NCBI GenBank assembly: GCA_050084515.1
Contig: CM114271.1
Span: 16,306,001-16,370,000, forward strand
Length of the DNA stretch: 64,000 bases
Direction of reading: 5' to 3'
DNA from: Blasia pusilla
Lineage: Eukaryota
In this document: piece after piece, positions 1 through 64,000 of the stretch
Position numbering within the stretch: the stretch's first letter is position 1
Layout of the letters: every line of letters begins with the position of its first letter
Program-made: the position numbers and the translations under genes
Notes under the pieces: model-generated
Database searches by the model: none
What the model was told of the DNA's origin: nothing
Seen by the model: the letters and a program-made list of their open reading frames with translations, nothing else

Positions 1-2400
1 CTTGACGTGTGCCACAAGCCGATTGTAGAATACTATATTCCCCAAAAGTAGCATGATGGGAATAGATAATGGGCGTATCATAGGCATAGAAGGAGCAAAC
101 AAATGGAATGAGGCTCGCGAGTTGTCCTCCTGCACAACGTAATTCCTCAAAGATGGTCGCACGAGAAACTGAATTGAATGTGTTAGCCACATCGACTTGA
201 ATTGCTACCCAATCTTGATGAATATCAAGAGTGAAGCGAATCCCATGAACCACAACCTCCAGGAGTTGCCACTCCAAATTGATGAGGAAATAAGTGGGCA
301 CTAAAGTGAGGACGAAATTGCAAGCATAGGGATCGACTGACCAAGCGGTATAAAACCTCTCCAATAGTCAAAGGGCGCACACCTGAAGGAGGCTTGTCCA
401 TAGCTAACAAACGACAAGCCCCTAAGAGCCTAGAGATAGAGAATGGGAGACGACTTGCCACCATATGTGCACACACCTTATATAGAGAGACAAAGCCACT
501 TGCTGAATCTACTGGGATAAAGCAATTGCGGAGATGCTCAAAAACCATCCCTGATAGCCCGCTTGCTGATAAGCGAGGAGTATGCAGAAAAGCCCTTGTG
601 AAAACCTCCAAGTCAAGCTCCAAGTCAAGGTCTGTTGTATAGTCTTCCACAAAAGATGGAGCATCGCCACTTGAAGGAGGATGAAGAGCTTCTAAGAGAG
701 CCACTGTTTCCGCACTTGGAACCGCCGGAGAAAGAGGACCCAATGCTCGAGCTGCACGTGAAAACTCACCAACCTGCCCCAATAGTAGACTTCGTCGAAG
801 CCATTGTTGTATTGAAGGCCTGCCATGATTGGCATGTTGAGTGGGATGAGCCGCAGCTAAGGCCTCAGCTCGAAGTACATGCTCATTCTGAAGATTCTCC
901 CAATCCCCTGACATAAAGCGTTGAATACGTGTGGAGGTTTCACGATGACCCGTTGCATCCCCTTGGAGGGAGGACTAAAACCCATTGTGGGAAGAGTAAT
1001 AGGAGATACCAAGCATTTATATCTGTGGGGTCACGCGCTAACCTTTCTAATGGGAATAGCAAAGTTTGTTGGGTGATGGGATGAAGAGCAATACGAATGC
1101 AAGTGTAGAGTCTAGGACGAGGAAGACCTGGATGGAAAGAGCGAAGGAGATCAATTTGGCTTAACCAGGTCCAAGCAATTGTTGTGGGGAGTGCAGTAGG
1201 AGTTGGTATCGGGTTAGGGATTGAAGGCCCATGCATGGATTGATAATACCGCTGATGTCTTTTGATCCCATTAGGAGCAAAGTCCTTACTATAAGGTATG
1301 CAACGAACCATCACCTTTGTGACCCATGTGGAGAAACACTTGGCCTCCACCATTTTTGTTTCATCTAAGGAGAGGAGGTGGGAGGTGCAAGAGGTGGTGA
1401 TGGCCGACGATGAGGGGGTAAATAGGTTGGGGAAGGAGGAGGAGGAAGAGGGGAGATTCGGGTAGAATAGATGGGAGTTGGAAGCAAGGGCATAGATGAG
1501 ATATGTGGGGATGGCAAAGTAGAAGGATTCGGTAATAATGGATCAGGATTAGGCTCAATAGGACAAGGCAAAGAAGGGAGAAGAGGAGAATCCGGAAGAA
1601 ACGTAGCGAGTGTAATGGGTGTATTAGCATCTGGAGGAAAATGGCGAGATCGACGATGAGGAGGTGAACCAAGGGGAGAGGTTACGGCTGTAGGAGGGCG
1701 TGTAAAACCAGATAAGCGAGTAGATGGAGAATCCAACTCCATCTCTGATGACATAGAAGTAAAGGTAGGCAAGTCTGCGAAGACAAGAAAAGACATACGA
1801 AACGTGGTTTGGAGAAAGCATGAGGATAACGAACAAAGCAAAAGTAGTGGAGAGATGAAGATTAGGCAATACCGAATTTATGATTGAAAGTTACTATAAG
1901 AAAATATAAAAAGTAAATGAAAAGGAAAAGTGGTGGATATGGTATCGGGAGAGGTGGCTCAAGAATATGAATTTCTAATGTCCTAAACGTATGTAGGGGC
2001 GAAACAATAAGGTAAGGAGTTGAAAGAGCAAGGAAGACTTTTGGGAGGAATTGACCTAAAACAAACCCGTACACAAAAATAGGTGCCTACAAAGAAGGAA
2101 GAAAAAGTAGAAAACCTGTTTGATATCAAAAGAACGAGCTCGTCAAGACGATTGAAACACGCCCAAAACCGACATTCGAGAAGAAAGTTATGAAGGAATT
2201 TGGAAACACCGAAAAACAGGATATGGGGAGTAAGTGAGCCACCCACCAATGACCGCTATGAGGGAATGAGTGCGTAATGTTGGGCCCAGCCCGTATCAAA
2301 AGATCCAGAAAAGCAAGAGGAATCCCTTAAACCGATGGTAACCCAATATCACTCTATAAGGAGAGCGTTATGTTTGAAATTGCGTATAGGAATCTATGAG
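1..2400 (-). mobile_element. Degenerate non-LTR retrotransposon (CRE/RLE-type RT); runs off the window's left edge
   Basis: ORF 225-914 has RPLTIGEVLYRLVSR...HQFGVATPGGC. After a frameshift the minus strand at 1-240 reads WVAIQVDVANTFNSVSRATIF...SACGTRQG (RT motifs DxxNAFNS and GxRQG). A Pro-rich N-terminal region lies at 940-1870. The 5' boundary is approximate. Confidence 0.75.
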
Positions 2401-5072
2401 CACATTTAGGAGAGAAGGAGGTCCAAAGATCCCAAGAACTTTGGAAATCTCAATCTTAAGTGGAAAAAAGAAGAACCCAAAGTTCAAGCTTGAGAAGATG
2501 AACACATTGGGCACTTAAATTGAAAAGATTGGATCACCATGGAAATAGTTACAAACAAAATTCTAAACGTCCGCCATAATCTTCCTCCATAGTCCTCCTC
2601 CTCCTCAAGAGCCTCACATATTCTTGTGGAGGCATATTAGATCTCATTCTTTCTTTAACACTCTCACGTGTCTCTTTATATGGCTCCATATATATATGGT
2701 GCATTGATGGTCTATGAGATAGCTATCTTTGTAAAAGATGCTCCTCATTTTCGTAAATTCTTTCCTCCATTTTTGTAATTACACCATTTTTAAAATCTCT
2801 TATCTAGGGTGTTAATTCTCTATAGGTATAAACCACTTCACACTTGCAGAGATGAGGGATAAAGGTGTGCGTCTACATTGACAAGTGCTACAACTTAACT
2901 TAATTAAATAGGTCTCTAGGCGAGTTTCGCTCTAGGTCTTAGATAGATAACATTATGGTTCTCAATTGTTCAAATATCTTTGAAAGTAAGATTTTTCATT
3001 TTCACTCAAATTTGTACTCTTTCTCTACACTCAATATATATAGATTACATAGGCATTGCCATGCTTAAATCGTGAAGCCTCTCAACATAAAATGAATGCT
3101 TGCTTCTTGGAATATCTTTGCTCCTCTCAAATTCAACAAGATGCAAATGGTAGAGACTTCACTTTCACAATGCATTTCAGTGTTGAGAAACACCATCAAA
3201 ATACACGGAATTTTCTTGGTAGAAAAGATCCACTTAGCACAAGGTGTTCATTATATGGGGCATGCTTTGTAAAAACCGTTGTTGGTACCTCGGGTGAGCA
3301 CTTTGTATCGTTGCTTTTATTTTTGTTAGCGATTATATGGATATTCCTTTCTATGCTTTCTCACCTTTTCTTTTCTTGTACTAGTAAGGTGCTCGTGCTA
3401 TGCCTAGAAAATAAAAAATTGTTCGAAAAACTAGTGTATAGTCCGTGAAGGGAAGAGATTCATAATGTTGCACATAAATTCTATTTTATTTTATTTTCGC
3501 CCGTAACATGTGAAACATTTTCTTGTTGTCCAATTGCCACATGTCAAGCAGAGACGTGTTTATAAATCAAGAAGGCATTCTCTCATAATAGTATAAATGA
3601 ACGTGGATAATGATGTCACAAAGGACCTTTGATATCAATGTGTATACACAATAGTTCAAGCGCTCTTGTCAACATTGTGATTGGCTACTTTTTTAATCCG
3701 CAACCCATCCCTACATACCCATGAGTCCATTGTACTTTCACGTGGGAGTGATATTTTGGTGCAACTCACAAATGTGGATGAACGAACATCTATGTTATTG
3801 TGACTCTAATAATGGAATCTATTACTCATGACACGACTCAACAACTAGTTGTATCCTTTATGGATCAACAAATATTTATTACTACAATCATCGCATTCAT
3901 GTCTATGGAGCAAGAAGGAAGTGGGCTTTGAGTTTTGTCCTCCATTCAATATTTTTTCAACTTTGCAAATGTACCATCCAAAAGTGGCATAATTTTGGAA
4001 GGTGAGTCCCATGTCATTTCCCTAGTTCAAAGAGTCTACGCATATTACACTCACTACATAATCATAATTGTAAGCAAAGACAAAATTTAATTGAAAATCA
4101 AAGGAAGTGTATGAATCTAATTAAGGAAAACAAGCGTCCACGATTATCAATAATTAACAATACCTAAGCCAATAAACCCATTCAGTATAAAGAAAATGTA
4201 GATCTTCGTGTGCATAGCATGTGTACATTCCTGTCCTCCAGTTTCTTTTCCATGACCAACATTTCCTCACATTACTCGCTTTCTTTCATCAATTTTTTCC
4301 TCATGATCCATGGCCGATTCAATATAGTTTCTATAATTACCTTTCTTAATTCTTAAAATATGTGAATTCACTTGTGATGGATGAATGAGTACTCCATTGC
4401 AGTTATCATATCAATACACAAGTCAAACCCTTGCCCACTCATCTTATTTACAATATGGATGTGCAATCTCTTTGTGAGCCCTTGAAGGGATCAGCTTGAA
4501 GCTTTGGGTATTGTTGAATTATGCAGTGTGATCTGCCAACAAATAGTTTTGTATTCCATGTCCTCCACTCCCAAGAGTTCTCTTTTGATGTTTCTCCACC
4601 CTGGCCCAACAAAGTACCTTGAGGTTGCAAGCGAATGTAGATATGAACATACGACTCCCATGCTATCCGAATTGACATAGACTCTACATTTGGTGGGCCA
4701 AGACGTTCTTGTATGAATCTGCTCACAGTGCTGCTGGTCACTCCCTGAGCCCAAGCACATCCTCATTCAATCCTTTCTGGATACAAGCCACATCCTTGAG
4801 TAAATGGTAAATAAACGAAGACAATGGGATCCAAAGGGGTCAAGAGGCTGGATCCAAGGCCATTTCTGATCATGTGTTGAGGAAAGCACCAATCCTCGAG
4901 TTTCAATTATAGAGATTTGTCAGCCTATTGCATCTCTGACAACCTACTCACATAGAGCAATGTGTGGACAAAGAGTGAATTGCCAGGAACATTATAGGTG
5001 GGAACAATGGGGGGAGGAATAAATTGACCTTGTTTGAGGAGAACCTGCCAAATGGGGTAGTTCAGTCTGACT

Positions 5073-8000
5073 CTACTCCTCCTCGGTTGGTAGTAGAAGA
5101 TTCAGAAAGATGGCTATCAGTCCACCCACAGAGAAACCATTTGAAAGCAAGATTATGAGAGCATCACGAAATCCTGTAGAAGAACCAATAAAAGTGTCAA
5201 GAGTTCTGTGTTGAATATCATATAGTTACTCTTAGAAACTAGTATTTTAGAATGTAAGAGAGCAATCAATATCCACAGGTGTGAAGCCAGAAAAGATGAG
5301 AAAGGAAAACCTTTGTATCCAGTGCTCCAATTGTCGTTCACTGGCCAAAAGTTTCCCTCATTCGGATACTCAGACTGTCCAGTTATGTTTATCCAAGCAG
5401 GAACCAAGTTCACTCCAAGGCCTATACCCAGAGCCATTATCACAATGAATCTGCTTCTTCGAGAGAGAACGCCTTTGGAGATAAGTACTTGGATGCCAGA
5501 AACGACGACACTTGAAAACAGAAATGTGGTCATCGCTCCCAACACACAGTTTGGTATACTGACAATTGTAGCAGAGAACTTGGCAAAGATTCCGAGAAAA
5601 ATGAGCCAAACACAACATGCATACCCAGCACGCCGTGATGCACAGCCAGAGAGAGAAATAACCCCATTGTTCTGCGCATATGTAACTACTGGAGTTACTG
5701 TCCCAAATCCTGCGAGAAGTGAGTTCAACCCATCTGCGAGAATAGCTCCTTGTACAGATCTATCAAATTTCATGCCTACAACACACCATTTAGACCCACT
5801 TCATGAGAAATGGAGAGATTAGATGGCCTCATCATTGGATATTTCAATATGGAAATATGCTTAAGAAGGCTTGATACAGTGAAACATTCTGATAGACCCC
5901 TGAGAGAAAATTGGAGTTAGAAGAAATAATATACTAGCAAGTAAAGGAATAATACCAAAGGGTTCAAGACGGCTGGCTTCATATGTGGCAGAGACATCAC
6001 CAATTGCCTCCATTGCAGAAACCATGTATGCAAAAAGCATTGGCAGCACTGCAGGAGCATAGAATCCAAGAGGAAATCTATGCTTCCACAAGAAAGTGAT
6101 CCATGGTGCATCGGAGATTTTAGACCCTGTTATGAACCTGCCAAGGAACTTTAAAATCTCAGTTCAATCCAAATAAGAACTATGGCAGTGGCGGTATTTC
6201 ATGGATGCTGCTAGAAAAATAGATTTCACCTAAAAGTTCCAGGCTTACAAAATGCATGTTGAGGGAACCATCTGACACCCTTAATGTTAGAGACTCACAA
6301 GGGTGAGTCATAAAGTTTGTGACTCGTGCCCCGAGTCACCAGGTTACCAAAACCCTTGGGCACATGTCAGAGAGACTGACTGCTGCTGACAGTCTGGCAA
6401 TATGTCAGAAAGATTAGAGTGCTGCTTGGCCACTAGTCTAAAGTGGGGCCACAAGCTTGTGCAGCAATTTCCCCACATGTGAAGGGGTGCTGCATTACAG
6501 TAGGCTATTCTGTCTGTAGCTAATATCCATATTCAAAGATAGTCTGGGGCTCCAACGACATCAGCCTGGGAAGTTTCCACAAAGCTCATAGGAAGTTCTC
6601 ATCTCACATCATTTTTATCACTCTCACTTATAAGAGGTTAAGGGCCAGATTGGGAGTAGTGATGATTTCCATATTAGACTGTTTGACAGGTCTGATTGGT
6701 GAGACTGGAAACATCATGTTCAGAATCTTCTCACTTTTAGGGATCTCTGGGATGCAATCACTGATCCAGTCATAAAATGCATCTGCGCCAACTTCTTAAC
6801 CAAATTCTTCTTTTGGAACTCCTGAGGAAACATTTGCACCCCATCTCTACGTGTGTCAGCGCTCAATACACCAATGGACCTCCAGCAAAACGAGACACTA
6901 GAAATTCAGGCTCGCTCTCTGATTTATTCGAATTTGAAAGGAGAACCTCAGGCTCTGACTTGGTCTGTTCCAATAGCTAAAACTGTGTGGAGGTGTTTTT
7001 GCCATACTTATGACACTGCAGGTTCATTTTCCATGACGTATCGCCAGACACCACAAACTCAATGTTGAGTCATACAAATCACCCCAAGATGTTCTTTCAA
7101 AGCTATAGATTATTGCAAATCATCTTGCAGCTTGATATGGAGCCGATTTTCAAGCTCTAGCCCATCTTTCCCCCGTTTCAAAGTTCTCCAAAAATTTCTA
7201 CTACTGGGAGGATGGATCAGCATTTTTTCCTTCTCTAGTGCATAGTCCCTGCAGAGGCGAATGTCACCACAGCAAAATTTTCACTCAGAAGGTAACACCA
7301 CGGAATGGACACAAAGCTGTACGGGTGACCCTCTCCCTCTCTCTGCAAAAGCTATTTTGTCATTCATTCATATTCCTTCTATCTCTCTTTCCTGTTACTC
7401 TCTGTTTCCACCTATCCTCCAATGGGAAAGGTACAAGTGATCGACCAGCTCCAATTTTAGTATAATTTGATCCCTCTCAACGGGTTAGAACAATGGAAAC
7501 AAGCTTGACCATCCTCCGATGTAATGCAGCTCTGACACCCTAAACAATCCACATCTTTCCAGACTTGAGGACCAAGCAAAGAGCGGAGCTACTGATTGAA
7601 AGAGTCCTGATTGAAAGAGAGAAGATGTTTGCTGCCCGCAGCAAGGGTCTTTGGAGTGAGTTCCGTGAAGGGAAGGCTACAACACCTGTACCTAGGAAAT
7701 GTAGGGTTTAGGGTTTAGGGCAGCAACACCCCCAACAAACAGGAGGAGCAACGAACGAAAACTCAGACTCCAACCATGGAATCAGCAATTTGAACCAGAA
7801 AACCAGGCTTCAGAGACAACAAACAATCCTCTCACACAAGACCTCCCCATAGGGATATGTGGATGGGAAGGATCATACCAACCCATCCATTCACGCAGTC
7901 TTTCACGACTGTGGAGGACCATTCTGGTCTAGAGGCAACCAACTCACAAACAGCAAAACAAGGACACGGGGGTATGGAGTGCTTGATTGCTCCATGGTTT

Positions 8001-11000
8001 CAAACCTCAGTCTCCATGGCCAACCTTGACAAAGAAAAACATTTTCTTTTGGATCAATATCTCCAAAGAAGTGGGTTTACTGAAAGACCTCCTCATTGCA
8101 GTTTACTATTTCAGTCCTACTATGCTCAAAAGGGAATTTCCGTTTGAGGCTCTCTCTACATGTACTGAACACCACCTGAATATGGGCGACATCCTCTTAG
8201 TTGGAGATTTCAACAGGAGAACGGCCAGCATTCAAGCTCCAATTCACATGTCAACCACCAACGACATGGAAGGGATAGACGCTCAATCATCAGATTGGTC
8301 TCTCGGGGAAGCATTCTTCCTACACCTGCAACACACATCAGTGGACTGAAAAAACAGCTAATGGAGAGAGACTTCTAGAACTCTCCTCCACACATTGTTT
8401 GACACTAGCAAATAGCCTTGCTATCTGACCACATTCGGGAGGTCACACTTCCACTGCACACTAAGACTCCAACAAAGAAACATTACCATGCATGGTAGAC
8501 TACTGGATTGGAGAAGTACATCAACTTACACATCTGGTTACCAATGTCACTATCACACACCTTCTGGAATCTGCAAACAAACCTGTCTACTTTGACACGT
8601 CTGTCTCCAAAACCACTCCAGCGGCAGAAGATAAGTTCGCGGTAGAAATGCGGATACACTTTCCTTCAAGAAAAGAAAGTGGAACTCATCATACTCATCA
8701 ACAAAACTGTTTTAGAGTGCTCACCAACACTGCACACGACTGAGTTCAGCAACATACTACATCAATGTTGCAGAAAAGTCTTACCTTATCAACTGTTTGG
8801 AGGATCAGTTCCACTTCAACATTCTTCTCTCAAACATGGTTTGGCGAGGATTGCAAAATGACCAGCAGGGGCAGTGAACCAACAATCGCAGGTAGATCCA
8901 AAATCTCGACAACGTCAACTGTTACGGTACACTTAAAAAAGGCTGGTTCACAGGAAGAAACGCAAATATCTTGCCCCCAAGGTCATTGAGTTTGCAGAGC
9001 AAATGAGACACCAATCTGCCCAATTCTGGAGAATTTTCAGAAATGGATAGAACCACATTCCTCTCCAAGATCTACAGGTCTGGACCACATATGGTAACCA
9101 ACTTTACCACTCGGACACTGCTGCTCCGACCGACCCTTGGCCGACTGGGATCCAAGATTTACCAGACCACTTCACCATCAAAGACATGACATCAGGTCTC
9201 AGAAGGCTCCATAACAAACCAGAAGATGACCTAGGGTGCCAGGATCAAATGTTCAAATTGAAAGTGAAGCTATTGCTTCAACTCTCACCAGAATGTTCAA
9301 TACTACAGTTCGACAGGGATTCCCACCGGAATGGCAAATGAATACAATCCACCCACTCTTCAAGGCTGGGGACCCTATGATACCCTCCAATAACAGAACT
9401 ATGATGGTGAGTTCTCTCATGGCCAAATTATATGGGCTACTGCTGGAAAGGAAACTAAGTGACTGGGCTGATGAAATGAAGGTGCGAGCCAGAGCACATA
9501 ACCTGGTTTTAGCAGGTTTTAGGACATCACATAACCTGCTAAAAACCAAGATAATCATCTTCAGATCGCAGCTCCCAACTGCACAAAAGTCACACACTTT
9601 CACATTCGGCCAGGGACCAAGAAGTGATGTTGTAGAGATCGTGGTTGAGTACATCTACCTGGGGGTACAACTCAAACCCAACAACCAATGGAGAACTAAC
9701 GAAAGCCGCACCAAAATCAATATAGGATTGAGGAGTTTACACATGCTGCAATCCAATTGCAGAAGGATAGAACTATGGCATATCCCAAATAAGCTCCATC
9801 TCTTCAAAGATATTGTCATTCCAGCCTTGCTTTATGCCTCTGAAGTTTGGGGCCCCAACCCCAAGGCATGGCCCCAAGGTCCAGAGGTCCCTCAGAAGCT
9901 CTTCATGCAACAGAGCTTGGGCATTGGGAGAACTACTCCCCACGACATACTCCTGGCTGAGTTTGGCGAGGTTCCAATGGAGATTCATGTTATTGAAAAT
10001 CTGATCACATTCCTCCAACACCTTCAGGATATTAGTGAGGACAATCCCAATCACCTTTCAGCCAGAGCTTTTGAAGTCTCTAAGAGTAGTACAGCCGCTG
10101 GGACAAACAATTGGAACTACGACTGCAACGAATGGCTTGTGAAATGGGGTTTATCATCAGTCAGTGATCAATCAGTGACCTCCCAACGGCCACCAACCAG
10201 GATCTGTCACAGCAACTACACAACTACATCTCTATCAATTGGGATCAGCACCAAAAGCTTTGGGAGAACGGGGGGAATAAATCTCAAAAAAATGGAGAGC
10301 AGATGAGGCACTACCACACCTTCACGAATACTAGCAGATCCATGAAGCAGGCCTCTTACATCTCTGCTCCCATTCCCACTAAATTACGTCATACATTAGT
10401 GAGATTCAGGTGTGGTTCAACTGACCTTGAGATTGAGAAAGGCAAATTCTCACAGAAGAAAAGAGAAGAGGGATTATGTAGATTTTGCAACTCGGGGCTC
10501 CTTGATATGAACATCATTACCTTTTCAACTGCCCCTTTCACAATCACATTAGACTTGACTTTCCAGATCTCGTCGTTCAACCGACCCCTCTGAATTCATG
10601 GCTAGGCAGAATTGCTAAGTTCCTATATTTGTGTGTGGAGACTGGGGAAAATCACCTGGCACGAAGGAACTCTTAGAGCTTTAGAACTGCTGTAAATTTT
10701 AGCAAAGCTAGCCCATGGCCCTGTGGGGCCTCCATGGACAATAAATCTATTCACTCATTCATTCATCCATTGTATTTTCTGTTTTAGACTCACAAATCTT
10801 CCCTATTGCTGTTAGCAAGCTCCCTACTGAGTGTAAGTCCATCATCCACGTTTTAATGAGTAGCGATAGACCTTTAGAGGACCTTCAAACTGCAATAGTC
10901 AATGATTTTGGATTAGAGAAACCTCCTCCAAACTTCAGCATTCTTATTTCCTTTTAGAATCAGAGTTTCTCTACAACCTAGCTATTACAAGCACACTTAG

Positions 11001-14000
11001 TGCAATAGCAACCACTCAGGTTAGATTGTAGAGGAAAGAGCTACACAACCTGCATCACCAGATCACCTTGCATTCTCAAGCACACTTAGTGCAATAGCAA
11101 CCACTCAGGTTAGATTGTAGAGGAAAGAGCTACACAACCTGCATCACCAGATCACCTTGCATTCTCAAGCACACTTAGTGCAATAGCAACCACTCAGGTT
11201 AGTACTACTATACACCTTGTATCACAAGACTCACTGAACTCCTCAAGTCAGCAGACCTCTCAGTCTGTAAGCAGCAGCACACTCAGTGCTTAGCACACTG
11301 AACTACTAAGGTCAGAAGCACAATCCACTCAGGTAAGCAAAGCACACTCAGTGCTTCTCAATCAGCTCCTCAGCTCAGAGAGTTGTGTCCAGAAAGGTGT
11401 AAGAGAATGTAAATTCGCAGGGCACCCTCAGAGGGTTATATACAGCCAAGAGAATGAGTTTCTAAGTTTTAGGGTTTTTAGGTTAGGCCTGCTGCCCATA
11501 GTAATTCTCAGAATTACTGAGGTAACTCTATGGTAACAAGAAATTACTATTTACTGTGGTAAAACACTAAGTTACTATAGTAATTCTATCAGTTACTTTT
11601 CACTATAGTAAACTCCAAGTTACTATGTTTTACAACATTTCCAATTCTCCACATGATCCTACAGGAAGCACTCTTTTCCTTCTGTGGCTATCCAGCCTCC
11701 TAGATACACTCCGCAGAGGAGTATTGAACAGCATGTCTGCTACGGTTGTTTTGAGAATTGTCGTTTCTGAAACAAATGTCCCAATAGGAAATATCTCCAA
11801 GAGATTTCGTGAGTTTAACAAAAACCAACTGACGTCTCCATCATCATTTGCTGGCAGTCCAGTTGCTTCCCAGGCATTGACATGCTGCACCTCAGAAGAT
11901 ATACAACAAGATGAACAAGCCTATATATTCATGATTCAACAAAAAAATTCCATACTGCTCCAGATTTTTCCCAGCTTTGAATTCTTGATTCTGGTGCAAA
12001 TTCTCATGTTTGCAGCCAAAGAGATGATTCTCTAACTTCCTCTCTTTTTCCCCAATTCTCATTTCAGGAATAGGCTATGGAATGGTATATGCTACGGTCA
12101 CTGGCCAGTGACCGTAGCATATACCATTCCATAGCCTATTCATCAAAGAGCCTGTTACAGAAAGACTTTTGTAGAATCGTGACTCTTTGAACTATACATC
12201 CCTACCAGTGTCTTATTTACCTCCACAGGTAAGCACAATTGTGTCTGTCAAGAAGCTTCCTGCAGTCTGTTGATACCTGCATCTATTCTCATGATATATC
12301 TTTCCAACTCCTCAAACAAAGTCATTGCTTAGATACAGACATGGCCTGTATCTATTTGACTGTCAACCATGTGCTCCTTCTGTGATTTTGTTGACCGGAG
12401 ACTCACCCAATCTCTGACACAACCGCATGGGACACCTCAGCAATCAACCTCTCCAAGACCTCCACCATCAGAAGATGGTTAAAGGTCTGGATCCCATTGA
12501 TGATCTCAACTTTTGCACAAGTTGTGCTAAGGCAAGCTCACCAGGCAACCCATCGTAAGAGATGGACAAGATCATCCTGTGAACAAAGCTCTAGATCTGA
12601 TTCATAATGATGTGGCAGGACGAATGAAGAAAACCACCATTGGAAACTGTTCTTATTTTTTTTGTTGTAAAACATAGTAACTTGGAGTTTACTATAGTGA
12701 AAAGTAACTGATAGAATTACTATAGTAACTTAGTGTTTTACCACAGTAAATAGTAATTTCTTGTTACTATAGATTTAACTCAGTAATTCTGAGAATTACT
12801 GTGGGCGGCAGGCCCTAACCCTAAAACCCTAAAACCTAGAAACTCACTCTCTTGGCTGTATATAACCCACTGAGTGTGCCCTGCGAAATTCCATTCTCTT
12901 ACACCTTTTTGTACACAAATCTCTGAGCTGAGGAGCTGATTGAGCAGCACTGAGTGTGCTTTGCTTGCCTGAGTGGATTGTGCTTCTGACCTCAGTAGTT
13001 CAGTGTGCTGCTGCTTACAGACTGAGAGGTCTGCTGACCTGAGGGGTTCAGTGAGTCTTGTGATACAATGTGTCTAGTAGTACTAACCTGAGTGGTTGCT
13101 GTTGCACTAAGTGTGCTTGAGAATCCTAGGTAGTCTGGTGGTACAGGTTGTCTAGTGCTTTCCTCTACAATCTAACCTGAGTGGTTGCTATTGCACTAAG
13201 TGTGCTTGTAATAGCTAGGTTGTAGAGAAACTCTGATATTCTAAAAAAATTCACTTACTTTCCTCAATACACAAAGAAATTCTATCGCTACATCTTGTGC
13301 AAAAATTCAGATGTCTTCTCTACATTTCCGTTATTCAAAATCATGGTTGAGGGTGAAATTGGTCCCAAGATTTGCTTTCTCAGAACAGATGGAGGTGGCA
13401 AGTATACCGATTCTTCTTTTCAAGCTTTTCTTCATATTTGTGCCATTCTTTGTCAACGCACAGGAAGAGATTTCTCCTATGCAGAGTGGCACTGCTGAGA
13501 ACCTTAAATCTCCCCCTACAATATTCTTTGATTCAAAACCACTATTCAAATGTTAGGATGTGGGAGATGCGGCTGAGAGGGAGATATGACACCGCAGAGT
13601 AGTCACCTGCATGCTTTATCTTTTTCAGAAAGACTCTTCTGGCTGTGTGGGAGTGTTCGACAATTGTATTTTAGCTAAAGGCTCCAGGCTTACTAAATGT
13701 CTGTTAAGGGAACCATCTGACACCGCTACTCTTGGTGGCTCATATAGATGGGTTACAAAGTGACTCATCCCCCTTGAGTCACCAGGTTACTGACACCCTT
13801 GGACATATGTAGGAGAGACTAAAATGCTGTCAACTCTGGACATCTGTCAGAAAGGTAAGAGTGCTACTTGCCCACTTGGCTAAAGTGGCGCCACAAGCTT
13901 GTAGGCCATTCCCCACTTGTCAAGGTGTGCTGCAATACAGTAGGCTATTTTGTCTCTAGCCAACATCCAGACCAGTATATAGTCTGGGGCTCAGATAGGA

Positions 14001-17000
14001 TCAGCCTTCCAAGTTTCCACAAATTACTTAGCAGTTTTGAAGTCACATCATTTATCTATTTCACTGCTGACAGATGTTGTATCCCTCAGTAAGAAAAAAG
14101 TTGTCAGCATGAAGGTGTTGGACCAACCATCTATTGCTTCTCGCCAATGATGAAGGCCATCCTCAGGAGATTTTGTATTGTATTCAGAGATAAGAAATCA
14201 TCAGCAACTCTTCTGACGTTTTGTATACAATGCTAGTGATTCTCACTACCATTGACGTTAAAGATATCAAGGATCACCCTGGCCACACAACTGGTATCTC
14301 TGTAGTGCTGCTACCAATGTTTCAGTTAAGACAGGTTCATGCATAGGAGAACAAGTGTTCTGATCAGGGTATGCACAAATACCTTAAGTGAGTACATGTG
14401 CTTCCCGCACATTTGGTAACATGAACAACTGAAGCAACAGCCAACCCTACAAGAAGACCAACGACTACCTGCAAGCAACAGGATACAGTAAAACTTGGAG
14501 TCATTTTGATTCTTTAGTTCATCTCGAGCATCTTACACCGTGAAAGAGATGGATCTCAGAAAACTACTTAAACCCATGAACGGCCAAAGAAAATTGTACG
14601 AGCAGTGAGCTCAAATGACACAAAAAATTTGCAACAGACATGTCCACACTCAAATACATAATGTCTCATTTCTCCTATAGGGTAGATTCTGAGGCGCTGA
14701 GGCCACTATCCATCAGAAATTCAGGGAAATCACCCTTGTGGTGACAAACTACAGGGCTGCATGCATTCCTCTGCAAGGGTGTTGAGTGGATACACGTGCC
14801 TGAGTATTGCGAAGGAACGGAGAACCAAAAAGCTCTACCATGACAAGTGTAGAGAAGACAACAAGACCAAGCCCCAGGTAGTACTTATGTCCAAACGGAA
14901 GTACCACTTCTCCATTACCATCACAACTGACCTTTGAGGTAAGAACCTGGATTCACAGCATGGAAAGGAGTTAGGGACAGCTCTCACACATAAGGCTGCC
15001 AAGCTATTTTTTGGCAGAATTAGTTTCCTAGGAGGCTTCAAAAGGTTCATCATCATGGGATCCCTGAATTTTAGGTTCCACAAGTCTGTCCTCTAACATT
15101 GATTGTTGAAAGTAACATATAATGCACTCTACTTGTAGACCAGAAAAGTGAATCGTGCGCCATCAATTCGCGTAAGACAGTGAGTTGAAAAACTTTTTGT
15201 GGAATTAAGCTATTGTAGAGATTCAGTGACGACTCTAACCAGCACATAGAGCTTCTCGGATGTCCAAACATCAAATTTAATGAGTGAACAATAGCGACAC
15301 TCTGCAAATACTTCTTATGGAGACACTAGTGACAAACCAGGAATGTTGGGATGCATGCATGGAAGAAGTTCGAGAAGAGTTTAGTGTAGAAACAAACCTG
15401 ACTTGCACAGAATGAACCACCACCCCACTGTGAGAATCCAGAACCAATCAAGGACACACCAATGAGAATTATAACTGAACCAGTCACAACTGGAGGAAAT
15501 ATCTTTTGCAGATATTTTGAGGGGCATAGTGACAGCACAACCTGGAACCCAGAGCACACCATCATCTGTAGCAAATTAAACATTCATATTAGCGTTCAGA
15601 GGATGCAAAAGACTACAACTAGAAATCATTTTACTGGCGGGGAAAATCTAGCTCAAATATATCTGGTATGCAGGTTTGGCTCAAAGCTAGAAGACATACA
15701 AGCAGAAAACCATAATTGGTTTAAACCAAAAGACAATTCCTAAATCTCTTGATGTCAGATAAATGGAAGAAAGCAAAAGACCCTAAAACAGAGTATGTCC
15801 AACATAGGCAGTATCATACTGTGCCAAGTATGTGTCCGTAAGCTGCTTGTCCTGTGTAGCAACTGCCTGAAAGAGATCCCAGGCAAGATTCGCATGTTCC
15901 TTCTAAATCACATGGAACTCCATCACATGCGCAGCTTCGCAGTGTTGCAATTGAGTAGAGAGCTGTTCGGCAAGAGTTAAGGGAAGATCAGCAGGTGGTT
16001 TGCAGACCTAAAATCAAGGTTCACATTCTGCCAGCGCTGAGAAATGCTATATGAAAAGGGTGAGCAAGAAAGAGGGATGATGCAGTCGAGCCATGAGACA
16101 ATGGTAGAAGCCCTTTAATGCAAACATGGATGGAGCCTCAAACTTACTCACGGGTAAAAAGGAAAAGGTTGTGCCCATCACTGATAGCATTCCTGATCCT
16201 ACATCCAACATAGAATCAATCCATGATGTAAATTTTTCAACTACGTTGAACTGATGGATGTTTTTCACACGGTGTTAGACCAAGCACTTTTAACAGAAGA
16301 GAGACTGATCTATTTGGAACCTTTGAGACGTTACTGTGAGATAGATGCTTACCAATCACATATCGAGTATAGGGTATTCTGATCTGCGTCACCTGAATGA
16401 ACGAAGCAAATCCTGATATGATCAACGCAGCCGACACCAAATCTGAGCGGATCCAACACTCACCACTGAATATTACCCACATTAAGCTAAAAACGATTTT
16501 AATAAAAAAAGTTCTCGGCGATGGAGAAAAATTCACTGCAGTGCAAACCTCTTCTATCACTGCATTTTCTTATTTAATCTGGATTCTGTCTTCATTTGTT
16601 CACGTCTACTCCTAACTTCAAAGTACGGTTGATGGTGCGCTTTCCGGTCATTCTTTTGGAGTACACGCATAAACCATCCAAAATGGCGCGAAAGCAAGTC
16701 TCTGAGTTGTCTCAAGTCGCCAGTTACGAACTCTCAGGAAAGAGCTGGTATGGAAGTAGCTTACATTGTTGTTCGCTGGGCGTGAAATTCCCGTTAGCTG
16801 GACTTGAAATAATTAGTGGTGCTGTGATAATGCCTCCGACCTGATGGACGTCAAATTTCATTCAGTAGTGGCCCTCAGTAAGTAGTTTTGTAAATCTCGT
16901 ACCTAGATATTGCCATGGTTCTTGCCTAAACCGCCAATTCACTTGTCGATCGCAACTTCTTATGGAGGCCGAGGCGGTTCAGGCATGGTGCTGGATGTTG

Positions 17001-17600
17001 GATGAGTGAGTAGGAACGACTCTCTCCAACTTCTAACCTCATTGGTACTGGATGTTGGATGAGTGAGAGATGCCACTTTCCAACTTCCGAACTCATCTAC
17101 ATTGAGTGAGATTTTTCCCATGACTGATTACCATGAGGAACTACTGCCCCTAGAGACAAGGTCGGGGCAACTAAAGCGCAAAGAGAGAGAGAGAGAGAGA
17201 GAGCGAACGCATCTAGAATCAATTCCTAAACACCTCCAAGCAAGCAGATGCTCATAAATAGCATACAACCCATGGCACAAGTAAACTCAACTACCGCCCC
17301 ATAACAAGCTGCGGATCCTAGAGGCTTTACCATAGCCAGCGCATGCTGTAGACCCATGACGAGCGCCAGGAGAATGGGGATCTTTTCATCTTTTCCATAA
17401 AACGGTGCCTGCCTTCTATTGCCACTCCAGGGAAACGACGGAGTGCACAGGACCTTCCAATCGTACTCCCCCAACAGCACCGTCCTCCACCTCTCGGTGA
17501 ACGGGCGATCGGCCCCTCTGCTATGACCTACACCTCCATCTTCACGACCCTCCCACAGTCTGTGGTACGAGAAAGCAGAGCAGTCCTCTCCTTCCTCCAT
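5073..17600 (-). CDS. NCS2/NAT family xanthine/uric acid permease (UapA/UapC-like), 11 exons, about 592 aa
   Basis: Hand-spliced exons on the minus strand: 17331-17600, 16765-16840, 16353-16442, 16148-16198, 15820-15962, 15398-15565, 14800-14946, 14383-14468, 5956-6137, 5311-5775, 5073-5173. Total 1779 nt, open frame, consistent phases, GT-AG introns except one probable GC-AG. Motifs: GLQHALAMVGG (TM1), GSGMLSVMGTTFSF, FPPVVTG, MEAIGD, ADG, NAT signature AQNNGVISLSGCASR, LGAMTTFLF, LNLLLP. Confidence 0.9.
6238..6628 (+). repeat. About 390-bp diverged direct repeat, copy 1 (near the 3' end of intron 8)
   Basis: Colinear with 13683-14065: shared TCCAGGCTTAC, AGGGAACCATCTGACACC, GAGTCACCAGGTTAC, GCCACAAGCTTGT, TACAGTAGGCTATT, ATAGTCTGGGGCTC, AAGTTTCCACAAA. 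Confidence 0.85.
7700..10770 (+). mobile_element. RTE/RTEX-like LINE remnant with internal RT deletion, antisense within intron 8
   Basis: APE remnants (ILLVGDFNRRT; VDYWIG). RT start IHPLFKAGDP...SLMAKLYGLLLERKL and RT end KTKII...YIYLGV. C-terminal LVRFRCGSTDLEIEKG...LCRFCNSG. AATAAA at 10740 followed by an (ATTC)n-like tail at 10749-10770. The 5' boundary is approximate. Confidence 0.8.
10952..11637 (-). mobile_element. Solo LTR with 5-bp TSD TTTCC and an internal 89-bp tandem duplication
   Basis: Minus strand begins TGTTGTAAAAC. TTTCC flanks both sides (10947-10951, 11638-11642). It is the reverse complement of 12663-13246. The unit CAAGCACACTTAGTGCAATAGC...CTTGCATTCT is repeated at about 10988, 11077 and (partially) 11166. 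Confidence 0.8.
12068..12141. repeat. Perfect 74-bp palindrome with no spacer
   Basis: GAATAGGCTATGGAATGGTATATGCTACGGTCACTGG|CCAGTGACCGTAGCATATACCATTCCATAGCCTATTC. Confidence 0.97.
12400..13500 (+). pseudogene. Ty1/Copia GAG-pre-integrase/integrase fragment split by a solo LTR
   Basis: Before the LTR: FCTSCAKA...LDLIHNDVAGRMKKTTIGNCSYF. After it: FKIMVEGEIGPKICFLRTDGGGKYTDSSFQAFL...QSGTAE (Copia integrase RTDxGGEY and QNGxAE-like motifs). Confidence 0.75.
12663..13246 (+). mobile_element. Solo LTR of the same family as 10952-11637, opposite orientation
   Basis: TGTTGTAAAACATAG...CTCTGATATTCTAAAA. Contains a telobox AAACCCTAA and TATA-like TATATAA. No clear TSD. Confidence 0.75.
13683..14065 (+). 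repeat. About 390-bp diverged direct repeat, copy 2 (near the 5' end of intron 8)
   Basis: Colinear with 6238-6628. Confidence 0.85.
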
Positions 17601-17854
17601 ATCACAAAATGCAGCTGTCCTCTCGAGTCCTCAGCCTCAGAACATCAGCAATCGTCGATGGTTGACGCCATCACATTACAACACTGAAGAACCTCGACTT
17701 CAAAAGCCGGACCTCTTTGTGGGCCCACAAAGATCTCTTGCTTTGGAAGTTGAGCCGCAATTTCACTATTACAGACAGGTTACTGCACTGATCCGTCCAG
17801 CCCTGGATGAATTCAGCCACGCAATCGCATCGCTCCCACCACACGGAATCCACA

Positions 17855-18003
17855 GCATCTGCTCTCCCATCTGCTGACAATGTGAGCATCTGCGCTCCCA
17901 TCTACTGACAATTCGAGCAGCTGCTCTCCCATCTCCTGACAAATGTGAGCATCTACACTCCAATCTGCTGACAGTGTGGGCATCTGCAATCCCGTCAGCT
18001 GAA
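17855..18003. repeat. About 31-bp minisatellite, about 5 units, upstream of the permease start codon
   Basis: The unit GCATCTGCTCTCCCATCTGCTGACAATGTGA is repeated with substitutions. Confidence 0.85.
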
Positions 18004-21000
18004 ACGGATGCCGGGGTGCTGCATCTCAGAGTGAACTTGGAACGGGGAGCAGCCACAATCGCTCGGGAGCCCCATTCATTGCTCTCGAGCTTCAGGCTGC
18101 ACCGATCGCTCCAAATTGGAGATGGTCATGTGACTTCATATGCACGTGACAAATTCGTCTACTTCTTTGGGTTGAACATGAGCTCGATGGCCACAAGTTT
18201 GGAAGATTTGAGGAGAGTGTCTTGAGGGGATTGAGAAAAATGTCATTTTCGTGTGTAGAGGAAGAAATTGTATTATGACACTACTAGGGATGGAAGGGTC
18301 TTCGCGAGCCTCACACTAATCTCCAATATGTGAGTTCATTGTGAGTATGCGTAGCCATTTTCAATTTGACCTCTCACACTAGCGCCTCCCCTCGGACCAC
18401 TTGCGCCTCATTTTCGAAGTTTCACTCGATCATTCTACAACAATTTTCTCTTGTTTTCCCGTTTGGGCATGGGTTAAGAGGACGGGGGGTGAGGGGAGGA
18501 GGCCTTTTGACAACATGCCTTTGTAAGCACTAGTACTTTGTCACAGCTAGGGAAACACTTCCGTTACATCATTAAATCTATTACCTTAGCTCTTCTTGTT
18601 AGCTCTTATGTTAAATGGTACACATGTCAATATGGGAGGAGTGCAAAAATCATACGTGTGGATACCTCAAACCCCATCCTCTTTTACTAATATAGATTTA
18701 TGACCTTATAATACCCTAGGCTTGTAGCCTTAGTTAGTTAACATCTTTCTTTGAAGGATTACTTGACTATGTGGGTGCTTTCTTGCAATTTATGAGGTAT
18801 GAAGAATATATGACTCCTATGGTCATGGATGATGTACAACGGGGAAAAAAGACTCAAGAGGAGGTTTTGGCCGACCAAGATCTCTTAGCAACCATGGTAT
18901 GTTCCTCAAACTCTAAGTAAGATCTAATGTTTTCTTCCATTTAGTCATTTCCACAAGAGATACTAACTTCATCTTGTGTGTACGTTGCAGCATGACATAC
19001 CGCATCCCGTGGACCTAGGATTTAAGAGGAGGAGTGACGGGTATCTGTGCCAATATCGACCGGCACGGAGGGACGTACCCCATGCCCCCTTCGTTTAGGA
19101 TAGAGAAGGAGATGGCCATGCGATGGATCTCTCTAATTGCGAAGATAAGAAGAGGGGGGGAGGATGTGACAGACGAGGAGATAAGCCTTACAAAATTTCT
19201 AGCCGCTCTAAGGCAGAGTAGGAAATCCTCATCGAATAGTGGTCCCCATGGACACACATGGCCCATTTGTAGTAGGCCTTGCCGTACGCGATTGGGCGAC
19301 ACCAACCCTATTGGGGCAACCATTAAAAGTGGATTGACAAGGTCTAAGATGATGCCCACTTGGATGTCTCTAGGCAGTGGACCTTCTATAGTTCCAATGT
19401 AGCCCCGTATGGAAGGCATATTGGATCCAAGCCAACAATGACACTACACAAAAAAATGTGTGGAAATTGCGTCAATGGCACCACACCAAAAAATTTGCAC
19501 TTATTTTGGCTATAAGTAAAGGTTACATCTTTCTTGCATCATCTGGCTCGTTGATTGAAATGTAGCTTGAATTAAATGGAAGTATTTTTGCACGCATGAA
19601 ATCGATTCCAAATTCTGAAAAGAAAAATTTGCAAGCCTTGATTTGGTTACATATGGAGCTCCAAATAGCATGTTGCCCATTATTCAAACATAACTTCGCA
19701 TGGATAAAGTATTCATATAACTCCTCCAAATTACCTAGGAGTTTTTCCTGATTGAGATGTGAGTATTTAACCTCTTGCCATTTATATAGGAAATCCTTAA
19801 TGAGCGATACTTGAAACTAAACCTATAGTATAGCTAGTGAAGCGTATGTATTATTGGCCAAAATGATAGCAAGGAGTTCTCCAAGTGAATGACTTGTAGA
19901 GATCCTTGAAGTTTCTTACAAGAAAAAATTTACTTCCCTATCATCCCTAGAAGCCCTAATTGAATCATTGCCTTTTCAAAGGTGGAGTGAAAAGAGACAT
20001 GAATACTTATAATATCTTCAAATGTGGTGGCACTTTCAACATGATGGAGAAGAAATCACAAACCAATGATGTTCTCCTTACCGATAAAAAAAAAAGGACA
20101 AATGAATAGATTTTGAAAAAAAAAAGATTTCAATATCAAAAATATATGTATGATGTATACGTATGAATGAGATGAAGATATACACCTCGACTGTATTTCC
20201 CTCTATATTGTGCAAAAATTCATAATTTTGTAAGGTAAAATCAACAAATGTTGGTATAGAGAGTGACATGCTTGCCTTTGAATTGGGTCCTCTCCTTCAT
20301 TCCATAATTACAAACTTTGATTCATACATCACATAAGTCAATCTAATCGATTAGGTTCACATATCACTAACTCAAAAGTAGCATCACTCATTTCTTCATA
20401 CTCATAATGTCTCATAATAACTTTCTATATAAGCGAGTACTTTATCTCTACTTGCTATCATCATTTTTATCCAACCTTCCAATGCAACCATGATCATTTG
20501 GTGGCATTTTTCCATATCCTCCTCTTAAGTTTTGACCAAGATAAGATGCTCATGTGATATATGTCTCTTCGCCAAAATGCAATCAAGATACAATGATGGA
20601 CTACTTTCAAGTGCTATGTGTACTTGGCTCAGTTGGCTCATAGTAATCTAGAAATCCAACCGCAAAAAGTAGTACCCTAAACTCTATGACTCTAAATTGT
20701 GATGTTGCAGCTTATGTCGATTACGTGCATTTCTTTGGAGCTATATGTTAGAATGGGATCTCCCAAGTTCTAAATGGAGTGAGCGTGATCATAGGATCAG
20801 GATCTTGAAGAGTTGTTAGTGGACTTTCAAGAACTCCTCCAAGGCATTTTTTGAAATGCTCGTTCATGGATAAATTAAGAGTATAGACTATTTTTTACTT
20901 AAAAATCAATGAGTGGAAGGAAAGATTCAGATCTTTTACCCTCAGGTAAAAGATCTAAATTTCTAGAGCTAGAAATGAGAGATATGAAAAAATATGGATC

Positions 21001-21989
21001 TCTCATAAATCCAAAAGTAGTTGTGATATTTGCTCATGAACATGCAAGCTCAACGTCATATACCACATGAAACTTAGTAGTCAAAGTGTTTGTAGTACAC
21101 AAGAAGTGGCAACAATTGAAAGCAATGGCAGGAAATATTCAACACAATGCCTACAACACAAAAATTGAATGCGATATTCCCTGCCATACACTTTCTCAAG
21201 TACATACGTGAATGCTTTAATTTTTTAATGTAACCATAAGTTATTTAGGAATTGAATATATATACCCCAATATTATATGAGCTCTAAGTTCCTTACATAG
21301 TTTCGAGTCTCTAACATAAATTTAAATTTTCATTCTCCGACCTCCCCCCTCTTAAATGAGAGGATTTTCAGATAATATTTACAATTTGGTCTTTTAGGTA
21401 TACCTTGGTTTGGTATTGTAGATAGATAGATATATTGATAAAAAAAAATATAACATTAGTCGTACCAAATCATGGAATTTAACCTATTTTAAACTAGATC
21501 ATGTCGATTGAAAAGTGATTAAAAAATTAAGAATTTAAATTTTTAGGAGTAAAATTAAATTGTTGAACTTAAATTTCAATTTCTTATGTCAATTGATGGA
21601 GTAAAAACTATGATGATGGAAATCAAACCTAAAAATCTTTCATAATGGAACATTGGATAAGATAGTTTGTAAAAAAAAGGACAAATAAATTTGCATAAAA
21701 ATTTTCCAAAACAACAAAATGACCAAAACACTTCTTGTTATTTCTCATTAATTGCAAACTTCAGTATTTTAATTATTAAGAATTATATGGTTCATTCCCC
21801 AAGATGATCACTCTTCTCCCTTAAAAGATGAAGCTATCAATAAAGTTAATCAAATCAAGAATTCTCTCCTCGTTCATTTCAACCTCATCTCTCTCTCTCT
21901 CTCTCTCTCTCTAAAGTAACATATGAATTTCCTAGATGAGGTGTCTTCTCAAATGAAAGAAGAGTAATATCTCCACGAAATGAAATTAT

Positions 21990-22900
21990 GATATACAAGA
22001 AAGTACCTCAAGGAGATCACAGCGTGTTAATGACTCTTCCTACTATCATAATTCAATATGTCTTGGCAGGTTACTCTCTATCTAATAGATTTCAAACATC
22101 ATACACACTAAACATTCCTTCTTTCTCAGGAATCCATCTTTGTGTATTGCTCACATTGTGCAGACTCAATAAGATACGGATTGGCACCCTCATACTTCAG
22201 AATAGAGAAATGGTATTCTCTCAATGTCATCAAAGACATAGGGGCTCTAATGTTGTACAAGATTAAGAAGGTACCTTCTCCTAAGCTATGACCATTCCTG
22301 CAATATAACTATACTCTCACTCGAATGATGGTTCTTCCTTCTTTTAGTCTCCTTAAGTAGTATTTTCCACAAAATCCTTTCTTGAGATGTGAAGCGGCGC
22401 TTAGTTAGATGGTTCTTAAAAGCTTACTAATCATTCTAATCAATTGTCAATCTTGATTTTCTGATGATCTTGATTTTCTGATGTTTATCTAACCGATATA
22501 TTCATTCTCAGTGTTGTACCCCTTTTGATCTTCTTCCACAATCCTTGTATCTTTTCTTTTCCTCACTACCTCTAATTGTACAATCTTTGGACCCCCTTAT
22601 AGTCTTCGTCACGAAGAAGTTTCAGTCTTCACGAAGAGTATCTCTTCTTCTCATTTGGTCTTCTGCGAAGAGTCTTTGTTAACAAGACTTCACTATGAAG
22701 ATAAATTGTCTTCGCCTTCGTACTCTTATTCCTATGTCTTCACCTCCAAAGTCTTCTTAAATCTTCTTCTTCTTTTCTTTTATTCTAAAGTCTTCTTCTT
22801 ACTTACGAAGTTCATACAAATAAATTTTCAAATTCCTCAAAGACAATTCCTTGGTCTTGCGAAACTCTTCGTCTTCTCGTTGAAGTTCAATTCACCTTAC
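21990..22900 (-). mobile_element. Highly degenerate LTR related to the LTR of element Z (52671-53900)
   Basis: 22228-22310 (TTGTACAAGATTAAGAAGGTACC...GACCATTCCTGCAATATAA) matches the reverse complement of 53345-53430. The CTTCG-rich tract mirrors Z's CGAAG-rich tract. Boundaries are approximate. Confidence 0.5.
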
Positions 22901-25899
22901 ATATCTCTAATCTTCTAATCCACTTCCTCTTTGTTAATACATAAACTTTCCAACAAAACTTCCTCTTTGCTCCTCCTTTGCGTAGACAATTACCCCAAAT
23001 TAAGTCAAAAATCCTACTTCTTAAAAAACTTTCAAGAAAAGCAATTATCACATTTCTACGTTTTTTAGCAAATACATCAAAAACACTTCCATGATAAAAA
23101 AAAAAGATGGAAATTTTTTGTATCAGAAATACATAGAAAAAGAAAAAAATTTTGGAAAATAATTGTAATAATGGAAACGCTTTTGGAGATTTTAAATAAA
23201 AAATTGGGATAATTTTCCAAAACACAAGAACTTAGAGATGGAAAATGGGGAAACACACCAAAATATATTTAAAAATTATCTGTCTTACTATAAATATTTT
23301 CCAAGAAATATTTTATCAGATGAAGACTAAGAAAATATGAAGCCCTTATAAATGGAATGAGAAAATGAAGTTAAACATATATAATCCTATTTTCTGAGTT
23401 TTTATATATTTGAAGATAGAAGAAAATTTCCAAAATGGAATTCTATATTTGAACACTTTATGGTTTATTCAAATATTTGGGGATGGAATCTTAAAATATT
23501 TGAAAATTAGACTCAAAAGATAAATGAAAAAAATAAATAAATATTGCAAACGTATGAATATGAATATAGAATCAATATGGAGACTTTAATATATACAAAA
23601 AGTCGGATAAGGTTTTATATATATTAATATTCTTGTGTTGATAGGATTGGGAGGGTTGATGTATGATCTTTAATCCGGTTCATTTTAAATGGTCAAATAC
23701 ATGTGCCTATTGAAAATAAATCATTGTATGCCTTTGACCTTTGAAAGTGAATATGAAAATAAAGTTGGAGGATGTTCCTAGTTCAAAGATACTAGTTAGC
23801 ATTATCGTGCTTGCGCACGAAATTTATTTTTTTAATAACTTAGAAATATTTTTCATTTCAAAATCTAAACATAATTTCCAATTTATTAAATCTCAAAATA
23901 TTAATAAAATTTCACTTTTTAAAGTAATTCTATTCCTAAATTAAAATTTAAATAATACCCAATCCCTTAAATAATTCCACCCTTCCATGAAGTTTAAACA
24001 ATACCTACTTCCCCCCCCTCTATTCCTTCCATAAAAATAACACTCATTAATTAAAACAGTAACTAATAATTAATCTTAACTAATAAAATCATTCTCCTCT
24101 TCCATTCCAATTCAATTCCCCTCCTATCGATTGTGAATAAAGAGATAAAATTACAATTTTCCCCTATTTTGTCTTATTTTCCCACTGTTTTATCTTATTA
24201 TACATATAGGGTCTCTAATTATAATATTAATTAATTAAAATAATGAATAATCACTCTGAATTAGTAAATTAATTTTTCATTTTTTCTCAAATATATTTTC
24301 TCTTCCCATCAAATATGAATTTAGGGATAAAATCAAAAAATAATTTGTTTTTATTCACTTCCAAGGATCAAAGCCACATGCATTTGAACCTTGGAAATTT
24401 CTTTTATGAAACATAGTTAGCATCTTTTTCAATCAAAGTAAGGGATCATATATAGAAAAATATATAGAATCATCATGCTGTGTGGACGAACATGGATAAA
24501 ATATTTAAGACATTATTTTGTCATGTTTTCTTCTTTCATTATCAACTTCTTAACTTGATGTCTTTCAACATGGATTTGAATCAATATATCTTTGATTCAA
24601 GTATCATAAAATAACAAACCCCATTTATATATCACAAAGAGAAGTCTTATCATATCACCTCAACATAAGCCCCACATAAACTAGTTTCAATATACCAAAA
24701 GTAATATCACACCTAATAACATGGTTAAGTAGGTCTATTAAGACAATTAAATTGGTAGGCTCTAATACGAGGTCCGAAGGAATGGAGAGGATAAAAGAGT
24801 ACTCAAAATGCAATGAAGATATTGGATATGAATCTTGAGTGATGAATACTAGTTAATTATCGATGGAAATTTTAGATAACATGAGCTAAGAAGATATGGA
24901 AGTTGATTTATGATTATGAATATGTCAATGTAGTGCATCTTTTAGATGATCATGTAAGTAACTCTAAGCTTAGAACTTTAAGATGTTTGTGGTGTAGACA
25001 TAGAAAGGTCCGACATACTTTATGTCTTGTCTTGTTAGTGATGATGGATTTGTGGTTGTATATTATAGGTTGTTCCAATAGTAAAGAGTCAAAGAGCTCC
25101 CCTTCTTTGCATCTTGCCTATTTTAGGATTTAATTTGTAACCTAATCAAAACTTAATATATGTGAATGAAGCTCATCCCAAGTTTAAAGGTATATTTCAC
25201 TTAATGCTCGCTAGTAAGAGAATTTCCCCTATGCACCATTTGAAAAATTAAATCCAACGTAAAAAAATTCTTCTTCAAATTGGACATGTATAATCACAAG
25301 AGTATAAAATAATCTTTATCAAATCTGACATGTTTCATCACGAAAGGGTATGATTGACACAACGTGTCAACCATATGGGTGTCGCCATGGAAAGTAATCC
25401 TCACTTAATAATATAGATGATACGGAGGCCTAGGATGGGTTTTTTGAATTATTATTTATGTTTTTGATTTTTTGGATTGTGTATAAAAGTTTTATGTTGT
25501 ACTATGACCTCATCCTCTCATGTCATTCATTGGAGGATGGCTTTCACTCTCTTCCCACAACTTCTTTTATGGTTTTTCCAATTCCCTTCATTACTTTCTC
25601 CTCGAGTGTTAGATTTGGATGTGCTTAGTCTTATTTTGATTATCTTAGCAAGTTGGTTCATACCAAATGGATTTCCTAGTTTTGATTCATTCTTTGTTGT
25701 CAACTATCTTGTGTAAGGATTTTTAATATCAATTCCTCTCACAAATCTTTATTTAGTTTTTCAATATTTTACCTTAATATTTCTGCTTGCTTACATTTGC
25801 TATCTCCTTAAGGGACTTATAGATTCATATTCTTGAGTTGCCTCTATTAATATGATGTAGGTTTTTTCTTCATTTTTATTTTTATTCTTCTTGAGTGGG

Positions 25900-27034
25900 T
25901 TTTAATCATAATTTTGCCTTTGTCTAGTTGTTATTCTCTCCATGTAAATTTGTGCTCGATGGATTCTACTCCTCTTATTATGGCTCCTAATACTTTCACT
26001 TTATTACAAATTATTATGTTCCCACTTATTTTCTGGTTTTATTGCCTTTATGGTTGGATAATCCATCTCCTCGCTCATTTCTTTTTATATACCTAACTTG
26101 AACTGTAATCTCTTTCCTCCTCAATATAGATCTTACCATTTTCCTACAAATATTGGCGCATCCATGACACTTTTTATATTTCTACCCTATACTTTTTTTA
26201 TCCCCTCTATATCTCTTCCCATGCCACCCATCACAATCTTGATCAATTACTACCGAATCCTATTATTTTGCCATTCCCACATATCTTGTTTGAACCTCCT
26301 TGCTTAAGTCTCCCATCTTTTTCAATCGTTATCCCTTCTCTTCCTCCCTCCCTAACTTACTCATCCCCATATCATTTTCCATCATTACCTCCCATCTCTT
26401 CTCCTTGTAGAACTCCTTCTTCTATATATGTGACTAAAGGTTTGTTGGATACCTTGTGGTAAAGAGTTTGCTTCTAAACAGATAAAAGAAACACATGAAC
26501 CTTATTGTAGATCCATACAAGGGCCTTCATTCCCTAACTTGATATCCCCTCCCATGATTGGCACATTTAGTGGGAAGAGTCGTTGCTAAGGTCTCTAGTC
26601 AAGGTAAAAATACTGATTTTGAATTTTTTTCCAATCTCCGTGCATAAAGTGCTAAATACATGAGGTGGTTTCCCAATGACCCATTGAATTCTACCCTTGG
26701 GCAGAACTAAAACTCACTAGGGAAAGAATAATAGGAGAGTCTGAGCATTCTTATTCTTAGGATTGTGTGCTAACCTTTCTAATGGGAGCAACAATGCTCA
26801 TTGAATGATGAGATGACGAGTAGTAGGAATAATTGTGTAGAGTCTGGGACAAGGGAGATCAAGATGGAAAGAGCGATCATGCCAATCATGGGAGGCCTTT
26901 AATAAAAAAATACTTTCGCCATAGCCTACTTTTGAGGCAAGTTTGTGAGTTTTCAAGAGTGGCTCAAGAAATTGGGACCTTTCTTTTAGGAAGTTCCAAA
27001 TTTGGACATAGTGGCATTGGAAGATCTTGAACCT
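25900..27034 (+). mobile_element. Second, older copy of the CRE-like non-LTR element, with an internal inversion; truncated by element X
   Basis: INYYRILLFCHSHIS at about 26245 versus IHYYRILLLCHPHIS in copy 1; HANHGRP...SLLL.QV.EFSR at 26878-26960. Segment 26551-26877 matches 822-1143 in the opposite orientation to its flanks. Confidence 0.75.
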
Positions 27035-27248
27035 TGTCGTGCGCATACATATCGTTACACAACATACATCGCTGGTCACATCTACACAATAAAACACCGA
27101 TCTTCTCCACACACGGGTAGATCCACACATGTACAGAAATCAACTCATACATATACCTGGAGATCACACAATCGCCCCCCTAGCTGGCAGTTGGATCCCC
27201 CTAACTCCAGATAGAAAATATCACATCTCTTTCACATGACCTACTACC

Positions 27249-28700
27249 CTATACGCATCTCGGACATATCCATCGTCTCGTGGGAACTACATCAAGAGGA
27301 GGGGTCAGACATAACATATGCCATCCTTGAGAACAACCATTACATACCAAGGGGTGGTTGCACCCCTCGCAGATCCGCACAACATATACCTCAAGCCTGT
27401 AGGTACCACTGCCAAGCTCGGATCCACTGTCCCGTCCACGTTCGGAAGATGACATGGCGCACAATTGCGCATATGATCCTTCCAAACCCTACCATCTTGT
27501 CCTTCCAACATGAGGGCTCCGATCAGTAATACCTCATGCACACGTAGGATCGTGCGCCCTACAGTGACATCTAGCGTCGTGGGTGCTGCATGCTCTAAAT
27601 ACACGTAATCTCCAGGATAAAACCTCCTAATCCCTGGACAATAACCTCCTCCACGAATGGTTGCGTACCTCAATGTATCTCCATGATGCGCAATAGCAAA
27701 GTTCTCAAAGGCCATAGGCATAACTCTACAAAAAATCTCCGCCCTTTGTGAACACACTTGTACCCACACATCTGGATCATCAAGATCTAACACCTCCGCC
27801 ATGTCACGTTGAATCGCTGCAGGTAAATCTGGCTCTCTCCCAAAGAGCAAAAATAAGGTGAAAATGACGCCAAGGATGCTTGCCAACTAAAGCGGTAACC
27901 CATAACCAACGATGGCAACTATAGGTCCCATTCCGTCAACTGTCCCTGATGCAAGCCACACTTGTGCAATCCTCTCTTCACCATCTGTACTACTCTCTCC
28001 GCCAACCCATCCGCCTCAGGATGATCTCTGGACGTGGTGCAATGATCTATCAGCGCCTGATCACACAAGGCCTGAAACTCTCCCTTGAACTCAGTACCTT
28101 GGTCAGTCAACACCTTCGCCGGTGCACCAAAGTGACTAAGCACACGATCTAGAAACGCATAAGCTGTTCCCTTGCTCATCTTGTCGGGTAGTGCCACCAA
28201 CTCTATTCACTTGGAGAAATGCTCTACCATGACCAACACGTACATGTGATGACGCCCCGTCAATGGCAAAGATCCCGCAAAGTCTAAACTCTACCGATAA
28301 CCTAAACCCATAATCAACAAAAGATGTAAGTGGGAGCATTTAAGGATGCTCGCATTCTATCACGTACCATACATCTGGTCACAAATTGTTGTATACGAGT
28401 ATGCATGCCGCGTCACCAATACTAAACCTAGAGTTAGCTGTAAGTATGCTTTACTCCAAAATGCCCCAACTCCTCATGGGTATGTCGCACTACACGTGCT
28501 CGCTGGGAAGGATGAGGTGCCACTCATATCCTATCATCTCCTCATACCCGCAAAATATGATTCCCCTCCCACCTGAACCTCCTGGCTCTCTGTAGGATCC
28601 GATCCCGCTACCTAGCACTCACTCTGCTCGCTATGACGCCAGTGCGTAAGAACTCCACAACCTCCACATCATCATGGATATCACAACCACCTCTCGCCTC
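27249..28700 (-). pseudogene. Element X integrase with C-terminal PHD finger (frameshifted)
   Basis: LTDQGTEF, ADGLAERVVQ, GDYVYL, VCNGCSQGWHMLCLTPPLDVVPTRRWICPRC. Confidence 0.85.
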
Positions 28701-28899
28701 CTCACCGATCTCCGGATCCAAAGACTTATCATCCAATCCCACCATTGAGTCATCACATGCGACTGATCTACCATATTCAACAATCAAAGATAGGCAGATG
28801 CATGCCAACCGAGCACCATCTCCTCATCACTCTCTTCGTGCCATCGAGCTCCTGTGTCGTCTCTCTGACTCGGACATGGGTTACGACTCAACCCATATG

Positions 28900-30310
28900 C
28901 ATCCTATTTCAACCGACCTAGCCTATGAACCACCTCAAACTCATACTCATGTAGTAATAGAGCCAACGTGGCAAGCTTTCTTGTAAGCTTGGCGGACTCC
29001 ATCAACCACTTCAACGGCTGATGATCAGTGATAAGTGTGAAAGAGTTGCCGAATAAATAGCACATGAAATGTGCCATGACCCACATTGGAGCCAAGCACT
29101 CTCCCTTGTAAGAACTGTATTTTGCCTTTGCAATGTTGTTCAATCAGTTCGCGTAAGCCACAACGAACTCCCTCTCCTCGTTATCCCTCTGAGTAAGCAT
29201 TGCTCCTAGACCCAACATGCTCCAATCCGTATCTAACTCTGTAATGGGCGACCCCTAACCGCTCTCGGTAAAATGGGTGAGGACGTCAACCTGTCCTTGA
29301 GCTCTTGAAATGCTTGCTCCTGATCATCTCCCCACAACCAAACCTGATCAAGTCTCGTCCACAAGGTCAAAGACTTTGCGATCGCATTTAAACCCGTCGA
29401 TAGAAGTTCGCCAGTCCAAGAAACGCTCAGACTCGACTCACATCTGTAGGGCGTGGAATGTGCGCAATAGCCGCCACCTTTATCTAATGAATGCGTAACC
29501 CACTTGGGTATATAGTGTGTCCCAAGTACTCAATCTGCTCCTAAAAGAATCTGCACTTGCCTGGATGTAACTTCAGTCCATGTAACTGCAATCGCCGAAA
29601 CACCTCCTCTAGGCGTCGCTCATGCTCCTCAACCGTGGAGCTGAAGATAAGAATATCATCTTTGTAACATTTTATAAAATCCAAACCAGCCAGAATCCTA
29701 TCCATCACTCTGTGAAACTCCGTAGGCGCGTTCTTCAACCCAAATGGTAAGAACCGCCATTGATACAAGCAATCTCTCCCGAACGTATCTATCCCCTAGA
29801 ATGTTGTCTTCTCCTTGTCCTCCAACCTGATAGGAAGCTGATGATAGCCAACACGGAGATCTAAAATATTGAAGATCTTTGCATGCCCTACTGCATCAAA
29901 GATCTCCTCTGGAGTAGGCATGGCGTACTGATCTGATCTCGTATGTCGGTTGATAGGACGGTAATCTCCACACATCCGCCTATCCGTCCAATTGCCATAT
30001 ATATCCTTCTTCGCCGGCATGATTGTGGCAGATGCATACTCCCCATGTGATAACTCCATAAGTCCTGCCTCCAACAAGTCTTGATTTCCGCTCTGAATCA
30101 AGGCTCACTCCATATCAGAATACCCGTAGGGTCTACGAAAGATCGGCGTATCACTAGCCAACTCAATCCGTATCCTGGGACCCTTCAGCGTACCCAAGTC
30201 TCTCATACCGAAGGCAAAACAACTAACATGCCCTATCAAAAACCTATGAACTTGCCGTCGCTCTCCTCCTATCAACTTGAGACCTATCACGGGCTCCCAA
30301 GTCTCCATCG
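28900..30310 (-). pseudogene. Element X reverse transcriptase/RNase H
   Basis: RMCGDYRPIN, LDLRVGYHQ, LPFGLKNAP, CYKDDIL, TDHQPLKWL. Confidence 0.9.
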
Positions 30311-30703
30311 TGATCTCACTCAGAGAGGGCGCAACCTCTAACTTTGGTTGCTATGTAGCAACCCTAGCCACCTCGGCAACATCCACTCCACTCTGACCTC
30401 CTACCCCATGCTCCACATCCAAAAAATGAACATGTGGTTCTTTGGCCGCCTTCGTACTCTCTGCTCGAACGACGTCCCAGGAAGTCCATGGGTGCCTATC
30501 TCTCCTCGTCCCGCCCCCAGCCAATGCCTATATAGACCCAATGGTCCAACTCGTGGACATGACGGCATGAATGACACTCGCATCCGTCTTCGCTCAACCA
30601 TACCTAGGCTAACTATCCATGTGAGACAGTTGAGATCCATTGCCTGCCCCAAAATGTGTCTCCAAGATGCCTCAGTCATACTTGGCACCGCCGTAGTACC
30701 CGT

Positions 30704-32124
<1,421 letters not shown>

Positions 32125-32128
32125 CCGT

Positions 32129-32990
32129 AGCGAACCCCATGGCGCGCTCGCGCTCATCTGCTGTAGGCTTCTCCTATGCTCGGGTTACCTCATCCCTAAT
32201 CATGCTTGGCCCTCCCTGATGAAAGGCATGGGATGTTGGGAAGCTCACCAACGTAGATAAGGTTGCCCCCACTCCCCCACCCTATTGGCCATCGCCAAAG
32301 GTGATCTTTCATCCCGCGTCACCACTTGAGATTGATGCCCTAAGCCCAAAATAGCATCCACTGTCAGATGTGGGGCTCTCTGGACTCCATCGTATGCTCA
32401 ACTCAGTACCTCTAATGGTATCAGGTTCGTCCACCATAGTCGTGGACGATGGGCGCGTGATCCAACTCTTGCTGCATCTAACAACACAACAGGTCCCAAC
32501 CAGGACCTCATCTGATGCACACTCGTCAACACACGTGCACAAGTGTCTCCCAACAATGGCACGCTCTCCAAAATTTATGCCGGAGAATATGTCTGACTCT
32601 CCTGCAAGTGTCGCACTACTCGTAGCATCTCCCAAAATATCCTTGACCTCGGATCCTGCAATCCAAACCTTCGGCCAACTTATGAATGAGCATGACATGG
32701 CCATCCAGCAATCACCAAATGAATGGTGCCAACTTTATCCAGATCCTGCGCCCCCACCAAAGAGATATCGGTGGGTAATGTATGCTGATATCCTCGTACT
32801 GCAGATACCAGAAACAACTCAGGATACCTCTGGACCAATCTCGCTACGTGACGTAATGATACTCGTTGTGCGGTCTCATCTCTCTCCGCATAAAGGTACT
32901 GATGCACCTGTATGCCCGCCTGCAATACCGGTGCCAATATTGTGATAATCCCTCCGAAGAGATCTAACACCCTAACACCCTCCTCTGGAC
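32129..32990 (-). pseudogene. Element X DNMT3-like C5 cytosine methyltransferase domain (3' part continues at 30590-30703)
   Basis: VRVLDLFGGI (motif I), YAERDE (II), DI (III), LVIAGWPC (IV); RHILGQAMDLNCL (motif X) in ORF 30401-30688. Confidence 0.85.
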
Positions 32991-33299
32991 ACTGCCATAC
33001 AACGAGGGTATCCATTGGGATCAACGTCTCCACTTCAGGGGCCCGATCGCCACCTGACTCTCGCTACTCTGGGATAAAGGCATGACTCCACCCCTGCCTC
33101 ACGAGGTGGTTGGCACTCCTCTGTAGCTCTTGAGTCGTATCCCACAATGGTAAAGAGGTCTCGCCAACATGGGAAGAGGCACCCGCTATGGCCTGTCTCT
33201 CCGTGGGACTATCCGCTACTCGGACATCCTGTGCATGTGCATTCCCCTCCAACAGCTCTCATGACCAGCTTACGCTACTTGTGAAAGCTGCCAACGTGG

Positions 33300-33813
33300 T
33301 GTCATGTCTTTTAGGATAGATCGGTGGGATCTAATAGAGCGCCTTCATGAGTAGTGGAGGACACGCCCAGTAGGTCGAGGGTGACCTGCTGAGGCCCTTG
33401 GAAACCTGAGATAGCAGGTTTCCCCTTCGTTTCGGCTCATTTGGAGCCATATTGAGGAACTTACTATTTTAGGTAAGTACCATTTTGAGTATATGATCGA
33501 CTTACTATTTTTGGTAAGTGGCCCTTGACCTCCTACATCAAGTCAAGAGCCAAGGAGGTGACTTGAGAGAATAGGTTACCATGGAGAGAGCTTGGGAGAG
33601 GAGAGGGGTATACCTCAAGGAGAGAGAGCTTGAGAGCTCATTCTTTCTTTGTTGAACCTCTTGGCATGAGGCGGCGGAGCTATGGTACCTTGCCTTGTGA
33701 GTGTAACCCAAGCCTCTCATTAGGAGAGTGGGTTTGGTTTGACATGAGAGAGAGTGCACACCTTTGAGAGCTATGGTGTGAGATGGTGGAGAGAGAGATT
33801 GGATCTTACTTTA
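33300..33813 (+). repeat. V terminal repeat A1 (514 bp)
   Basis: Direct repeat of 42963-43476; about 9 substitutions and no indels by eye. Confidence 0.95.
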
Positions 33814-33828
33814 CAAAGAGAGAATGAG
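33813..33828 (+). promoter_or_regulatory. Putative self-priming primer-binding site of V
   Basis: ACAAAGAGAGAATGAG is complementary (15/16 plus one G:U) to CTCATTCTTTCTTTGT at 33637-33652, about 28 nt after TATA at 33609. There is no TGG tRNA-type PBS. Confidence 0.7.
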
Positions 33829-35559
33829 AGAATGAGAGAGTGAGAGAGCTTCATGGGGGAGCTCGCTGGTCACTCGCTGTTTTTGCAGGTTGGGGACCGT
33901 GTTCCCCGTTCAGCGGCTCATGGGAGTGCTCACCGGAGCAAGGGCTGCTTTCATTACTCTTTGCATTTGCCGATTTTTCGTGTGGAAGAGTGGCGCGCGG
34001 AAGCGCTGCCCAATTTCTGATAGGGATTGAGTATGGGGGCGGGTTGCCCCATGCTGGTGCTCTCGGGAGCACCATGTAGCTTGCTGATATGTATTTTTAC
34101 AGATGTTACATTTTCGTTGGGAGAAATCAGCGCGGGAGCGCTGCCGAATTTTGTGTAGGAGAAAGAGACATTGGGCTTTACGACAGTCCCCGTCAGTTTT
34201 TACTGAAATTTTCAATTCTAAATATTTTTTGATGATAGCGTAGATCATGAAGCTGTGCACGCTGTGCAACAAATAGTGCACAATTTGGAGTTGCGAGCAA
34301 AAAGTTATGGGCAATCTTATAAAGCTGCCATTGCTAGGCGATTTTTAGGGTTAAATCGTGCAAACCCTAAATCAGCCGCCACACCGGCGGTGGTCGTTGC
34401 CATCATAGTCACCGTCACCGTCGACGGTCAACCGTCACCGTCATCGGTCGGCCGTCACCATCAGCGGTCAACCGTCACTGTCAAGGGTCCACCGTCCATT
34501 GTCCACCCTTTAGGTGCCATTGCCGCGATTACGGAGTGGAGGGTCTTCCATGACGTTCGTTGATTCCTTGACTTGCGTCGCCACCACGTACTTTGTTTTG
34601 GCCGCCACCGTCATCGCAGTTTCTTCACCAACCAGTGAAGGCAGATGACCTCCGGTTATGGTGTTTGAGTTTTGATTTCATCTTTGCTATGTTGTGATTG
34701 GTAGCCGCCGGCGGCGATCGAGTATCGCGGTCGAACGCCCGTAGCCGCTAACGCGCCGCCGATTACCGCGCCCGTGCCGCTCGGGCGCACCGCACCATCT
34801 AGATCGCGGAGCCGCACCGTCATTGTGGAGCAGAGTGTGGGATTATTATTGATTGAGGAGGGTATGCCGAGTGCCATCCCACCATCGAGTGCCGCGGCGG
34901 TTCGTAGCCGTTGCGTCGCCGCAAACGCCGCGACCGTTCAATGGGACCGCATTGTCTATCGAGGAGTTTTGAGCAAGCATCGATGCGGGAGGAGTATGAC
35001 TTGCTGATTGGAGGAGTTGTCTCCACGATCGAGTTGGGGTCGAGATTTGCGATTCTTTGAGGAGCGACATCGACATGTGTTCAGGGTTACCCATTCTGGT
35101 CCTTTACCCTGCACATGTGAGGAATTCTGGTAGTTTATTTGGGGATATTGGGTGTGTGGATGCTGAGAGCATCATTTATGTATGTGGTTTAGGGGACATA
35201 GACCTGTGTGGGATGTCCAGAGTTGAGGGTAGGTTGTCGATGAGATGATAGCCTGGTCGATTTGCCGCACCATGCCGCGTGTTGCCGCACGTTACACGTC
35301 TCGGGGAGAGAGAGTGTAGATCGAGTGCCGCATGTTTGGGATGAGTGATTGAGGGATTCCTCACGAGGTTCAGAGTGATCGGGTGAGAGGGGCACGAGGG
35401 TCATCACGGAGTCTGTTCGGGACTTTGAGAGGCGAGGTGGTGAACCCGAGAGTAGCTCTAGAGGTTTTACGCGGAGTGGCGCGAGGTTTCGAGGGTCTCC
35501 ACGTGAGGGACCACCTCGACCTCCTTCTGTGTCATCGTGAGACGAGGGAGAGGGTGTAG

Positions 35560-36900
35560 AGGAGTTTGTGAGCACATCGCCACACATTGTGAGTGTTCCT
35601 ACCAGTTGGGCGTACGAGATGAACGACCGGGGTAGAGGACCGCGTAGGTTTTTAGGTGCAGTAGGCACGATTGAGTTGCACGATTTTATAGCAGAGTTTA
35701 GGAGTTGGTGCGACTCCTAGCGGGCCAGGAACTCTAGAGAGTTCAACCCGTTTACAGCATGGAAATGTATGTTCTAGCATTTAGAGTGGGCGCCCATGGA
35801 CGATTACCATGAGTTCTCTCACAGATATGCATGTGAGATCGAGGCGTGGAGGCTCTACTATGACCCACATTATGTGTTATGGACGGAGCCATTCCCAGAT
35901 GAGGAGGAGGAGTCAGGAGAGGCTATTGCCTCTTCCACTAGTGACGTTTTAGGAGGGGTCACTCGCACGGGAGCAGTTGCACCGTCTAGTCGGGTTCGTC
36001 CCAGGTTCAACCCTGTAGTTGAGTTCTTTGCTGATTTGAGGGCGAGCTACCAGGGGGTACGGACGGAGAAGTTGCGGAGCATCCACGACTTCCAGAGGCG
36101 CTCGGGTGAGAGTTTGCGTGAGGCTTACACTCGCTTGCGCCGGTTGATCAACGTCACTCAAGGGGTGACAGAGGCTCAGGCTATCCAGTCATGGTATGCG
36201 ATACTGGACCGGACCCTGCGGACACGGGTGCGGGAGGGGGTGCTTCTTATGAACACCTCCCCTACGTTGAGAGATGTTTTTAGGACCGCCGAGAACATTG
36301 AGCGCAACATGGCGGAGGAGAGCGTAGCCACCATGGGTTCTGGCGAGAGCGATCCACGATTGTCGCACCACTGCGGCAAAGAACGTGGACCGAGATGGGT
36401 CGGCAGTGGCACCACGAGCTCGGGGGGGAGGATACCGGGAGGCCGTGCCCACGAGACTGCGCCTTCATATGCGGCTCAACAGCGATCGCCTACTATTACT
36501 TGTTGGTCATGTGGTGGAGCCCATCATCGCCGCGATTGCACTCGTCGGTCACGGGCGTGTGCCTCAAAGATGGAGGAGGAGATGGTCTTTGCACCAGGAG
36601 GTTATCGGTGTGACTATTGTCGAGGTATGGTCATACACGCCCAGGTGTTTTAGTTTACATCTGAGTTACGTCTGGACCGAGGCCCAGAGGGCACCAGAGC
36701 GAGTAGCCGGTTCGGGTGGGCCTAAAGATCGTGCTCGGTGGTCCCGTTGGGGGGAGGAGCTGGAGTTTCCGGACAGGGTGGTGGAGTTGCCCGTGGAGGA
36801 GGTAGAGTACCACCACCTAGACGCCGCCGAGGGAGATGCCGGACGTGAGGCCGGGATGGGCGCTCGATACAAGCGACTACGAGGTCGATTGCCGCTATGG
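35560..36900 (+). pseudogene. Element V gag with zinc knuckles
   Basis: ORF 35796-36653: QRRSGESLREAYTRLRRL (gag major-homology-like), CWSCGGAHHRRDC, CDYCRG. Confidence 0.8.
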
Positions 36901-38310
36901 CATTGAGGTTACCGATGCCGGATCCGTGGCATCGACATCATATGGAGCAGCCAGAGATCCTGGAGGATCCTGGATGGATGTCGGGGTTGCCGGATGGAGG
37001 CGCCGCCGCGGTTGTGCGCGTGGAGCGCCGCAGAGTTGGATCCCAGCGGGGAAGCCGAGAGACAGACTAGGCTTCCTCAATCTTTCACGTTGTCCGAAGC
37101 GATGAGGACCCCATCGATGGGTCCTCATCAAAGTTCCTGGAGAGTTGGTAATGTTGTTGGTGTGCAAGCACGGAGGGCGATGGCAGAAGCGAGTGCAAAG
37201 ACTCCTATTGTTGATGCTCAGGAGGGGCATGTGTCGAGCACGTTGTTGGGGGCGGCCACCGTTGTGTACCGCACTCCTTTATTTCCTGCTTCCGATGTTG
37301 TGACGTTGGGAGGTACGCCCGCCGAGGCTTTTCGGCTGGCCGCTTCACTATGTGAGCGCGGAGTTGGAGTTCATGCATCACGTTCAGAGGTGATTGTAGA
37401 GGAGGTGATGGACCTGCCCTTGGAGCGGATGCTCGGGCCGTCCACGTCAGATTCATGGCAGTGCGATCGCTAGGATGGCGGAGATGCCCGCTAGACCCGC
37501 GATAGAGCATGCCATGGCTTCTCCTGGTGTTGTGTTCTTTGGATAATCGAGGAGAGGTCTTCCGGTTGGTGAGTCCTCGAGGTAGAGCTTTTAGTCTTGG
37601 CAGCCGGCGTCTTGTTGATTCGGGCGCAACCCTTGATGTTGGGGAAAGCGTCATTCAGAGGATTGGGCTTGCGAGCCGATGTGGAGTGTTGTCCATTTCG
37701 GATATAGACATCCTTGGGTGGAGCGAGTACCACCACGATATATCACCGACAGAGGTCGTGGTGAGGATTCGCCGGGACATCCTGAGATGAGTCCGTGGTG
37801 CGCGCCAAGGCGATAGTGATCGATGTTGAGTCCTCGACGTCTTGGTTGGTGGAGCGATGTTATACCCGATGGGGTTTTCCTGGATTCTTGGGAGGAGTCG
37901 GCGTCCCTGAGACCAGGATGGCGTCGGTGATGGGCGCCTTAGCTCATTATTCGTTCGATTCACAGTGCGATGATCGAACGGCCAGAGAGATGGCGACCTT
38001 AGCAAAGCATTTAGCAAAGTGCCATCACTTGGCCTAGTGATTTGATTGAGGACATGTCCATGCAGAGGATACTCCCGTTCTCGACATTTCTATGGAGAGG
38101 AGTGTTATGGTAGTGCATCATTCCGTGGAGGAGAGGTGCATTTGTGGGGCTCGGACCGAGGAGCTTCAACAATTGGCAGATCTTGACGTCGCGGCACAGC
38201 GTGGAGCGAGGCATTTGCACGAGCGTGCGCGGGTCCGAGGAACCCGAGGTAGCGGGAGTGCTATGATGACACCCTTGGATACTACACCCATTGTGTGGTG
38301 TACCGGAGGA

Positions 38311-39270
38311 GGGTATTCGAGTGTTAGATCTCTTTGGAGGGATTAGCACGGGTTAGCTCTGCTTTTGCAGTGCAGGAGTGCGAGTCTGGCAAAGACTTGT
38401 ATGTGGAGAGTGATGATGTTACGAGGCGCGTCTCACTACGATATGTGGCGCAATTACGCCCTCGTTTTCCCGACTTATTGTCTGCGTCCGTAGTACAGGG
38501 TACGAGTTCCCTCACAGAGGATATTTTGTTGTTGGGGCGCAGGACTTAGAGCGGTAGGGACCATTGATTTGGTCATTGCCGGTTGGCCATGTCGGGCCAA
38601 TCGAGTGTTGGACGAGGCAATGGTTCGCCGACACTCGGTCAGGTTGTTTTGGGAGATGTTGAGGGTCTTACGGCAGTTGCAGGAGCACCAATCTCGTTCT
38701 CCAGCCTACATTCTGGAGAATATGCCGATCTTAGGAGACTCCAGGTCACGGGTCGTGACGAGTGCTCATCAGGTGCGTGCCTGGATTGGCCCAGCAGTGT
38801 TCTTGGATGGGGCGAGTGTAGGTTCTAGAGCCCATCGCCCGCGTCTATGGTGGACCAACTTGGTGCCCCAGCGGTGTTATGGAGGGCGTATGCGAGAGTA
38901 GAGCGCCCCTCCCCTTTGTTAGTGGATTCCATTCTGGATCCAGGTCGTCGATCACAGGCAATGAGGCACGATGATCGACCACCGCTGACTGTGGTCAACA
39001 GGGTAGGCAGGCCACGGGCAGCCTTGCCCACGTTTGTGAGTTTTCCCGCTTCCTATGCATACAAGGAGGCCGGTCCTGGCTTGGTTTGGGATGACCAGGT
39101 TCAGCGGTTGGTGGAGCCCAACGCCGACAAGAGAGAGCGAGCGATGGGATTTCCCACAGGAGTGACGGCAGTACCATCAGTGTCAGAGGCATCACGACGC
39201 CATGTCTTTGGTCAGGCGATGGACCTGAACTACTTGACATGGATCCTCAGCTTGGGAGTGGCTGAGCAGC
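38311..39270 (+). pseudogene. Element V DNMT3-like C5 cytosine methyltransferase domain
   Basis: GIRVLDLFGGIS (38311), LVIAGWPC (about 38570-38592), LFWEMLRV, AYILENM (VI), RAHRPRLWWTN (VIII), RERAMGFPTGVT (IX), RRHVFGQAMDL (X). Several frameshifts. Confidence 0.9.
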
Positions 39271-39596
39271 GTCGTATGAGATCGCGACAGATCACAGCGG
39301 TTGCGTTGGTGAGCCCCATGCCTACCGAGACGGTGGAGGTAGTGGCTGGGGGCGAGACCCGAGGAGATCTACGCACCAGGGGAGATCGGGAGAGACACCC
39401 TTGGACTTCTTGGGATGTTTTGAAGGTATGCAAGGAGATGATAGCCACAACATCGAGCGCGGTTTCGGGCACTGCACGTGGAGGAGATCACAGTTTGCAG
39501 TTGGCTGCAGGAGAGCGGCCGAGTGTTTTTGTTCGAGACGGGGTTGCACCATAGCAACCACCGATACCCGCGCCGGAGAGTCCTACTGTAGTCACG

Positions 39597-41030
39597 ATGG
39601 AGACTTGGGAGCCAGATATGGGCCCTAAGTTGACAGGAGGAGAGCGGCGCCGAATACATCAGTTCCTCAGGAGTTATAGGAGCTGCTTTGCGTTTAGCAT
39701 GGAGGATTTGGGTACGCTGAAGGGACCGGGGATCCGCATTGAGTTGTCGAGTGATATGCCGATCTTTCGACGACCCTACAGGTATAGTGATATGGAGAGG
39801 GCTCTGATTAAGAGTAGGAGCCAAGACTTGGTCGGAGCAAGACTAGTGGAGATGTCGCATGGGGAGTATGCATCTGCCACTGTCATGCCCGCCAAGAAGG
39901 ATGTGCATGGCAACTAGACGGATAGGCGGATGTGTGGGGATTACCGACCTATCAATCGGCAGACGAAGTCCGATAGGTATGCCATGCCCACCCCTGAGGA
40001 GATCTTTGATGCGATTGGTCACGCAAAGGTCTTGATTCATTGATTTATGAGTGGATACCATCACCGCCTGCTATCGATTGGAGGACAGGCAGAAGACGGC
40101 ATTTTGGGGCATCGATCCTCACGGGAAGGATTGTTTGTACCAGTGGCGGTTCTTACCATTTGGGTTAAAGAACGCCCCGGCTGAGTTTCAGAGGGTCATG
40201 AATAGGATCTTGGCTGGTCTGGATTTTGCTAGGTGTTATATTGATGACATCGTAGTCTTTAGCGCCACGGTTGAGGAGCATGAGCAACATCTAGAGGAGG
40301 TGTTTCGACGATTGCAACTACATGGGCTGAAGCTACATCCACCAAGTGCAAGTTCTTCTACGACCAGATTGAGTACTTGGGTCATACGATATACCCAGGG
40401 GGCCTTGGTGTTCAGCAGACGAAGGTAGAGGCTATCTCACGCATTCCACGCCCTACAGATGTGAGCCGTGTTCGCGCATTCATGGGATTGGCGAACTTCT
40501 ATCGGCGATACGTCAAGGGATTCAGTTTGATTGGTCTTGGCCGACCTTGCTCACCAAGGTGGATCACGAGTGGCATTGGGGGGATGAGCAGGAGCGAGCA
40601 TTTCAGTTGCTCAAGGACAGGTTGACGTCCGCACCCATCTTGAGGAGACCGATCAGGGGGCGTCCTTTCCAGTTGCACACAGATTGGAGCATGTTGGGGC
40701 TTGGAGCGGTGCTCACCCAACATGATGATGAGGGTAGAGAGTTCGTGGTGGCTTACGCTAGCCGCTCGAACAACGCTGCAGAGGCGAAGTACAGCTCGTA
40801 TGAGGGTGAGTGCTTGGTCATGGTGTGGGTCGCCACATTTTAGGTGTTACTTATTCGGCAACCCCTTTACTATCATCACTGATCATCAACCACTGAAGTG
40901 GTTGATGGAGTCCGATAAGCTTACAGGGAAGCTTGCGAGATGGGCTCTGTTGTTGCAGGAGTATGATTTTCAGGTGGTACATAGACCTGGAATGCTCAAC
41001 CAGGATGCAGATGGGTTGAGTTGTAACCCA
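39597..41030 (+). pseudogene. Element V reverse transcriptase/RNase H
   Basis: YASATVMPAKKD, LPFGLKNAPAEFQRVM, CYIDDIVVFS, FMGLANFYRRYV, LHTDWSMLGLGAVL, YSSYEGECL, TDHQPL. Confidence 0.95.
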
Positions 41031-41219
41031 TGCCCGAGTCAGCGAGATGCAACTGGAGCTCGATGGCATGAAGAGAGTGATGAGGAGTCGGTGCCAAGAT
41101 GGCACGCGTCAGCCTATTTAGGCATGTTGGCTATGGAGAGCCAGAGTGTGGAGACTTCGATGGCGAGGTCTAGTGGAGAGTCTTTGGATCCCGAGGCCAG
41201 TGAGGACACGACAAGTGGC

Positions 41220-42659
41220 CGAGATATTCATGATGATGGAGTAGTCTTAGAGTACCTTCGTACTGGCAGCCTTGCGAGCACCATGGATGCTAGAGAGCGG
41301 GATCGGATCCTACAGCGGGCCTGACGGTTCCGTTCGGAGGGGACACATGTTTTGAGGGTTTGGGAGGATGGCAGAGTACGCGTAGTGCCGCATCCTTTGC
41401 AGAGAGCACGACTAGTGCAGCATGCCCACGAGGAGTTGGGTCACTTTGGGGTGAAGCGGACGTATAGCTTGCTCCAGATTCGAGATTGGTGGCGAGGCAT
41501 GCAGATCGCGTTCAGCAGCTTTGTTGCCAGGTGCATGGTGTGTGATCGGGTCGAGCATCGTTCTATGCTCCGACTCCACGATTGCATCCATTACCGATCA
41601 TGGGCTTAGGTATAGATGGAGTTTGGATTTTGCAGACCTTTGCCCTTGACGGAGCGTCACACGATCGTTATGTGTTGGTGATGGTGAGCACTTCTCGAAG
41701 TGGATCGAGTTGGTTGCATTGCCCGACAAAGCAAGTGAGGGAGTAGCTTATGCCTTCCTTGACAGTCTTTGTCGAGTCATTATGGCGCACCAACCGAGGT
41801 GTTGATGCACGGTACCGAGTTTCGCGGTGAGTTCAGGCCTTGTGTGATCAGGGCGATCGACCACCGACGATTTTCGCGAGATCATCCCGAGGCGGATGGA
41901 TTAGCGGAGAGAGTTGTGCAGACGGTGAAGAGGGGTTTACGCAAGTATGGCTTGCAGAGAGGTCACCTAGGAGATTGGGACCTCCAGTTGCCATGGTTGG
42001 CGATGGGATACAGATTCAACAGGCATGCATCCTTAGCGTCTTTTTCACCGTACTTGCTACTTTATGGCCGAGAGCCAGATTTTCCTGCGGCCATTCGTCG
42101 AGATGCTGGTGAGGTGCTGAACCTTGATGACCCAAATGTATGGGTGCGAGCATGTTCTCAGAGGGCTGAGTTATTTCGGAGAGTGATGCCCATGGCGTTC
42201 GAGAACTTGGCGATTGCACAGCATCGGGATACGTTGAGGTATGCGACTATTCGAGGTGGTGGTTATCGACCAACTATCCGGAGGTTTCATCAGGGAGATT
42301 ATGTCTATTTGCAGCAGACGGCACCAACGACGTTGGATGTGACTGCAGGGCGCACTATCCTGAGAGTGCATGACATTTTGCCATCGGGTGTTCTCTTGCT
42401 GGAGGGACGCGATGGTATGGTATGGCATGACCATGTGCGTAATTGTGCGCCATGTCACCTTCCTAACATTGATGGTACAGTAGATCCGAGCTTAGTAGTA
42501 GTTCCTGCAGGCTTGCGTTGTATGTTGTGTGGTTCTGCCCGTGGTGCGGCCACGATGCTAGTCTGTGATGGGTGTTCGAGAGGATGGCATATGGCATGTT
42601 TGATGCCACCTCTCACTAGGGTTCCTCAGGGACGATGGATGTGTCCCAGATGTACATAG
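41220..42659 (+). pseudogene. Element V integrase with C-terminal PHD finger
   Basis: HAHEELGHFG...CMVC (HHCC), ADGLAERVVQTVK, GDYVYL, CMLCGSARGAATMLVCDGCSRGWHMACLMPPLTRVPQGRWMCPRC (C4HC3). Confidence 0.92.
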
Positions 42660-42826
42660 AGAAGGTAGTTCTACATTCCGACTTGTGTCTATGACATGGA
42701 TGACAAGGAGGCGACTAACGATGGGGCCACATAAGCACCCGGCCTTCTTGCTCTTAGCGTCCGAGAGATGTATGTCATGGTAGGTAGGGATAGATGGCTA
42801 TCTGGAGTTAGAGGGACCTAACCACC

Positions 42827-42839
42827 AGCTAGGGGGGCG
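42827..42839 (+). promoter_or_regulatory. Polypurine tract of V
   Basis: AGCTAGGGGGGCG directly precedes repeat B1. The same motif precedes B in X (27173-27185) and W (58505-58517). Confidence 0.8.
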
Positions 42840-43604
42840 ATTGGAGATATTTTGGTTCTTCGTTATTTGGATGCCATGAGTTAGCATGGGATCATGCGTG
42901 TTTGTGTGTGTGTTCGGTGACAGCGATGTATGTTGTGTAGCGATGTGTATGCGCACGATAGCTGTCACGTCTTTTAGGATAGATCGGTGGGATCTAATAG
43001 AGCGCCTTCATGAGTAGTGGAGGACACGCCCAATAGGTTGAGGGTGACCTGCTGAGGCCCTTGGAAACCTGAGATAGCAGGTTTCCCCTTCGTTTCGGCT
43101 CATTTGGAGCCATATTGAGGAACCTACTATTTTAGGTAAGTACCATTTTGAGCATATGATCGAATTACTATTTTTGGTAAGTGGCCCTTGACCTCCTACA
43201 TCAGGTCAAGAGCCAAGGAGGTGACTTGAGAGAATAGGTTACCATGGAGAGAGCTTGGGAGAGGAGAGGGGTATACCTCAAGGAGAGAGAGCTTGAGAGC
43301 TCATTCTTTCTTTGTTGAACCTCTTGGCATGAGGCGGCGGAGCTATGGTACCTTGCCTTGTGAGTGTAACCCAAGCCTTTCATTAGGAGAGTGGGTTTGG
43401 TTTGACATGAGAGAGAGTGCACACCTTTGAGAGCTATGGTGTGAGATGGTGGAGAGAGAGATTGAATCTTACTTTAATTGGAGATATTTTGGTTCTTCTT
43501 GTCTCGTTGTTTGGATGCCATGAGTTAGCATGGGATCATGCGTATTTGTGTGTGTGTTTGGTGACAGCGATGTATGTTGTGTAGCAATGTGTATGCGCAC
43601 GACA
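42840..43604 (+). repeat. V 3' terminal block B1-GC-A2-B2
   Basis: B1 42840-42960 and B2 43477-43604 are direct repeats differing by a 7-bp indel and a few substitutions. A2 equals A1. Junction GCACGATA-GC-TGTCAC. Confidence 0.95.
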
Positions 43605-44380
43605 GTGGTCACAGACTCGTCTCGTGATTGACCTCCTCGTCTTGCAAAGTGCACGAGTAATTGACTCATCGGGCCGTCACTTGACCGCCACCCTGACCGA
43701 TAAGCAATGGTCTCCTCCCAAAAGTCAAGGATGAATCCTAGGGGATATAACACTGTACTCCCCACCAACACATCGTACAACTCAATTGGTGTCATAATCG
43801 CACGTGTGCTCACGTGTGCGCACCATAGCACTATCCGTCGCATGCTCTGGCTGGACTTTGAAAACTATCTCCTGTCGAGTCATATATTGCGTTGGTGACA
43901 CGCCCCCAATCAAGGTCTGTATCTGGAAGGGACAAGTCTCAATGTTGGCCTTCCGTGACCCCAACGCTAAACACGATGCCTTCCCTAACATCAAGGGCTG
44001 CGCTCCCGAATCAAGTAGAAACGCGTACGGGTGGTATACTATCCCTGTCGGACTAACCAAGAAAAATACTCCAACTCGATTATTCAATAACAATACTCCA
44101 TGTGTCACCAGGGCTCGCTCTATGGCCGGTCGAGCTGACATATCTACAAACTTCTCCGCCGCCGCATGCCATGACTCTATGGGGGACGTTCCGAGCACCG
44201 GATGTGAGGGCAAGTCCACCACCTCCTCAACTACCTCTGAACAAGAAGCAGTCACCTCTCCACGTTCACACAATGTGGCGACCAGCCGGAACACCTCAAT
44301 TGGTCCAACTCTCAATGATGCCGACTCTATGGCGGAAAATAGCGGAGTCTAGCTCACTCTGGTGACCAACTCCAACACTA

Positions 44381-44440
44381 TGGTTGACACTGACTCCACT
44401 CGAGCCACGACTGTGGCTCGAGTGGAGTCAGTGTCAACCA
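44381..44440. repeat. Perfect 28-bp-stem hairpin (4-nt loop) in X
   Basis: TGGTTGACACTGACTCCACTCGAGCCAC-GACT-GTGGCTCGAGTGGAGTCAGTGTCAACCA. Confidence 0.95.
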
Positions 44441-47007
44441 GTGATGTCGACATACCTGTCTGACCTGTAGGCACCGTTGGTCATTGAGGCACCATCGATG
44501 GTGTGTGTAGTGCCTCCGACAATGTGAATGACTGTGGAACCCTAGCGTGCCGCCCAACGGTCTCCTCCGTTGGGTCAATCTCAACTCCACCTCTAGATGG
44601 CTCAATGCATCTTGCAACACCACGAGTCACTACTGCAGCCGCCTCAACCTGAGCTGCACTACACATAAACCCCATACTAGCGAGATCCTCACCCGGGTCA
44701 GGGTAAGAGGTAGAAGTTGGAGCTACACTAGCTACTCGCGGCTCCATGCCTTCCCTGAGCAGCATCATCGTCACGGCAGCAATCCTCTGCTCTCCAACTG
44801 ATCGATGCGTGAGAGAAATGCTGGCTTTGGTGCTCTTGCTCCATCTCTTGTGGCTGGTGGTGGTCCTCTACCACCACGTCCAAGAAGAACTCCCTGACCT
44901 TCTCCAGGACGACCGCCCCGAGGCCCTTGGCATACCTCTGGACGTGCCTCTGGACGAAGGTCGAAACATCTATCCCTAGTCTGACCATATCTCTGGCAAT
45001 AGTCACACTAGTACTGTGGTGGGGCCATCCTCTGTGGTTCCTGACCAAATCTGAGGCGCTCGTGGTCCTCTCCCATGTTGTGTGGAGTCTCTCTGCATAT
45101 GGGCCTCTCCATACGTTCAACATGACAACATCGGTCCTTGCTGGGTAGCATATGTAGGTACGGGTCGTTGCCTCTTAGGCTCACAATACCCGCCTTGCTC
45201 TCTGGGCACACTTGCCCGCTTCCGTGGTACTGGTGCTCGTTGTGGCACTTGTGGGGTCACCGTCGCTCGTGGACCCGTCGACTCCCGAGAAAATCCACCG
45301 GTCATTACATGCTCCTCACTCATGTTGAGCTCAATACTCTCAGACAACTCAAAGATCACCTTCAATGTGGGCTTCGTTGTGTGAATCAGCACCGCATCTT
45401 GGACTCTCCTCTGTAGTTCTCGGTCCAGAATCCCATACCAATAAAAGATTGACTGCGTCTCAGTTATTCCACACGTAGCAATGATCAGCCTCCTCACGCA
45501 TCTGAATGTCTCTCTCAGATTCTCACCCGGCCGTCGCTGGAAATCTTGTAGACTCTTCAGCTTGTCGGTGAGTACGCCCTAGTAGCTCTTCCCCAACTAT
45601 CGGAAGAACTCCACTGTGGGACTGAAGCTGGGTGGCCCTCTACCACCAGAGGTCTTTGCCACATCGTCTGTCTCACTGCCCTCTTCTCCATCTAGTCTCT
45701 AGGCTGATGGTGTGGGTCTCTCTCCTCTCACGATCCCATCATATGCCTCACGACCACTAGTGGACACATACCCTGGAGCCCAATACATCCTCCACGCATC
45801 GATCTCTACTGAATATAGTGATTGAAACTCCATGAAATCATCCATCGGAGGACCCTCCAATTGTTGGAACAACCCCTTCCACACCATGAAAGGGTTTAAC
45901 CGTGTCGGGGTTCTTATCTCTTGGAAGTCGCACCACGTATTGAACTCTTGGATATCTAAGTCGATGGTGCCCATTGCACCCGAGAACCGACGCATGCCCC
46001 GATGGCCCATGTTGTCCATCTCTTGCCAAGTGATACCGCCTTCGTCTGCGATCTTGTCACCAGACCCAGTGTCTAGTGATGACGATCCAGCCATGGATGG
46101 ATGTCGAGGTAGCTCCTCACTCGTAACCCCTCGGTATCTCACTCCACTCCGTGGCACATCACTACTACTGCTCGCACTACCCCATTCTTCCAAAGCTTGG
46201 AAGAACGCCGTGATGACAACTCCGTCTCATCCGCTCAAGCACTCAGACTCACCGAGAGTCTCCCATACTCCTCACTAGCTCACATATGCTAACGTCAATC
46301 CCGTGATGACACACCCAACCTCACGCACACTCAACACTCAGGCTCACCATGAGCCTCCCACTAACTCATCTAACCTACCGACATGCTCGGGTCATACATG
46401 CGACCCCTACTCAGAAACCGCCATATATCCACCAATATGCTACATATAAAAAGAGTCTACACTCATCACCATCATTGCACCCATCTAGCACCAGCTACTA
46501 CTCGATATCCATGTCACATCTGAGTAGCCGATAGGCCGAGATCTATCGTGGATAGGGCGTAGGAGCCAGCGGACTATCTTGAGTGTAACTTTGTCCCACG
46601 GTGTTGGATGAGGTCGAGGATAGGTCCATTGTGTCAGGAACGTTGTTTCTGACAACTTTCATGTTGAGGTCTTTTACAGTCGGGTGACTTGTTGACTAGG
46701 TCACCCGCCCCTGATAACCTGTGTGCGCAGATTACCAAGTGAAGGGCTATTTTTAGGGGAAGAACCTTTTGGCTCTTCTCCTAAAAATAGCCAAACATCT
46801 TCTTCAACATGAGAAAGATGGCTTTCCTAAGCCATCTTTCTCATGTTGGGCCGTTGGAGCACATCCCTTGTATGTGTGTGAGCTAGGACTAGGGTGCTAG
46901 CGTCCGGATTCCTTGATAGCACAGGGTGGACGAGGTTCGATATGCCGATGTAGATTGAGGAGTGGAGTTTTACGCCGGGTGTGCCGTTTTTACTACTCTT
47001 TATTTCT

Positions 47008-47021
47008 ACATGAGAAAGATG
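47008..47021 (+). promoter_or_regulatory. Putative self-priming primer-binding site of Y
   Basis: ACATGAGAAAGATG is the exact complement of CATCTTTCTCATGT at 46833-46846 inside repeat A. In W's copy of A this motif starts about 31 nt after TATATAA. Confidence 0.75.
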
Positions 47022-47150
47022 TCAGGGGGCTGGTGGAAATTCGTTGTTTGCAGGTAGGCAAGCGAGTTGCCTTGGTCGGGAGCCCCTGGAGACATGTGTG
47101 TGACGTTTTGTGTGTCATTTTTCTGTTCGGAAGGCCGTGCGCAGAAGCGC

Positions 47151-48331
47151 TGTCGTATAGTAAAATCAACCAGTGTGTAAACTCCTTCGTCATTAAGTGT
47201 TAGATAGAGTTTCATTAGTATTAAGTAAATTGGCTTAGAAAAAAGAGATTCTTATGTTTAAACCTCTTTATGGTACCTCTTTTATGCAGGCCCAACTTTA
47301 GGAAAAGGAGGTAATAAATAAAAGATGACTTTATCAAAGTAAAGTAGTTGCTTTAATGAAAAGCAAAAGTAGTCTTGGTTGGTGGCTAGGTTAGTTGGGG
47401 TAATTTGGAAAATATCAAGTGGGTAAAAGAGGATATTTTGGAAGAGATAAGAGGAAATCTACTTGTGTCAAAATGTGATTGGCTAAGCCTTGAGAGGAAA
47501 CCATGTGGCACAAGATAAGATAAGTTCTATTTTGTACTCTTGTGAATCCCTTGTGAGTATATAAAGAGGAGGGACCTTCAAGGGTTCATCACCTTCTATT
47601 CCACATCTTGAGTCTCTCGTGTCTCTCTTGAGTGTATGGCTTTGGGATTGCTTGCTCTTCAAATGAGAGTGGATCACCCCTCTTGGGAGAGTAACTTGAC
47701 CATGGTCTATTCTTCGAGAGATTTCTAGAGTGTGGTGTGTGTGTGTGGGGATGAGAGGTTTGTCACCGTAGAGGAGTTTAGTCATACTAAAATAGCGGAT
47801 GTGTCAAGCATGGATAGGGGTGGAGCACGAGCTGTGCCCGACTTTCCTTTCCTCAATCCTTACCATGTCAAGGTACTTTTTGTAGATAGGCACTGGTTCA
47901 CTCGCTATTTAGTTTATCATTTTGGGGAGGCGTTCATGAACCAGGTCATGCAATCTCCAACTCCGGTGATTCTTCCTATTGTCACATATGGAAGGACATG
48001 GGATTGTACTTTGTATGTCCTTATATAGCGATCCATGGATGTCAATAGGCCTGCTCAAGTAGGGTTTAACACTAGTTGTGCTATCTTCCTCGTGTACAAG
48101 CGTAAAATAGTTTATAGGGATTTTATAGTTAGGAATTTTGGGGTCCGATGTTACGAAGAAGTGATCGCCTCGGCACTTCCATTTGTGATACCTGTCGTGA
48201 GAGAATGGAGAGTGTACATCATAATTTTGTATTGAAAAAGGAGAACTTATTAGAGAGTTCACCTTGCATCGACCGCATCTATCGCAGCTAGAAGGCCCGC
48301 CCTTGCTCGAAGAAAGACTCTCGACACGACA
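47151..48331 (+). mobile_element. Solo unit U2 (TGTCGT...ACGACA, TSD GCGC)
   Basis: GCGC at 47147-47150 and 48332-48335; TATATAAA at about 47558; homologous to U1. Confidence 0.9.
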
Positions 48332-51300
48332 GCGCTGTCCATTTTTCTTAGATTTTGCTGGTGCGGAATGATGGGGGACAGCAGGAGGGTGTCGCGTAGG
48401 TTGTGTTGGCATGAGTAACGTCGTCTTATAGCTCGTGGAATGTTGGGAGTACCCTGGGAGAAGAGTTAGAACTTGCAGCTGCCAGGGGGCTGTCAAGTAA
48501 AGGGCTGGTCTAGGGTTAGGGCGCGGCGGCGACGGGCGCCCTAAACGCGCGCTGGCGGGTATCGGAGGTATCGCCGATGCTGCTAGATGGGTGCAGTGAT
48601 GGTGACCAGTGTAGATTCTTTTCATGTGTAGCATGTTGGTGGATATACGGCGTTGCCGAGTAGGGGTCGTGTGTATGACCCGAGAGAGTGTCGCTAGGTT
48701 AGGTGAGTCAGTTGGGAGGCTCATGGTGAGCCCGAGTGTTGAGCGTGCGTGAGGCCGGGTATGTCATCACGAGATTGATGTTAGCATAGGTGAGCTAGTG
48801 AGGCGTGTGGGAGACTCTCGGTGAGTCTGAGTGCTTGAGCGGGTGAGACAGGGTTTGTCATCACGGCGTTCTTCCAGGGTTCTGAAGAACGGGGTAGTGC
48901 GAGCAGTAGTAGTGGTGTGACACAGAGTGGAGTGAGATACCGAGGGGTTACCAGTGAGGAGCTCCCTCGACATCCATCCGTGACTGGATCGTCATCACGG
49001 ACATTGGGTCCGTGGCGAGATCACGCAGAGCGAAAGATAATACTTGGCAGGAGATGGACGACATGGGCCATCGGGGCATGCGTCGTTTCTCGGGTGCAGT
49101 GGGCACCATCGACTTAGATGATTTTATCCAGGAGTTCGACACATGGTGCGACTTCGAGGAGATACGGACCCCAGACGGTTCAACCCTTTCATGGCATGGA
49201 AGGGATTGTTCCAACACTTAGAGGGTCACCCGATGGATGCCTACATGGAGTTTTGATCACTATATTCAGTAGAGATCGATGCTTGGAGGATGTATTGGGC
49301 TCCAGGGTATGTGTCCACTAGTGGTCGCGAGGCATATGATGGGATTGTGAGAGGAGAGAGACCCACACCATCAGCCCGGAGACTAGATGGAGAGGAGGTC
49401 AGTGAGACAGGCGATGTGGTAGAGACCTCTGGTGGTAGAGGGCCACCTAGCTCCAGCCCCACAGTGGAGTTCTTCTGACAGTTGGGGAAGAGCTACCAGG
49501 GCGTACGCACCGACAAGCTGAAGAGTCTAGAGGATTTTGAGTGACGATCGGGTGAGAGTCTGAGAGAGGCATTCACACGCATGAGGAGGCTGATCATTGC
49601 TACGTTTGGAGTGATTGAGGCACAGTCAGTCCAGTATTGGTACGGGGTTCTGGACCAAGAACTACAGAGGAGAGTCCGAGATGCGGTGCTGATTCACACA
49701 GCGAAGCCCACATTGAAGGTGGTCTTTGAGTTGTCTAAGCGTATTGAGCTCAACATGAGTGAGGAGCAGGTAGTGACCGCTGGATTTTCTCGAGAGTCGA
49801 CGGGTCCACGAGCGACGGTGATCCCATAGGTGCCACTGCGAGCACTAGTACCACGGGAGCGGGCCAGTGTGCCTAGAGAGCAAGGCGGGTACCGTGAGCC
49901 TATGAGGCAACGACCCGCACCTACATATGTTGCCCAGTAGGGATCGATGTGGTCTTGTTGGACGTGTGGAGGGGCCCATAGGCAGAGAGACTGCCCACAC
50001 CATGGGAGAGGACCACCAACGCCTCCAATTGCTCAAGAGCCACAGAGGATGGCCCAACCACAGCACCAGTGTGACCATTGCCACAGATATGGTCACACTA
50101 GGGATAGATGTTTTGACCTTCGCTGAGGGGCACGTCTAGAGGTAGGCCGAGGGCTTGGGGGCAGTCGTCTTGGAGGAAGTCGGGGAGTTCTTCCTAGACG
50201 TGGCGGTAGACGACCACCACCAGCCAGAGGAGATGGAGCAGGAGCACCAGAGCGGGCACTTCTCTCACGCATCGATCAGTTGGAGCAGAGGATTGCTGCC
50301 ATGACGATGATGCAGCTTGGGGAAGGCACGGAGCTGCGAGCAGCTAGTGTGACTCCAACTTCTATCTCTTACCTTGACCCGGGTGAGGATCTCGCTAGTA
50401 TGGGATTTATATGTAGTGCAGCCCAGGTTGAGGCAGCTGCAGTGATGACTCGGGGTGCTGCGAGAGGCACCGAGCCATCGAGAGGTGGAGTTGAGATTGA
50501 CCCACAAGAGGGGACCGATGGGCGGCAGGCCAGGGTTCCACAGTCGTTCACATTGTCAGAGGTACTACACACACCATCGATGGTGCCTCGACGACCAGCG
50601 GTGCCTACAGTTCAGGCATCTACGTCGACGTCACGAGGAGTTGGAGTGACAACTCCTATGCCGACTCGAGTGGAGTCAATTTCGACCATAGTGTTGGAGG
50701 TGGCCACCAGAGTGAGTCACACTCCGCTATTTTCCGCCATAGAGTTGGCGACGTTGGGAGTTGGACTAGTTGAGGTGTTCCGGTTGGCCGCCACGTTGTG
50801 TGAGTGTGGAGAGATGACTGCTTCTTGTTCAGAGGTAGTTGAGGAGGTGGGGGACTTGCCCTCAGAGCCGGTGCTTGGGACGTTCCCCACAGAGTCATGG
50901 CATGCGGCGGGCGAAGTTGCTAGATATGCCACTCGACCGCCATCAAATGAGCGATGGTGACACTGAGTAGTGTTACTGGATAACCGAGCTTGAGTATTTT
51001 GCTTGGTTAGTCCGACGGGGATGGTACACCACCCGTAGCGCATCCTACTTGATTCGGAAGCGCAACCCTTGATGTTAGGGAAGGCGGCGTGTTTAGCGTT
51101 TGGGTTACGAAAGGCCAACAGTGAGCCTTGTCCCTTCCAGATATAGACCTCGATTGGGGGCGTATCACCCACTCAGTATATGACTCGACAGGAGATTGTT
51201 GTCAGAGTCCAGCCAGAGCATGCGACGGAAAGTGCTATGGTGCGCGCACGCGTGCGATTACGACACACCGTAAGTGCGATGTCTTGGTGGGGAGAACCGT

Positions 51301-51754
51301 GTAATATCCCCTAGGATTCATCCTTGACTTCTGGGAGGAGACCGTTGCTTATCAGTCAGGTGACGGCCGGATGAGTCAGTTACCCATGCAGTTTGCAGGA
51401 TGAGGTGGTCGATCACGAGGCGAGTCTATGACCACGTTGGTAGCTTTCACAGGTAGTGTTAGCTGGCCAGGTGAGTTGTTGGAGGGGAACGCACATGCGG
51501 AGGATGTCCCAATAGCGGATAGTCCCACAGAGAGACAGGCCATGGCGGGTGTCTCTTCCCATGTTGGCGAGGCCTCTTCACCATTGTGGGGTACGACTCG
51601 GGAGCTACAGAGGAGTGCCGACAACCTCGTGAGGCAGGTGTGGAGTCATGTTTTTATCCCACATCTGCGTGAGTCACGTGGCGATCGAGCTCTTGGAGTG
51701 GAGACGATGACCCCACTAGATACCACACGTGTTGTGTGGTAGTGGCCAGAGGAG

Positions 51755-52668
51755 GGTGTTAGGGTGTTAGATCTCTTCGGAGGGATTAGCACCGGATTGG
51801 CTGTAGTATTGCAGGCGGGCATACGGGTGCATCAGTACCTTTATGTGGAGAGAGATGAGACCGCGCGGCGAGTATCATTACGTCACGTGGCGAGATTGGT
51901 CCAGAGGTATCCTGAGTTGTTGTCGGTATCTGTAGTACGGGGATACCAACATACGCTACCCGCCGACATATCTTTGGTGGGGGCGCAGGATCTGGATAGA
52001 GTTGGCACGATTCATTTGGTGATTGTTGGATGGCCATGTCAGGGTCATTCATGAGCTGGCCGAGGATTTGGATTGCAGGATCCGAGGTCAGGGATGTTTT
52101 GGGAGATGCTGCGAGAAGTACGACACTTGTAGGAGGGTCAGATATGTTCTCCAGCGTACATTTTGGAGAACGTGCCATTGTTGGGAGATACTCGTGCACA
52201 TGTGATGACGAGTGTACATCAGGTGAGGTCCTGGTTGGGACCTTCTGTGTTGTTAGATGCAGCGAGAGTTGGGTCACGTGCCCATCGTCCACGACTGTGG
52301 TGGACGAGCCTGATACAACCAAAGGTACTGAGTCGAGCATACAGTGGAGTCCAGAGAGCACCACATTTCACAATGTATGCTTTTTCGGGCTCAGGGCTTA
52401 GATCTCACGTGGTGACACGGGATGATAGACCACCGTTGTCCATGGTGAATAGGGTGGGGGAGTTGAGGGCAGCCTTACCTGCGTTGGTGAGCTTCCCAAC
52501 ATCCCATGCCTTTCGTCAGGGAGGGCCAGGCATGATTTGGAATGAGGTCACCATAGCATTGGAGGAGCCTACAGCAGATGAGCGCGAGCGCGCCATGGGG
52601 TTCACTACTGGTACTACGGCGGTGCCAGGGATGATTGAGGCATCACGGAGATAGGTGTTGGGGCAGGC
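51755..52668 (+). pseudogene. Element Y DNMT3-like C5 cytosine methyltransferase domain (in-frame stops)
   Basis: One frame: VRVLDLFGGISTG...YVERDE...ADI...LVIVGWPCQGHS*AGRGFGLQDPRSGMFWEMLREVRHL*EGQICSPAYILENV...RAHRPRLWWT...ERERAMGFTTGTT...SRR*VLGQA. Confidence 0.92.
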
Positions 52669-53913
52669 TCTGATACCCACAATTTTGTACTCTTGAAGAA
52701 TATATCTTTTTATTCAACGAAGACTCTTGTATATTATGATTATGATTATTTATTATTATGAAGAAGAATGAGTGAATCACGAAGCTCCTGGGACAAGGCA
52801 GAGAGATGGAAGATCAAGGATTTGCCTTAGAGGAGAGGAAAACACAATAACAAAGTCTCAAGACTCAGAACGAAGCTTAACGAAGCTCAACGAAGATGTA
52901 TGAAGCTCTCTCATTGAAGTGCTTCGCTACATAACGAAACATCACGAAGAAAAGAAGAAAGAAGTACTTTGCTCTTGCACGAAGCACAAAGCACCGAAAG
53001 TAAGAACGAAGCATGAAGTACTTCGTCCTCAAGGGAAGAAGAAGAAGTCCAAATTTCGCAGCGAAGCAAAGCTAAGAAGGACTGTGATTTCAAGCGACAC
53101 ATAGTTAGAAGAGTTAGACTAGGAAAAGGCGCGACCCTTAATATCAAATTGGTAGTTAGGACAATTTTGTGCTGCGGATTCACAGGGATCGTAGGAAAGC
53201 TAAGAGAACCATAGATCTAGATAGTTAGAAATAGTGAAGAGACACTAGCTTCATCAAGAACGTTTCGAATCTTTCAATCACTTCCACTCCAACGAATATT
53301 TAAGAAGCAAGGCAGAAGCCATAATCATCATTCTCTTACGAAGTCCTTATGTTGTAGGAATGGTCTGAGCAAGAGAGTAGTACCCTCTTGAGCTTGTATA
53401 CACTTTGAAGCTTTCTCGTTCTTGATGGAGTAGTAAAGCAATCATTCATTCATTCTTATGTGCGATGCTTATGTCTGAGTATTCTTTTTGGGTCTGCAGA
53501 GTGAAGAGTGAATCAGGCGAACCTTTCTCATCAGTGAAATAATCAACATGAGTTTTAGGAAATCTGTTTGACAGAGAGTAACCTGCCGAGACAGATTGAG
53601 TTCCGAAAGTAGGAGAAGCCAACTTTTAGGTTGAGATCTCTGTGAGGTTTCTTGATGTCGAGAGGAAAATCTACCTGAACATGCTATCAATTCCACTAGA
53701 GAGAATCGAGAAAAGATCCTTTGGTACTAAGAAAGATCAGAAGATATTGATGAGACATTGAATATAACTCACACACATTTAAATACAACTATTACAACAT
53801 ATTTGTAATTCCGAACTCTCTTTTCATCAAACAATGATCCTCTTGGGGATCGAACTTATTAAAACGACTATAAACTAGAAACACTTGTACATCACACATA
53901 GCAAGAAACTTTT

Positions 53914-53931
53914 TGGCGCCGCTGACGGGGA
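53914..53931 (+). promoter_or_regulatory. tRNA primer-binding site of Z
   Basis: TGGCGCCGCTGACGGGGA resembles the TGGCGCCGTTGCCGGGGA PBS of Athila-type elements. Confidence 0.75.
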
Positions 53932-54717
53932 TCATATTCTTTGCTGAAAAGGGAGAGAGATACATGGGAAATCCGGAAGCGGGGAAAGAAGCCTCGGCTC
54001 TGGGAAGACCCAACCAGCTAGTTCTTACGGAAGACCATCTGATATCTCTCGCGATTCCCCTCAGACAATGGATGAAAGAAGATAACAACATATTTGCTGC
54101 ATTGGTGCTAGAAAAGATAGAACAATTAATTAGCCTTGTCAATAAACCAGTCGCCGAACGGTGCTCCGCCCATGAACGTCAGTTGTACTTGGTGATGACC
54201 CGATACTTATGTTTATGGGAGGAAAACATGGCAGGAAGATTAAGAGCACCTGGCACACTTCTGTAGGACTAGGAAGTAGAAACCTTTAATTGCCCCTCCA
54301 TGGACCCCTACCTTTTTGCGACCGTGGGGGCAGAAGCAAGTTCCCGGCTCCCAGAAGGGGCTCATGGAAGGATCTCGGCCCTCTTCGCGAGATCAGCGAG
54401 CCGATCGACGGAGTAAGCAACAAGAAGATCACCTTGCTTGGAGACCTCATGGGCTGTCTCCCGGTTTTCGTCTTCGCACGAAGCCCAAGAGCAAGAAGAG
54501 AGACAGGAATAAACTCTCCACTACGTCCCCTACCAGTTCGCAGTCGGACGAAGAGTCAAACTAGGACCCCTTTGGAGAGTCAGGGACGGGGCCGACCCAA
54601 TCAACTAGAGCGGAGCCGCTACCTCCTCCCTCCCGAGCCTCAAGACCGGGACCCACCAGCAGACCATTCCCCATGGCCAATACTAGGAAGACGCTTGCTA
54701 AGGTACCCTGACTTTCT

Positions 54718-57700
54718 TTGGGACGGCGAGATGATGTGGACAACTTTGTGCTGGAATTTACCCATGTAGACAAGGCAAATGGGGAAGGTTCAGAGGAGGA
54801 CTTGTTGCGAGTCTTTCCTAGCCTGCTCAAGAAGCGAGCAAGCCAGTGGTACGAGGGTCTCGGAGCGGACGTCACGGAAACATGGAAAAGGGTATTGGAG
54901 TCCTTCCTACATGAGTTCTGCGACCTTGAGTTCGAGGACAGGCTTCTTACGAAGCTTCGCAACCTGAAACAGAAAAAGAACGAAACTCTCCAGGAGTACA
55001 CACAAAGGTTTCGCATCCAGGTGAATAAACAGGAACACACCACTACCTCGCAACTGGTAGATTGGTTCATGTCAGGACTGTCCAAGGAAATAGACCGGTA
55101 CTGCTGGCGAGGCCAACGAGATTCCCTAGAAGCAGTCATAGCCTCCGCAGAGGCTTACGAAGCCTCAGAGAAGTCCCGTAAAATACGAAGACGGTGTCAC
55201 CAATGCCGAGGTTCGTCGCAAACTAGTGCTTTGTCAGAGGACGAAGCGTCCTCCACAGACACGGAATCCTCTATGGGGGATACTTCGGAGTCCTCGGACT
55301 CGGAAAAAGATGTAAAATCTAAACGTAAAGGAAAAAGCACGCGCCACCACTCTCCCAAGCACCGAAGAAAAACCCGACCCACAAAGCACCTTCCCCAGCG
55401 GTCCGAAAGTCCAGTAAGGGGGACAGCAAGGAAGGCCGGCAAGTCGGCCATGGAAGAGTTAAGTAAGCAAATGGCATAATTGAAGGTACATCTGGCGGCC
55501 CAGAAGGACCCCAGAAGACGGCTAGGTCTGATGAGGCCCAACATCTGGTGTAGTACCTGCGGATCCCAAGGGCATACTGCCCAGGAATGCCACATGCAGA
55601 GGGATGTATGTTGGATGCAAGAAGATACCACTACAGAAGAAGGGTGGTATGAACCCAAACAGGGGGAAGGGTGCTATGCCATCCAAGCTGTGCCACCACC
55701 AAATCCCGGACGAAGTTGGATCACCCGATATGTGCCTCCGGAATACGGGGAACAGAGACCCCTGAGATAGATTATGGGCGCGGTAGCCTTCACGCCACCC
55801 ATAAAAAGGAATTGTTGTTATAATTGCGGTGCGGCTGACCATTGGGCTAATAATTGCCCAAACCCAAAGCGGCCAGTAGGACTCAATCCCTTGTGCGGAA
55901 ATTGCAAGAAAGGCGGGCACACTGCAGTGGAATGCCCGGAGCCCAAGGTTCCGTGGTTGTTGGTAAAATATGTCAACACCCCAGCAGCCCAACCAGAGTC
56001 CAAGAATGACGTAAATGTGCAACTTGTCCGAGTGGAAGAGTTAGGGTCCCCCGGGCCAAAGCGAGTCACTATCAGGGAGGAAGACTCAAACAGAGCGGAC
56101 GCCGAAGAATCATTGGACTAGCCCAAAGAGTTCCAAGAAACCGTTCTGGTTGTCACCACGAGGTCCAAGAGTCAGACCGCGGGGAACCCCAAGGCAAGGA
56201 AAGGTGCTTCATCTTCGCGTGAAGCTCAGGACCCCAAGGCGAAAGGTGTCGATGCCTTCCACACCGGGAAGGTCATCCTAAAAGGCGATGTGGACCCGAC
56301 CTTCGATCGAAGTCACCCTAAGTACTTCCATCAAGATATCGAGGAGCAGGTTCGGGCTCAAGTGCGTCAGGACCAAGGACCAGAAGGGAGGAAGACCCCA
56401 GCGCCGACGAGAACCGGAATGACTCCGGCAGTGCAAGCCATCGCGACGTCACCGCTGGTCTTAGAAGCCTACGACCTACTCAGGGACTTGGCGTCAACCC
56501 CGGCCAATATAACCCTATTGCAATTATTAATGGATAACCCAGTGTACAGCAAAATTTTGCAGCAGTGGAAGATAAGCCGTAAAAAACCCAAGAAGTGCGC
56601 AAAGCATCTACCAGTAGTGGATCTGTTCCGTATTGAAGTGGAAGACTTGGGAGCACCAGAGGTAGAGGTGGAGATTGAGGGGCACACCATTAAGAAGGTG
56701 CCCATTGACTCAGGAAGCGGAATTAACATTATGACAGAACAGACAGCTCGGGCACTAGGATATACGGAGTGCGAGCCCACCGAGAAGTATCTGCGGTTTG
56801 CGGATCAGTCCCGGAAGCGACCCCTCGGACAGCTCACTCAGATCCGGACCATGCTTGGGCGGGTGCTATTTCTGTTGGACTACTTAGTCTTGCAGCCCCT
56901 GACAACCACGGGCTATCCCTTGCTCATTGGACGACCGTGGCTGTATGGTGCGCGAGTGACGACGGATTGGAGGAGGCAACGTTTCACGTTCCAGGCTCCG
57001 GACCAGGTCTCTAAGCGGCTCATCAAGTTGTTGTGGAAATCACGACCATCCCAAGGAGAAAAGCCACCGACCGACGAGGGCTGTACATCAGATCAAGAGC
57101 AAACTACAGCTACTGAGTCCTCGTCGAATGTGTATTATTTAGAATGCTACGAAATAGACGAAGAGTCGATACCTACCAAACCGATGTCAACCCGAGAAGA
57201 AGAGAAGCTAGGTCATAGCACATTCCAGTTTATAGAGAGTATGGTTCAAGAAAAGGACTACATACAGGTCTTAGTTGCAGATCAGAAGTCTCTACGCCTC
57301 TCGGCGGATTTGTCTCCCACCGAACTCCTCCTGTATAAAAGATTATTGTTTGAGTATTTGGATGTGTTTGCATACTCCATGGATGAAATGACAGGCATTC
57401 CTGCACGGTATGGTGAACACAGAATTGACCTAAAAGAAGGTGCGGTACCGGTACGAATGAGGTAGTATCGCCTCAACCCGAAATACTCGTTACTAGTCAA
57501 GGACGAGATTGACCAGCGTCTCGGAGTAGGAATAATTAATCTGGTGTTAAGTAGCGAGTGGGTGTCTCCCATTGTGATTGTACCCAAAAAACAAACGGGA
57601 AAAATTAGAGTGTGCCAAGATTACCGGAAATTGAATGCGGCCACCTTAAAGGACCATCACCCCCTACTTTCACTGACAGTATTTTGGATAAAGTTGCCGG

Positions 57701-57760
57701 CCACGAGTGTTATTCTTTTTTGGATAGATACTCGGGTTATAACCAAGTATCCATACGAGA
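54718..57760 (+). pseudogene. Element Z gag-pol (in-frame stops, truncated in RT)
   Basis: ORFs 54718-55479, 55480-55770, 55774-56121, 56290-57465 and 57544 onward lie in one frame separated by stops. Confidence 0.85.
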
Positions 57761-58580
57761 TGTCGTGCATACATATCGCTACACAACATACATCGCTCGT
57801 TACATCTACACCACACAACACCGATCTTCCCCACACACGGGTTGATCCACACATGTACAAAAATCAACTCATACATATACATGTAGATCACACAACAAAA
57901 ATAAAGAGTAGTAAAAACGGCACACCCGGCCTAAAACTCCACTCCTCAATCTACATCGGCATATCGAGCCTCGTCCACCCTGTGCTATCAAGGAATCCGG
58001 ACGCTAGCACCCTAGTCCTAGCTCACACACATACAAGGGAGGTGCTCCAACGGCCCAACATGAGAAAGATGGCTTAGGAAAGCCATCTTCCTCTCTTATA
58101 TAGGTTGGGAAGAGCCAAAAGGCTCTTCCCCTAAAAATAGCCCTTCCCTTGGTAACCTGCGCACAGAGGTTACCAGGGGCGCGTGACCTGGTCAACAAGT
58201 CACCCGATTGTAAAAGACCTCAACATGAAACGAAGTTCCTGACACAATGGACCTATCCTCAACCTCATCCGACATTGTGGGACAAAGTTACACTCAAGAT
58301 AGTCCACTGGCTCCTACGCCCTATCCACGATAGATCTCGGCCTATCGGCTACTCAGATGTGACAGCTGTCGTGCGCATACATATCGCTACACAACATACA
58401 TCGCTCGTCACATCTACACCACACAACTCCGATCTTCCCCACACACGGGTCGATCCACACATGTAAAAAAATCAACTCATACATATACATGGAGATCACA
58501 CAACCGCCCCCCTAGCTGGCAGTTGGATCCCCCTAACTCCAGATAGAAAATATCACATCTCTCTGACATGACCTACTACC

Positions 58581-60000
58581 CTATACACATCTCGGACACA
58601 TCCATCGTCTCGTGGGAACCAGATCAAGAGGGGGGGTCAGACATGACATATGCCACCCTCGAGAACAACCATCACATACCAACATGGTGGCTGCACCCCT
58701 TGCAGATCTGCACAACATACACCTCAAGCCTGCAGGTACCACTGCCAAGCTCGGATCCACCGTCCCATCTACGTTCGGAAGATGACATGGCGCACAATTG
58801 CGCACATGATCCTTCCAAACCATACCATCCCGTCCCTCCAACATGAGGACTCCAGTCGGTAATACCTCGCGCACACGTAGGATCGTGCGCCTTGCACTGA
58901 CATCTAGCGTCGTGGGTGCCGCCTGCTGTAAATACACGTAATCTCTAGGATGAAACCTCCTAATCCTTGGACGATAACCTCCTCCACGAATGGTCGCGTA
59001 CCTCAATGTATCTCTATGTTGGGCAATAGCTAAGTTCTCAAAGGCCATAGGCATAACTCTACGAAAAACTTCTGCCCTCTGAGAATATGCTTGCACCCAC
59101 ACATCTCGATCATCAAGATCTAACACCTCCGCCATGTCACGTCGAATCACTACAGGTAAATCTGGCTCTCTCCCAAAGAGCAAAAAGTACGGTGAAAATG
59201 ACGCCAAGGATGCCTGCCGACTAAAGCGATAACCCATAGCCAACCATGGCAACTGTAGGTCCCACTCCCTCAACTGTCCCCGCTGCAAGCCATACTTGCG
59301 CAATCCTCTCTTCACCATCTGTACAACTCTCTCCGCCAACCCATCCGCCTCAAGATGATCCCTAGACGTGGTGCGGTGATCTATCAGCGGCTGATCACAC
59401 AAGGCTTGAAACTCTCCCCTGAACTCGGTACCCTGGTCAGTCAACACCTCCGCCGGTGCACCACAGTGACTAAGCACACGATCTAGAAACGCATAAGCTG
59501 TTCCCTCGCTCACCTTGTCTGGTAGTGCCACCAACTCTATCCACTTGGAGAAATGCTCCACCATGACCAACACGTACCTATGATGACGCCCTGTCAATGG
59601 CAAAGGTCCCGCAAAGTCTAAACTCCACCGATAACCTAAACCCATAATCGGCAAAGGATGTAGCTGCAGAGTGGGAGCATTGAAGGATGCTCGCACTCTG
59701 TCACATACCATACATCCGCCACAAATGGCTGTACCCAAAGATGCATGCATGCGCCACCAATACTGAACCTGGAGTAAGCTGTAAGTACGCTTTACTCCAA
59801 AATGTCCCTACTCCTCATGGGCATGTCGCACTACACGTGCTCGTTGGGAATGATGAGGTACCACTCGTATCCTACCATCTCCCCATACCCGCAAAATGTG
59901 AGTTGCCTCCCACCTGAACCTCTTGGCTCTCTGTAGGATCCGATCCCGCTCCCTAGCACTCACTGTACTCGCAATGACGCCAGTGCGCAAGAACTCCACA
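58581..60000 (-). pseudogene. Element W integrase with PHD finger
   Basis: 389-aa ORF: CMVC, WSLDFAGPLP, LTDQGTEF, DGLAERVVQ (D,D,E intact), CMLC...CDGC...WHMSC...WMCPRC. Confidence 0.93.
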
Positions 60001-60229
60001 ACCTCCACGTCGTCATGGATATCACGACCATGTGTCGCCTCCTCACTAACCTCCGGATCCAAAGACTCATCATCCAATCCCACCACTGGAGTCATCACCT
60101 GTGGCTGACCTGCCATAGTCAACCAACAAAGATAGGCAGATGGATGCCAACCGGGCACCATCTCCTCATCACTCTCTCCGTGCCATCGAGCTCTTGTGTC
60201 GTTTCTCTGACTCGGACATGGGTTACGAC

Positions 60230-61660
60230 TCAACCCATCCGCATCCTGGTTCAGCCGACCTGGCCTATGAACCACCTCAAACTCATACTCCTGTAGTAAT
60301 AGAGCCCACATGGCAAGCTTTTCCGTAAGCTTGTCGGACTCCATCAACCACCTCAACGGCTGATGATAAGTGATAAGTGTGAAAGGGTTGCCAAATAAAT
60401 AGCACCTAAAATGTGCCACGGCCTACACTGCAGCCAAGCACTCTCCCTCATAGGAGTTGTACTTCACCTCTGCAATGTTGTTTGATCGGCTCGCGTAAGC
60501 CACAACGAACTCTCTCTCCTCCTCATCCCTCTAAGTAAGCACTGCTCCTAGACCCAACATGCTCCAATCCGTATGTAACTGGAATGGGCGACCCCTAACC
60601 GGTCTCTGTAAAATGGGTGAGGACGTCAACCTATCCTTGAGCTCCTCAAATGCTCGCTCTTGATCATCTCCCCACAACCACACCTGATCAAGTCTCGTCA
60701 ACAAGGTCAAAGACTTTGCGATCGCACTACAACCCTTGACATACCGTCGATAGGAGTTCGCCAGTCCAAGAAATGCTCGGACTCGACTCACATCTATAGA
60801 GCGTGGAATCTGCGCAATAGCCTCTACCTTCGTCTGCTGAACGCCTAACCCACTCGCGTATATGGTGTGTCCCAAGTACTCAATATGCTCCTGAAAGAAT
60901 CTGCACTTGCCTGGATGTAACCGGTCCATGTAATCGCAATCGCCAAAACACCTCCTCCAAGTGTCGCTCATGCTCCTCACCCGTGGAACTGAAGATAAGA
61001 ATATCATCTATGTAACATCGTAAAAAATCCAAGCCAGCCAGAATCCTATCCATCACTCTCTAAAACTCCGCAGGCGCGTTCTTCAACCCAAATGGTAAGA
61101 ACCGCCACTGATACAAGCAATCTCTCCCGAACCGATCTATCCCCAAGAATGTTGTCTTCTCCCTGTCCTCCAACTTTGATAGGAAGCGATGATAGCCAAA
61201 GACGGAGATCTAAATCAAGATCTTTGCATGCCCTATCGCATCAAAGATCTCCTCAGGAGTAGGCATGGCATACCGATCTGACCTCGTATGTCGGTTGATA
61301 GGACGGTAATCTCCACACATCCGCCTATCCGTCCAATTGCCATACATATCCTTCTTCGCCGGCATGACTGTGGCATATGCATACTCCCCATGTGATAACT
61401 CCACAAGTCCTGCCTCCAAAAAGTCCTGACTCTTGCTCTCAATCAAGGCTCGCTCCATATCAGAATACCTGTAGGGTCAACGAAAGATCGGCGTATCACT
61501 AGCCAACTCAATCCGTATCTCGGGACCCTTCAGCGTACCCAAGTCTCTCATACTGAAGGCAAAACAACTGACATGCCCTCTCAGAAACCTATGAACTTGC
61601 CGTCGCTCTCCTCCTATCAACTTGAGACCTATCACAGGCTCCCAAGTCTCCATCGTGACC
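60230..61660 (-). pseudogene. Element W reverse transcriptase/RNase H
   Basis: RMCGDYRPIN, KCRFFQEHIEYLGH, FLGLANSYRRYV, LHTDWSMLGLGAVL. Confidence 0.92.
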
Positions 61661-61959
61661 TCACTCGGAGAGGACGCAACCTCCGGCTTTGGTTGCTATG
61701 TAGCAATCCTAGCCACCTCCGCAACAGCCACTCCACTCTTACCTCCTACACCATGCTCCACATCCGAAAAATGAACATGTGGTTCTCTGGCCGCCTTTGC
61801 ACTCTCCGCTCGAACGACGTCCCAAGAAGTCCATGGGTGCCTATCTCTCCTCGTCTCGCTTGACCAATGCCTGTCACAGACCACCTCAGAGGCAATGGTC
61901 CAACTCGTGGACGTGACGGCATGGATGACACTCGCATCCGTCTCTGCTCAGCCATACTT

Positions 61960-62915
61960 AGGCTGACTATCCATGTTAGACAGTTGAGGTCCATCGCGTG
62001 CCCCAGCACGTGTCTTCGTGATGCCTCAGTCATCCCTGGCACCGCCGTAGTACCGGTAGTGAACCCCATGGCGCGCTCGCGCTCATCTGCTGTAGGCTCC
62101 TCCAATACTCTGGTCACCTCATCCCAAATCATGCTTGGCCCTCCCTGACGAAAGGCATGGGATGATGGGAAGCTCACCAACGCAGGTAAGGCTGCCCTCA
62201 ACTCCCCCACCCTATTGGCCGTGGCCAACGGTGGTCTATCATCCCGTGTCACCACGTGAGATCTAAGCCCTGAGCCCGAAAAAGCATACATTGTGAAATG
62301 TGGTGCTCTCTGGACTCCACTGTATGCTCGACTCAGTACCTTTGGTTGTATCAGGCTCGTCCACCACAGTCGTGGACGATGGGCACGTGACCCAACTCTC
62401 GCTGCATCTAACAACACAGAAGGTCCCAACCAGGACCTCACCTGATGTACACTCGTCATCACATGTGCACGAGTATCTCCCAACAATGGCACGTTCTCCA
62501 AAATGTACGCTGGAGAACATATCTGACCCTCCTACAAGTGTCGTACTTCTCGCAGCATCTCCCAAAACATCCCTGACCTCGGATCCTGCAATCCAAATCC
62601 TCGGCCAGCTCATGAATGACCCTGACATGGCCATCCAACAATCACCAAATGAATCGTGCCAACTCTATCCAGATCCTGCGCCCCCACCAAAGATATGTCG
62701 GCGGGTAGCGTATGTTGGTATCCCCGTACTACAGATACCGACAACAACTCAGGATACCTCTGGACCAATCTCGCCACGTGACGTAATGATACTCGCCGCG
62801 CGGTCTCATCTCTCTCCACATAAAGGTACTGATGCACCCGTATGCCCGCCTGCAATACTACAGCCAATCCGGTGCTAATCCCTCCGAAGAGATCTAACAC
62901 CCTAACACCCTCCTC
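61960..62915 (-). pseudogene. Element W DNMT3-like C5 cytosine methyltransferase domain
   Basis: VRVLDLFGGISTG, GWPCQGHS, ENV, RAHRPRLWW, ERAMGF, RRHVLGHAMDLNCL. Confidence 0.92.
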
Positions 62916-64000
62916 TCGGCACTGCCACACAACAGGTCTGGTATCTAGTGGGGTCATCGTCTCCACTCCAAGAGCCCGATCGCCATGTGACTCTCGCTGC
63001 TCTGGGATAAAAACATGACTCCACGCCTGCCTCACGAGGTCGTCGGCACTCCTCTGTAGCTCTCGAGTCGTACCCCATAATGGTGAAGAGGCATCGCTAA
63101 CATGGGAAGAGACACCCGCCATGGCCTGTCTCTCCGTGGGACTATCCGCTACTGGGACATCCTCCGCATGTGCGTTCCCCTCCAACAACTCTCCTGGCCA
63201 GCTAACACTACTTGTGAAAGCGGCCAACATGGTCACAGACTCGCCTCGTGATCGACCACCTCGTCCCGCAAACTACACGGGTAACTCACTCATCCGACCG
63301 TCACCTGACCGCCATCCTGGCTGATAAGCAACGGTCTCCTCCCAGAAGTCAAGGATGAATCCAAGGGGATATAACACTATACTCCCCACCAACACATCAT
63401 ACGACTCAGCTGGTGTCGTAATCGCACGTGTGAGCACCATAGCACTATCCGTCGCATGCTCTGGCTGGACTCTGACAACAATCTCCTGTCGAGTCATATA
63501 CTGAGTGGGTGATACGCCCCCAATCGAGGTCTGTATCTCGAAGGGACAAGGCTCAATGTCGGCCTTCCGTAACCCCAACGCTAAACACGCCGCCTTCCCT
63601 AACATCAAGGGTTGCGCTCCCGAATCAAGTAGGACGCGCTGCGGGTGGTATACTGTCCCCGTCGGACTAACCAAGCAAAATACTCCATCCCGGTTATCTA
63701 GTAACACTACTCCATGTGTCACCACTGTTCGCTCTATGGCCGGTCGAGCTTGCATATCTACCAACTTTGCCGCCGCCGCATGCCATGACTCTGTGGGAAA
63801 CGTCCCAAGCACCGGCTCTGAGGGCAAGTCCACCACCTCCTCAACTACCTCTGAACAAGAAGCAGTCACCTCTCCACGCTCACACAACGTGGCGGCCAAC
63901 CGAAACACCTCAGCTGGTCCATCTCCCAACGTCGCCAACTCTATGGCGGAAAATAGTGGAGTCTGACTCACTCTGGTGGCCACCTCCAACACTATGGTCG

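Follow-up and report, generated by a model that had tools for sequence, protein, structure and literature searches.

A Ty3/Gypsy-type lineage in Blasia pusilla with split A...B-A-B repeats and back-to-back integrase ends inside its predicted reverse-transcription repeat

We analysed a 64,000-nt stretch of the Blasia pusilla genome (assembly GCA_050084515.1, contig CM114271.1, positions 16,306,001 to 16,370,000; hereafter, the window). Sequence comparison within the window places an element, V, at 33300-43604, with the order A1-internal-PPT-B1-GC-A2-B2; all its features lie on the forward strand. A1 (33300-33813, 514 nt) starts with TGTCA and stops exactly where its homology to A2 (42963-43476, 514 nt, 98.2% identity to A1) stops. 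The polypurine tract (PPT; taggggggcg, 42830-42839, read as ..ctaggggggcg before B1) is kept in the relatives W and W' described below, and B1 (42840-42960, 121 nt), the start of U3, begins immediately 3' of it. The GC dinucleotide at 42961-42962 separates B1 from A2, so that two integrase ends stand back to back at 42955-42968 (ACGATA-GC-TGTCAC; ACGACA-GC-TGTCAC in W). B2 (43477-43604, 128 nt) ends with ACGACA and shares 91% identity with B1 over 126 columns, one 7-nt indel included. The A2/B2 seam at 43476-43477 joins the end of U5 to the start of U3. Four 20-nt tandem units occupy the leader (34412-34491).

The termini of V are TGTCA...ACGACA, with GTGG on both flanks (33296-33299 and 43605-43608). 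A second copy of the host element in the window has the flanks of V contiguous, with one ATGG at 63229-63232. This paralogous empty site shows V to be one discrete insertion with a target-site duplication (TSD) of 4 bp. The first-pass annotation of this DNA had given the same boundaries, TG...CA ends and GTGG duplication, all of which hold; the empty site is our addition. The repeats of V differ by 9/514 substitutions (A1/A2) and 5/121 (B1/B2), and in two relatives the A-pair and B-pair identities are 79% versus 87.5% (L008) and 84% versus 85% (L055). Such similar divergence suggests that the A pair and the B pair of one copy are of the same age. V is a recent, frame-broken and non-autonomous-looking copy of Ty3/Gypsy type.

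The coding region of V holds reverse transcriptase and RNase H in broken frames (40072-41324; RVT_1, 9.4e-16; RT_RNaseH_2, 6.7e-25; RT_RNaseH), followed by an integrase with a C-terminal PHD finger (41400-42659; Integrase_H2C2, 6.6e-11; PHD, 1e-9; the DDE core by homology to W). The Pfam order is RVT_1, RT_RNaseH_2, Integrase_H2C2, PHD. In W, an intact 408-aa ORF carries Integrase_H2C2, rve (1e-12) and PHD, and in the relative L021 a single intact ORF of 1754 aa spans RT, RNase H, H2C2, rve and PHD. Searching for a tyrosine recombinase (Phage_integrase, PF00589), we found no match in six frames of V, in three frames of L008 or in the ORFs of L021. The earlier assignment to DDE-integrase Ty3/Gypsy elements, and not to tyrosine-recombinase elements, is thus supported by the domains of W and the six frames of V. 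Upstream, at approximately 38300-39100, V has a frame-broken stretch resembling a C5 DNA methylase, in which DLFGGISTG, GWPC and ILEN are seen by eye; the stretch scores nothing in the Pfam search of V. The relative W3 has a C5 DNA methylase at 50900-52668 (PF00145, 3.4e-8), and V 38642-38862 matches W3 52092-52312 within that stretch. Judging by these sequences, the clade appears to be marked by a PHD-finger DDE integrase, to which some members at least add a C5 DNA methylase.

Three further copies in the window bear on the layout. The 3' end of W (57761-58517, minus strand) reads PPT (to 58505), B1 (58504-58367), GC (58366-58365), A2 (58364-57899), two extra T at the seam, and B2 (57896-57761). 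Its layout is identical to that of V, even though the A sequences of the two are unalignable and their B sequences resemble each other only over the last ~43 nt (93-95%), much as the annotation had described. W', the element into which V inserted, ends with PPT, B (27172-27035) and flank, without A2-B2 after B (27035-27180, minus strand). The 5' end of W3 (46512-47021, plus strand) shows flank, A1 (46512-47005) and leader, the latter opening with a predicted primer-binding site complementary to 46833-46846. The window also holds a conventional relative, Y, as a solo LTR at 47151-48331 (TGTCG...ACGACA, TSD GCGC) and as a second copy at 30704-32124 (TSD ACGG). Y shares the TGTC...ACGACA termini and 4-bp TSDs with V and W, but its TG end follows directly upon the polypurine run in RNA reads (..GGAGGGGGTGAA then TGTCG, 111 + 221 reads), whereas B intervenes in V and W.

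We scanned metagenome contigs for relatives and kept 80 loci, 60 of which have a B-model match, representing 29 distinct places. Elements of this layout are numerous in the metagenome contigs examined. At 18 of the 29 places, the order is PPT, B-CA NN TG-A, B-CA, flank, with NN being AT, AC, GC or GT at the internal junction; nine end in PPT-B and then flank, and two are uninformative. The PPT of these relatives is conserved as aataggggggca. All six visible 5' ends (V, W3, L006, the L008 group, L051 on the minus strand, and L055) read flank, TG-A, leader, and B is present at none of them. The annotation had reckoned with the case that most family members carry A+B at both ends; with B at 0/6 of the 5' ends, the layout proves to be a family property. 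Four-bp TSDs are seen in L008 (CATA/CATA) and L055 (CATA/CATA), and the end 4-mers of L006 (GGTA and TGTT) do not match. Since W and 18 distinct metagenome places have the same layout, A...B-A-B is the property of a lineage in early land plants and algae and no accident.

Two additional forms had been predicted, and one of them was found. The A-int-B form is represented by W' and the nine metagenome places, and it can also come from later recombination between B1 and B2. The form A-B-NN-A-int-B (A-B-GC-A-int-B in the prediction) was not seen among 48 A-model matches (no flank/A/B and no B-NN/A/leader), and none of 95 B-model matches places B upstream of the internal region. Among the nine single-B places, at most about five could still be of this form, against 18 of the other.

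Where A ends, a predicted primer site begins. Directly after A1, V has a predicted self-priming site (CAAAGAGAGAATGA, 33814-33827), and these 14 nt are complementary to a site inside A1 (33638-33651), the predicted RNA start and thus the start of R. This complementarity between the 14 nt after A and the inside of A is new here. It amounts to 13/14 in V, 14/14 in W3 and 13/14 in L006 (0/500 shuffles reaching the score in each), 13/14 in L008 (5/500) and 12/14 in L051 on the minus strand (13/500); in L055 it is 10/14 and not significant (416/500). The relation is significant in five of six families, the complementary site lying 124-176 nt upstream of where A ends. A TATA-like box is seen by eye 29-33 nt upstream of that site across families (gtatacc, ~33 nt upstream, in V). 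Because the sequences differ between families, both sides of the complementarity co-vary. The pattern suggests self-priming of the Tf1 type. The annotation was right that A ends at a primer site; the site is not of the tRNA type, being complementary to the inside of A instead. Since the complementary site lies inside A, the LTR made by reverse transcription should be B-NN-A, with the TG and CA integrase ends back to back inside it, and this part of the earlier proposal is supported. A1 is accordingly predicted to hold part of the promoter, R and U5 of the LTR so defined. In Tf1 and sushi elements, too, the sequence after U5 is complementary to the predicted transcript start and not to a tRNA. 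Tf1 has two ordinary LTRs, the outer ends of which are the integrase ends; in the present elements, these ends sit 121-138 bp inward from the edge of the predicted reverse-transcription LTR.

RNA reads show that the family is transcribed from the sense strand. Transcripts of expressed relatives agree with V as far as 42839, beyond which they run into a different B (loose end 42840, 34 + 75 reads); this point of divergence marks the U3 boundary, directly after the PPT. The places where RNA reads begin (43025, 43342 and 34123) differ from the predicted start, which is 43301 in A2 numbering. In DNA contigs of run X1, the seam occurs in at least 10 variants, with A breaking off at 33806-33815 and B setting in at 43476-43488. 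These are short contig pieces placed at 90% likeness, with sides of 21-28 letters. Among the letters between the two sides are TG, C, TTTGG and ATTAGATTT; 6 nt of the polypurine tract survive in one variant, and one was found also in X3. Some variants may be later mutations. Variation of the A/B seam among copies is what would be expected of joined cDNA ends.

These observations can be arranged into a replication cycle. Transcription would begin about 175 nt short of the end of A1 and terminate in A2. With its initial ~14 nt, the RNA would fold onto the stretch that follows A and so prime minus-strand synthesis in the manner of Tf1, and the plus strand would be primed at the PPT, at the observed boundary from which U3 begins with B. 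Under the usual scheme of LTR reverse transcription, the linear cDNA would be [B-NN-A]-internal-[B-NN-A], the outer ends of which are not integrase ends. The end of A would then be joined to the start of B, giving the seam that we observe as variable between copies. Integrase would nick each strand 3' of the CA in the ACGACA-NN-TGTCA of the LTR beside the primer site, and two nicks 2 bp apart would leave ordinary recessed CA-3'OH ends. Insertion would follow as A-internal-B-NN-A-B with a 4-bp duplication, in agreement with the ends and duplications seen. Only this form can found new copies, because it alone has R on both sides of the RNA. We lean towards this cycle as a whole, in which the cDNA ends of a B-NN-A LTR are joined and integrase opens the internal CA-NN-TG site, and with it towards the view that the reverse-transcription repeat differs from the integrase-recognised unit in the clade of V.

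The intermediate in such a cycle may be a closed 2-LTR circle. A symmetric circle of this kind has two identical palindromes, and opening it at random should give A-B-NN-A-int-B equally often. This form was not found; therefore, the opening would be directional, or the intermediate would be a different one. One possibility keeps the B-NN-A LTR and dispenses with the circle: at the right end of the linear cDNA, the growing plus strand, having reached the 5' end of its template, would switch to the 3' end of a minus strand and recopy B, arriving at a CA end within ~120-130 nt, and integrase would then act on the left LTR's internal TG and on the new CA at the right. Such a jump accounts for the one-sidedness of V, W and 18 metagenome places (A-int-B-NN-A-B, with 0 of A-B-NN-A-int-B), as the right end needs a short extension and the left would need all of A. 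End-to-end template jumps of reverse transcriptases typically add one or two letters, and the one or two extra seam letters in W and L008 fit them. However, seams with letters lost on both sides (33806 to 43477, 33812 to 43488) and those with 5-9 inserted letters look more like end joining, and at the left end some 123 bp of duplex would still have to be removed, for which no integrase reaction is known. We regard the template jump as unlikely, though it deserves more weight than the explanations that follow.

Could V and W be rare products of tandem formation, recombination or nested insertion of a conventional two-LTR (A+B) element? The presence of Y in the window, with the same termini and its TG directly after the polypurine run, would favour this, as would the resemblance of B-GC-A to a classical LTR-LTR circle junction. 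Yet A+B stands at the 5' end in 0/6 cases, the same layout recurs in two window families with unrelated A and at 18 distinct metagenome places, B always begins at the PPT and A always ends at the co-varying primer site, and V went into its empty site as one unit. This explanation is very improbable and close to refuted. A DIRS/Ngaro/PAT-type element using a tyrosine recombinase would have the A1...B1-A2-B2 layout (PMC5890265, Figs 1e and 4c). Such an element is ruled out for the copies examined and has scarcely any credit left: six frames of V give no Phage_integrase match, RT and RNase H are followed in line by the H2C2 zinc domain, the rve core and PHD, the 4-bp TSDs are confirmed by the empty site, and the ends are TG...CA. 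No contig or read among those listed spans B1-A2-B2 of V itself, as might be expected if collapsed repeats in the assembly had created the layout; but the same junction types recur in contigs from two DNA runs, each belonging to a different study, and in many independently assembled metagenome contigs, where the junctions of L016/L017 and of L031/L032 agree base for base. An assembly artefact is thus extremely improbable.

The layout had been thought undescribed for Ty3/Gypsy elements, which is not so. The Fig. 4c legend of de Mendoza et al. 2018 (PMC5890265) gives the repeats of KnitGypsy-Dnmt3 of Klebsormidium nitens as A-coding-B-A-B, 'same as that of a DIRS retrotransposon'. KnitGypsy-Dnmt3 also resembles the elements described here in having a C5 DNA methylase within a Gypsy-type polyprotein (here in W3), and differs in its host and in belonging to another family than V and W. 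Its main-text account (PMC5890265) yielded no TSD, primer or PPT boundaries, internal palindrome or mechanism, and our literature search found no published mechanism or mechanistic follow-up of the 2018 remark. The integrase-PHD ORF of W has 52-54% identity to K. nitens proteins, which is not close, 80-81% to those of the liverworts Calypogeia and Riccia, and 65-80% to those of Marchantia.

Set against known groups, the copies have the Ty3/Gypsy order of RT, RNase H and integrase, TG...CA ends with a short TSD, and a PPT and primer site adjoining the repeat; in place of two complete identical LTRs, they have A only at the 5' end and B-NN-A-B or B at the 3' end. With PAT, Ngaro, TOC1 and SymbioDIRS-Dnmt3 they share the split direct repeats, A1-internal-B1-A2-B2, and would share an internal B/A junction as the place of opening. 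Those elements encode a tyrosine recombinase and are said to insert from circles without TSD, whereas V and W have a DDE integrase, TG...CA ends and 4-bp TSDs. The integrases of PFV, a spumavirus (PMC1180852), and of HIV-1 (PMC1905944) are reported to cleave 2-LTR circles at the palindrome where the two LTRs meet, and by analogy a DDE integrase could cut the internal CA...TG palindrome here to yield processed ends. In retroviruses, the palindrome is made by joining cDNA ends and its use is a side path. In V and W, it lies inside U3 and is copied via the RNA, the joined ends form a non-palindromic, uncut seam, and the route would be obligatory. Tentatively, and with slightly more doubt than confidence, we extend this to the whole streptophyte clade with PHD integrases, often accompanied by a DNA methylase: its members would have to join their cDNA ends before integration, and the DDE integrase would resemble a restriction enzyme in cutting a palindromic att site borne in U3 and inherited through RNA.

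In textbook LTR elements, linear cDNA integrates and its outer ends are the integrase sites. In this lineage, the sites of reverse transcription and those of integrase differ by a circular permutation, consistently across families and in at least two host groups. LTR finders that expect equal terminal repeats will mis-call such elements, reporting two 514-bp 'LTRs' and a misplaced 3' end, solo fragments, or a DIRS element. If the proposed cycle is true, it would offer a natural system for the old question of whether joined-LTR forms can act as integration substrates. If the whole clade must join its cDNA ends, LTR-LTR junction forms, which have long counted as dead ends, would be an obligatory intermediate in a natural lineage, and the split-repeat strategy of DIRS-type elements would be independent of the tyrosine recombinase.

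Repeat search, BLAST and direct sequence inspection bore out all the boundaries that the first-pass annotation had assigned to V, the Ty3/Gypsy-type element at 33300-43604 (+). Its A1 (33300-33813) and A2 (42963-43476) segments are each 514 nt long and share 98.2% identity. B1 (42840-42960, 121 nt) lies directly 3′ of ..ctaggggggcg, is separated from A2 by the spacer GC (42961-42962), and is 91% identical to B2 (43477-43604, 128 nt) across 126 columns with one 7-nt indel. The likeness of A1 and A2 stops at ..cttacttta, after which A1 is followed by C and A2 by B2. The termini of V are TGTCA...ACGACA, and the target duplication GTGG stands on both sides (33296-33299 and 43605-43608). V is nested in W′, a relative whose second copy at 57.7-64 kb has uninterrupted flanks with one ATGG (63229-63232); thus, the stretch from A1 to B2 was inserted as a single unit with a 4-bp duplication. 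The A1/A2 and B1/B2 divergences are of like degree in V and in the metagenome loci L008 and L055, indicating that all four pieces are as old as the insertion. No single read was found across B1-A2-B2 of the V copy itself; independent assemblies agree at the junctions, which excludes an assembly artefact.

The window from 26 kb onward is a retroelement nest. W3 (+) appears to be inserted head-to-head into the leader of W′ (−) (46494-46511; 43605-46493 and 48578-52668); in inverted orientation they are 86% identical along 2.9 kb, and W3 ends abruptly at 52668. Another Gypsy-type element lies at about 54000-57760 (+), where gag zinc knuckles, a protease and the start of RT were recognized by eye in translations; it stops at 57760, truncated by the 3′ terminus of W, the relative on the − strand. 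A 1.18-kb unit, Y, with TGTCG...ACGACA ends occurs at 47151-48331 (+) and 30704-32124 (−), its two insertions having 4-bp duplications GCGC (in the W3 leader) and ACGG (in W′). RNA reads over Y are abundant (depth 60-176) and show the polypurine run ..GGAGGGGGTGAA immediately 5′ of its TG; Y therefore looks like a solo LTR derived from an expressed relative of conventional build that has the integrase ends of V and W. At 20000-26000, a 6-kb stretch has ~30% G+C vs 42-58% in the rest of the window.

We translated V in three + and three − frames with stops as X and searched the products against Pfam. The + frames, which are broken, yielded in order RVT_1, RT_RNaseH_2/RT_RNaseH, Integrase_H2C2 and a C-terminal PHD finger; the three − frames gave zero Pfam matches, and a tyrosine recombinase was absent from all six. 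W retains an intact 408-aa ORF of H2C2, rve (DDE) core and PHD. V is of Ty3/Gypsy type and its integrase of DDE type; its gene content and target duplications exclude a tyrosine-recombinase element. W3 carries a C5 DNA methylase domain 5′ of RT (PF00145, 3.4e-8). For this domain, V gave no Pfam match even at E ≤ 1 and L008 none either, motifs being visible by eye only in both. L021, a distant metagenome relative, holds RT, RNase H, H2C2, rve and PHD in one intact 1754-aa ORF and is the sole locus with long intact ORFs; a search for its end repeats found none. The closest named proteins to the W integrase ORF are from liverworts (Calypogeia and Riccia 80-81%, Marchantia 65-80%), and further matches are from Sphagnum (63%), Klebsormidium nitens (52-54%) and Haematococcus (47%). 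Judged from these sequences, the window is probably of liverwort origin or from a near relative, and the clade ranges over streptophytes and green algae.

Sense-strand transcripts of the family were present in RNA runs bearing the same species label. In the RT/RNase H region of V, RNA reads skip 1067 nt at 39718-40786 (9 + 14 reads) and 31 nt at 40473-40505 (7 + 14 reads), neither gap being among the DNA contigs listed; they could represent spliced or deleted expressed relatives. The V leader contains four tandem 20-nt units (CCGTCACCGTC.. type) at 34412-34491, 5′ of all recognizable coding sequence.

Inspecting the sequence that follows A, we found that the 14 nt directly 3′ of A are reverse-complementary to a site lying 124-176 nt upstream of the A end. 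The match is 13/14 in V, 14/14 in W3 and 13/14 in L006, with none of 500 shuffles reaching these values. It is 13/14 in L008 (5 of 500 shuffles), 12/14 in L051 on the − strand (13 of 500) and 10/14 in the old copy L055 (416 of 500). As these sequences differ by family, both sides co-vary. The arrangement is that of putative Tf1-type self-priming, in which the RNA would start at the inner site of A and its first nucleotides would pair with the site after U5. A TATA-like box was noticed by eye at 29-33 nt 5′ of the inner site in W (cctatataag), in V (gtatacc) and in three metagenome families (gggatataatccc). The places where RNA reads begin (43025, 43342 and 34123) do not fall on the predicted start, which is 43301 in A2 numbering. 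A tRNA-type primer site was rejected for lack of TGG after A. A G run lies ~20-45 nt after the primer site, seen by eye in V (33840-33870, catgggggagc) and W3 (47020-47040, tcagggggctgg); similar to the 3′ polypurine tract, it could be a second plus-strand primer.

Since the putative self-primer site directly follows A, the A end is taken as the U5 end. At the other side, RNA reads of expressed relatives match V to 42839 and then continue into a different B (34 + 75 reads); together with the position of the polypurine tract, this places the U3 start at the B start. If LTR reverse transcription follows its usual course, the cDNA would be [B-NN-A]-PBS-internal-PPT-[B-NN-A], where NN is the 2-nt spacer. 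The predicted outer ends of the V cDNA, ATTGG... and ...CTTTA, differ from integrase ends; TG and CA stand back to back inside each [B-NN-A] LTR, 2 bp apart. We are confident that reverse transcription produces B-NN-A as the LTR. The idea of another polypurine tract before A2 was rejected, there being none, and so was B as an R or poly(A) region, which would be uncopyable if priming occurs at the post-A site.

We then compared this layout across relatives. The 3′ end of W reads, on the − strand, polypurine tract, B1 (58504-58367), GC, A2 (58364-57899), TT, B2 (57896-57761) and flank, while that of W′ consists of the polypurine tract, B (27172-27035) and flank, with no A2-B2. The 5′ end of W3 (+) shows flank, an A1 starting TGTCAC (46512-47005) and leader. 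V and W have A segments that cannot be aligned with each other, and B segments alignable over the last ~43 nt only. Scanning metagenome contigs with the V integrase-PHD ORF matched 198 stretches, of which 159 were confirmed and 80 loci kept. A B profile matched 60 of the 80 loci, with 95 copies in total; 11 of the 20 loci without a match have <900 nt 3′ of the integrase match. The profile, built from metagenome copies, did not match the B segments of the window, where a ~45-nt terminal likeness is apparent by eye only. Grouping by 3′ flank, with L030 placed with L028, gave 29 distinct places. Eighteen of them (17 by profile, plus L066/67, whose second B was detected by BLAST alone) show the polypurine tract (aataggggggca), B (~97 nt) ending in CA, NN (AT, AC, GC or GT), A (190-600 nt) beginning with TG, B ending in CA, and flank. 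Nine places have the polypurine tract, a single B and flank, and two have an uninformative 3′ end. L034/35 and L052/53 have the same 3′ layout in degraded form.

An A profile gave 48 matches in the metagenome loci. Wherever A is preceded by B-NN, B always comes next, and four distinct copies (L006, the L008/43/44 group, L051 on the − strand and L055) show flank, TG-A and leader. Among the 48 matches, there were zero cases of flank-A-B and zero of B-NN-A-leader; members with A+B at both ends, which the first-pass annotation had set against its own reading if they prevailed, were not seen, none of the six visible 5′ ends (those of V, W3 and these four) carrying B. Target duplications with both ends visible are 4 bp (CATA/CATA in both L008 and L055); in L006, a single-B copy, the end 4-mers differ (GGTA vs TGTT). 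Copy number and diversity, along with the co-varying primer site, exclude the rival that these are conventional elements altered by a rare rearrangement. B is kept across families with unlike A, in which only the start (TGTCAA..), the end (..TTGCAAGTGAG..TTTT) and one middle block are conserved. The conservation of ~97 nt of B (e.g. L008 10183-10277) far exceeds the ~10-20 bp usually needed at an integrase end. B may act as an extended integrase site, or through an RNA or DNA structure.

The A end and the B start have no mutual homology, yet the integrated form needs them joined. Contigs of the DNA sequencing run X1 contained at least 10 variants of this joint, compared at 90% likeness on short pieces with sides of 21-28 letters. 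In these, A 33806-33815 is joined to B 43476-43488 with TG, C, TTTGG or ATTAGATTT between; some variants miss letters on either side, and in one the last part before B includes 6 nt of polypurine tract. X1 shares one variant with X3, a run of a separate study. Extra letters also occur at the seam of W (two T) and L008 (two G). This variability is good but not conclusive evidence of joined cDNA ends, as the pieces are short and some differences may be later mutations; the seam probably arose from joined cDNA ends. An exclusive origin from 1-LTR circles was rejected, since the A-B seam is impossible that way.

In the proposed scheme, the integrase would open a 2-LTR circle at CA^NN^TG, where nicking 3′ of CA on each of the two strands, at points 2 bp apart, would alone yield ordinary recessed ends. 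According to two reports, 2-LTR circles are cleaved at their LTR-LTR palindrome by the integrase of a spumavirus, which turns them into processed linear DNA (PMC1180852), and tetrameric HIV-1 integrase cuts the same kind of palindrome in vitro (PMC1905944). As described there, both offer a precedent for the opening at CA-NN-TG. Such a circle would contain two identical palindromes, opening on the primer side giving A-int-B-NN-A-B and opening at the other giving the mirror form, A-B-NN-A-int-B. The first-pass annotation had predicted both of these and A-int-B. The first was found at the 18 metagenome places and in V and W. Single-B copies fit A-int-B, and can equally be later B1 × B2 deletions. 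The mirror form was found in none of the metagenome places, V or W. Short contigs cannot separate it from A-int-B-NN-A-B, the junction types being identical, and it could hide only among the nine single-B places. Four of these were ruled out: L006 by its plain A 5′ end, and L045, L056/57 and the L063-73 group by 9-10 kb upstream without a second B. The mirror form thus numbers at most about 5 vs 18, which does not fit a 1:1 expectation.

Three explanations of this imbalance remain. Opening of the circle may be directional, or the mirror form may be lost fast through A × A recombination. Alternatively, the seam may be made on a linear cDNA by a one-sided template jump, with no circle. A closed circle specifically is a tentative element of the scheme, and we lean modestly towards the scheme as a whole. 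Only A-int-B-NN-A-B has R at both RNA ends, making it the sole form able to propagate.

The core of what had been proposed for V holds, namely an LTR in permuted form, integrase ends inside it and cDNA ends that become joined; the accompanying belief that the layout was undescribed is wrong. It was printed once before, in the legend to Fig. 4c of de Mendoza et al. 2018 (PMC5890265), where KnitGypsy-Dnmt3 of Klebsormidium nitens is given DIRS-like repeats and Gypsy domains; as far as that legend goes, V and W have the same kind of layout in another host group. The main-text passages of PMC5890265 offer no mechanism for it, and the word 'circular' is absent from them. Beyond that paper, the name 'KnitGypsy' was not found in the literature searched, and the passage of a 2026 preprint that concerns us has 'streptophytes (Gypsy-DNMT3)' in passing only. 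The literature found on split direct repeats with integrase or DDE was confined to tyrosine-recombinase work, and none was found on PHD-integrase Gypsy elements in algae or Marchantia apart from PMC5890265. New here are the absence of the mirror form, the target duplication proven via an empty site, the conservation of the internal CA-NN-TG site, the putative self-primer marking the limit of U5, the variability of the A-B seam, and the occurrence of the layout at 18 or more additional places in metagenome contigs. The split-repeat layout is a property of the lineage.

Follow-up and report, generated by a model that had tools for sequence, protein, structure and literature searches.

Cytosine methylation is the main means by which plants silence transposons, and a transposon that encodes a de novo methyltransferase of its own reverses this usual silencing picture. 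The published cases come from a dinoflagellate and a charophyte alga, hosts in which genetics is difficult. According to de Mendoza et al. (2018; PMC5890265), the KnitGypsy-Dnmt3 element of the charophyte Klebsormidium nitens carries a DNMT3-type domain in its Pol open reading frame along with Gypsy-type domains, shows the repeat layout A-coding-B-A-B and has a methylase with a published Ka/Ks below 0.2. The same paper describes SymbioDIRS-Dnmt3 of Symbiodinium, again with a DNMT3-type domain in Pol and an A-coding-B-A-B layout, and reports two Pol domain orders that coexist in the DIRS elements of this host. Later papers mention 'streptophytes (Gypsy-DNMT3)' (PMC12344493; preprint 10.64898/2026.05.21.726589, 2026). 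A literature search covering sources outside the subscription journals yielded no paper that reports Gypsy-DNMT3 elements in bryophytes or names the Marchantia gene models described below; bryophyte copies may be listed in the supplements to PMC5890265 and PMC12344493.

The stretch of 64,000 nucleotides analysed here, referred to as the window, contains four copies of a retrotransposon with a DNMT3-like methyltransferase, designated V, W, X and Y. Compared by description and not by sequence, these elements resemble KnitGypsy-Dnmt3 in the unrearranged DNMT3-type domain inside Pol and in the A-coding-B-A-B repeats, and the methylase has been under purifying selection in both systems (published Ka/Ks <0.2 for KnitGypsy-Dnmt3, dN/dS 0.13-0.28 between V and W). 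They differ in the host, which is a charophyte in the one case and a land plant in the other, and in copy number, since PMC5890265 stresses the low copy number in K. nitens, whereas the window family is very abundant. The likeness to SymbioDIRS-Dnmt3 comprises the domain in Pol, the repeat layout and the coexistence of two Pol domain orders, found here in two database clades; SymbioDIRS-Dnmt3 is, however, described as using a tyrosine recombinase, whereas the window elements have a DDE integrase (rve) and a target duplication. Elements of this kind are already published (PMC5890265), and public annotations of bryophytes already contain dozens of relatives; the range does extend to land plants. 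The four dead copies very probably represent two families of one Ty3/Gypsy-like lineage with the order gag(CCHC)-protease-DNMT-RT-RNase H-integrase-PHD, an element of the KnitGypsy-Dnmt3 kind in a probable liverwort.

Architecture and nesting of the elements

The domains were placed with the help of P0009, an intact database polyprotein of 2188 amino acids with the Pfam order CCHC, Asp_protease, DNA_methylase, RVT_1, RNase H and rve. A tblastn search with P0009 matched W at 63758-63270 (protease), 62987-61965 (methylase) and 61605-58986 (RT to integrase). The order of methylase followed by RT to integrase is alike in V and X, and no protease match was obtained by tblastn in these two copies. 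Pfam detected no domain at E<=0.01 in the gag/protease regions of V and W, and the protease was placed through tblastn plus the DSG motif. The resulting features are as follows.

33300-43604, plus strand: element V, complete, with TG start and CA end, inside copy X
33300-33813, plus strand: repeat A1 of V, with 9 differences in 514 bases to A2 (42963-43476)
36501-36539, plus strand: gag CCHC zinc knuckle of V (CWSCGGAHHRRDC), found by eye in the translation
37611-37631, plus strand: protease active-site motif LVDSGAT of V; the protease region of P0009 maps correspondingly in W
39645-42242, plus strand: RT, RNase H and integrase of V, by tblastn of P0009
42519-42653, plus strand: C-terminal PHD finger of the V integrase (PF00628, 38.7 bits)
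42840-43604, plus strand: 3' repeat block of V, with B1 at 42840-42960, a 2-bp spacer (GC), A2 at 42963-43476 and B2 at 43477-43604
57758-64000, minus strand: element W, the 5' side of which runs past the window edge
57758-57896, 57899-58364 and 58364-58504, minus strand: repeats B2, A2 and B1 of W
About 58587-58721, minus strand: PHD finger of W
About 59364-59855, minus strand: integrase of W (PF00665, 47.6 bits)
60925-61605, minus strand: RT of W, placed by tblastn
63270-63758, minus strand: protease of W, placed by tblastn
46512-52668, plus strand: element Y, with A1 at 46512-47005, a 1.2-kb insert at 47151-48331, gag and protease, ending inside the methylase
27035-46493, minus strand: element X, truncated on either side, with V inserted into it (33300-43604)
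30704-32124: insert of 1.4 kb within X, with TG..CA ends

The window is a nest of insertions. The 4-bp target duplication GTGG stands on either side of element V (33296-33299 and 43605-43608), the insertion site of which is uninterrupted in W at 63213-63233. Element W is inserted into another Gypsy element, and a second copy of the 1.4-kb TG..CA insert of X is present in Y. The A repeat at 46512-47005 was considered as the 5' end of X and rejected, as its orientation assigns it to Y.

With respect to classification, the order protease-RT-RNase H-integrase, the TG..CA ends and the short target duplication are those of Ty3/Gypsy elements. A conventional LTR pair is absent, as the 5' end consists of A only and the 3' end of B-A-B. 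The A-coding-B-A-B layout is complete in V, while W shows the 3' B-A-B part and Y the 5' A repeat. The repeat layout is the only DIRS-like trait, the DDE integrase and the 4-bp duplication being foreign to DIRS elements. Scans of the window for tRNA and Rfam families returned nothing, and no primer-binding site was identified beside A1. The B-A joint of the split repeats is palindromic.

The integrases of V and W each end in a PHD finger. In chromoviruses, which are Ty3/Gypsy elements, the C-terminus of the integrase bears a chromodomain, and the window elements resemble them in the fusion of a chromatin-reader module to the integrase end; unlike chromoviruses, they carry a PHD finger instead of a chromodomain, and a methylase in addition.

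The coding regions are heavily broken. Within the matches to P0009, W contains nine stops and two frame changes from protease to integrase. The matches in V span 38545-42242, from methylase to integrase, and contain at least ten stops and four frame changes, all ten of these stops falling into the RT-to-integrase part. Despite this damage, the A1 and A2 repeats of V differ by only 1.75%, and V was therefore probably defective already at the time of its insertion.

The methyltransferase domain: copies, type and selection

The domain was located in all four copies at the following positions.

38311-39270, plus strand: DNMT3-like methyltransferase domain of V, split over three frames
61941-62930, minus strand: DNMT3-like domain of W, in a single frame with two stops
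51740-52668, plus strand: DNMT3-like domain of Y; the element ends inside the domain at 52668
32129-33015, minus strand: main part of the DNMT3-like domain of X, with a tail at 30590-30718 past the 1.4-kb insert

A script located the motifs of the V domain.

38324-38341, plus strand: LDLFGG
38578-38592, plus strand: AGWPC
38713-38727, plus strand: LENMP
38830-38853, plus strand: AHRPRLWW
39135-39152, plus strand: ERAMGF
39210-39224, plus strand: GQAMD

The sequence-only reading of this DNA had described four copies with the main C5 methyltransferase motifs in order, and these were recovered at or near the positions it gave. The motif order I (FxGxG), IV (Pro-Cys), VI (ENV), VIII (RxR), IX and X is kept, with variants of motif VI in V (ENM) and X (ESV). 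A search with the DNA_methylase profile, proposed as a check, gave scores above the gathering threshold of 22 for W (PF00145, 35.4 bits, E 1e-8) and for Y at 51740-52654 (35.6 bits). The three raw reading frames of V yielded no PF00145 match at E<=0.01, and one of its four frame pieces matched below threshold (13.4 bits, E 0.05). The presence of the methylase domain in all four copies is far beyond chance. The division into two families was borne out as well, with W, Y and X being 86-97% alike in DNA and V 66-77% alike to them. A fixed place between protease and RT had also been claimed. This place was confirmed for W by tblastn, and in V and X the domain lies just before RT; the protease side was not matched by tblastn in the latter two, and Y ends inside the domain.

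None of the four copies is intact, and hence none can act. Stops, frame changes or insertions were found in each of them, in line with the earlier reading, which had called all copies pseudogenised. In W, the stops at 62610-62612 and 62532-62534 leave GWPCQ, ENV and RPR intact. The Y domain is 97% identical to that of W at the protein level, and both stops, one TGA and one TAG, are common to the two copies. The position of the first stop is occupied by TAA in X and by arginine in intact relatives; at that of the second, X has CAG. The domain of V contains at least three frame changes, and that of X a frameshift and an insertion. The attribution of the decay mostly to C>T stops is only partly right; it fits both stops of W and Y, and the damage in V and X is also of these other kinds. 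With X taken as the outgroup, 15 of the 32 private changes in W and 20 of the 52 in Y are C>T or G>A. A GC-to-AT bias exists, but it is only part of the decay story.

The assignment to DNMT3 was examined by a single-sequence search, a profile search and a fold search, which agree with the DNMT3-like character proposed from the motifs. Searching W against all PDB chains yielded 47 distinct sequences at E<=1, the top 29 of which are all DNMT3A, 3B or 3C, starting from E 9.8e-9; DRM2 (0.014) and M.HhaI (0.04) come next. A family profile was then built from an alignment of 30 sequences that are 31-76% identical to P0151, and it matched the solved enzymes with the following E values.

DNMT3A: 8.7e-29
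DNMT3C: 1e-26
DNMT3B: 2e-26
Tobacco DRM: 2e-18
DRM2: 2e-15
M.HhaI: 2e-9
M.HaeIII: 1e-8
DNMT2: 2e-7

No match of the profile to DNMT1 was obtained at E<=0.01 among the solved enzymes. The match to DNMT3A is collinear over three blocks, which indicates that the motif order is not rearranged, unlike that of DRM. The catalytic core of the plant enzymes DRM2 and tobacco DRM is related (profile E 2e-18 to 2e-15), but their motif order is rearranged, and the alignment extends only across profile positions 43-173. The nearest intact relative, P0151, is 68% identical to W and has a predicted fold with a mean pLDDT of 89.8; a Foldseek search with this model gave DNMT3A/B/C throughout among the matches listed, with a best E of 3.7e-19 and a target TM of 0.82. 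Conservation across the 30 aligned sequences is complete or at least 90% for the catalytic Cys-Gln, the Glu of ENV and the Arg-x-Arg.

The catalytic domain of animal DNMT3A/3B/3C is thus the best match by sequence, profile and fold, and it shares with the window domain the collinear motifs and a short region for target recognition that separates motif VIII from motif IX. Identity in the fold alignment is only 20-23%, and unlike animal DNMT3 the window domain lies inside a retrotransposon polyprotein and has no companion domains. Pfam detected neither PWWP nor ADD in V, W or the database polyproteins, which leaves the catalytic domain alone; some DNMT3s without identifiable companion domains are mentioned in PMC12344493. 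Judged from these comparisons, the domain is a predicted stand-alone DNMT3-type C5 cytosine methyltransferase catalytic domain with motifs in the unrearranged order. The strength of the matches to solved structures supports a placement closer to DNMT3 than to DRM, DNMT1, DNMT2 or the bacterial enzymes.

The sequence-only reading had further regarded the domain as a selected module. The dN/dS ratios calculated between the copies are listed below.

V versus W, methylase (322 codons in four in-frame pieces): 0.13-0.28
V versus W, RT to integrase (five pieces): 0.06-0.18
V versus W, gag/protease (two pieces): 0.27-0.30, with dS saturated in two others
X versus W, methylase: 0.45
Y versus W, methylase: 0.74

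Since dS is saturated between V and W, the real ratios are lower, if anything. The higher values for X and Y are as expected if the divergence took place in part or entirely after the copies had died. These data support past purifying selection on the methylase, and the view of a selected module is upheld by the V-W ratios along with the 203 clusters of related proteins described below and the catalytic motifs kept in the alignment.

Relatives, host and transcription

A search of 1.84 billion representative proteins detected 2961 proteins at E<=0.001 and 203 clusters at E<=1e-30. Among the 150 matches listed, many are located inside polyproteins of 1500-3400 residues. The named sources of the 177 matches of similar length are Calypogeia fissa, Sphagnum troendelagicum, S. 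tenellum, Marchantia polymorpha, M. paleacea and Riccia sorocarpa, and the 47 longer matches include 17 gene models of Marchantia polymorpha, one protein of Calypogeia and two of Sphagnum. Examples from Marchantia are Mp_4g09160, Mp_8g17980 and MARPO_0091s0058, the last of which also contains RT and RNase H. The identity of the relatives to W is mostly 55-74%, and the intact ones, for which a search had been suggested earlier, include bryophyte proteins from Marchantia, Calypogeia and Sphagnum. All named relatives are bryophyte, save P0171, which is labelled as a bacterial MAG. No K. nitens protein occurs among the named matches, the searches being of a kind that favours closer relatives.

A tree built from 190 methylase domains places W and Y in a well-supported clade of 27 rows alongside these bryophyte sequences. 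The pieces of V are 60-72% identical to members of this group, compared with 57-58% to W. The layout of Pol was surveyed in 311 database proteins that match the methylase domain of W. The methylase is positioned after the protease or before RT in 49 of them, and after RT/RNase H or directly before the integrase in 77, the typical order in this second layout being RT-RNase H-methylase-integrase-PHD; the remaining 185 show too few other domains for a layout call. The two layouts form separate clades, and a single change is needed on the unrooted methylase tree, with support for the split of 99 (FastTree, 190 rows) and 98 (IQ-TREE, random 50-row subset).

One host gene was found in the window, namely an exon of a xanthine/uracil permease at 5153-5800 on the minus strand. 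It is 73% identical to its counterpart in Calypogeia, 69-71% to those of Marchantia and Sphagnum, 66-69% to those of ferns and gymnosperms and 57-59% to those of zygnematophyte algae. The permease tree groups the window with liverworts (SH-aLRT 89) on a long branch, which is attributable to the ORF running into intron sequence. Together with the bryophyte origin of the named methylase relatives, the permease placement, though weak, upholds the land-plant genome suspected from the sequence; the host is a land plant, probably a liverwort, for which the database has no named close relative.

Abundance and transcription were assessed by placing raw reads on W at a likeness of at least 90%, with 6% and 12% of the runs read for two RNA runs. 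In one DNA run of the same organism, 85,315 contigs were placed on W and their word depths add up to 5,000-110,000, a very high abundance for the family. The two RNA runs contributed 529 and 496 reads, nearly all with the first mate on the plus strand, which for the usual stranded library corresponds to minus-strand RNA and hence to the sense strand of W, the library type not being on record. Only one read per run is at least 99% alike to W, and 414 and 384 reads are 90-95% alike, indicating that the RNA stems from copies other than W. At position 59809, within a private stop of W (59808-59810), 50 of 50 and 48 of 48 RNA reads carry another letter, and nearly all DNA depth likewise differs from W. 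Thirteen RNA reads, the match of which ends at the catalytic loop, run on with a sense codon at the site of the first methylase stop of W, Y and X. Diverged relatives are thus transcribed in the same organism. The RNA depth on W is 0.1-5 over the methylase versus 8-23 over RT to integrase, and the DNA word depth over the methylase is likewise roughly 3-10 times lower; some members of the family may thus have a more diverged domain or none at all.

Proposed role of the domain and its implications

A role in the replication of the element is proposed. The domain would be translated as part of the Gag-Pol polyprotein, and the methylase would stay with the replication complex, travelling alongside RT and integrase. 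It would then act on newly made cDNA or on a fresh insertion, so that the new DNA would resemble resident methylated DNA, and the PHD finger would read a histone tail and thereby steer integration. That a polyprotein-made domain travels with RT and integrase and methylates new cDNA or a new insertion is the explanation we lean towards, with a confidence that stays somewhat short of even. Bench data on this lineage are confined to the K. nitens domain, for which no methylation was observed in yeast; human DNMT3B likewise gave none, and the authors call the result inconclusive (PMC5890265).

It is conceivable, if rather unlikely, that the methylase acts instead on the host genome or the target site, where it would mark the flanks, compete with host silencing or slow transposition to mutual benefit. 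Such options are listed in the discussion of PMC5890265, and they would suit an integrase that bears a chromatin-reading PHD finger in a family that is very abundant and transcribed; the place of the domain in Pol beside RT, however, fits an action on cDNA at least equally well. Still less probable is a domain that no longer methylates DNA and instead acts within Pol by binding nucleic acid or as a structural element, or else methylates RNA. The inactivity of the K. nitens domain in yeast would agree with this, and RNA methylation is raised by the authors for a LINE-borne enzyme (PMC5890265), but the Cys-Gln, ENV, Arg-x-Arg and SAM-binding motif I are kept across clades only 31-50% identical, which is hard to explain without catalysis, and the nearest solved relatives are DNA enzymes (DNMT3), DNMT2 reaching only 2e-7. 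A bacterial or viral (Dcm- or phage-type) origin instead of a eukaryotic DNMT3 is highly improbable: a feature search of a protein atlas scores phage methylase clusters near-equal to a streptophyte cluster, but these scores come without alignment or E-value, while the profile prefers DNMT3A (8.7e-29) to M.HhaI (2e-9) and M.HaeIII (1e-8) and the Foldseek matches listed are DNMT3 throughout. The remaining alternative, that transposons inserted into a host DNMT3 gene and left the methylase pieces behind, or that a single copy captured the domain once, has nothing in its favour except the likeness to DNMT3 and is refuted by the place relative to RT that is alike in V, W and X and follows the protease in W, by database proteins in which protease, methylase, RT and integrase share a single ORF, by the 203 clusters at E<=1e-30, by V-W dN/dS values well below 1 and by the location of the domain inside an element bounded by a target duplication.

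The role of the methylase for the element is directly testable through the 17 annotated gene models of the model liverwort Marchantia polymorpha. The two fixed positions of the methylase in Pol bear on the gain and movement of such modules, and the combination of a DDE integrase with a DIRS-like repeat layout bears on the replication mode of the element. On a wider scale we consider it possible, albeit doubtful, that an old Gypsy-like lineage, recognisable by its DNMT3 methylase, by a DDE integrase that ends in a PHD finger and by split, DIRS-like repeats whose B-A joint is palindromic, persisted from charophyte algae to land plants, that its methylase moved once inside Pol, in one direction or the other between the place before RT and that between RNase H and integrase, and that one or more liverwort-like hosts still transcribe the lineage and contain it in massively amplified form. 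If this were true, transposon-encoded de novo methyltransferases would be a live part of bryophyte epigenomes and would be open to Marchantia genetics.

Methylase position in Pol and database relatives

A comparison of the intact polyprotein P0009 with P0005, P0027 and P0029 yielded two domain orders of Pol, namely protease-DNMT-RT and RT-RNase H-DNMT-integrase-PHD, where DNMT denotes the DNMT3-type cytosine methylase domain and PHD a PHD finger at the C-terminal end of the integrase. The two layouts formed separate clades in the methylase tree. A relative among the database proteins, P0171, is 46% identical to copy W and is labelled in the database as part of a Candidatus Obscuribacterales metagenome bin. 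Since this protein was placed within a clade of eukaryote-type polyproteins, its source contig was probably mis-binned. A search of sequencing runs with the W stretch 58581-62930 detected 13% to 30% of the words sampled from this stretch per run in four air-metagenome runs of a single study, and four coded organism labels were matched besides these runs. The air-metagenome matches can be regarded only as a lead.

Repeat layout and the B1-A2 joint

The element repeats A and B are arranged in the order A-coding-B-A-B, which is not a product of ordinary LTR replication. The internal joint between the first B and the second A repeat is located as follows.

V, 42955-42970: B1-A2 joint, ...ACA GC TGT...
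W, about 58360-58370: B1-A2 joint, ...ACA GC TGT...

The joint is common to both families and comprises a perfect palindrome of 8 bases. It looks like a head-to-tail junction of the two element ends (..CA + TG..) with two extra bases. In both families, a purine run, AGGGGGG, is located immediately 5' of B1, just ahead of 42840 in V and 58504 in W. Elements of the V/W type nevertheless have an integrase of the DDE type, and their target duplication is 4 bp long.

Inserted units and other features of the window

The following additional features were annotated.

5153-5800, minus strand: host exon, xanthine/uracil permease (PF00860, 99.5 bits)
30704-32124 and 47151-48331, opposite orientations: repeat unit of 1.2-1.4 kb, two copies
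54290-57757, plus strand: second Ty3/Gypsy-like element, without methylase
54712-55479, plus strand: Retrotrans_gag of this element

The two unit copies are 92-95% alike and have the termini TGTCG..CGACA; their target duplications, CCGT and GCGC, are 4 bp long. The methylase of X is interrupted by one copy, and the other lies within the leader of Y. The unit may be a solo repeat unit from a related family. The methylase-less element, in which protease- and RT-like motifs were recognized by eye upstream of 57757, is truncated by the 3' end of W. The permease exon, with at most 73% identity to named plant proteins, is the sole host gene found within the 64-kb window. The region 20000-26000 is AT-rich (30% G+C) and flanked by repeats of higher G+C. 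Inverted similar segments occur at 1-2270 and 25509-27034 (63-73% alike) and at 10952-11637 and 12663-13246 (91-93% alike), the latter pair resembling a fold-back or terminal-inverted-repeat element.

State of V at insertion

The A1 and A2 repeats of V (33300-43604) differ at only 9 of 514 bases, yet the interval from methylase to integrase contains at least 10 stops and four frame changes. Copy V was therefore probably defective already before inserting, and so it was probably mobilised by proteins supplied from other copies.

Follow-up and report, generated by a model that had tools for sequence, protein, structure and literature searches.

Elements and terminal repeats in the window

The window, a stretch of 64,000 nucleotides from Blasia pusilla (GenBank assembly GCA_050084515.1, contig CM114271.1, positions 16,306,001 to 16,370,000 of the forward strand), contains copies V, Y, W and X from two families of LTR retrotransposons of the Ty3/gypsy type, in which a PHD finger terminates the integrase. 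The domains RVT_1, RT_RNaseH_2, rve, Integrase_H2C2 and PHD were found in the ORFs by domain search, the order in pol being RVT_1, then RT_RNaseH_2/RT_RNaseH, then Integrase_H2C2 plus rve (V, 40051-42656; W, 61007-58584, minus strand). A chromodomain was not matched in these ORFs in the domain search; the C-terminus is formed by a PHD finger (PF00628) instead. Among homologues with a name, those of liverworts come first (Calypogeia, 80%; Marchantia; Riccia) and those of Sphagnum, Klebsormidium and Haematococcus next; their precomputed domains are rve, H2C2 and PHD. Besides the window copies, 80 related metagenome loci were available for comparison.

Complete copies have the order A-P-internal-PPT-B-GC-A-B with 4-bp target duplications, where B begins at the base following the polypurine tract (PPT). 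The 5′ end thus consists of A alone, the 3′ end is B-GC-A-B′, and the PPT adjoins B rather than the TG end. The element termini are TGTCATG...CACGACA, and the integration ends TG...CA lie back to back as a palindrome inside the B-A joint. These copies do not have a classical pair of identical terminal repeats with a primer binding site (PBS) beside the 5′ repeat and the PPT beside the 3′ repeat. The features of V are:

33296-33299, unstranded: left 4-bp target-site duplication, GTGG (flank comparison)
33300-33812, plus: repeat A1, starting TGTCATG, with promoter part U, motif p and a′; 98% identical to A2
41763-42656, plus: integrase C-terminal ORF with the PHD finger at its end (PF00628 PHD, E = 3.3e-11)
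42827-42839, plus: polypurine tract, AGCTAGGGGGGCG (from the sequence)
42840-42960, plus: module B, from the base after the PPT, ending ...CGATA (repeat comparison)
42956-42969, plus: B-A junction CGATA-GC-TGTCACG, with right-end and left-end termini abutting (from the sequence)
42963-43475, plus: repeat A2, with a copy of p at 43300-43315 (repeat comparison)
43476-43604, plus: module B′, ending ...CACGACA; the A at 43476 may still belong to P as its first base, with B′ proper from 43477 (repeat comparison)
43605-43608, unstranded: right target-site duplication, GTGG (flank comparison)

Those of Y, W and X are:

46512-47007, plus: repeat A1 of Y, 90% identical to A2 of W
57761-57896, minus: module B′ of W, 3′ terminus ...GCACGACA (repeat comparison)
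57897-58364, minus: repeat A2 of W, with TATATAA at 58101-58095 and p at 58071-58058 (repeat comparison)
58367-58504, minus: module B of W, preceded by the PPT (58517-58505) and followed by GC (58366-58365) (repeat comparison)
58584-59807, minus: integrase ORF of W with zinc-binding domain, rve core and C-terminal PHD finger (domain search; homologues)
27035-27185, minus: short form X, consisting of the PPT (27185-27173) and module B (27172-27035, ending ...GCGCACGACA), then directly unrelated sequence (repeat comparison)

Split direct repeats A1-internal-B1-A2-B2 are characteristic of the Ngaro/PAT elements of the DIRS order, and the layout found here is formally identical. Unlike these tyrosine-recombinase elements, however, the copies described here have a DDE integrase (rve), 4-bp target duplications and TG...CA termini. 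A DIRS/Ngaro identity, which the A-internal-B-A-B layout had brought to mind, was rejected on the strength of the encoded rve integrase and the 4-bp duplications of the copies; a recombinase domain was absent from the 36 ORFs scanned (22 + 14).

Complementarity between repeat A and the sequence behind it

Tf1 of Schizosaccharomyces pombe primes minus-strand synthesis by annealing the first nucleotides of its mRNA to the PBS, and to our knowledge self-priming is known experimentally only for Tf1-type elements. The preliminary description of this DNA had proposed a Tf1-like self-primer because no PBS starting with TGG follows repeat A and because the sequence that does follow is complementary to a motif within A. 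All this was found again: TGG is absent directly after A in V and Y; in Y the 14 nt from 47008 to 47021 (ACATGAGAAAGATG) are the exact reverse complement of 46833-46846 (CATCTTTCTCATGT), 14 of 14; and the equivalent pair in V, with a different sequence, forms 15 Watson-Crick pairs and one G:T (G:U in RNA) out of 16. The positions are:

33637-33652, plus: motif p of V, the predicted first 16 nt of the transcript and putative self-primer (pairs with 33813-33828)
33813-33828, plus: P of V, putative self-primer binding site, from the first base after A1 (complementary to p)
46806-46847, plus: local hairpin of Y, 5′ arm repeating P, 3′ arm being p (local fold, -33.4 kcal/mol)
46833-46846, plus: motif p of Y (complementary to P)
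47008-47021, plus: P of Y, putative self-primer binding site (complementary to p)

In both copies the first base of P adjoins the end of A, and p begins 175-176 nt ahead of that end. The right edge of A had been taken for the end of U5, which is corroborated by the 3′ copies, where this edge is joined straight to the first post-PPT base. In the minimum free energy (MFE) fold of V, 14 of the 16 p:P pairs are present, with a mean pair probability of 0.94. More generally, the helix was part of the MFE fold in five of five sequences (10-16 of 12-16 pairs formed; mean pair probability 0.71-0.97). In Y and W, p also takes part in a local hairpin as its 3′ arm, and the post-A sequence recurs in the 5′ arm.

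The same relationship with a different sequence was found among the 80 metagenome loci in six further lineages (F1, F2, L004, L034, L038 and L077), in which 12-16 nt directly 3′ of A complement a motif 144-250 nt upstream. The argument from covariation, which had been based on two families, holds and has thereby gained greatly in strength: eight lineages (V, Y/W and these six) each have their own pair of 12-16 nt. Pairing anchored at the end of A extends over 16 nt in V, 14 nt in Y, 12 nt in F1 (L001, L014) and 14 nt in F2 (L069); for L004, L034, L038 and L077 the pairs comprise 12-16 nt, the end of A there not being independently defined. Over the first 12 positions of the eight lineages, 95 of 96 cells are Watson-Crick and one is G:U, which should be read with the reservation that perfect pairing in four of the eight helices (the last four lineages named) is partly by construction, because an exact 11-mer search was used to find them. 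Eleven of the 12 helix positions vary on both sides, and control pairing across lineages yields a mean of 5.5 pairs out of 12.

This does not mean that every copy retains the helix. In half of the 12 copies of the 5′ type tested (L018, L019, L027, L050, L055 and L063) contiguous pairing is at most 9 nt, and random 30-mers did equally well in 6 to 107 of 300 trials. These are older copies; for example, L063 retains 12 of 14 pairs and has two G-to-A changes.

Predicted transcript start and proposed priming of the minus strand

If p is to act as primer, it should lie at the 5′ end of the RNA. The preliminary description had placed p at about the distance from a TATA box expected of a transcription start, and these spacings hold: in W the distance from the start of TATATAA (58095-58101, minus strand) to the motif at 58071-58058 is 31 nt, and TATAC of V begins 28 nt ahead of p:

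33609-33613, plus: TATA-like box of V (TATAC), 28 nt upstream of p (from the sequence)

Together with F1 (31 nt), F2 (32 nt) and L004 (26 nt), five of the eight lineages have a TATA box before p. None is present within 60 nt upstream of p in Y, L034, L038 and L077; in Y, a palindrome with CTAAAAATAG occupies the expected place. That p is the RNA 5′ end is thus a prediction from a TATA spacing of 26-32 nt in five lineages. RNA evidence comes from three raw-read RNA-seq runs with the same species label, mapped to 42400-43900. Sense transcripts were seen across this interval, in which no pile-up of read starts or ends was listed for the three runs. The depth just 3′ of p relative to that just 5′ of it was 1.31, 0.86 and 1.26, values confounded by copy divergence, and there is therefore no clear step at p. 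Reads cross from the end of A into P (40 reads in X12) and also into B′; base 43476 is skipped in 8 of 55, 7 of 31 and 8 of 37 RNA reads.

A trace of the reaction itself may be preserved in the metagenome locus L022. Its order is PPT-B-AC-A, after which the stretch of A from its first base to p comes once more in inverted orientation. The inverted arms are 190 nt long and 93% complementary, with a spacer of 154 nt; on the inner side they end at the 3′ end of p and at the base directly following A, while the outer end reads ...CATGACA, then flank. The locus looks like a fossil of the priming reaction, in which DNA synthesis would have begun from the 3′ end of p annealed just after A, and its arrangement suggests that the primer was copied into DNA. 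The Tf1 self-primer is reportedly not removed, with which this would agree.

The covariation in eight lineages, the TATA spacing and L022 therefore support self-priming well. The transcript would start at p, approximately 30 nt after the TATA box inside A, and its first 12-16 nt would fold back onto P, which adjoins the end of A. Cleavage just behind p would free a 3′ end, from which the interval of 130-235 nt separating p from P would then be copied, as in fission yeast Tf1. Transcript start, cleavage and priming are what we infer from the complementarity, its covariation, its anchoring at the edge of A and the TATA spacing, and we assign to self-priming of the minus strand in this type of element a probability of roughly 0.78.

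A different function of the helix has to be considered. The pair p/P could form a long-range stem, conserved in the 5′ leader of the RNA and with a role in packaging, in dimerisation, in the control of translation or in the stability of the transcript, the minus strand having another primer. The lack of a depth step at p in the RNA-seq data would suit such a stem, as would the ability of p to pair with a nearby upstream arm in Y/W, F1 and L077, much like a structural switch. But a stem does not account for P starting exactly where A ends in the 5′ copies while this edge is joined to the post-PPT base in the 3′ copies, as a primer site would lead one to expect, nor for the inverted copy in L022, which begins at the post-A base and pairs from the last base of p. 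A conserved alternative primer site was also not found: P has a different sequence in each of the four cases and lacks a TGG start in all of them. The stem is thus an unlikely explanation.

Priming by a tRNA, whole or as a fragment, at the post-A sequence or close to it, with an internal complement that would be mere coincidence, seems to us highly improbable. Some copia lineages of plants do use half-tRNA primers (Neumann et al., 2019, PMC6317226, in the part of the text at hand), and the ARAGORN search, which covered the window and each of 36 loci, yielded 0 tRNA genes for comparison. However, the mean identity of the post-A sequences between lineages is only 46% over 12 nt, tRNA-binding sites being conserved within clades, and the complement inside A covaries with sequences of which none has a TGG start. 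Chance, or a functionless DNA-level process forming palindromes, deserves next to no weight despite the local palindromes that occur within A, since random 30-mers from the same source seldom scored as high against A as the observed sequences (V, 0 of 300 trials; Y, 1 of 300; intact copies in general, 0-2 of 300), and since eight lineages, each with its own sequence, have the pair anchored at the same place.

Self-priming is thus the preferred reading, and the designation Tf1-like refers to the mechanism alone. As in Tf1/Tf2 and the Tf1/sushi group, the sequence after the 5′ repeat complements the predicted RNA start; a primer site of the tRNA type appears to be lacking, judged by the missing TGG start and the low conservation between lineages. 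In other respects the elements differ: the PHD finger takes the place of the chromodomain of Tf1/sushi, the terminal repeat is asymmetric and permuted, with A making up just one part of it, and the helix has 12-16 nt rather than the 11 nt of Tf1. Among plant LTR retrotransposons without a tRNA-type site, self-priming was predicted earlier for Tcn1 (Ty3/gypsy), which occurs in mosses and club-mosses, and for TAR (Ty1/copia), according to the part of Neumann et al. (2019, PMC6317226) available to us. Tcn1 differs in having chromodomains (95% with the aromatic cage motif), and the same part of the source mentions neither a PHD finger nor a split-repeat layout for Tcn1 and TAR. Our literature search found no report of self-priming for the present clade, including Marchantia retrotransposons, and no report on PHD-bearing Ty3 integrase retrotransposons in Marchantia. 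For this clade, self-priming is now supported both by the covariation in eight lineages and by what looks like a natural relic of priming.

Permuted repeats and a proposed route of integration

The permuted repeat matters more than the self-priming. The integrated copy carries a U5-U3-type joint and an internal palindrome of integrase ends. Of the 54 loci that include 700 nt or more of sequence downstream of the integrase, 21 (14 non-redundant) show the arrangement PPT/B...CACGACA-(GC, AC or GT)-TGTCATG...A/B′...CACGACA/flank. The boundaries agree to the base, the flanks of the loci are unique, and the arrangement recurs in two copies of the window that belong to different families, across integrases only about 50% identical. 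V represents one insertion between two copies of GTGG, with the flanks ...CCAACGTGG before it and GTGGTCACAG after it, and a paralogous uninterrupted site is found in Y (CCAACGTGGTCATAG). Further 4-bp duplications are TGTT in L014 and TCAT in L063; those of L001 and L069 agree at three of four positions. In family F2 the position of the A-B joint varies by 0-7 nt.

It could be objected that B-A-B is a secondary product of unequal recombination, of the nested insertion of a solo repeat or of assembly, outside the replication cycle. The metagenome contigs were assembled from short reads, so that repeats may have collapsed or been mis-joined, four contigs that pass from A2 straight into P could be graph cycles, and loci without A2-B′ are about as numerous as those with it. 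Nevertheless, such an origin is decidedly unlikely in view of the base-exact recurrence in 14 non-redundant loci and in both window families, and of the empty-site paralogue of V; recombination or nesting would not be expected to repeat both the start of B′ at the post-PPT base and the end of A at the pre-P base. The loci ending right after B (21, or 18 non-redundant) could be B x B′ deletions or the result of repeat collapse in short-read contigs and therefore do not discriminate between models. The form A-B-GC-A-P, which a symmetric circle model predicts, was found in 0 of 8 non-redundant 5′ ends.

Over some 122 nt, B and B′ of V differ by 5 substitutions plus an indel, whereas A1 and A2 differ by 9 in 514. 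The lower identity of B and B′ raised the question of whether they are inherited separately. This was rejected because there was no diagnostic column among 6 + 10 element pairs; the B/B′ pairs of L042 and L080 cluster within their own element.

The B-A-B arrangement, taken as a product of the replication cycle, can be rationalised as follows. Reverse transcription would define the repeat B-GC-A, from the post-PPT base to the base before P. Compared with the integrated order A-P-internal-PPT-B-GC-A-B, this places the TG/CA ends back to back inside the repeat. The 3′ A-B joint would then represent the two ends of the linear cDNA joined together, and the integrated copy would thus have a joined-ends topology, like that of a 2-LTR circle, opened at the internal palindrome. 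Nicks after each CA of CA-GC-TG would leave two recessed CA-3′ ends with 2-nt overhangs. That the joined-ends route is the regular integration pathway is a tentative proposal, for which we see slightly less than an even chance.

With integrase ends at an internal palindrome, the cDNA ends would need to be joined before integration. A broader proposal, which we hold with a little less confidence still, is that the green-lineage clade with PHD integrases moved its integrase ends from the outer LTR edges to the internal CA-GC-TG palindrome and integrates from end-joined cDNA (a 2-LTR circle or the product of an end-to-end template jump). A molecule of the circle-junction type would then be the regular substrate, and the copies that end right after B would have arisen on the side, without replicating further, through the same cleavage or a later deletion.

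Retroviral integrases cleave the palindromic 2-LTR circle junction, as described in the available parts of Delelis et al. (2005, PMC1180852; 2007, PMC1905944), and there, too, abutted CA and TG ends form a palindrome that serves as integrase substrate. In retroviruses, however, the junction arises only upon circularisation, in a side pathway, whereas here it is part of the inherited element sequence. Should the proposal be true, an old idea, that of joined-end (circle-junction) DNA as integration substrate, would be revived for a natural retrotransposon family.

Terminal asymmetry in the same direction is found in Gypsy-7a_cRei of Chlamydomonas (Craig et al., 2022, PMC9940879), a Gypsy element from the green lineage whose polyprotein likewise includes a PHD finger. 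The missing piece has 8 bp there and 107-179 bp here, and the PHD finger is listed there before INT, whereas here it is at the C-terminus of the integrase; the part of that paper at hand gives no explanation for the asymmetry. Dictyostelium DGLT-A was considered as a precedent for modular LTRs, but in the portion of the literature available the term 'B-module' was found only for TRE5-A, a non-LTR element. Judged by titles, the literature found on split direct repeats concerns only recombinase elements or consists of general reviews, and no such layout was found for an integrase-bearing element. The layout is also of practical importance: in bryophyte and algal genomes, programs that search for LTRs on the assumption of a pair of equal repeats, next to a tRNA site and a PPT, will set wrong boundaries or miss the elements.

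The window also contains a small repeat, Z (47151-48331; 30704-32124, minus strand), without a p/P pair and without a PPT. It has similar termini and 4-bp duplications and is probably a solo repeat.

The retrotransposon nest and its relatives

Self-comparison of the window delineated a nest of retrotransposons from two families, one comprising V and the other Y, W and X:

33300-43604, + strand: V, complete element
from 46512, + strand: Y, 5' part
64000 down to 57761, - strand: W, 3' part, of the family of Y
46493-43605 plus 33300-27035, - strand: X, third copy of the Y/W family, split by V

The flanks of V (...CCAACGTGG upstream, GTGGTCACAG downstream) and the uninterrupted paralogous site in Y (CCAACGTGGTCATAG) identify V as one insertion with a 4-bp duplication. 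A domain scan found RVT_1, RNase H, the zinc-binding and rve core domains of an integrase and, at the C-terminus, a PHD finger in the ORFs, and a first reading as a tyrosine-recombinase element was rejected on these grounds. At a cut-off of E <= 0.001, 464 of the 8000 candidates scored are homologues of the integrase-PHD ORF of W. Among those with names, liverwort proteins come closest (Calypogeia fissa, 80%; Marchantia; Riccia), ahead of Sphagnum, Klebsormidium and Haematococcus. Fifteen aligned integrases were used to fetch 80 related loci (numbered with the prefix L) from metagenome contigs.

A different LTR retrotransposon is represented by ORFs for Gag (Retrotrans_gag, Ty3_capsid) and an aspartic protease at 54712-57462 (+), in the interval that separates the truncated end of Y from the end of W. 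A repeat of 1.2-1.4 kb, Z, is inserted once in the leader of Y (47151-48331, +) and once in the pol region of X (30704-32124, -). Its termini are TGTCGTA...TACGACA, its 4-bp duplications are GCGC and ACGG (the latter with empty sites in Y and W), and internal repeats, a p/P pair and a PPT are all absent from it; Z is probably the solo terminal repeat of a related family.

Pairing of the putative self-primer with its site

The preliminary description had proposed Tf1-like self-priming from the complementarity, in Y and V, between p, a motif inside terminal-repeat module A and the predicted transcript start, and P, the sequence right after A and the putative primer binding site. The complementarity is confirmed: in Y, 47008-47021 (ACATGAGAAAGATG) and 46833-46846 are perfect reverse complements of each other, and in V, 33637-33652 pairs with 33813-33828 through 15 Watson-Crick pairs and one G:T. 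In both, P begins at the base directly 3' of A and p begins 175-176 nt ahead of the end of A. When random 30-mers from the same source were compared with A, the observed score was reached in 0 of 300 trials for V and 1 of 300 for Y.

The comparison was extended to 5'-type copies, in which A is not followed by B; ten were found among all loci, which with V and Y gave twelve. In family F1 (L001, L014) the 12 nt past A (ACTCAAAGAACT) pair with a motif 170 nt ahead of the end of A, and in family F2 (L069) 14 nt (ATTCTAGAAAAACT) pair with a motif 144 nt ahead; random 30-mers matched these scores in 0-2 of 300 trials. Six copies (L018, L019, L027, L050, L055, L063), which are older, have 7-9 contiguous pairs, a chance level (6 to 107 of 300 trials); L063 has undergone two G-to-A changes and retains 12 of 14 pairs. 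An exact 11-mer search found that divergent lineages have pairs of their own (L004, 16 nt; L034, 14; L038, 12; L077, 16), the end of A not being independently defined there. Covariation, which was to be checked over more families, holds in eight lineages: of the 96 cells in the first 12 positions, 95 hold Watson-Crick pairs and the remaining one G:U, and both sides vary at 11 of the 12 positions. When P of one lineage was set against p of another, a mean of 5.5 of 12 pairs formed (maximum 9). The self-priming interpretation is thus supported.

The TATA spacing claimed earlier was also found, TATATAA starting 31 nt ahead of p in W and TATAC 28 nt ahead in V; the distance is 31 nt in F1, 32 nt in F2 and 26 nt in L004. 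No TATA box was seen within 60 nt ahead of p in L034, L038, L077 or Y, which has lost it. In RNA folds of the predicted p-to-P stretch, 10-16 of the 12-16 p:P pairs appear in the minimum-energy structure of all five sequences folded, with a mean pair probability for the helix of 0.71-0.97. In Y and W, p doubles as the 3' arm of a local hairpin whose 5' arm is a repeat of P (in Y 46806-46847, -33.4 kcal/mol). Such P-like sequence upstream of p is seen at:

46806-46847: Y
58100-58058, - strand: W
about 8680-8714: L001
about 4250-4296: L077

In several lineages this arm, near-identical to P, sits downstream of the TATA box and ahead of the predicted start; it is absent in F2 and weak in V. The modelled hairpin would sequester p in the 3' RNA copies.

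As for a tRNA primer, neither the window nor any of the 36 loci scanned yielded a tRNA gene. P starts with AC or AT in seven lineages and with TG in L038, so that the claimed lack of a TGG start extends to all eight. Between lineages, P sequences are on average 46% identical, and by their sequence they appear unlike a clade-wide tRNA site.

Tf1 is an established case of self-priming, which has also been predicted for the plant elements Tcn1 and TAR, 12% of the elements in the survey concerned (PMC6317226); the proposed mechanism is therefore not new in kind. In the literature searched, no paper was found that ties self-priming to liverwort elements or to PHD-finger integrases.

The 3' region of L022, whose contig is 125 kb long, has the order PPT-B-AC-A, and an inverted copy of A, from p back to the first base of A, abuts the last base of A. 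The arms (1274-1463 and 1618-1807) are 93% complementary around a 154-nt spacer, the first base after A (1619) pairs with the last base of p (1462), and the inverted copy terminates ...GGTCATGACA, followed by unrelated sequence. Judged from this single contig, the structure is what would be expected as a product of self-priming: an RNA starting upstream of p would prime from the 3' end of p, the primer RNA itself would then be copied into plus strand, and the inverted TGTCATG end would be used as the CA end in integration. A k-mer assembly artefact is unlikely, since the joint shares only about 12 nt.

A split and permuted terminal repeat

Module A is only part of the terminal repeat. Module B (121-138 nt, ending ...CGACA) begins directly after the polypurine tract (PPT, AGCTAGGGGGGCG) in V, W and X; in V and W, B is followed by GC and A (TGTCAC/TG...), and from the last base of A runs a second copy, B', ending ...CACGACA at the flank. 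This B-A-B' layout is base-exact in 21 of the 54 loci whose sequence extends at least 700 nt past the integrase (14 non-redundant), B measuring 107-179 nt and A 75-465 nt, and GC, AC or GT separating CA and TG. In the literature searched, no description of the split-repeat layout was found for integrase-bearing elements. Another 21 loci (18 non-redundant), plus X, have a short form in which B, ending ...CACGACA, is followed directly by unique flank, complete examples being L014 (duplication TGTT) and L063 (TCAT). Short copies could come from deletion between B and B', or from repeat collapse in short-read contigs. From their own RNA they would be unable to regenerate the promoter part of A (U), so that replication must proceed through the long form. 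Upstream of 5' A copies there is unique flank, never B, in all 8 non-redundant copies that can be judged. Across 16 elements no diagnostic difference separates B from B', and several pairs cluster within their own element, which indicates that B' is renewed from B in each cycle rather than separately inherited. At the A/B' joint, F2 elements have 0, 1, 2 or 7 extra bases resembling the start of P, and the first five bases of B' are missing in L068, L069 and L072.

B' starts where plus-strand synthesis would be expected to start, after the PPT, and A ends where minus-strand synthesis would, before P, which suggests B-GC-A as the repeat of reverse transcription. By analogy with the standard retroviral scheme, the linear cDNA should be (B-GC-A)-P-internal-PPT-(B-GC-A). 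The A/B' joint would then be the right end of this cDNA joined to its own left end, by ligation into a circle or by an end-to-end template jump, and opening of the joined molecule at the CA-GC-TG palindrome in its left repeat would yield the integrated copy. If each palindrome CA were followed by a nick, two recessed CA-3' ends with 2-nt overhangs would result, the usual processed substrate. Palindromic junctions of this kind are reported to be cleaved by retroviral integrases (PMC1180852, PMC1905944). An A-B-GC-A-P form was seen at 0 of 8 non-redundant 5' ends; it may be lost quickly through recombination between close A copies.

A deletion derivative with only 75 nt of A between B and B' occurs in L060 (2300-2724) and L065 (4518-4942), the first bases of A being kept and joined directly to B'. 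The contigs of L004, L034, L038 and L077 run from integrase-PPT-B-GC-A directly into P and leader, like a head-to-tail tandem or circle, which may be a repeat cycle of short-read assembly and not a real arrangement.

RNA reads and other features of the window

Raw reads of three RNA-seq runs carrying the same species label were mapped to 42400-43900, giving 734 to 1024 matched reads per run at >= 92% identity. Pairs with the first mate on the - strand make up more than 80%, typically about 95%, of the depth wherever a bin holds more than a few reads, which, given usual stranded libraries, indicates sense RNA. Depth runs on from A into B' (18-33), drops to 3-6 at the end of B' and is 0 in the flank, and in run X12 40 reads cross the end of A (43476) into sequence reading as P and leader. 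Base 43476 is omitted in 8 of 55, 7 of 31 and 8 of 37 reads, and copies therefore differ exactly at the A/B' joint. No pile-up of molecule starts or ends was seen in the three runs over this region. The ratio of depth in the bin after p to that before it is 1.31, 0.86 and 1.26, in a profile confounded by copy divergence, since the depth falls at the same places as in a DNA-type run (X10).

Reads joining 42782 to 43270 of V (3, 4 and 9 in the three runs) skip the PPT, B and most of U; the ends of the join, GG..GG, are not intron-like, and it may reflect an expressed deleted copy. Elsewhere in the window, an ORF at 5153-5797 (-), which matches the Xan_ur_permease family in its C-terminal part (E = 2.2e-28), probably represents an exon of a nucleobase transporter gene of the host. 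The stretch 20001-26000 has about 30% G+C, compared with 42-58% across most of the remaining window (37% at 2001-4000).

Follow-up and report, generated by a model that had tools for sequence, protein, structure and literature searches.

An internal end-to-end junction as candidate integrase attachment site in split-repeat Ty3/gypsy elements of Blasia pusilla

Which retroelements carry their terminal repeats in the split order A-B-A-B? Split direct repeats are otherwise described for the tyrosine-recombinase elements PAT, TOC1, Ngaro, and VIPER (PMC4157794). One description combines such a layout with Gypsy domains: a single legend sentence on KnitGypsy-Dnmt3 of Klebsormidium nitens, which reports DIRS-type A-coding-B-A-B repeats (de Mendoza et al. 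2018, PMC5890265). That legend was the sole description of this combination found in our literature search, which ran outside subscription journals and Repbase reports and returned nothing on an attachment (att) site inside a permuted long terminal repeat (LTR) or on its mechanism. Self-priming, in which the primer site right after the 5′ repeat can pair with a segment within this repeat, is known from Tf1 and Tj1 (PMC4600332) and predicted for Tcn1 (PMC6317226). Among retroviruses, PFV integrase in vitro cuts both strands of a palindromic circle junction of the CA-AT-TG type after CA, which produces 5′ overhangs of 2 nt (PMC1180852), and HIV-1 integrase tetramers cut the HIV-1 circle junction (PMC1905944). 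The circle-junction model of 1984 has been overturned, and linear DNA is the accepted retroviral precursor (PMC11054761).

We analyzed a 64-kb stretch of the Blasia pusilla genome (hereafter, the window), which is a nest of retroelements. Element V (33300-43604, plus strand) has the order A1-internal-B1-GC-A2-B2. Its 513-bp repeat A1 (33300-33812), with the 5′ terminus TGTCA, is followed by a primer-binding site (PBS; 33813-33828); a polypurine tract (PPT; 42831-42839) precedes repeat B1 (42840-42960); and repeat A2 (42963-43476), 98% like A1, carries one additional A (43476), which is the first PBS base, at its seam with repeat B2 (43477-43604), which forms the 3′ terminus. Element W carries a V-type 3′ block on the minus strand: a PPT consisting of a G-run (58505-58513), kept before B1 in all families examined; a 138-bp B1 starting directly after it (58367-58504); A2 (57897-58364), which ends in a T-run and not in CA; and, joined straight to A2, B2 (57761-57896) with the 3′ terminus ...CACGACA. 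V lies between copies of a GTGG target duplication (33296-33299 and 43605-43608), and the TCTC flanking W recurs at the W 5′ end beyond the window; both duplications are intact. That 5′ end (contig 1, about 16372700-16372870, locus L261) is atypical: positions 1-35 of A run directly into the final 113 bp of B, followed by a second junction and then A1, i.e., an extra deleted A/B unit or a deleted tandem within the intact TCTC duplication.

The preliminary description of this DNA singled out a perfect palindrome in W. A sequence search of the window finds GACAGCTGTC at 58361-58370, its single exact copy in 64 kb, and, as had also been described, a V counterpart with one C>T change (GATAGCTGTC, 42957-42966). 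Palindromes of 10 bp are by themselves unremarkable, with 85 in the window. This one is the B1|A2 boundary of abundant Ty3/gypsy elements: in W, the B1 end CGACA, the spacer GC (58365-58366), and the A2 start TGTCA (58360-58371, minus strand), and in V, CGATA-GC-TGTCA (42956-42967, plus strand; spacer 42961-42962). The left half is the elements' 3′ terminus (...CACGACA) and the right half their 5′ terminus (TGTCAC...), an assignment that had been proposed earlier and is now fixed by the GTGG duplication around V. The roughly 45 bp before the junction had been called the only repeat sequence common to V and W, and a comparison of the A and B repeats agrees, significant alignment being confined to the final 45 bp of B. 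V and W share a second, previously unnoticed block immediately flanking the repeats, namely the polypurine sequence ahead of B1 (42798-42843 in V vs. 58546-58501 in W, 87%).

How widespread is this junction? In the 390-Mb B. pusilla genome, the pattern CACGACA-N0-6-TGTCA has 2919 matches, vs. 104 for a reversed control, and 2237 of the 2919 (control, 2) have a purine-pyrimidine spacer of 2 nt; these counts are lower bounds, because mutated copies escape the patterns. A third family, T, was found among 30 junction loci. The A repeats of families V, W, and T do not align with one another, and their B repeats are alike over the last 39-60 bp only. CACGACA-GC-TGTCA with its 2-nt spacer is kept in all three and in several metagenome families, among them one with about 50% integrase identity and different A and B.

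The spacer is 2 nt long in 27 of 28 V junctions collected without constraint on the spacer, in 22 of the 25 true junctions in the set of the first 30 loci, and in all 24 metagenome loci having a B1/B2 pair (60 of 80 loci examined, several being the same copy from different assemblies). A hand count of the first 100 junctions, almost all from contig 1, gives GC 37, GT 30, AC 25, and AT 8. Of the invariant CAGCTG that the preliminary description expected across copies, the 2-nt length thus held and the sequence did not. Random variation of the spacer, which would have counted against an att site, is not what we observed: length is nearly constant, and the changes are C>T and G>A transitions at a CTG, on one strand or the other, that can be methylated. 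The spacer changes at rates similar to those of the two other RCTG sites of repeat A (0.32; mean CTG, 0.18), and spacer states are unclustered on the tree (10 changes vs. 12.1, and 12 vs. 11.6). These changes are most simply read as later methyl-cytosine decay of an ancestral GC spacer. Invariance within a family would be expected from descent alone. The earlier proposal of a candidate internal att site is well supported by comparison, more strongly by conservation between families whose repeats cannot be aligned, by where the priming sites lie, by the seams, and by a mirror copy (all but the first described below), the nicking itself being what we infer.

Insertions begin with TGTCA and end with GACA, flanked by a 4-bp target duplication of varied sequence, and the two halves of the junction are therefore the sequences that integrase joins to the target. 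When 20 copies were fetched with their upstream DNA, the 5′ end was recoverable in 14, of which 13 have an exact 4-bp duplication and one a duplication with a single mismatch; in the metagenomes, only three of five full copies have an exact one. Copies that stop at B1 without a junction make up 27 of 56 scorable copies in short-read metagenome contigs vs. 1 of 29 in the Blasia genome, where the lone example has no matching target duplication. Assembly collapse or recombination may explain the metagenome cases. Other departures from the common layout were seen in some copies: a doubled 3′ unit, A-internal-B-j-A-B-j-A-B (where j is the junction), in L232/L231 and L258/L260, probably arose by unequal exchange between B1 and B2, and in L236/L235 and L266, A2 is followed by the PBS and tandem leader repeats (about 550 bp seven times in L235).

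Where would reverse transcription begin and end in such an element? In every family, a G-rich PPT stands directly before B1 and not before A2, and directly after A1 there are 12-16 nt complementary to a site inside A, with a sequence that differs per family. The self-primer inside A pairs with the PBS over 15 of 16 bases in V (33637-33652), 14 of 14 in W (self-primer in A2 at 58058-58071, minus strand, the exact complement of the W-family PBS), and 12 of 12 in T. Metagenome copies show 17/17, 15/15, two at 10-11, and one degraded pair. The V match, with its one mismatch, does not by itself beat an exact-match control. The pair forms the closing helix of the predicted leader fold in V, W, and T, and inspection by eye revealed no tRNA-like priming site after A1. 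By standard LTR logic, the cDNA LTR of such an element is B-GC-A, and its sole att-like sequence is internal. A PPT before B1 and a self-priming site after A1 should thus make reverse transcription yield B-GC-A LTRs whose ends lack TG...CA. Canonical LTR architecture is absent in further respects, as A stands alone at the 5′ end and has no CA end. In V, W, and T, B starts with 2-3 bases plus TG after the PPT (e.g., 42840-42843), a faint resemblance to a leftover of an ancestral U3 att.

For B2 to come after A2, a cDNA with these LTRs must have had its right end joined to its left end, and the A2|B2 seams carry traces of both. Hand counts of the first 100 seams in each family, again almost all from contig 1, gave the following. 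Among those of V (1252 in total), 74 have no extra base, 20 have an added A, three AC, one ACAA, and two something else; A, AC, and ACAA are the first bases of the PBS (24 of the 100). The seams of T and W are tidier than those of V, with PBS pieces of 1-8 bases or the last bases of the PPT: four PBS-derived and one PPT-derived among the first 100 of 863 in T, and four PBS-derived and five with an extra PPT G among the first 100 of 571 in W. Separately, in four W or T seams the PBS is kept with another 35-160 bases, which run straight into the first base of B.

We consider it likely that in this Ty3/gypsy clade the attachment site of the integrase has moved inside the LTR and lies at the junction, and that the cDNA ends are joined and the circle opened at CA-GC-TG. 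RNA would start inside A1 at the self-primer and end in A2. Tf1-type self-primed reverse transcription would turn it into a linear cDNA, [B-GC-A]-internal-[B-GC-A], with ends other than TG...CA, and joining of both ends would create the seam and a 2-LTR-type circle. The DDE integrase would then nick after CA on each strand of CA-GC-TG, producing two CA-3′OH ends with 2-nt 5′ GC overhangs, equal to the product of ordinary 3′ processing, and strand transfer would give A1-internal-B1-GC-A2-B2. A plausible benefit is that integration would become independent of clean primer removal.

The joined molecule would hold two junctions; opening the 5′-LTR one would give the common layout and opening the other a mirror layout, A-B-GC-A-internal-B. 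Which of them is opened? The ratio of PPT-B-j-A to seam-B-j-A is 475:0 in V, 246:1 in W, and 404:1 in T, and both exceptions are internal duplications. A free symmetric circle cut at random predicts about equal layouts and is rejected on these counts. The pattern junction-A-PBS, counted in W and T, has six W and five T matches. One T copy is a true mirror, A-B-GC-A-internal-B, with AAGT duplicated on both sides (C2, 41.50-41.51 Mb; L271, L275); deriving it from the common layout would take about three recombination events vs. one cut from a circle. Both sites thus seem usable, to judge from this single insertion. The 5′-LTR site is used in >99% of scorable events. Both sites have identical flanks, and a bias of >99% has no explanation in the sequence; our guess is that the 5′ site would become double-stranded much earlier, the 3′ one requiring about another 9 kb of synthesis.

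This one-sided bias would be explained naturally if integrase cut first and the ends were joined later. Integrase would open the 5′-LTR junction on linear or growing cDNA and hold the short B piece, and the seam would form later, either through end joining by the host or because the reverse transcriptase switches template a third time; the junction would still be the att site, with no need for a closed circle. Seams do resemble repaired ends, one V seam retaining the whole G-tract plus filler bases. However, most seams are precise (71-94 of 100 have the same length), and the mirror copy with its intact duplication would need a seam between intact halves at the 3′ cut, for which a prior join is the simplest account. 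We regard this order of events as unlikely.

Is the seam made anew or inherited? Seam states are scattered on a tree of 60 V copies (21 changes vs. a shuffled mean of 17.7); this tree was enriched by choice for extra-base seams and many of its inner branches are weak, and the starred branches alone force at least seven changes. The two B repeats show concerted evolution: of 128 minor alleles, 48 are shared within a copy, vs. 17.7 expected, and there is no fixed difference between B1 and B2 in 18 copies. In only 3 of the 18, however, is the nearest B2 that of the copy itself. The primer leftovers, the scatter on the tree, and the sharing within copies point to a seam made in each cycle; as read from these copies, the A2|B2 seam is a fresh end-to-end join every time. 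An inherited seam was rejected, as its states do not cluster by lineage.

Inheritance of the seam is nonetheless part of the copying model proposed for the split direct repeats of PAT/Ngaro tyrosine-recombinase elements. Applied here, the RNA would include B2, and the junction would be a template for rebuilding the ends, with a 2-nt overshoot and then 3′ processing. The A-B-A-B layout is the same (PMC4157794), the repeats evolve in concert, and some sense-strand RNA reads map to the A2/B2 bin, too ambiguous for transcript ends to be placed. These come from three raw RNA runs labeled as this species, each with about 5,000 reads, mostly 90-95% alike and strongly one-stranded along related copies, whose depth is low before the primer bin, rises in it, and falls over A2/B2 (A1/A2 reads are ambiguous, and no start peak is listed). 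Yet an inherited seam would cluster by lineage and would not gain PBS and PPT bases, and the model assigns no function to the conserved PPT that precedes B1 or to the self-primer that follows A1, which makes it improbable. We give almost no credence to a fossil, i.e., passive inheritance of a junction formed long ago when ordinary elements with an A-B LTR inserted head to tail or formed a tandem: A2-B2 does begin with TG and end with CA, and there are solo A-B units flanked by target duplications, but such units are expected from A1/A2 recombination under any model, A1 lacks both B and a CA end, there is no PPT ahead of A2, the 12-bp core with its 2-nt spacer is retained amid unalignable repeats, and no related families with free spacer length were seen.

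What proteins do these elements encode? In copies of V, W, and T, motifs and Pfam matches give the Pol order protease, C5 DNA methyltransferase, reverse transcriptase (RT), RNase H, rve integrase (PF00665, E 1e-12), and PHD finger. In W, the integrase core with its intact D-D35-E triad and the C-terminal PHD finger lie at 58581-59807 (minus strand), and the rest of pol, broken by stops and frameshifts, at 59808-64000 (minus strand; protease 63615-63632, C5 DNA methyltransferase 62487-62639, RT YIDD 61000-61014, and RNase H). D64, D124, and E159 are invariant in seven sequences (W and six relatives). Among solved structures (PDB), Ty3 is the best match of the integrase, with foamy-virus integrase also among the closest. 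The methyltransferase domain sits between protease and RT (62487-62639, minus strand; 38578-38727 and 52025-52177, plus strand; L080:2534-3133). PF00145 matches T- and W-family copies, and its match to the V family is weak and below the cut-off. Named homologues are proteins of Marchantia, Closterium, Klebsormidium, and Haematococcus, and those of K. nitens are 43-51% similar in pairwise comparison over RT-RNase H. REM1, a PHD-bearing gypsy element of Chlamydomonas, is reported to have odd ends. The methyltransferase fusion also occurs in the Marchantia and Closterium proteins and is thus wider than in the Klebsormidium report (PMC5890265). Pfam detected no tyrosine recombinase in 55 stop-free frames of at least 95-110 aa from three copies, nor in 28 and 15 other frames, and no relatives were found in viral contigs. 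The elements are Ty3/gypsy, and not members of PAT/Ngaro despite their split-repeat layout; by their domains and repeats they probably belong to the KnitGypsy-Dnmt3 clade.

The window holds further elements beside V and W. The W-family copy X (46512-47021, plus strand) has A1 (46512-47007) and a PBS (47008-47021) and lacks its 3′ part. What we take to be a tRNA-Met-type primer site (52668-52679, minus strand) adjoins its truncated end. Another W-family copy, U (27035-27171, minus strand), ends at B1, without junction, A2, or B2, and its 5′ end was not found. W itself is inserted into a different gypsy element with gag, protease, and RT (54290-57770, plus strand). A xanthine/uracil permease family match at 5153-5800 (minus strand) is probably a host exon. 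Element Z (1.2-1.4 kb; 30703-32126, plus strand, and 47148-48334, minus strand) has the ends TGTCGT...ACGACA, as in the split families. A search of 20 Z matches yielded no end-to-end junction (0 matches) and no common internal flank, and Z comprises either solo LTRs or a non-autonomous element. The sequence GACA-GCGC-TGTC at 48334 was rejected as a junction, being the target duplication of an inserted Z. The 4-bp duplications of Z are biased to NCGN (15 of 20 right flanks), a preference reported for Phygy (PMC6317226).

If the preferred reading is true, these elements separate the end point of the cDNA from the attachment point of the integrase, which are fused in all textbook LTR elements, and the layout noted but unexplained in Klebsormidium is accounted for. 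We lean, with less assurance, toward a broader statement: that a widespread green-lineage clade would integrate as a rule through an end-joined, 2-LTR-type intermediate opened by a DDE integrase at an LTR-internal palindrome, with the same logic possibly standing behind the split direct repeats of tyrosine-recombinase elements. Such a clade would be a natural, standing version of the circle-junction model abandoned for retroviruses, and the junction offers a 12-bp natural substrate for asking whether a DDE retro-integrase uses circles as its main precursor, a question long argued in retrovirology. The seam test, i.e., primer leftovers and scatter on a tree, can be applied to PAT/Ngaro elements too. 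These elements have thousands of junctions in the genome, and LTR finders that need paired TG...CA LTRs beside a target duplication would probably miss or mis-delimit them.

How do the Blasia elements compare with known systems? They resemble KnitGypsy-Dnmt3 in Gypsy domains, a cytosine methyltransferase inside Pol, and A-B-A-B repeats; the likeness is by description of layout, and the description as seen in PMC5890265 gives no junction, priming sites, seam, or mechanism. With PAT, TOC1, Ngaro, and VIPER they share the order A1-internal-B1-A2-B2 and an internal copy of the end-to-end junction (PMC4157794), but they have an rve DDE integrase, random 4-bp duplications, a protease, a PPT, and a PBS. 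As in Tf1/sushi and Tcn1, the primer site lies directly 3′ of the 5′ repeat and is complementary within that repeat (PMC4600332, PMC6317226); those elements, as described there, have two full LTRs, att at the cDNA ends, and mostly a chromodomain, whereas the Blasia elements have a PHD finger and permuted ends. The predicted opening of the junction resembles that by the integrases of foamy virus and HIV-1, where processed ends result when a palindrome is cut in staggered fashion behind CA. In retroviruses, however, the palindrome is the LTR-LTR seam itself, while in the Blasia elements it lies inside the LTR, apart from the seam, and its opening would seemingly be the regular route.
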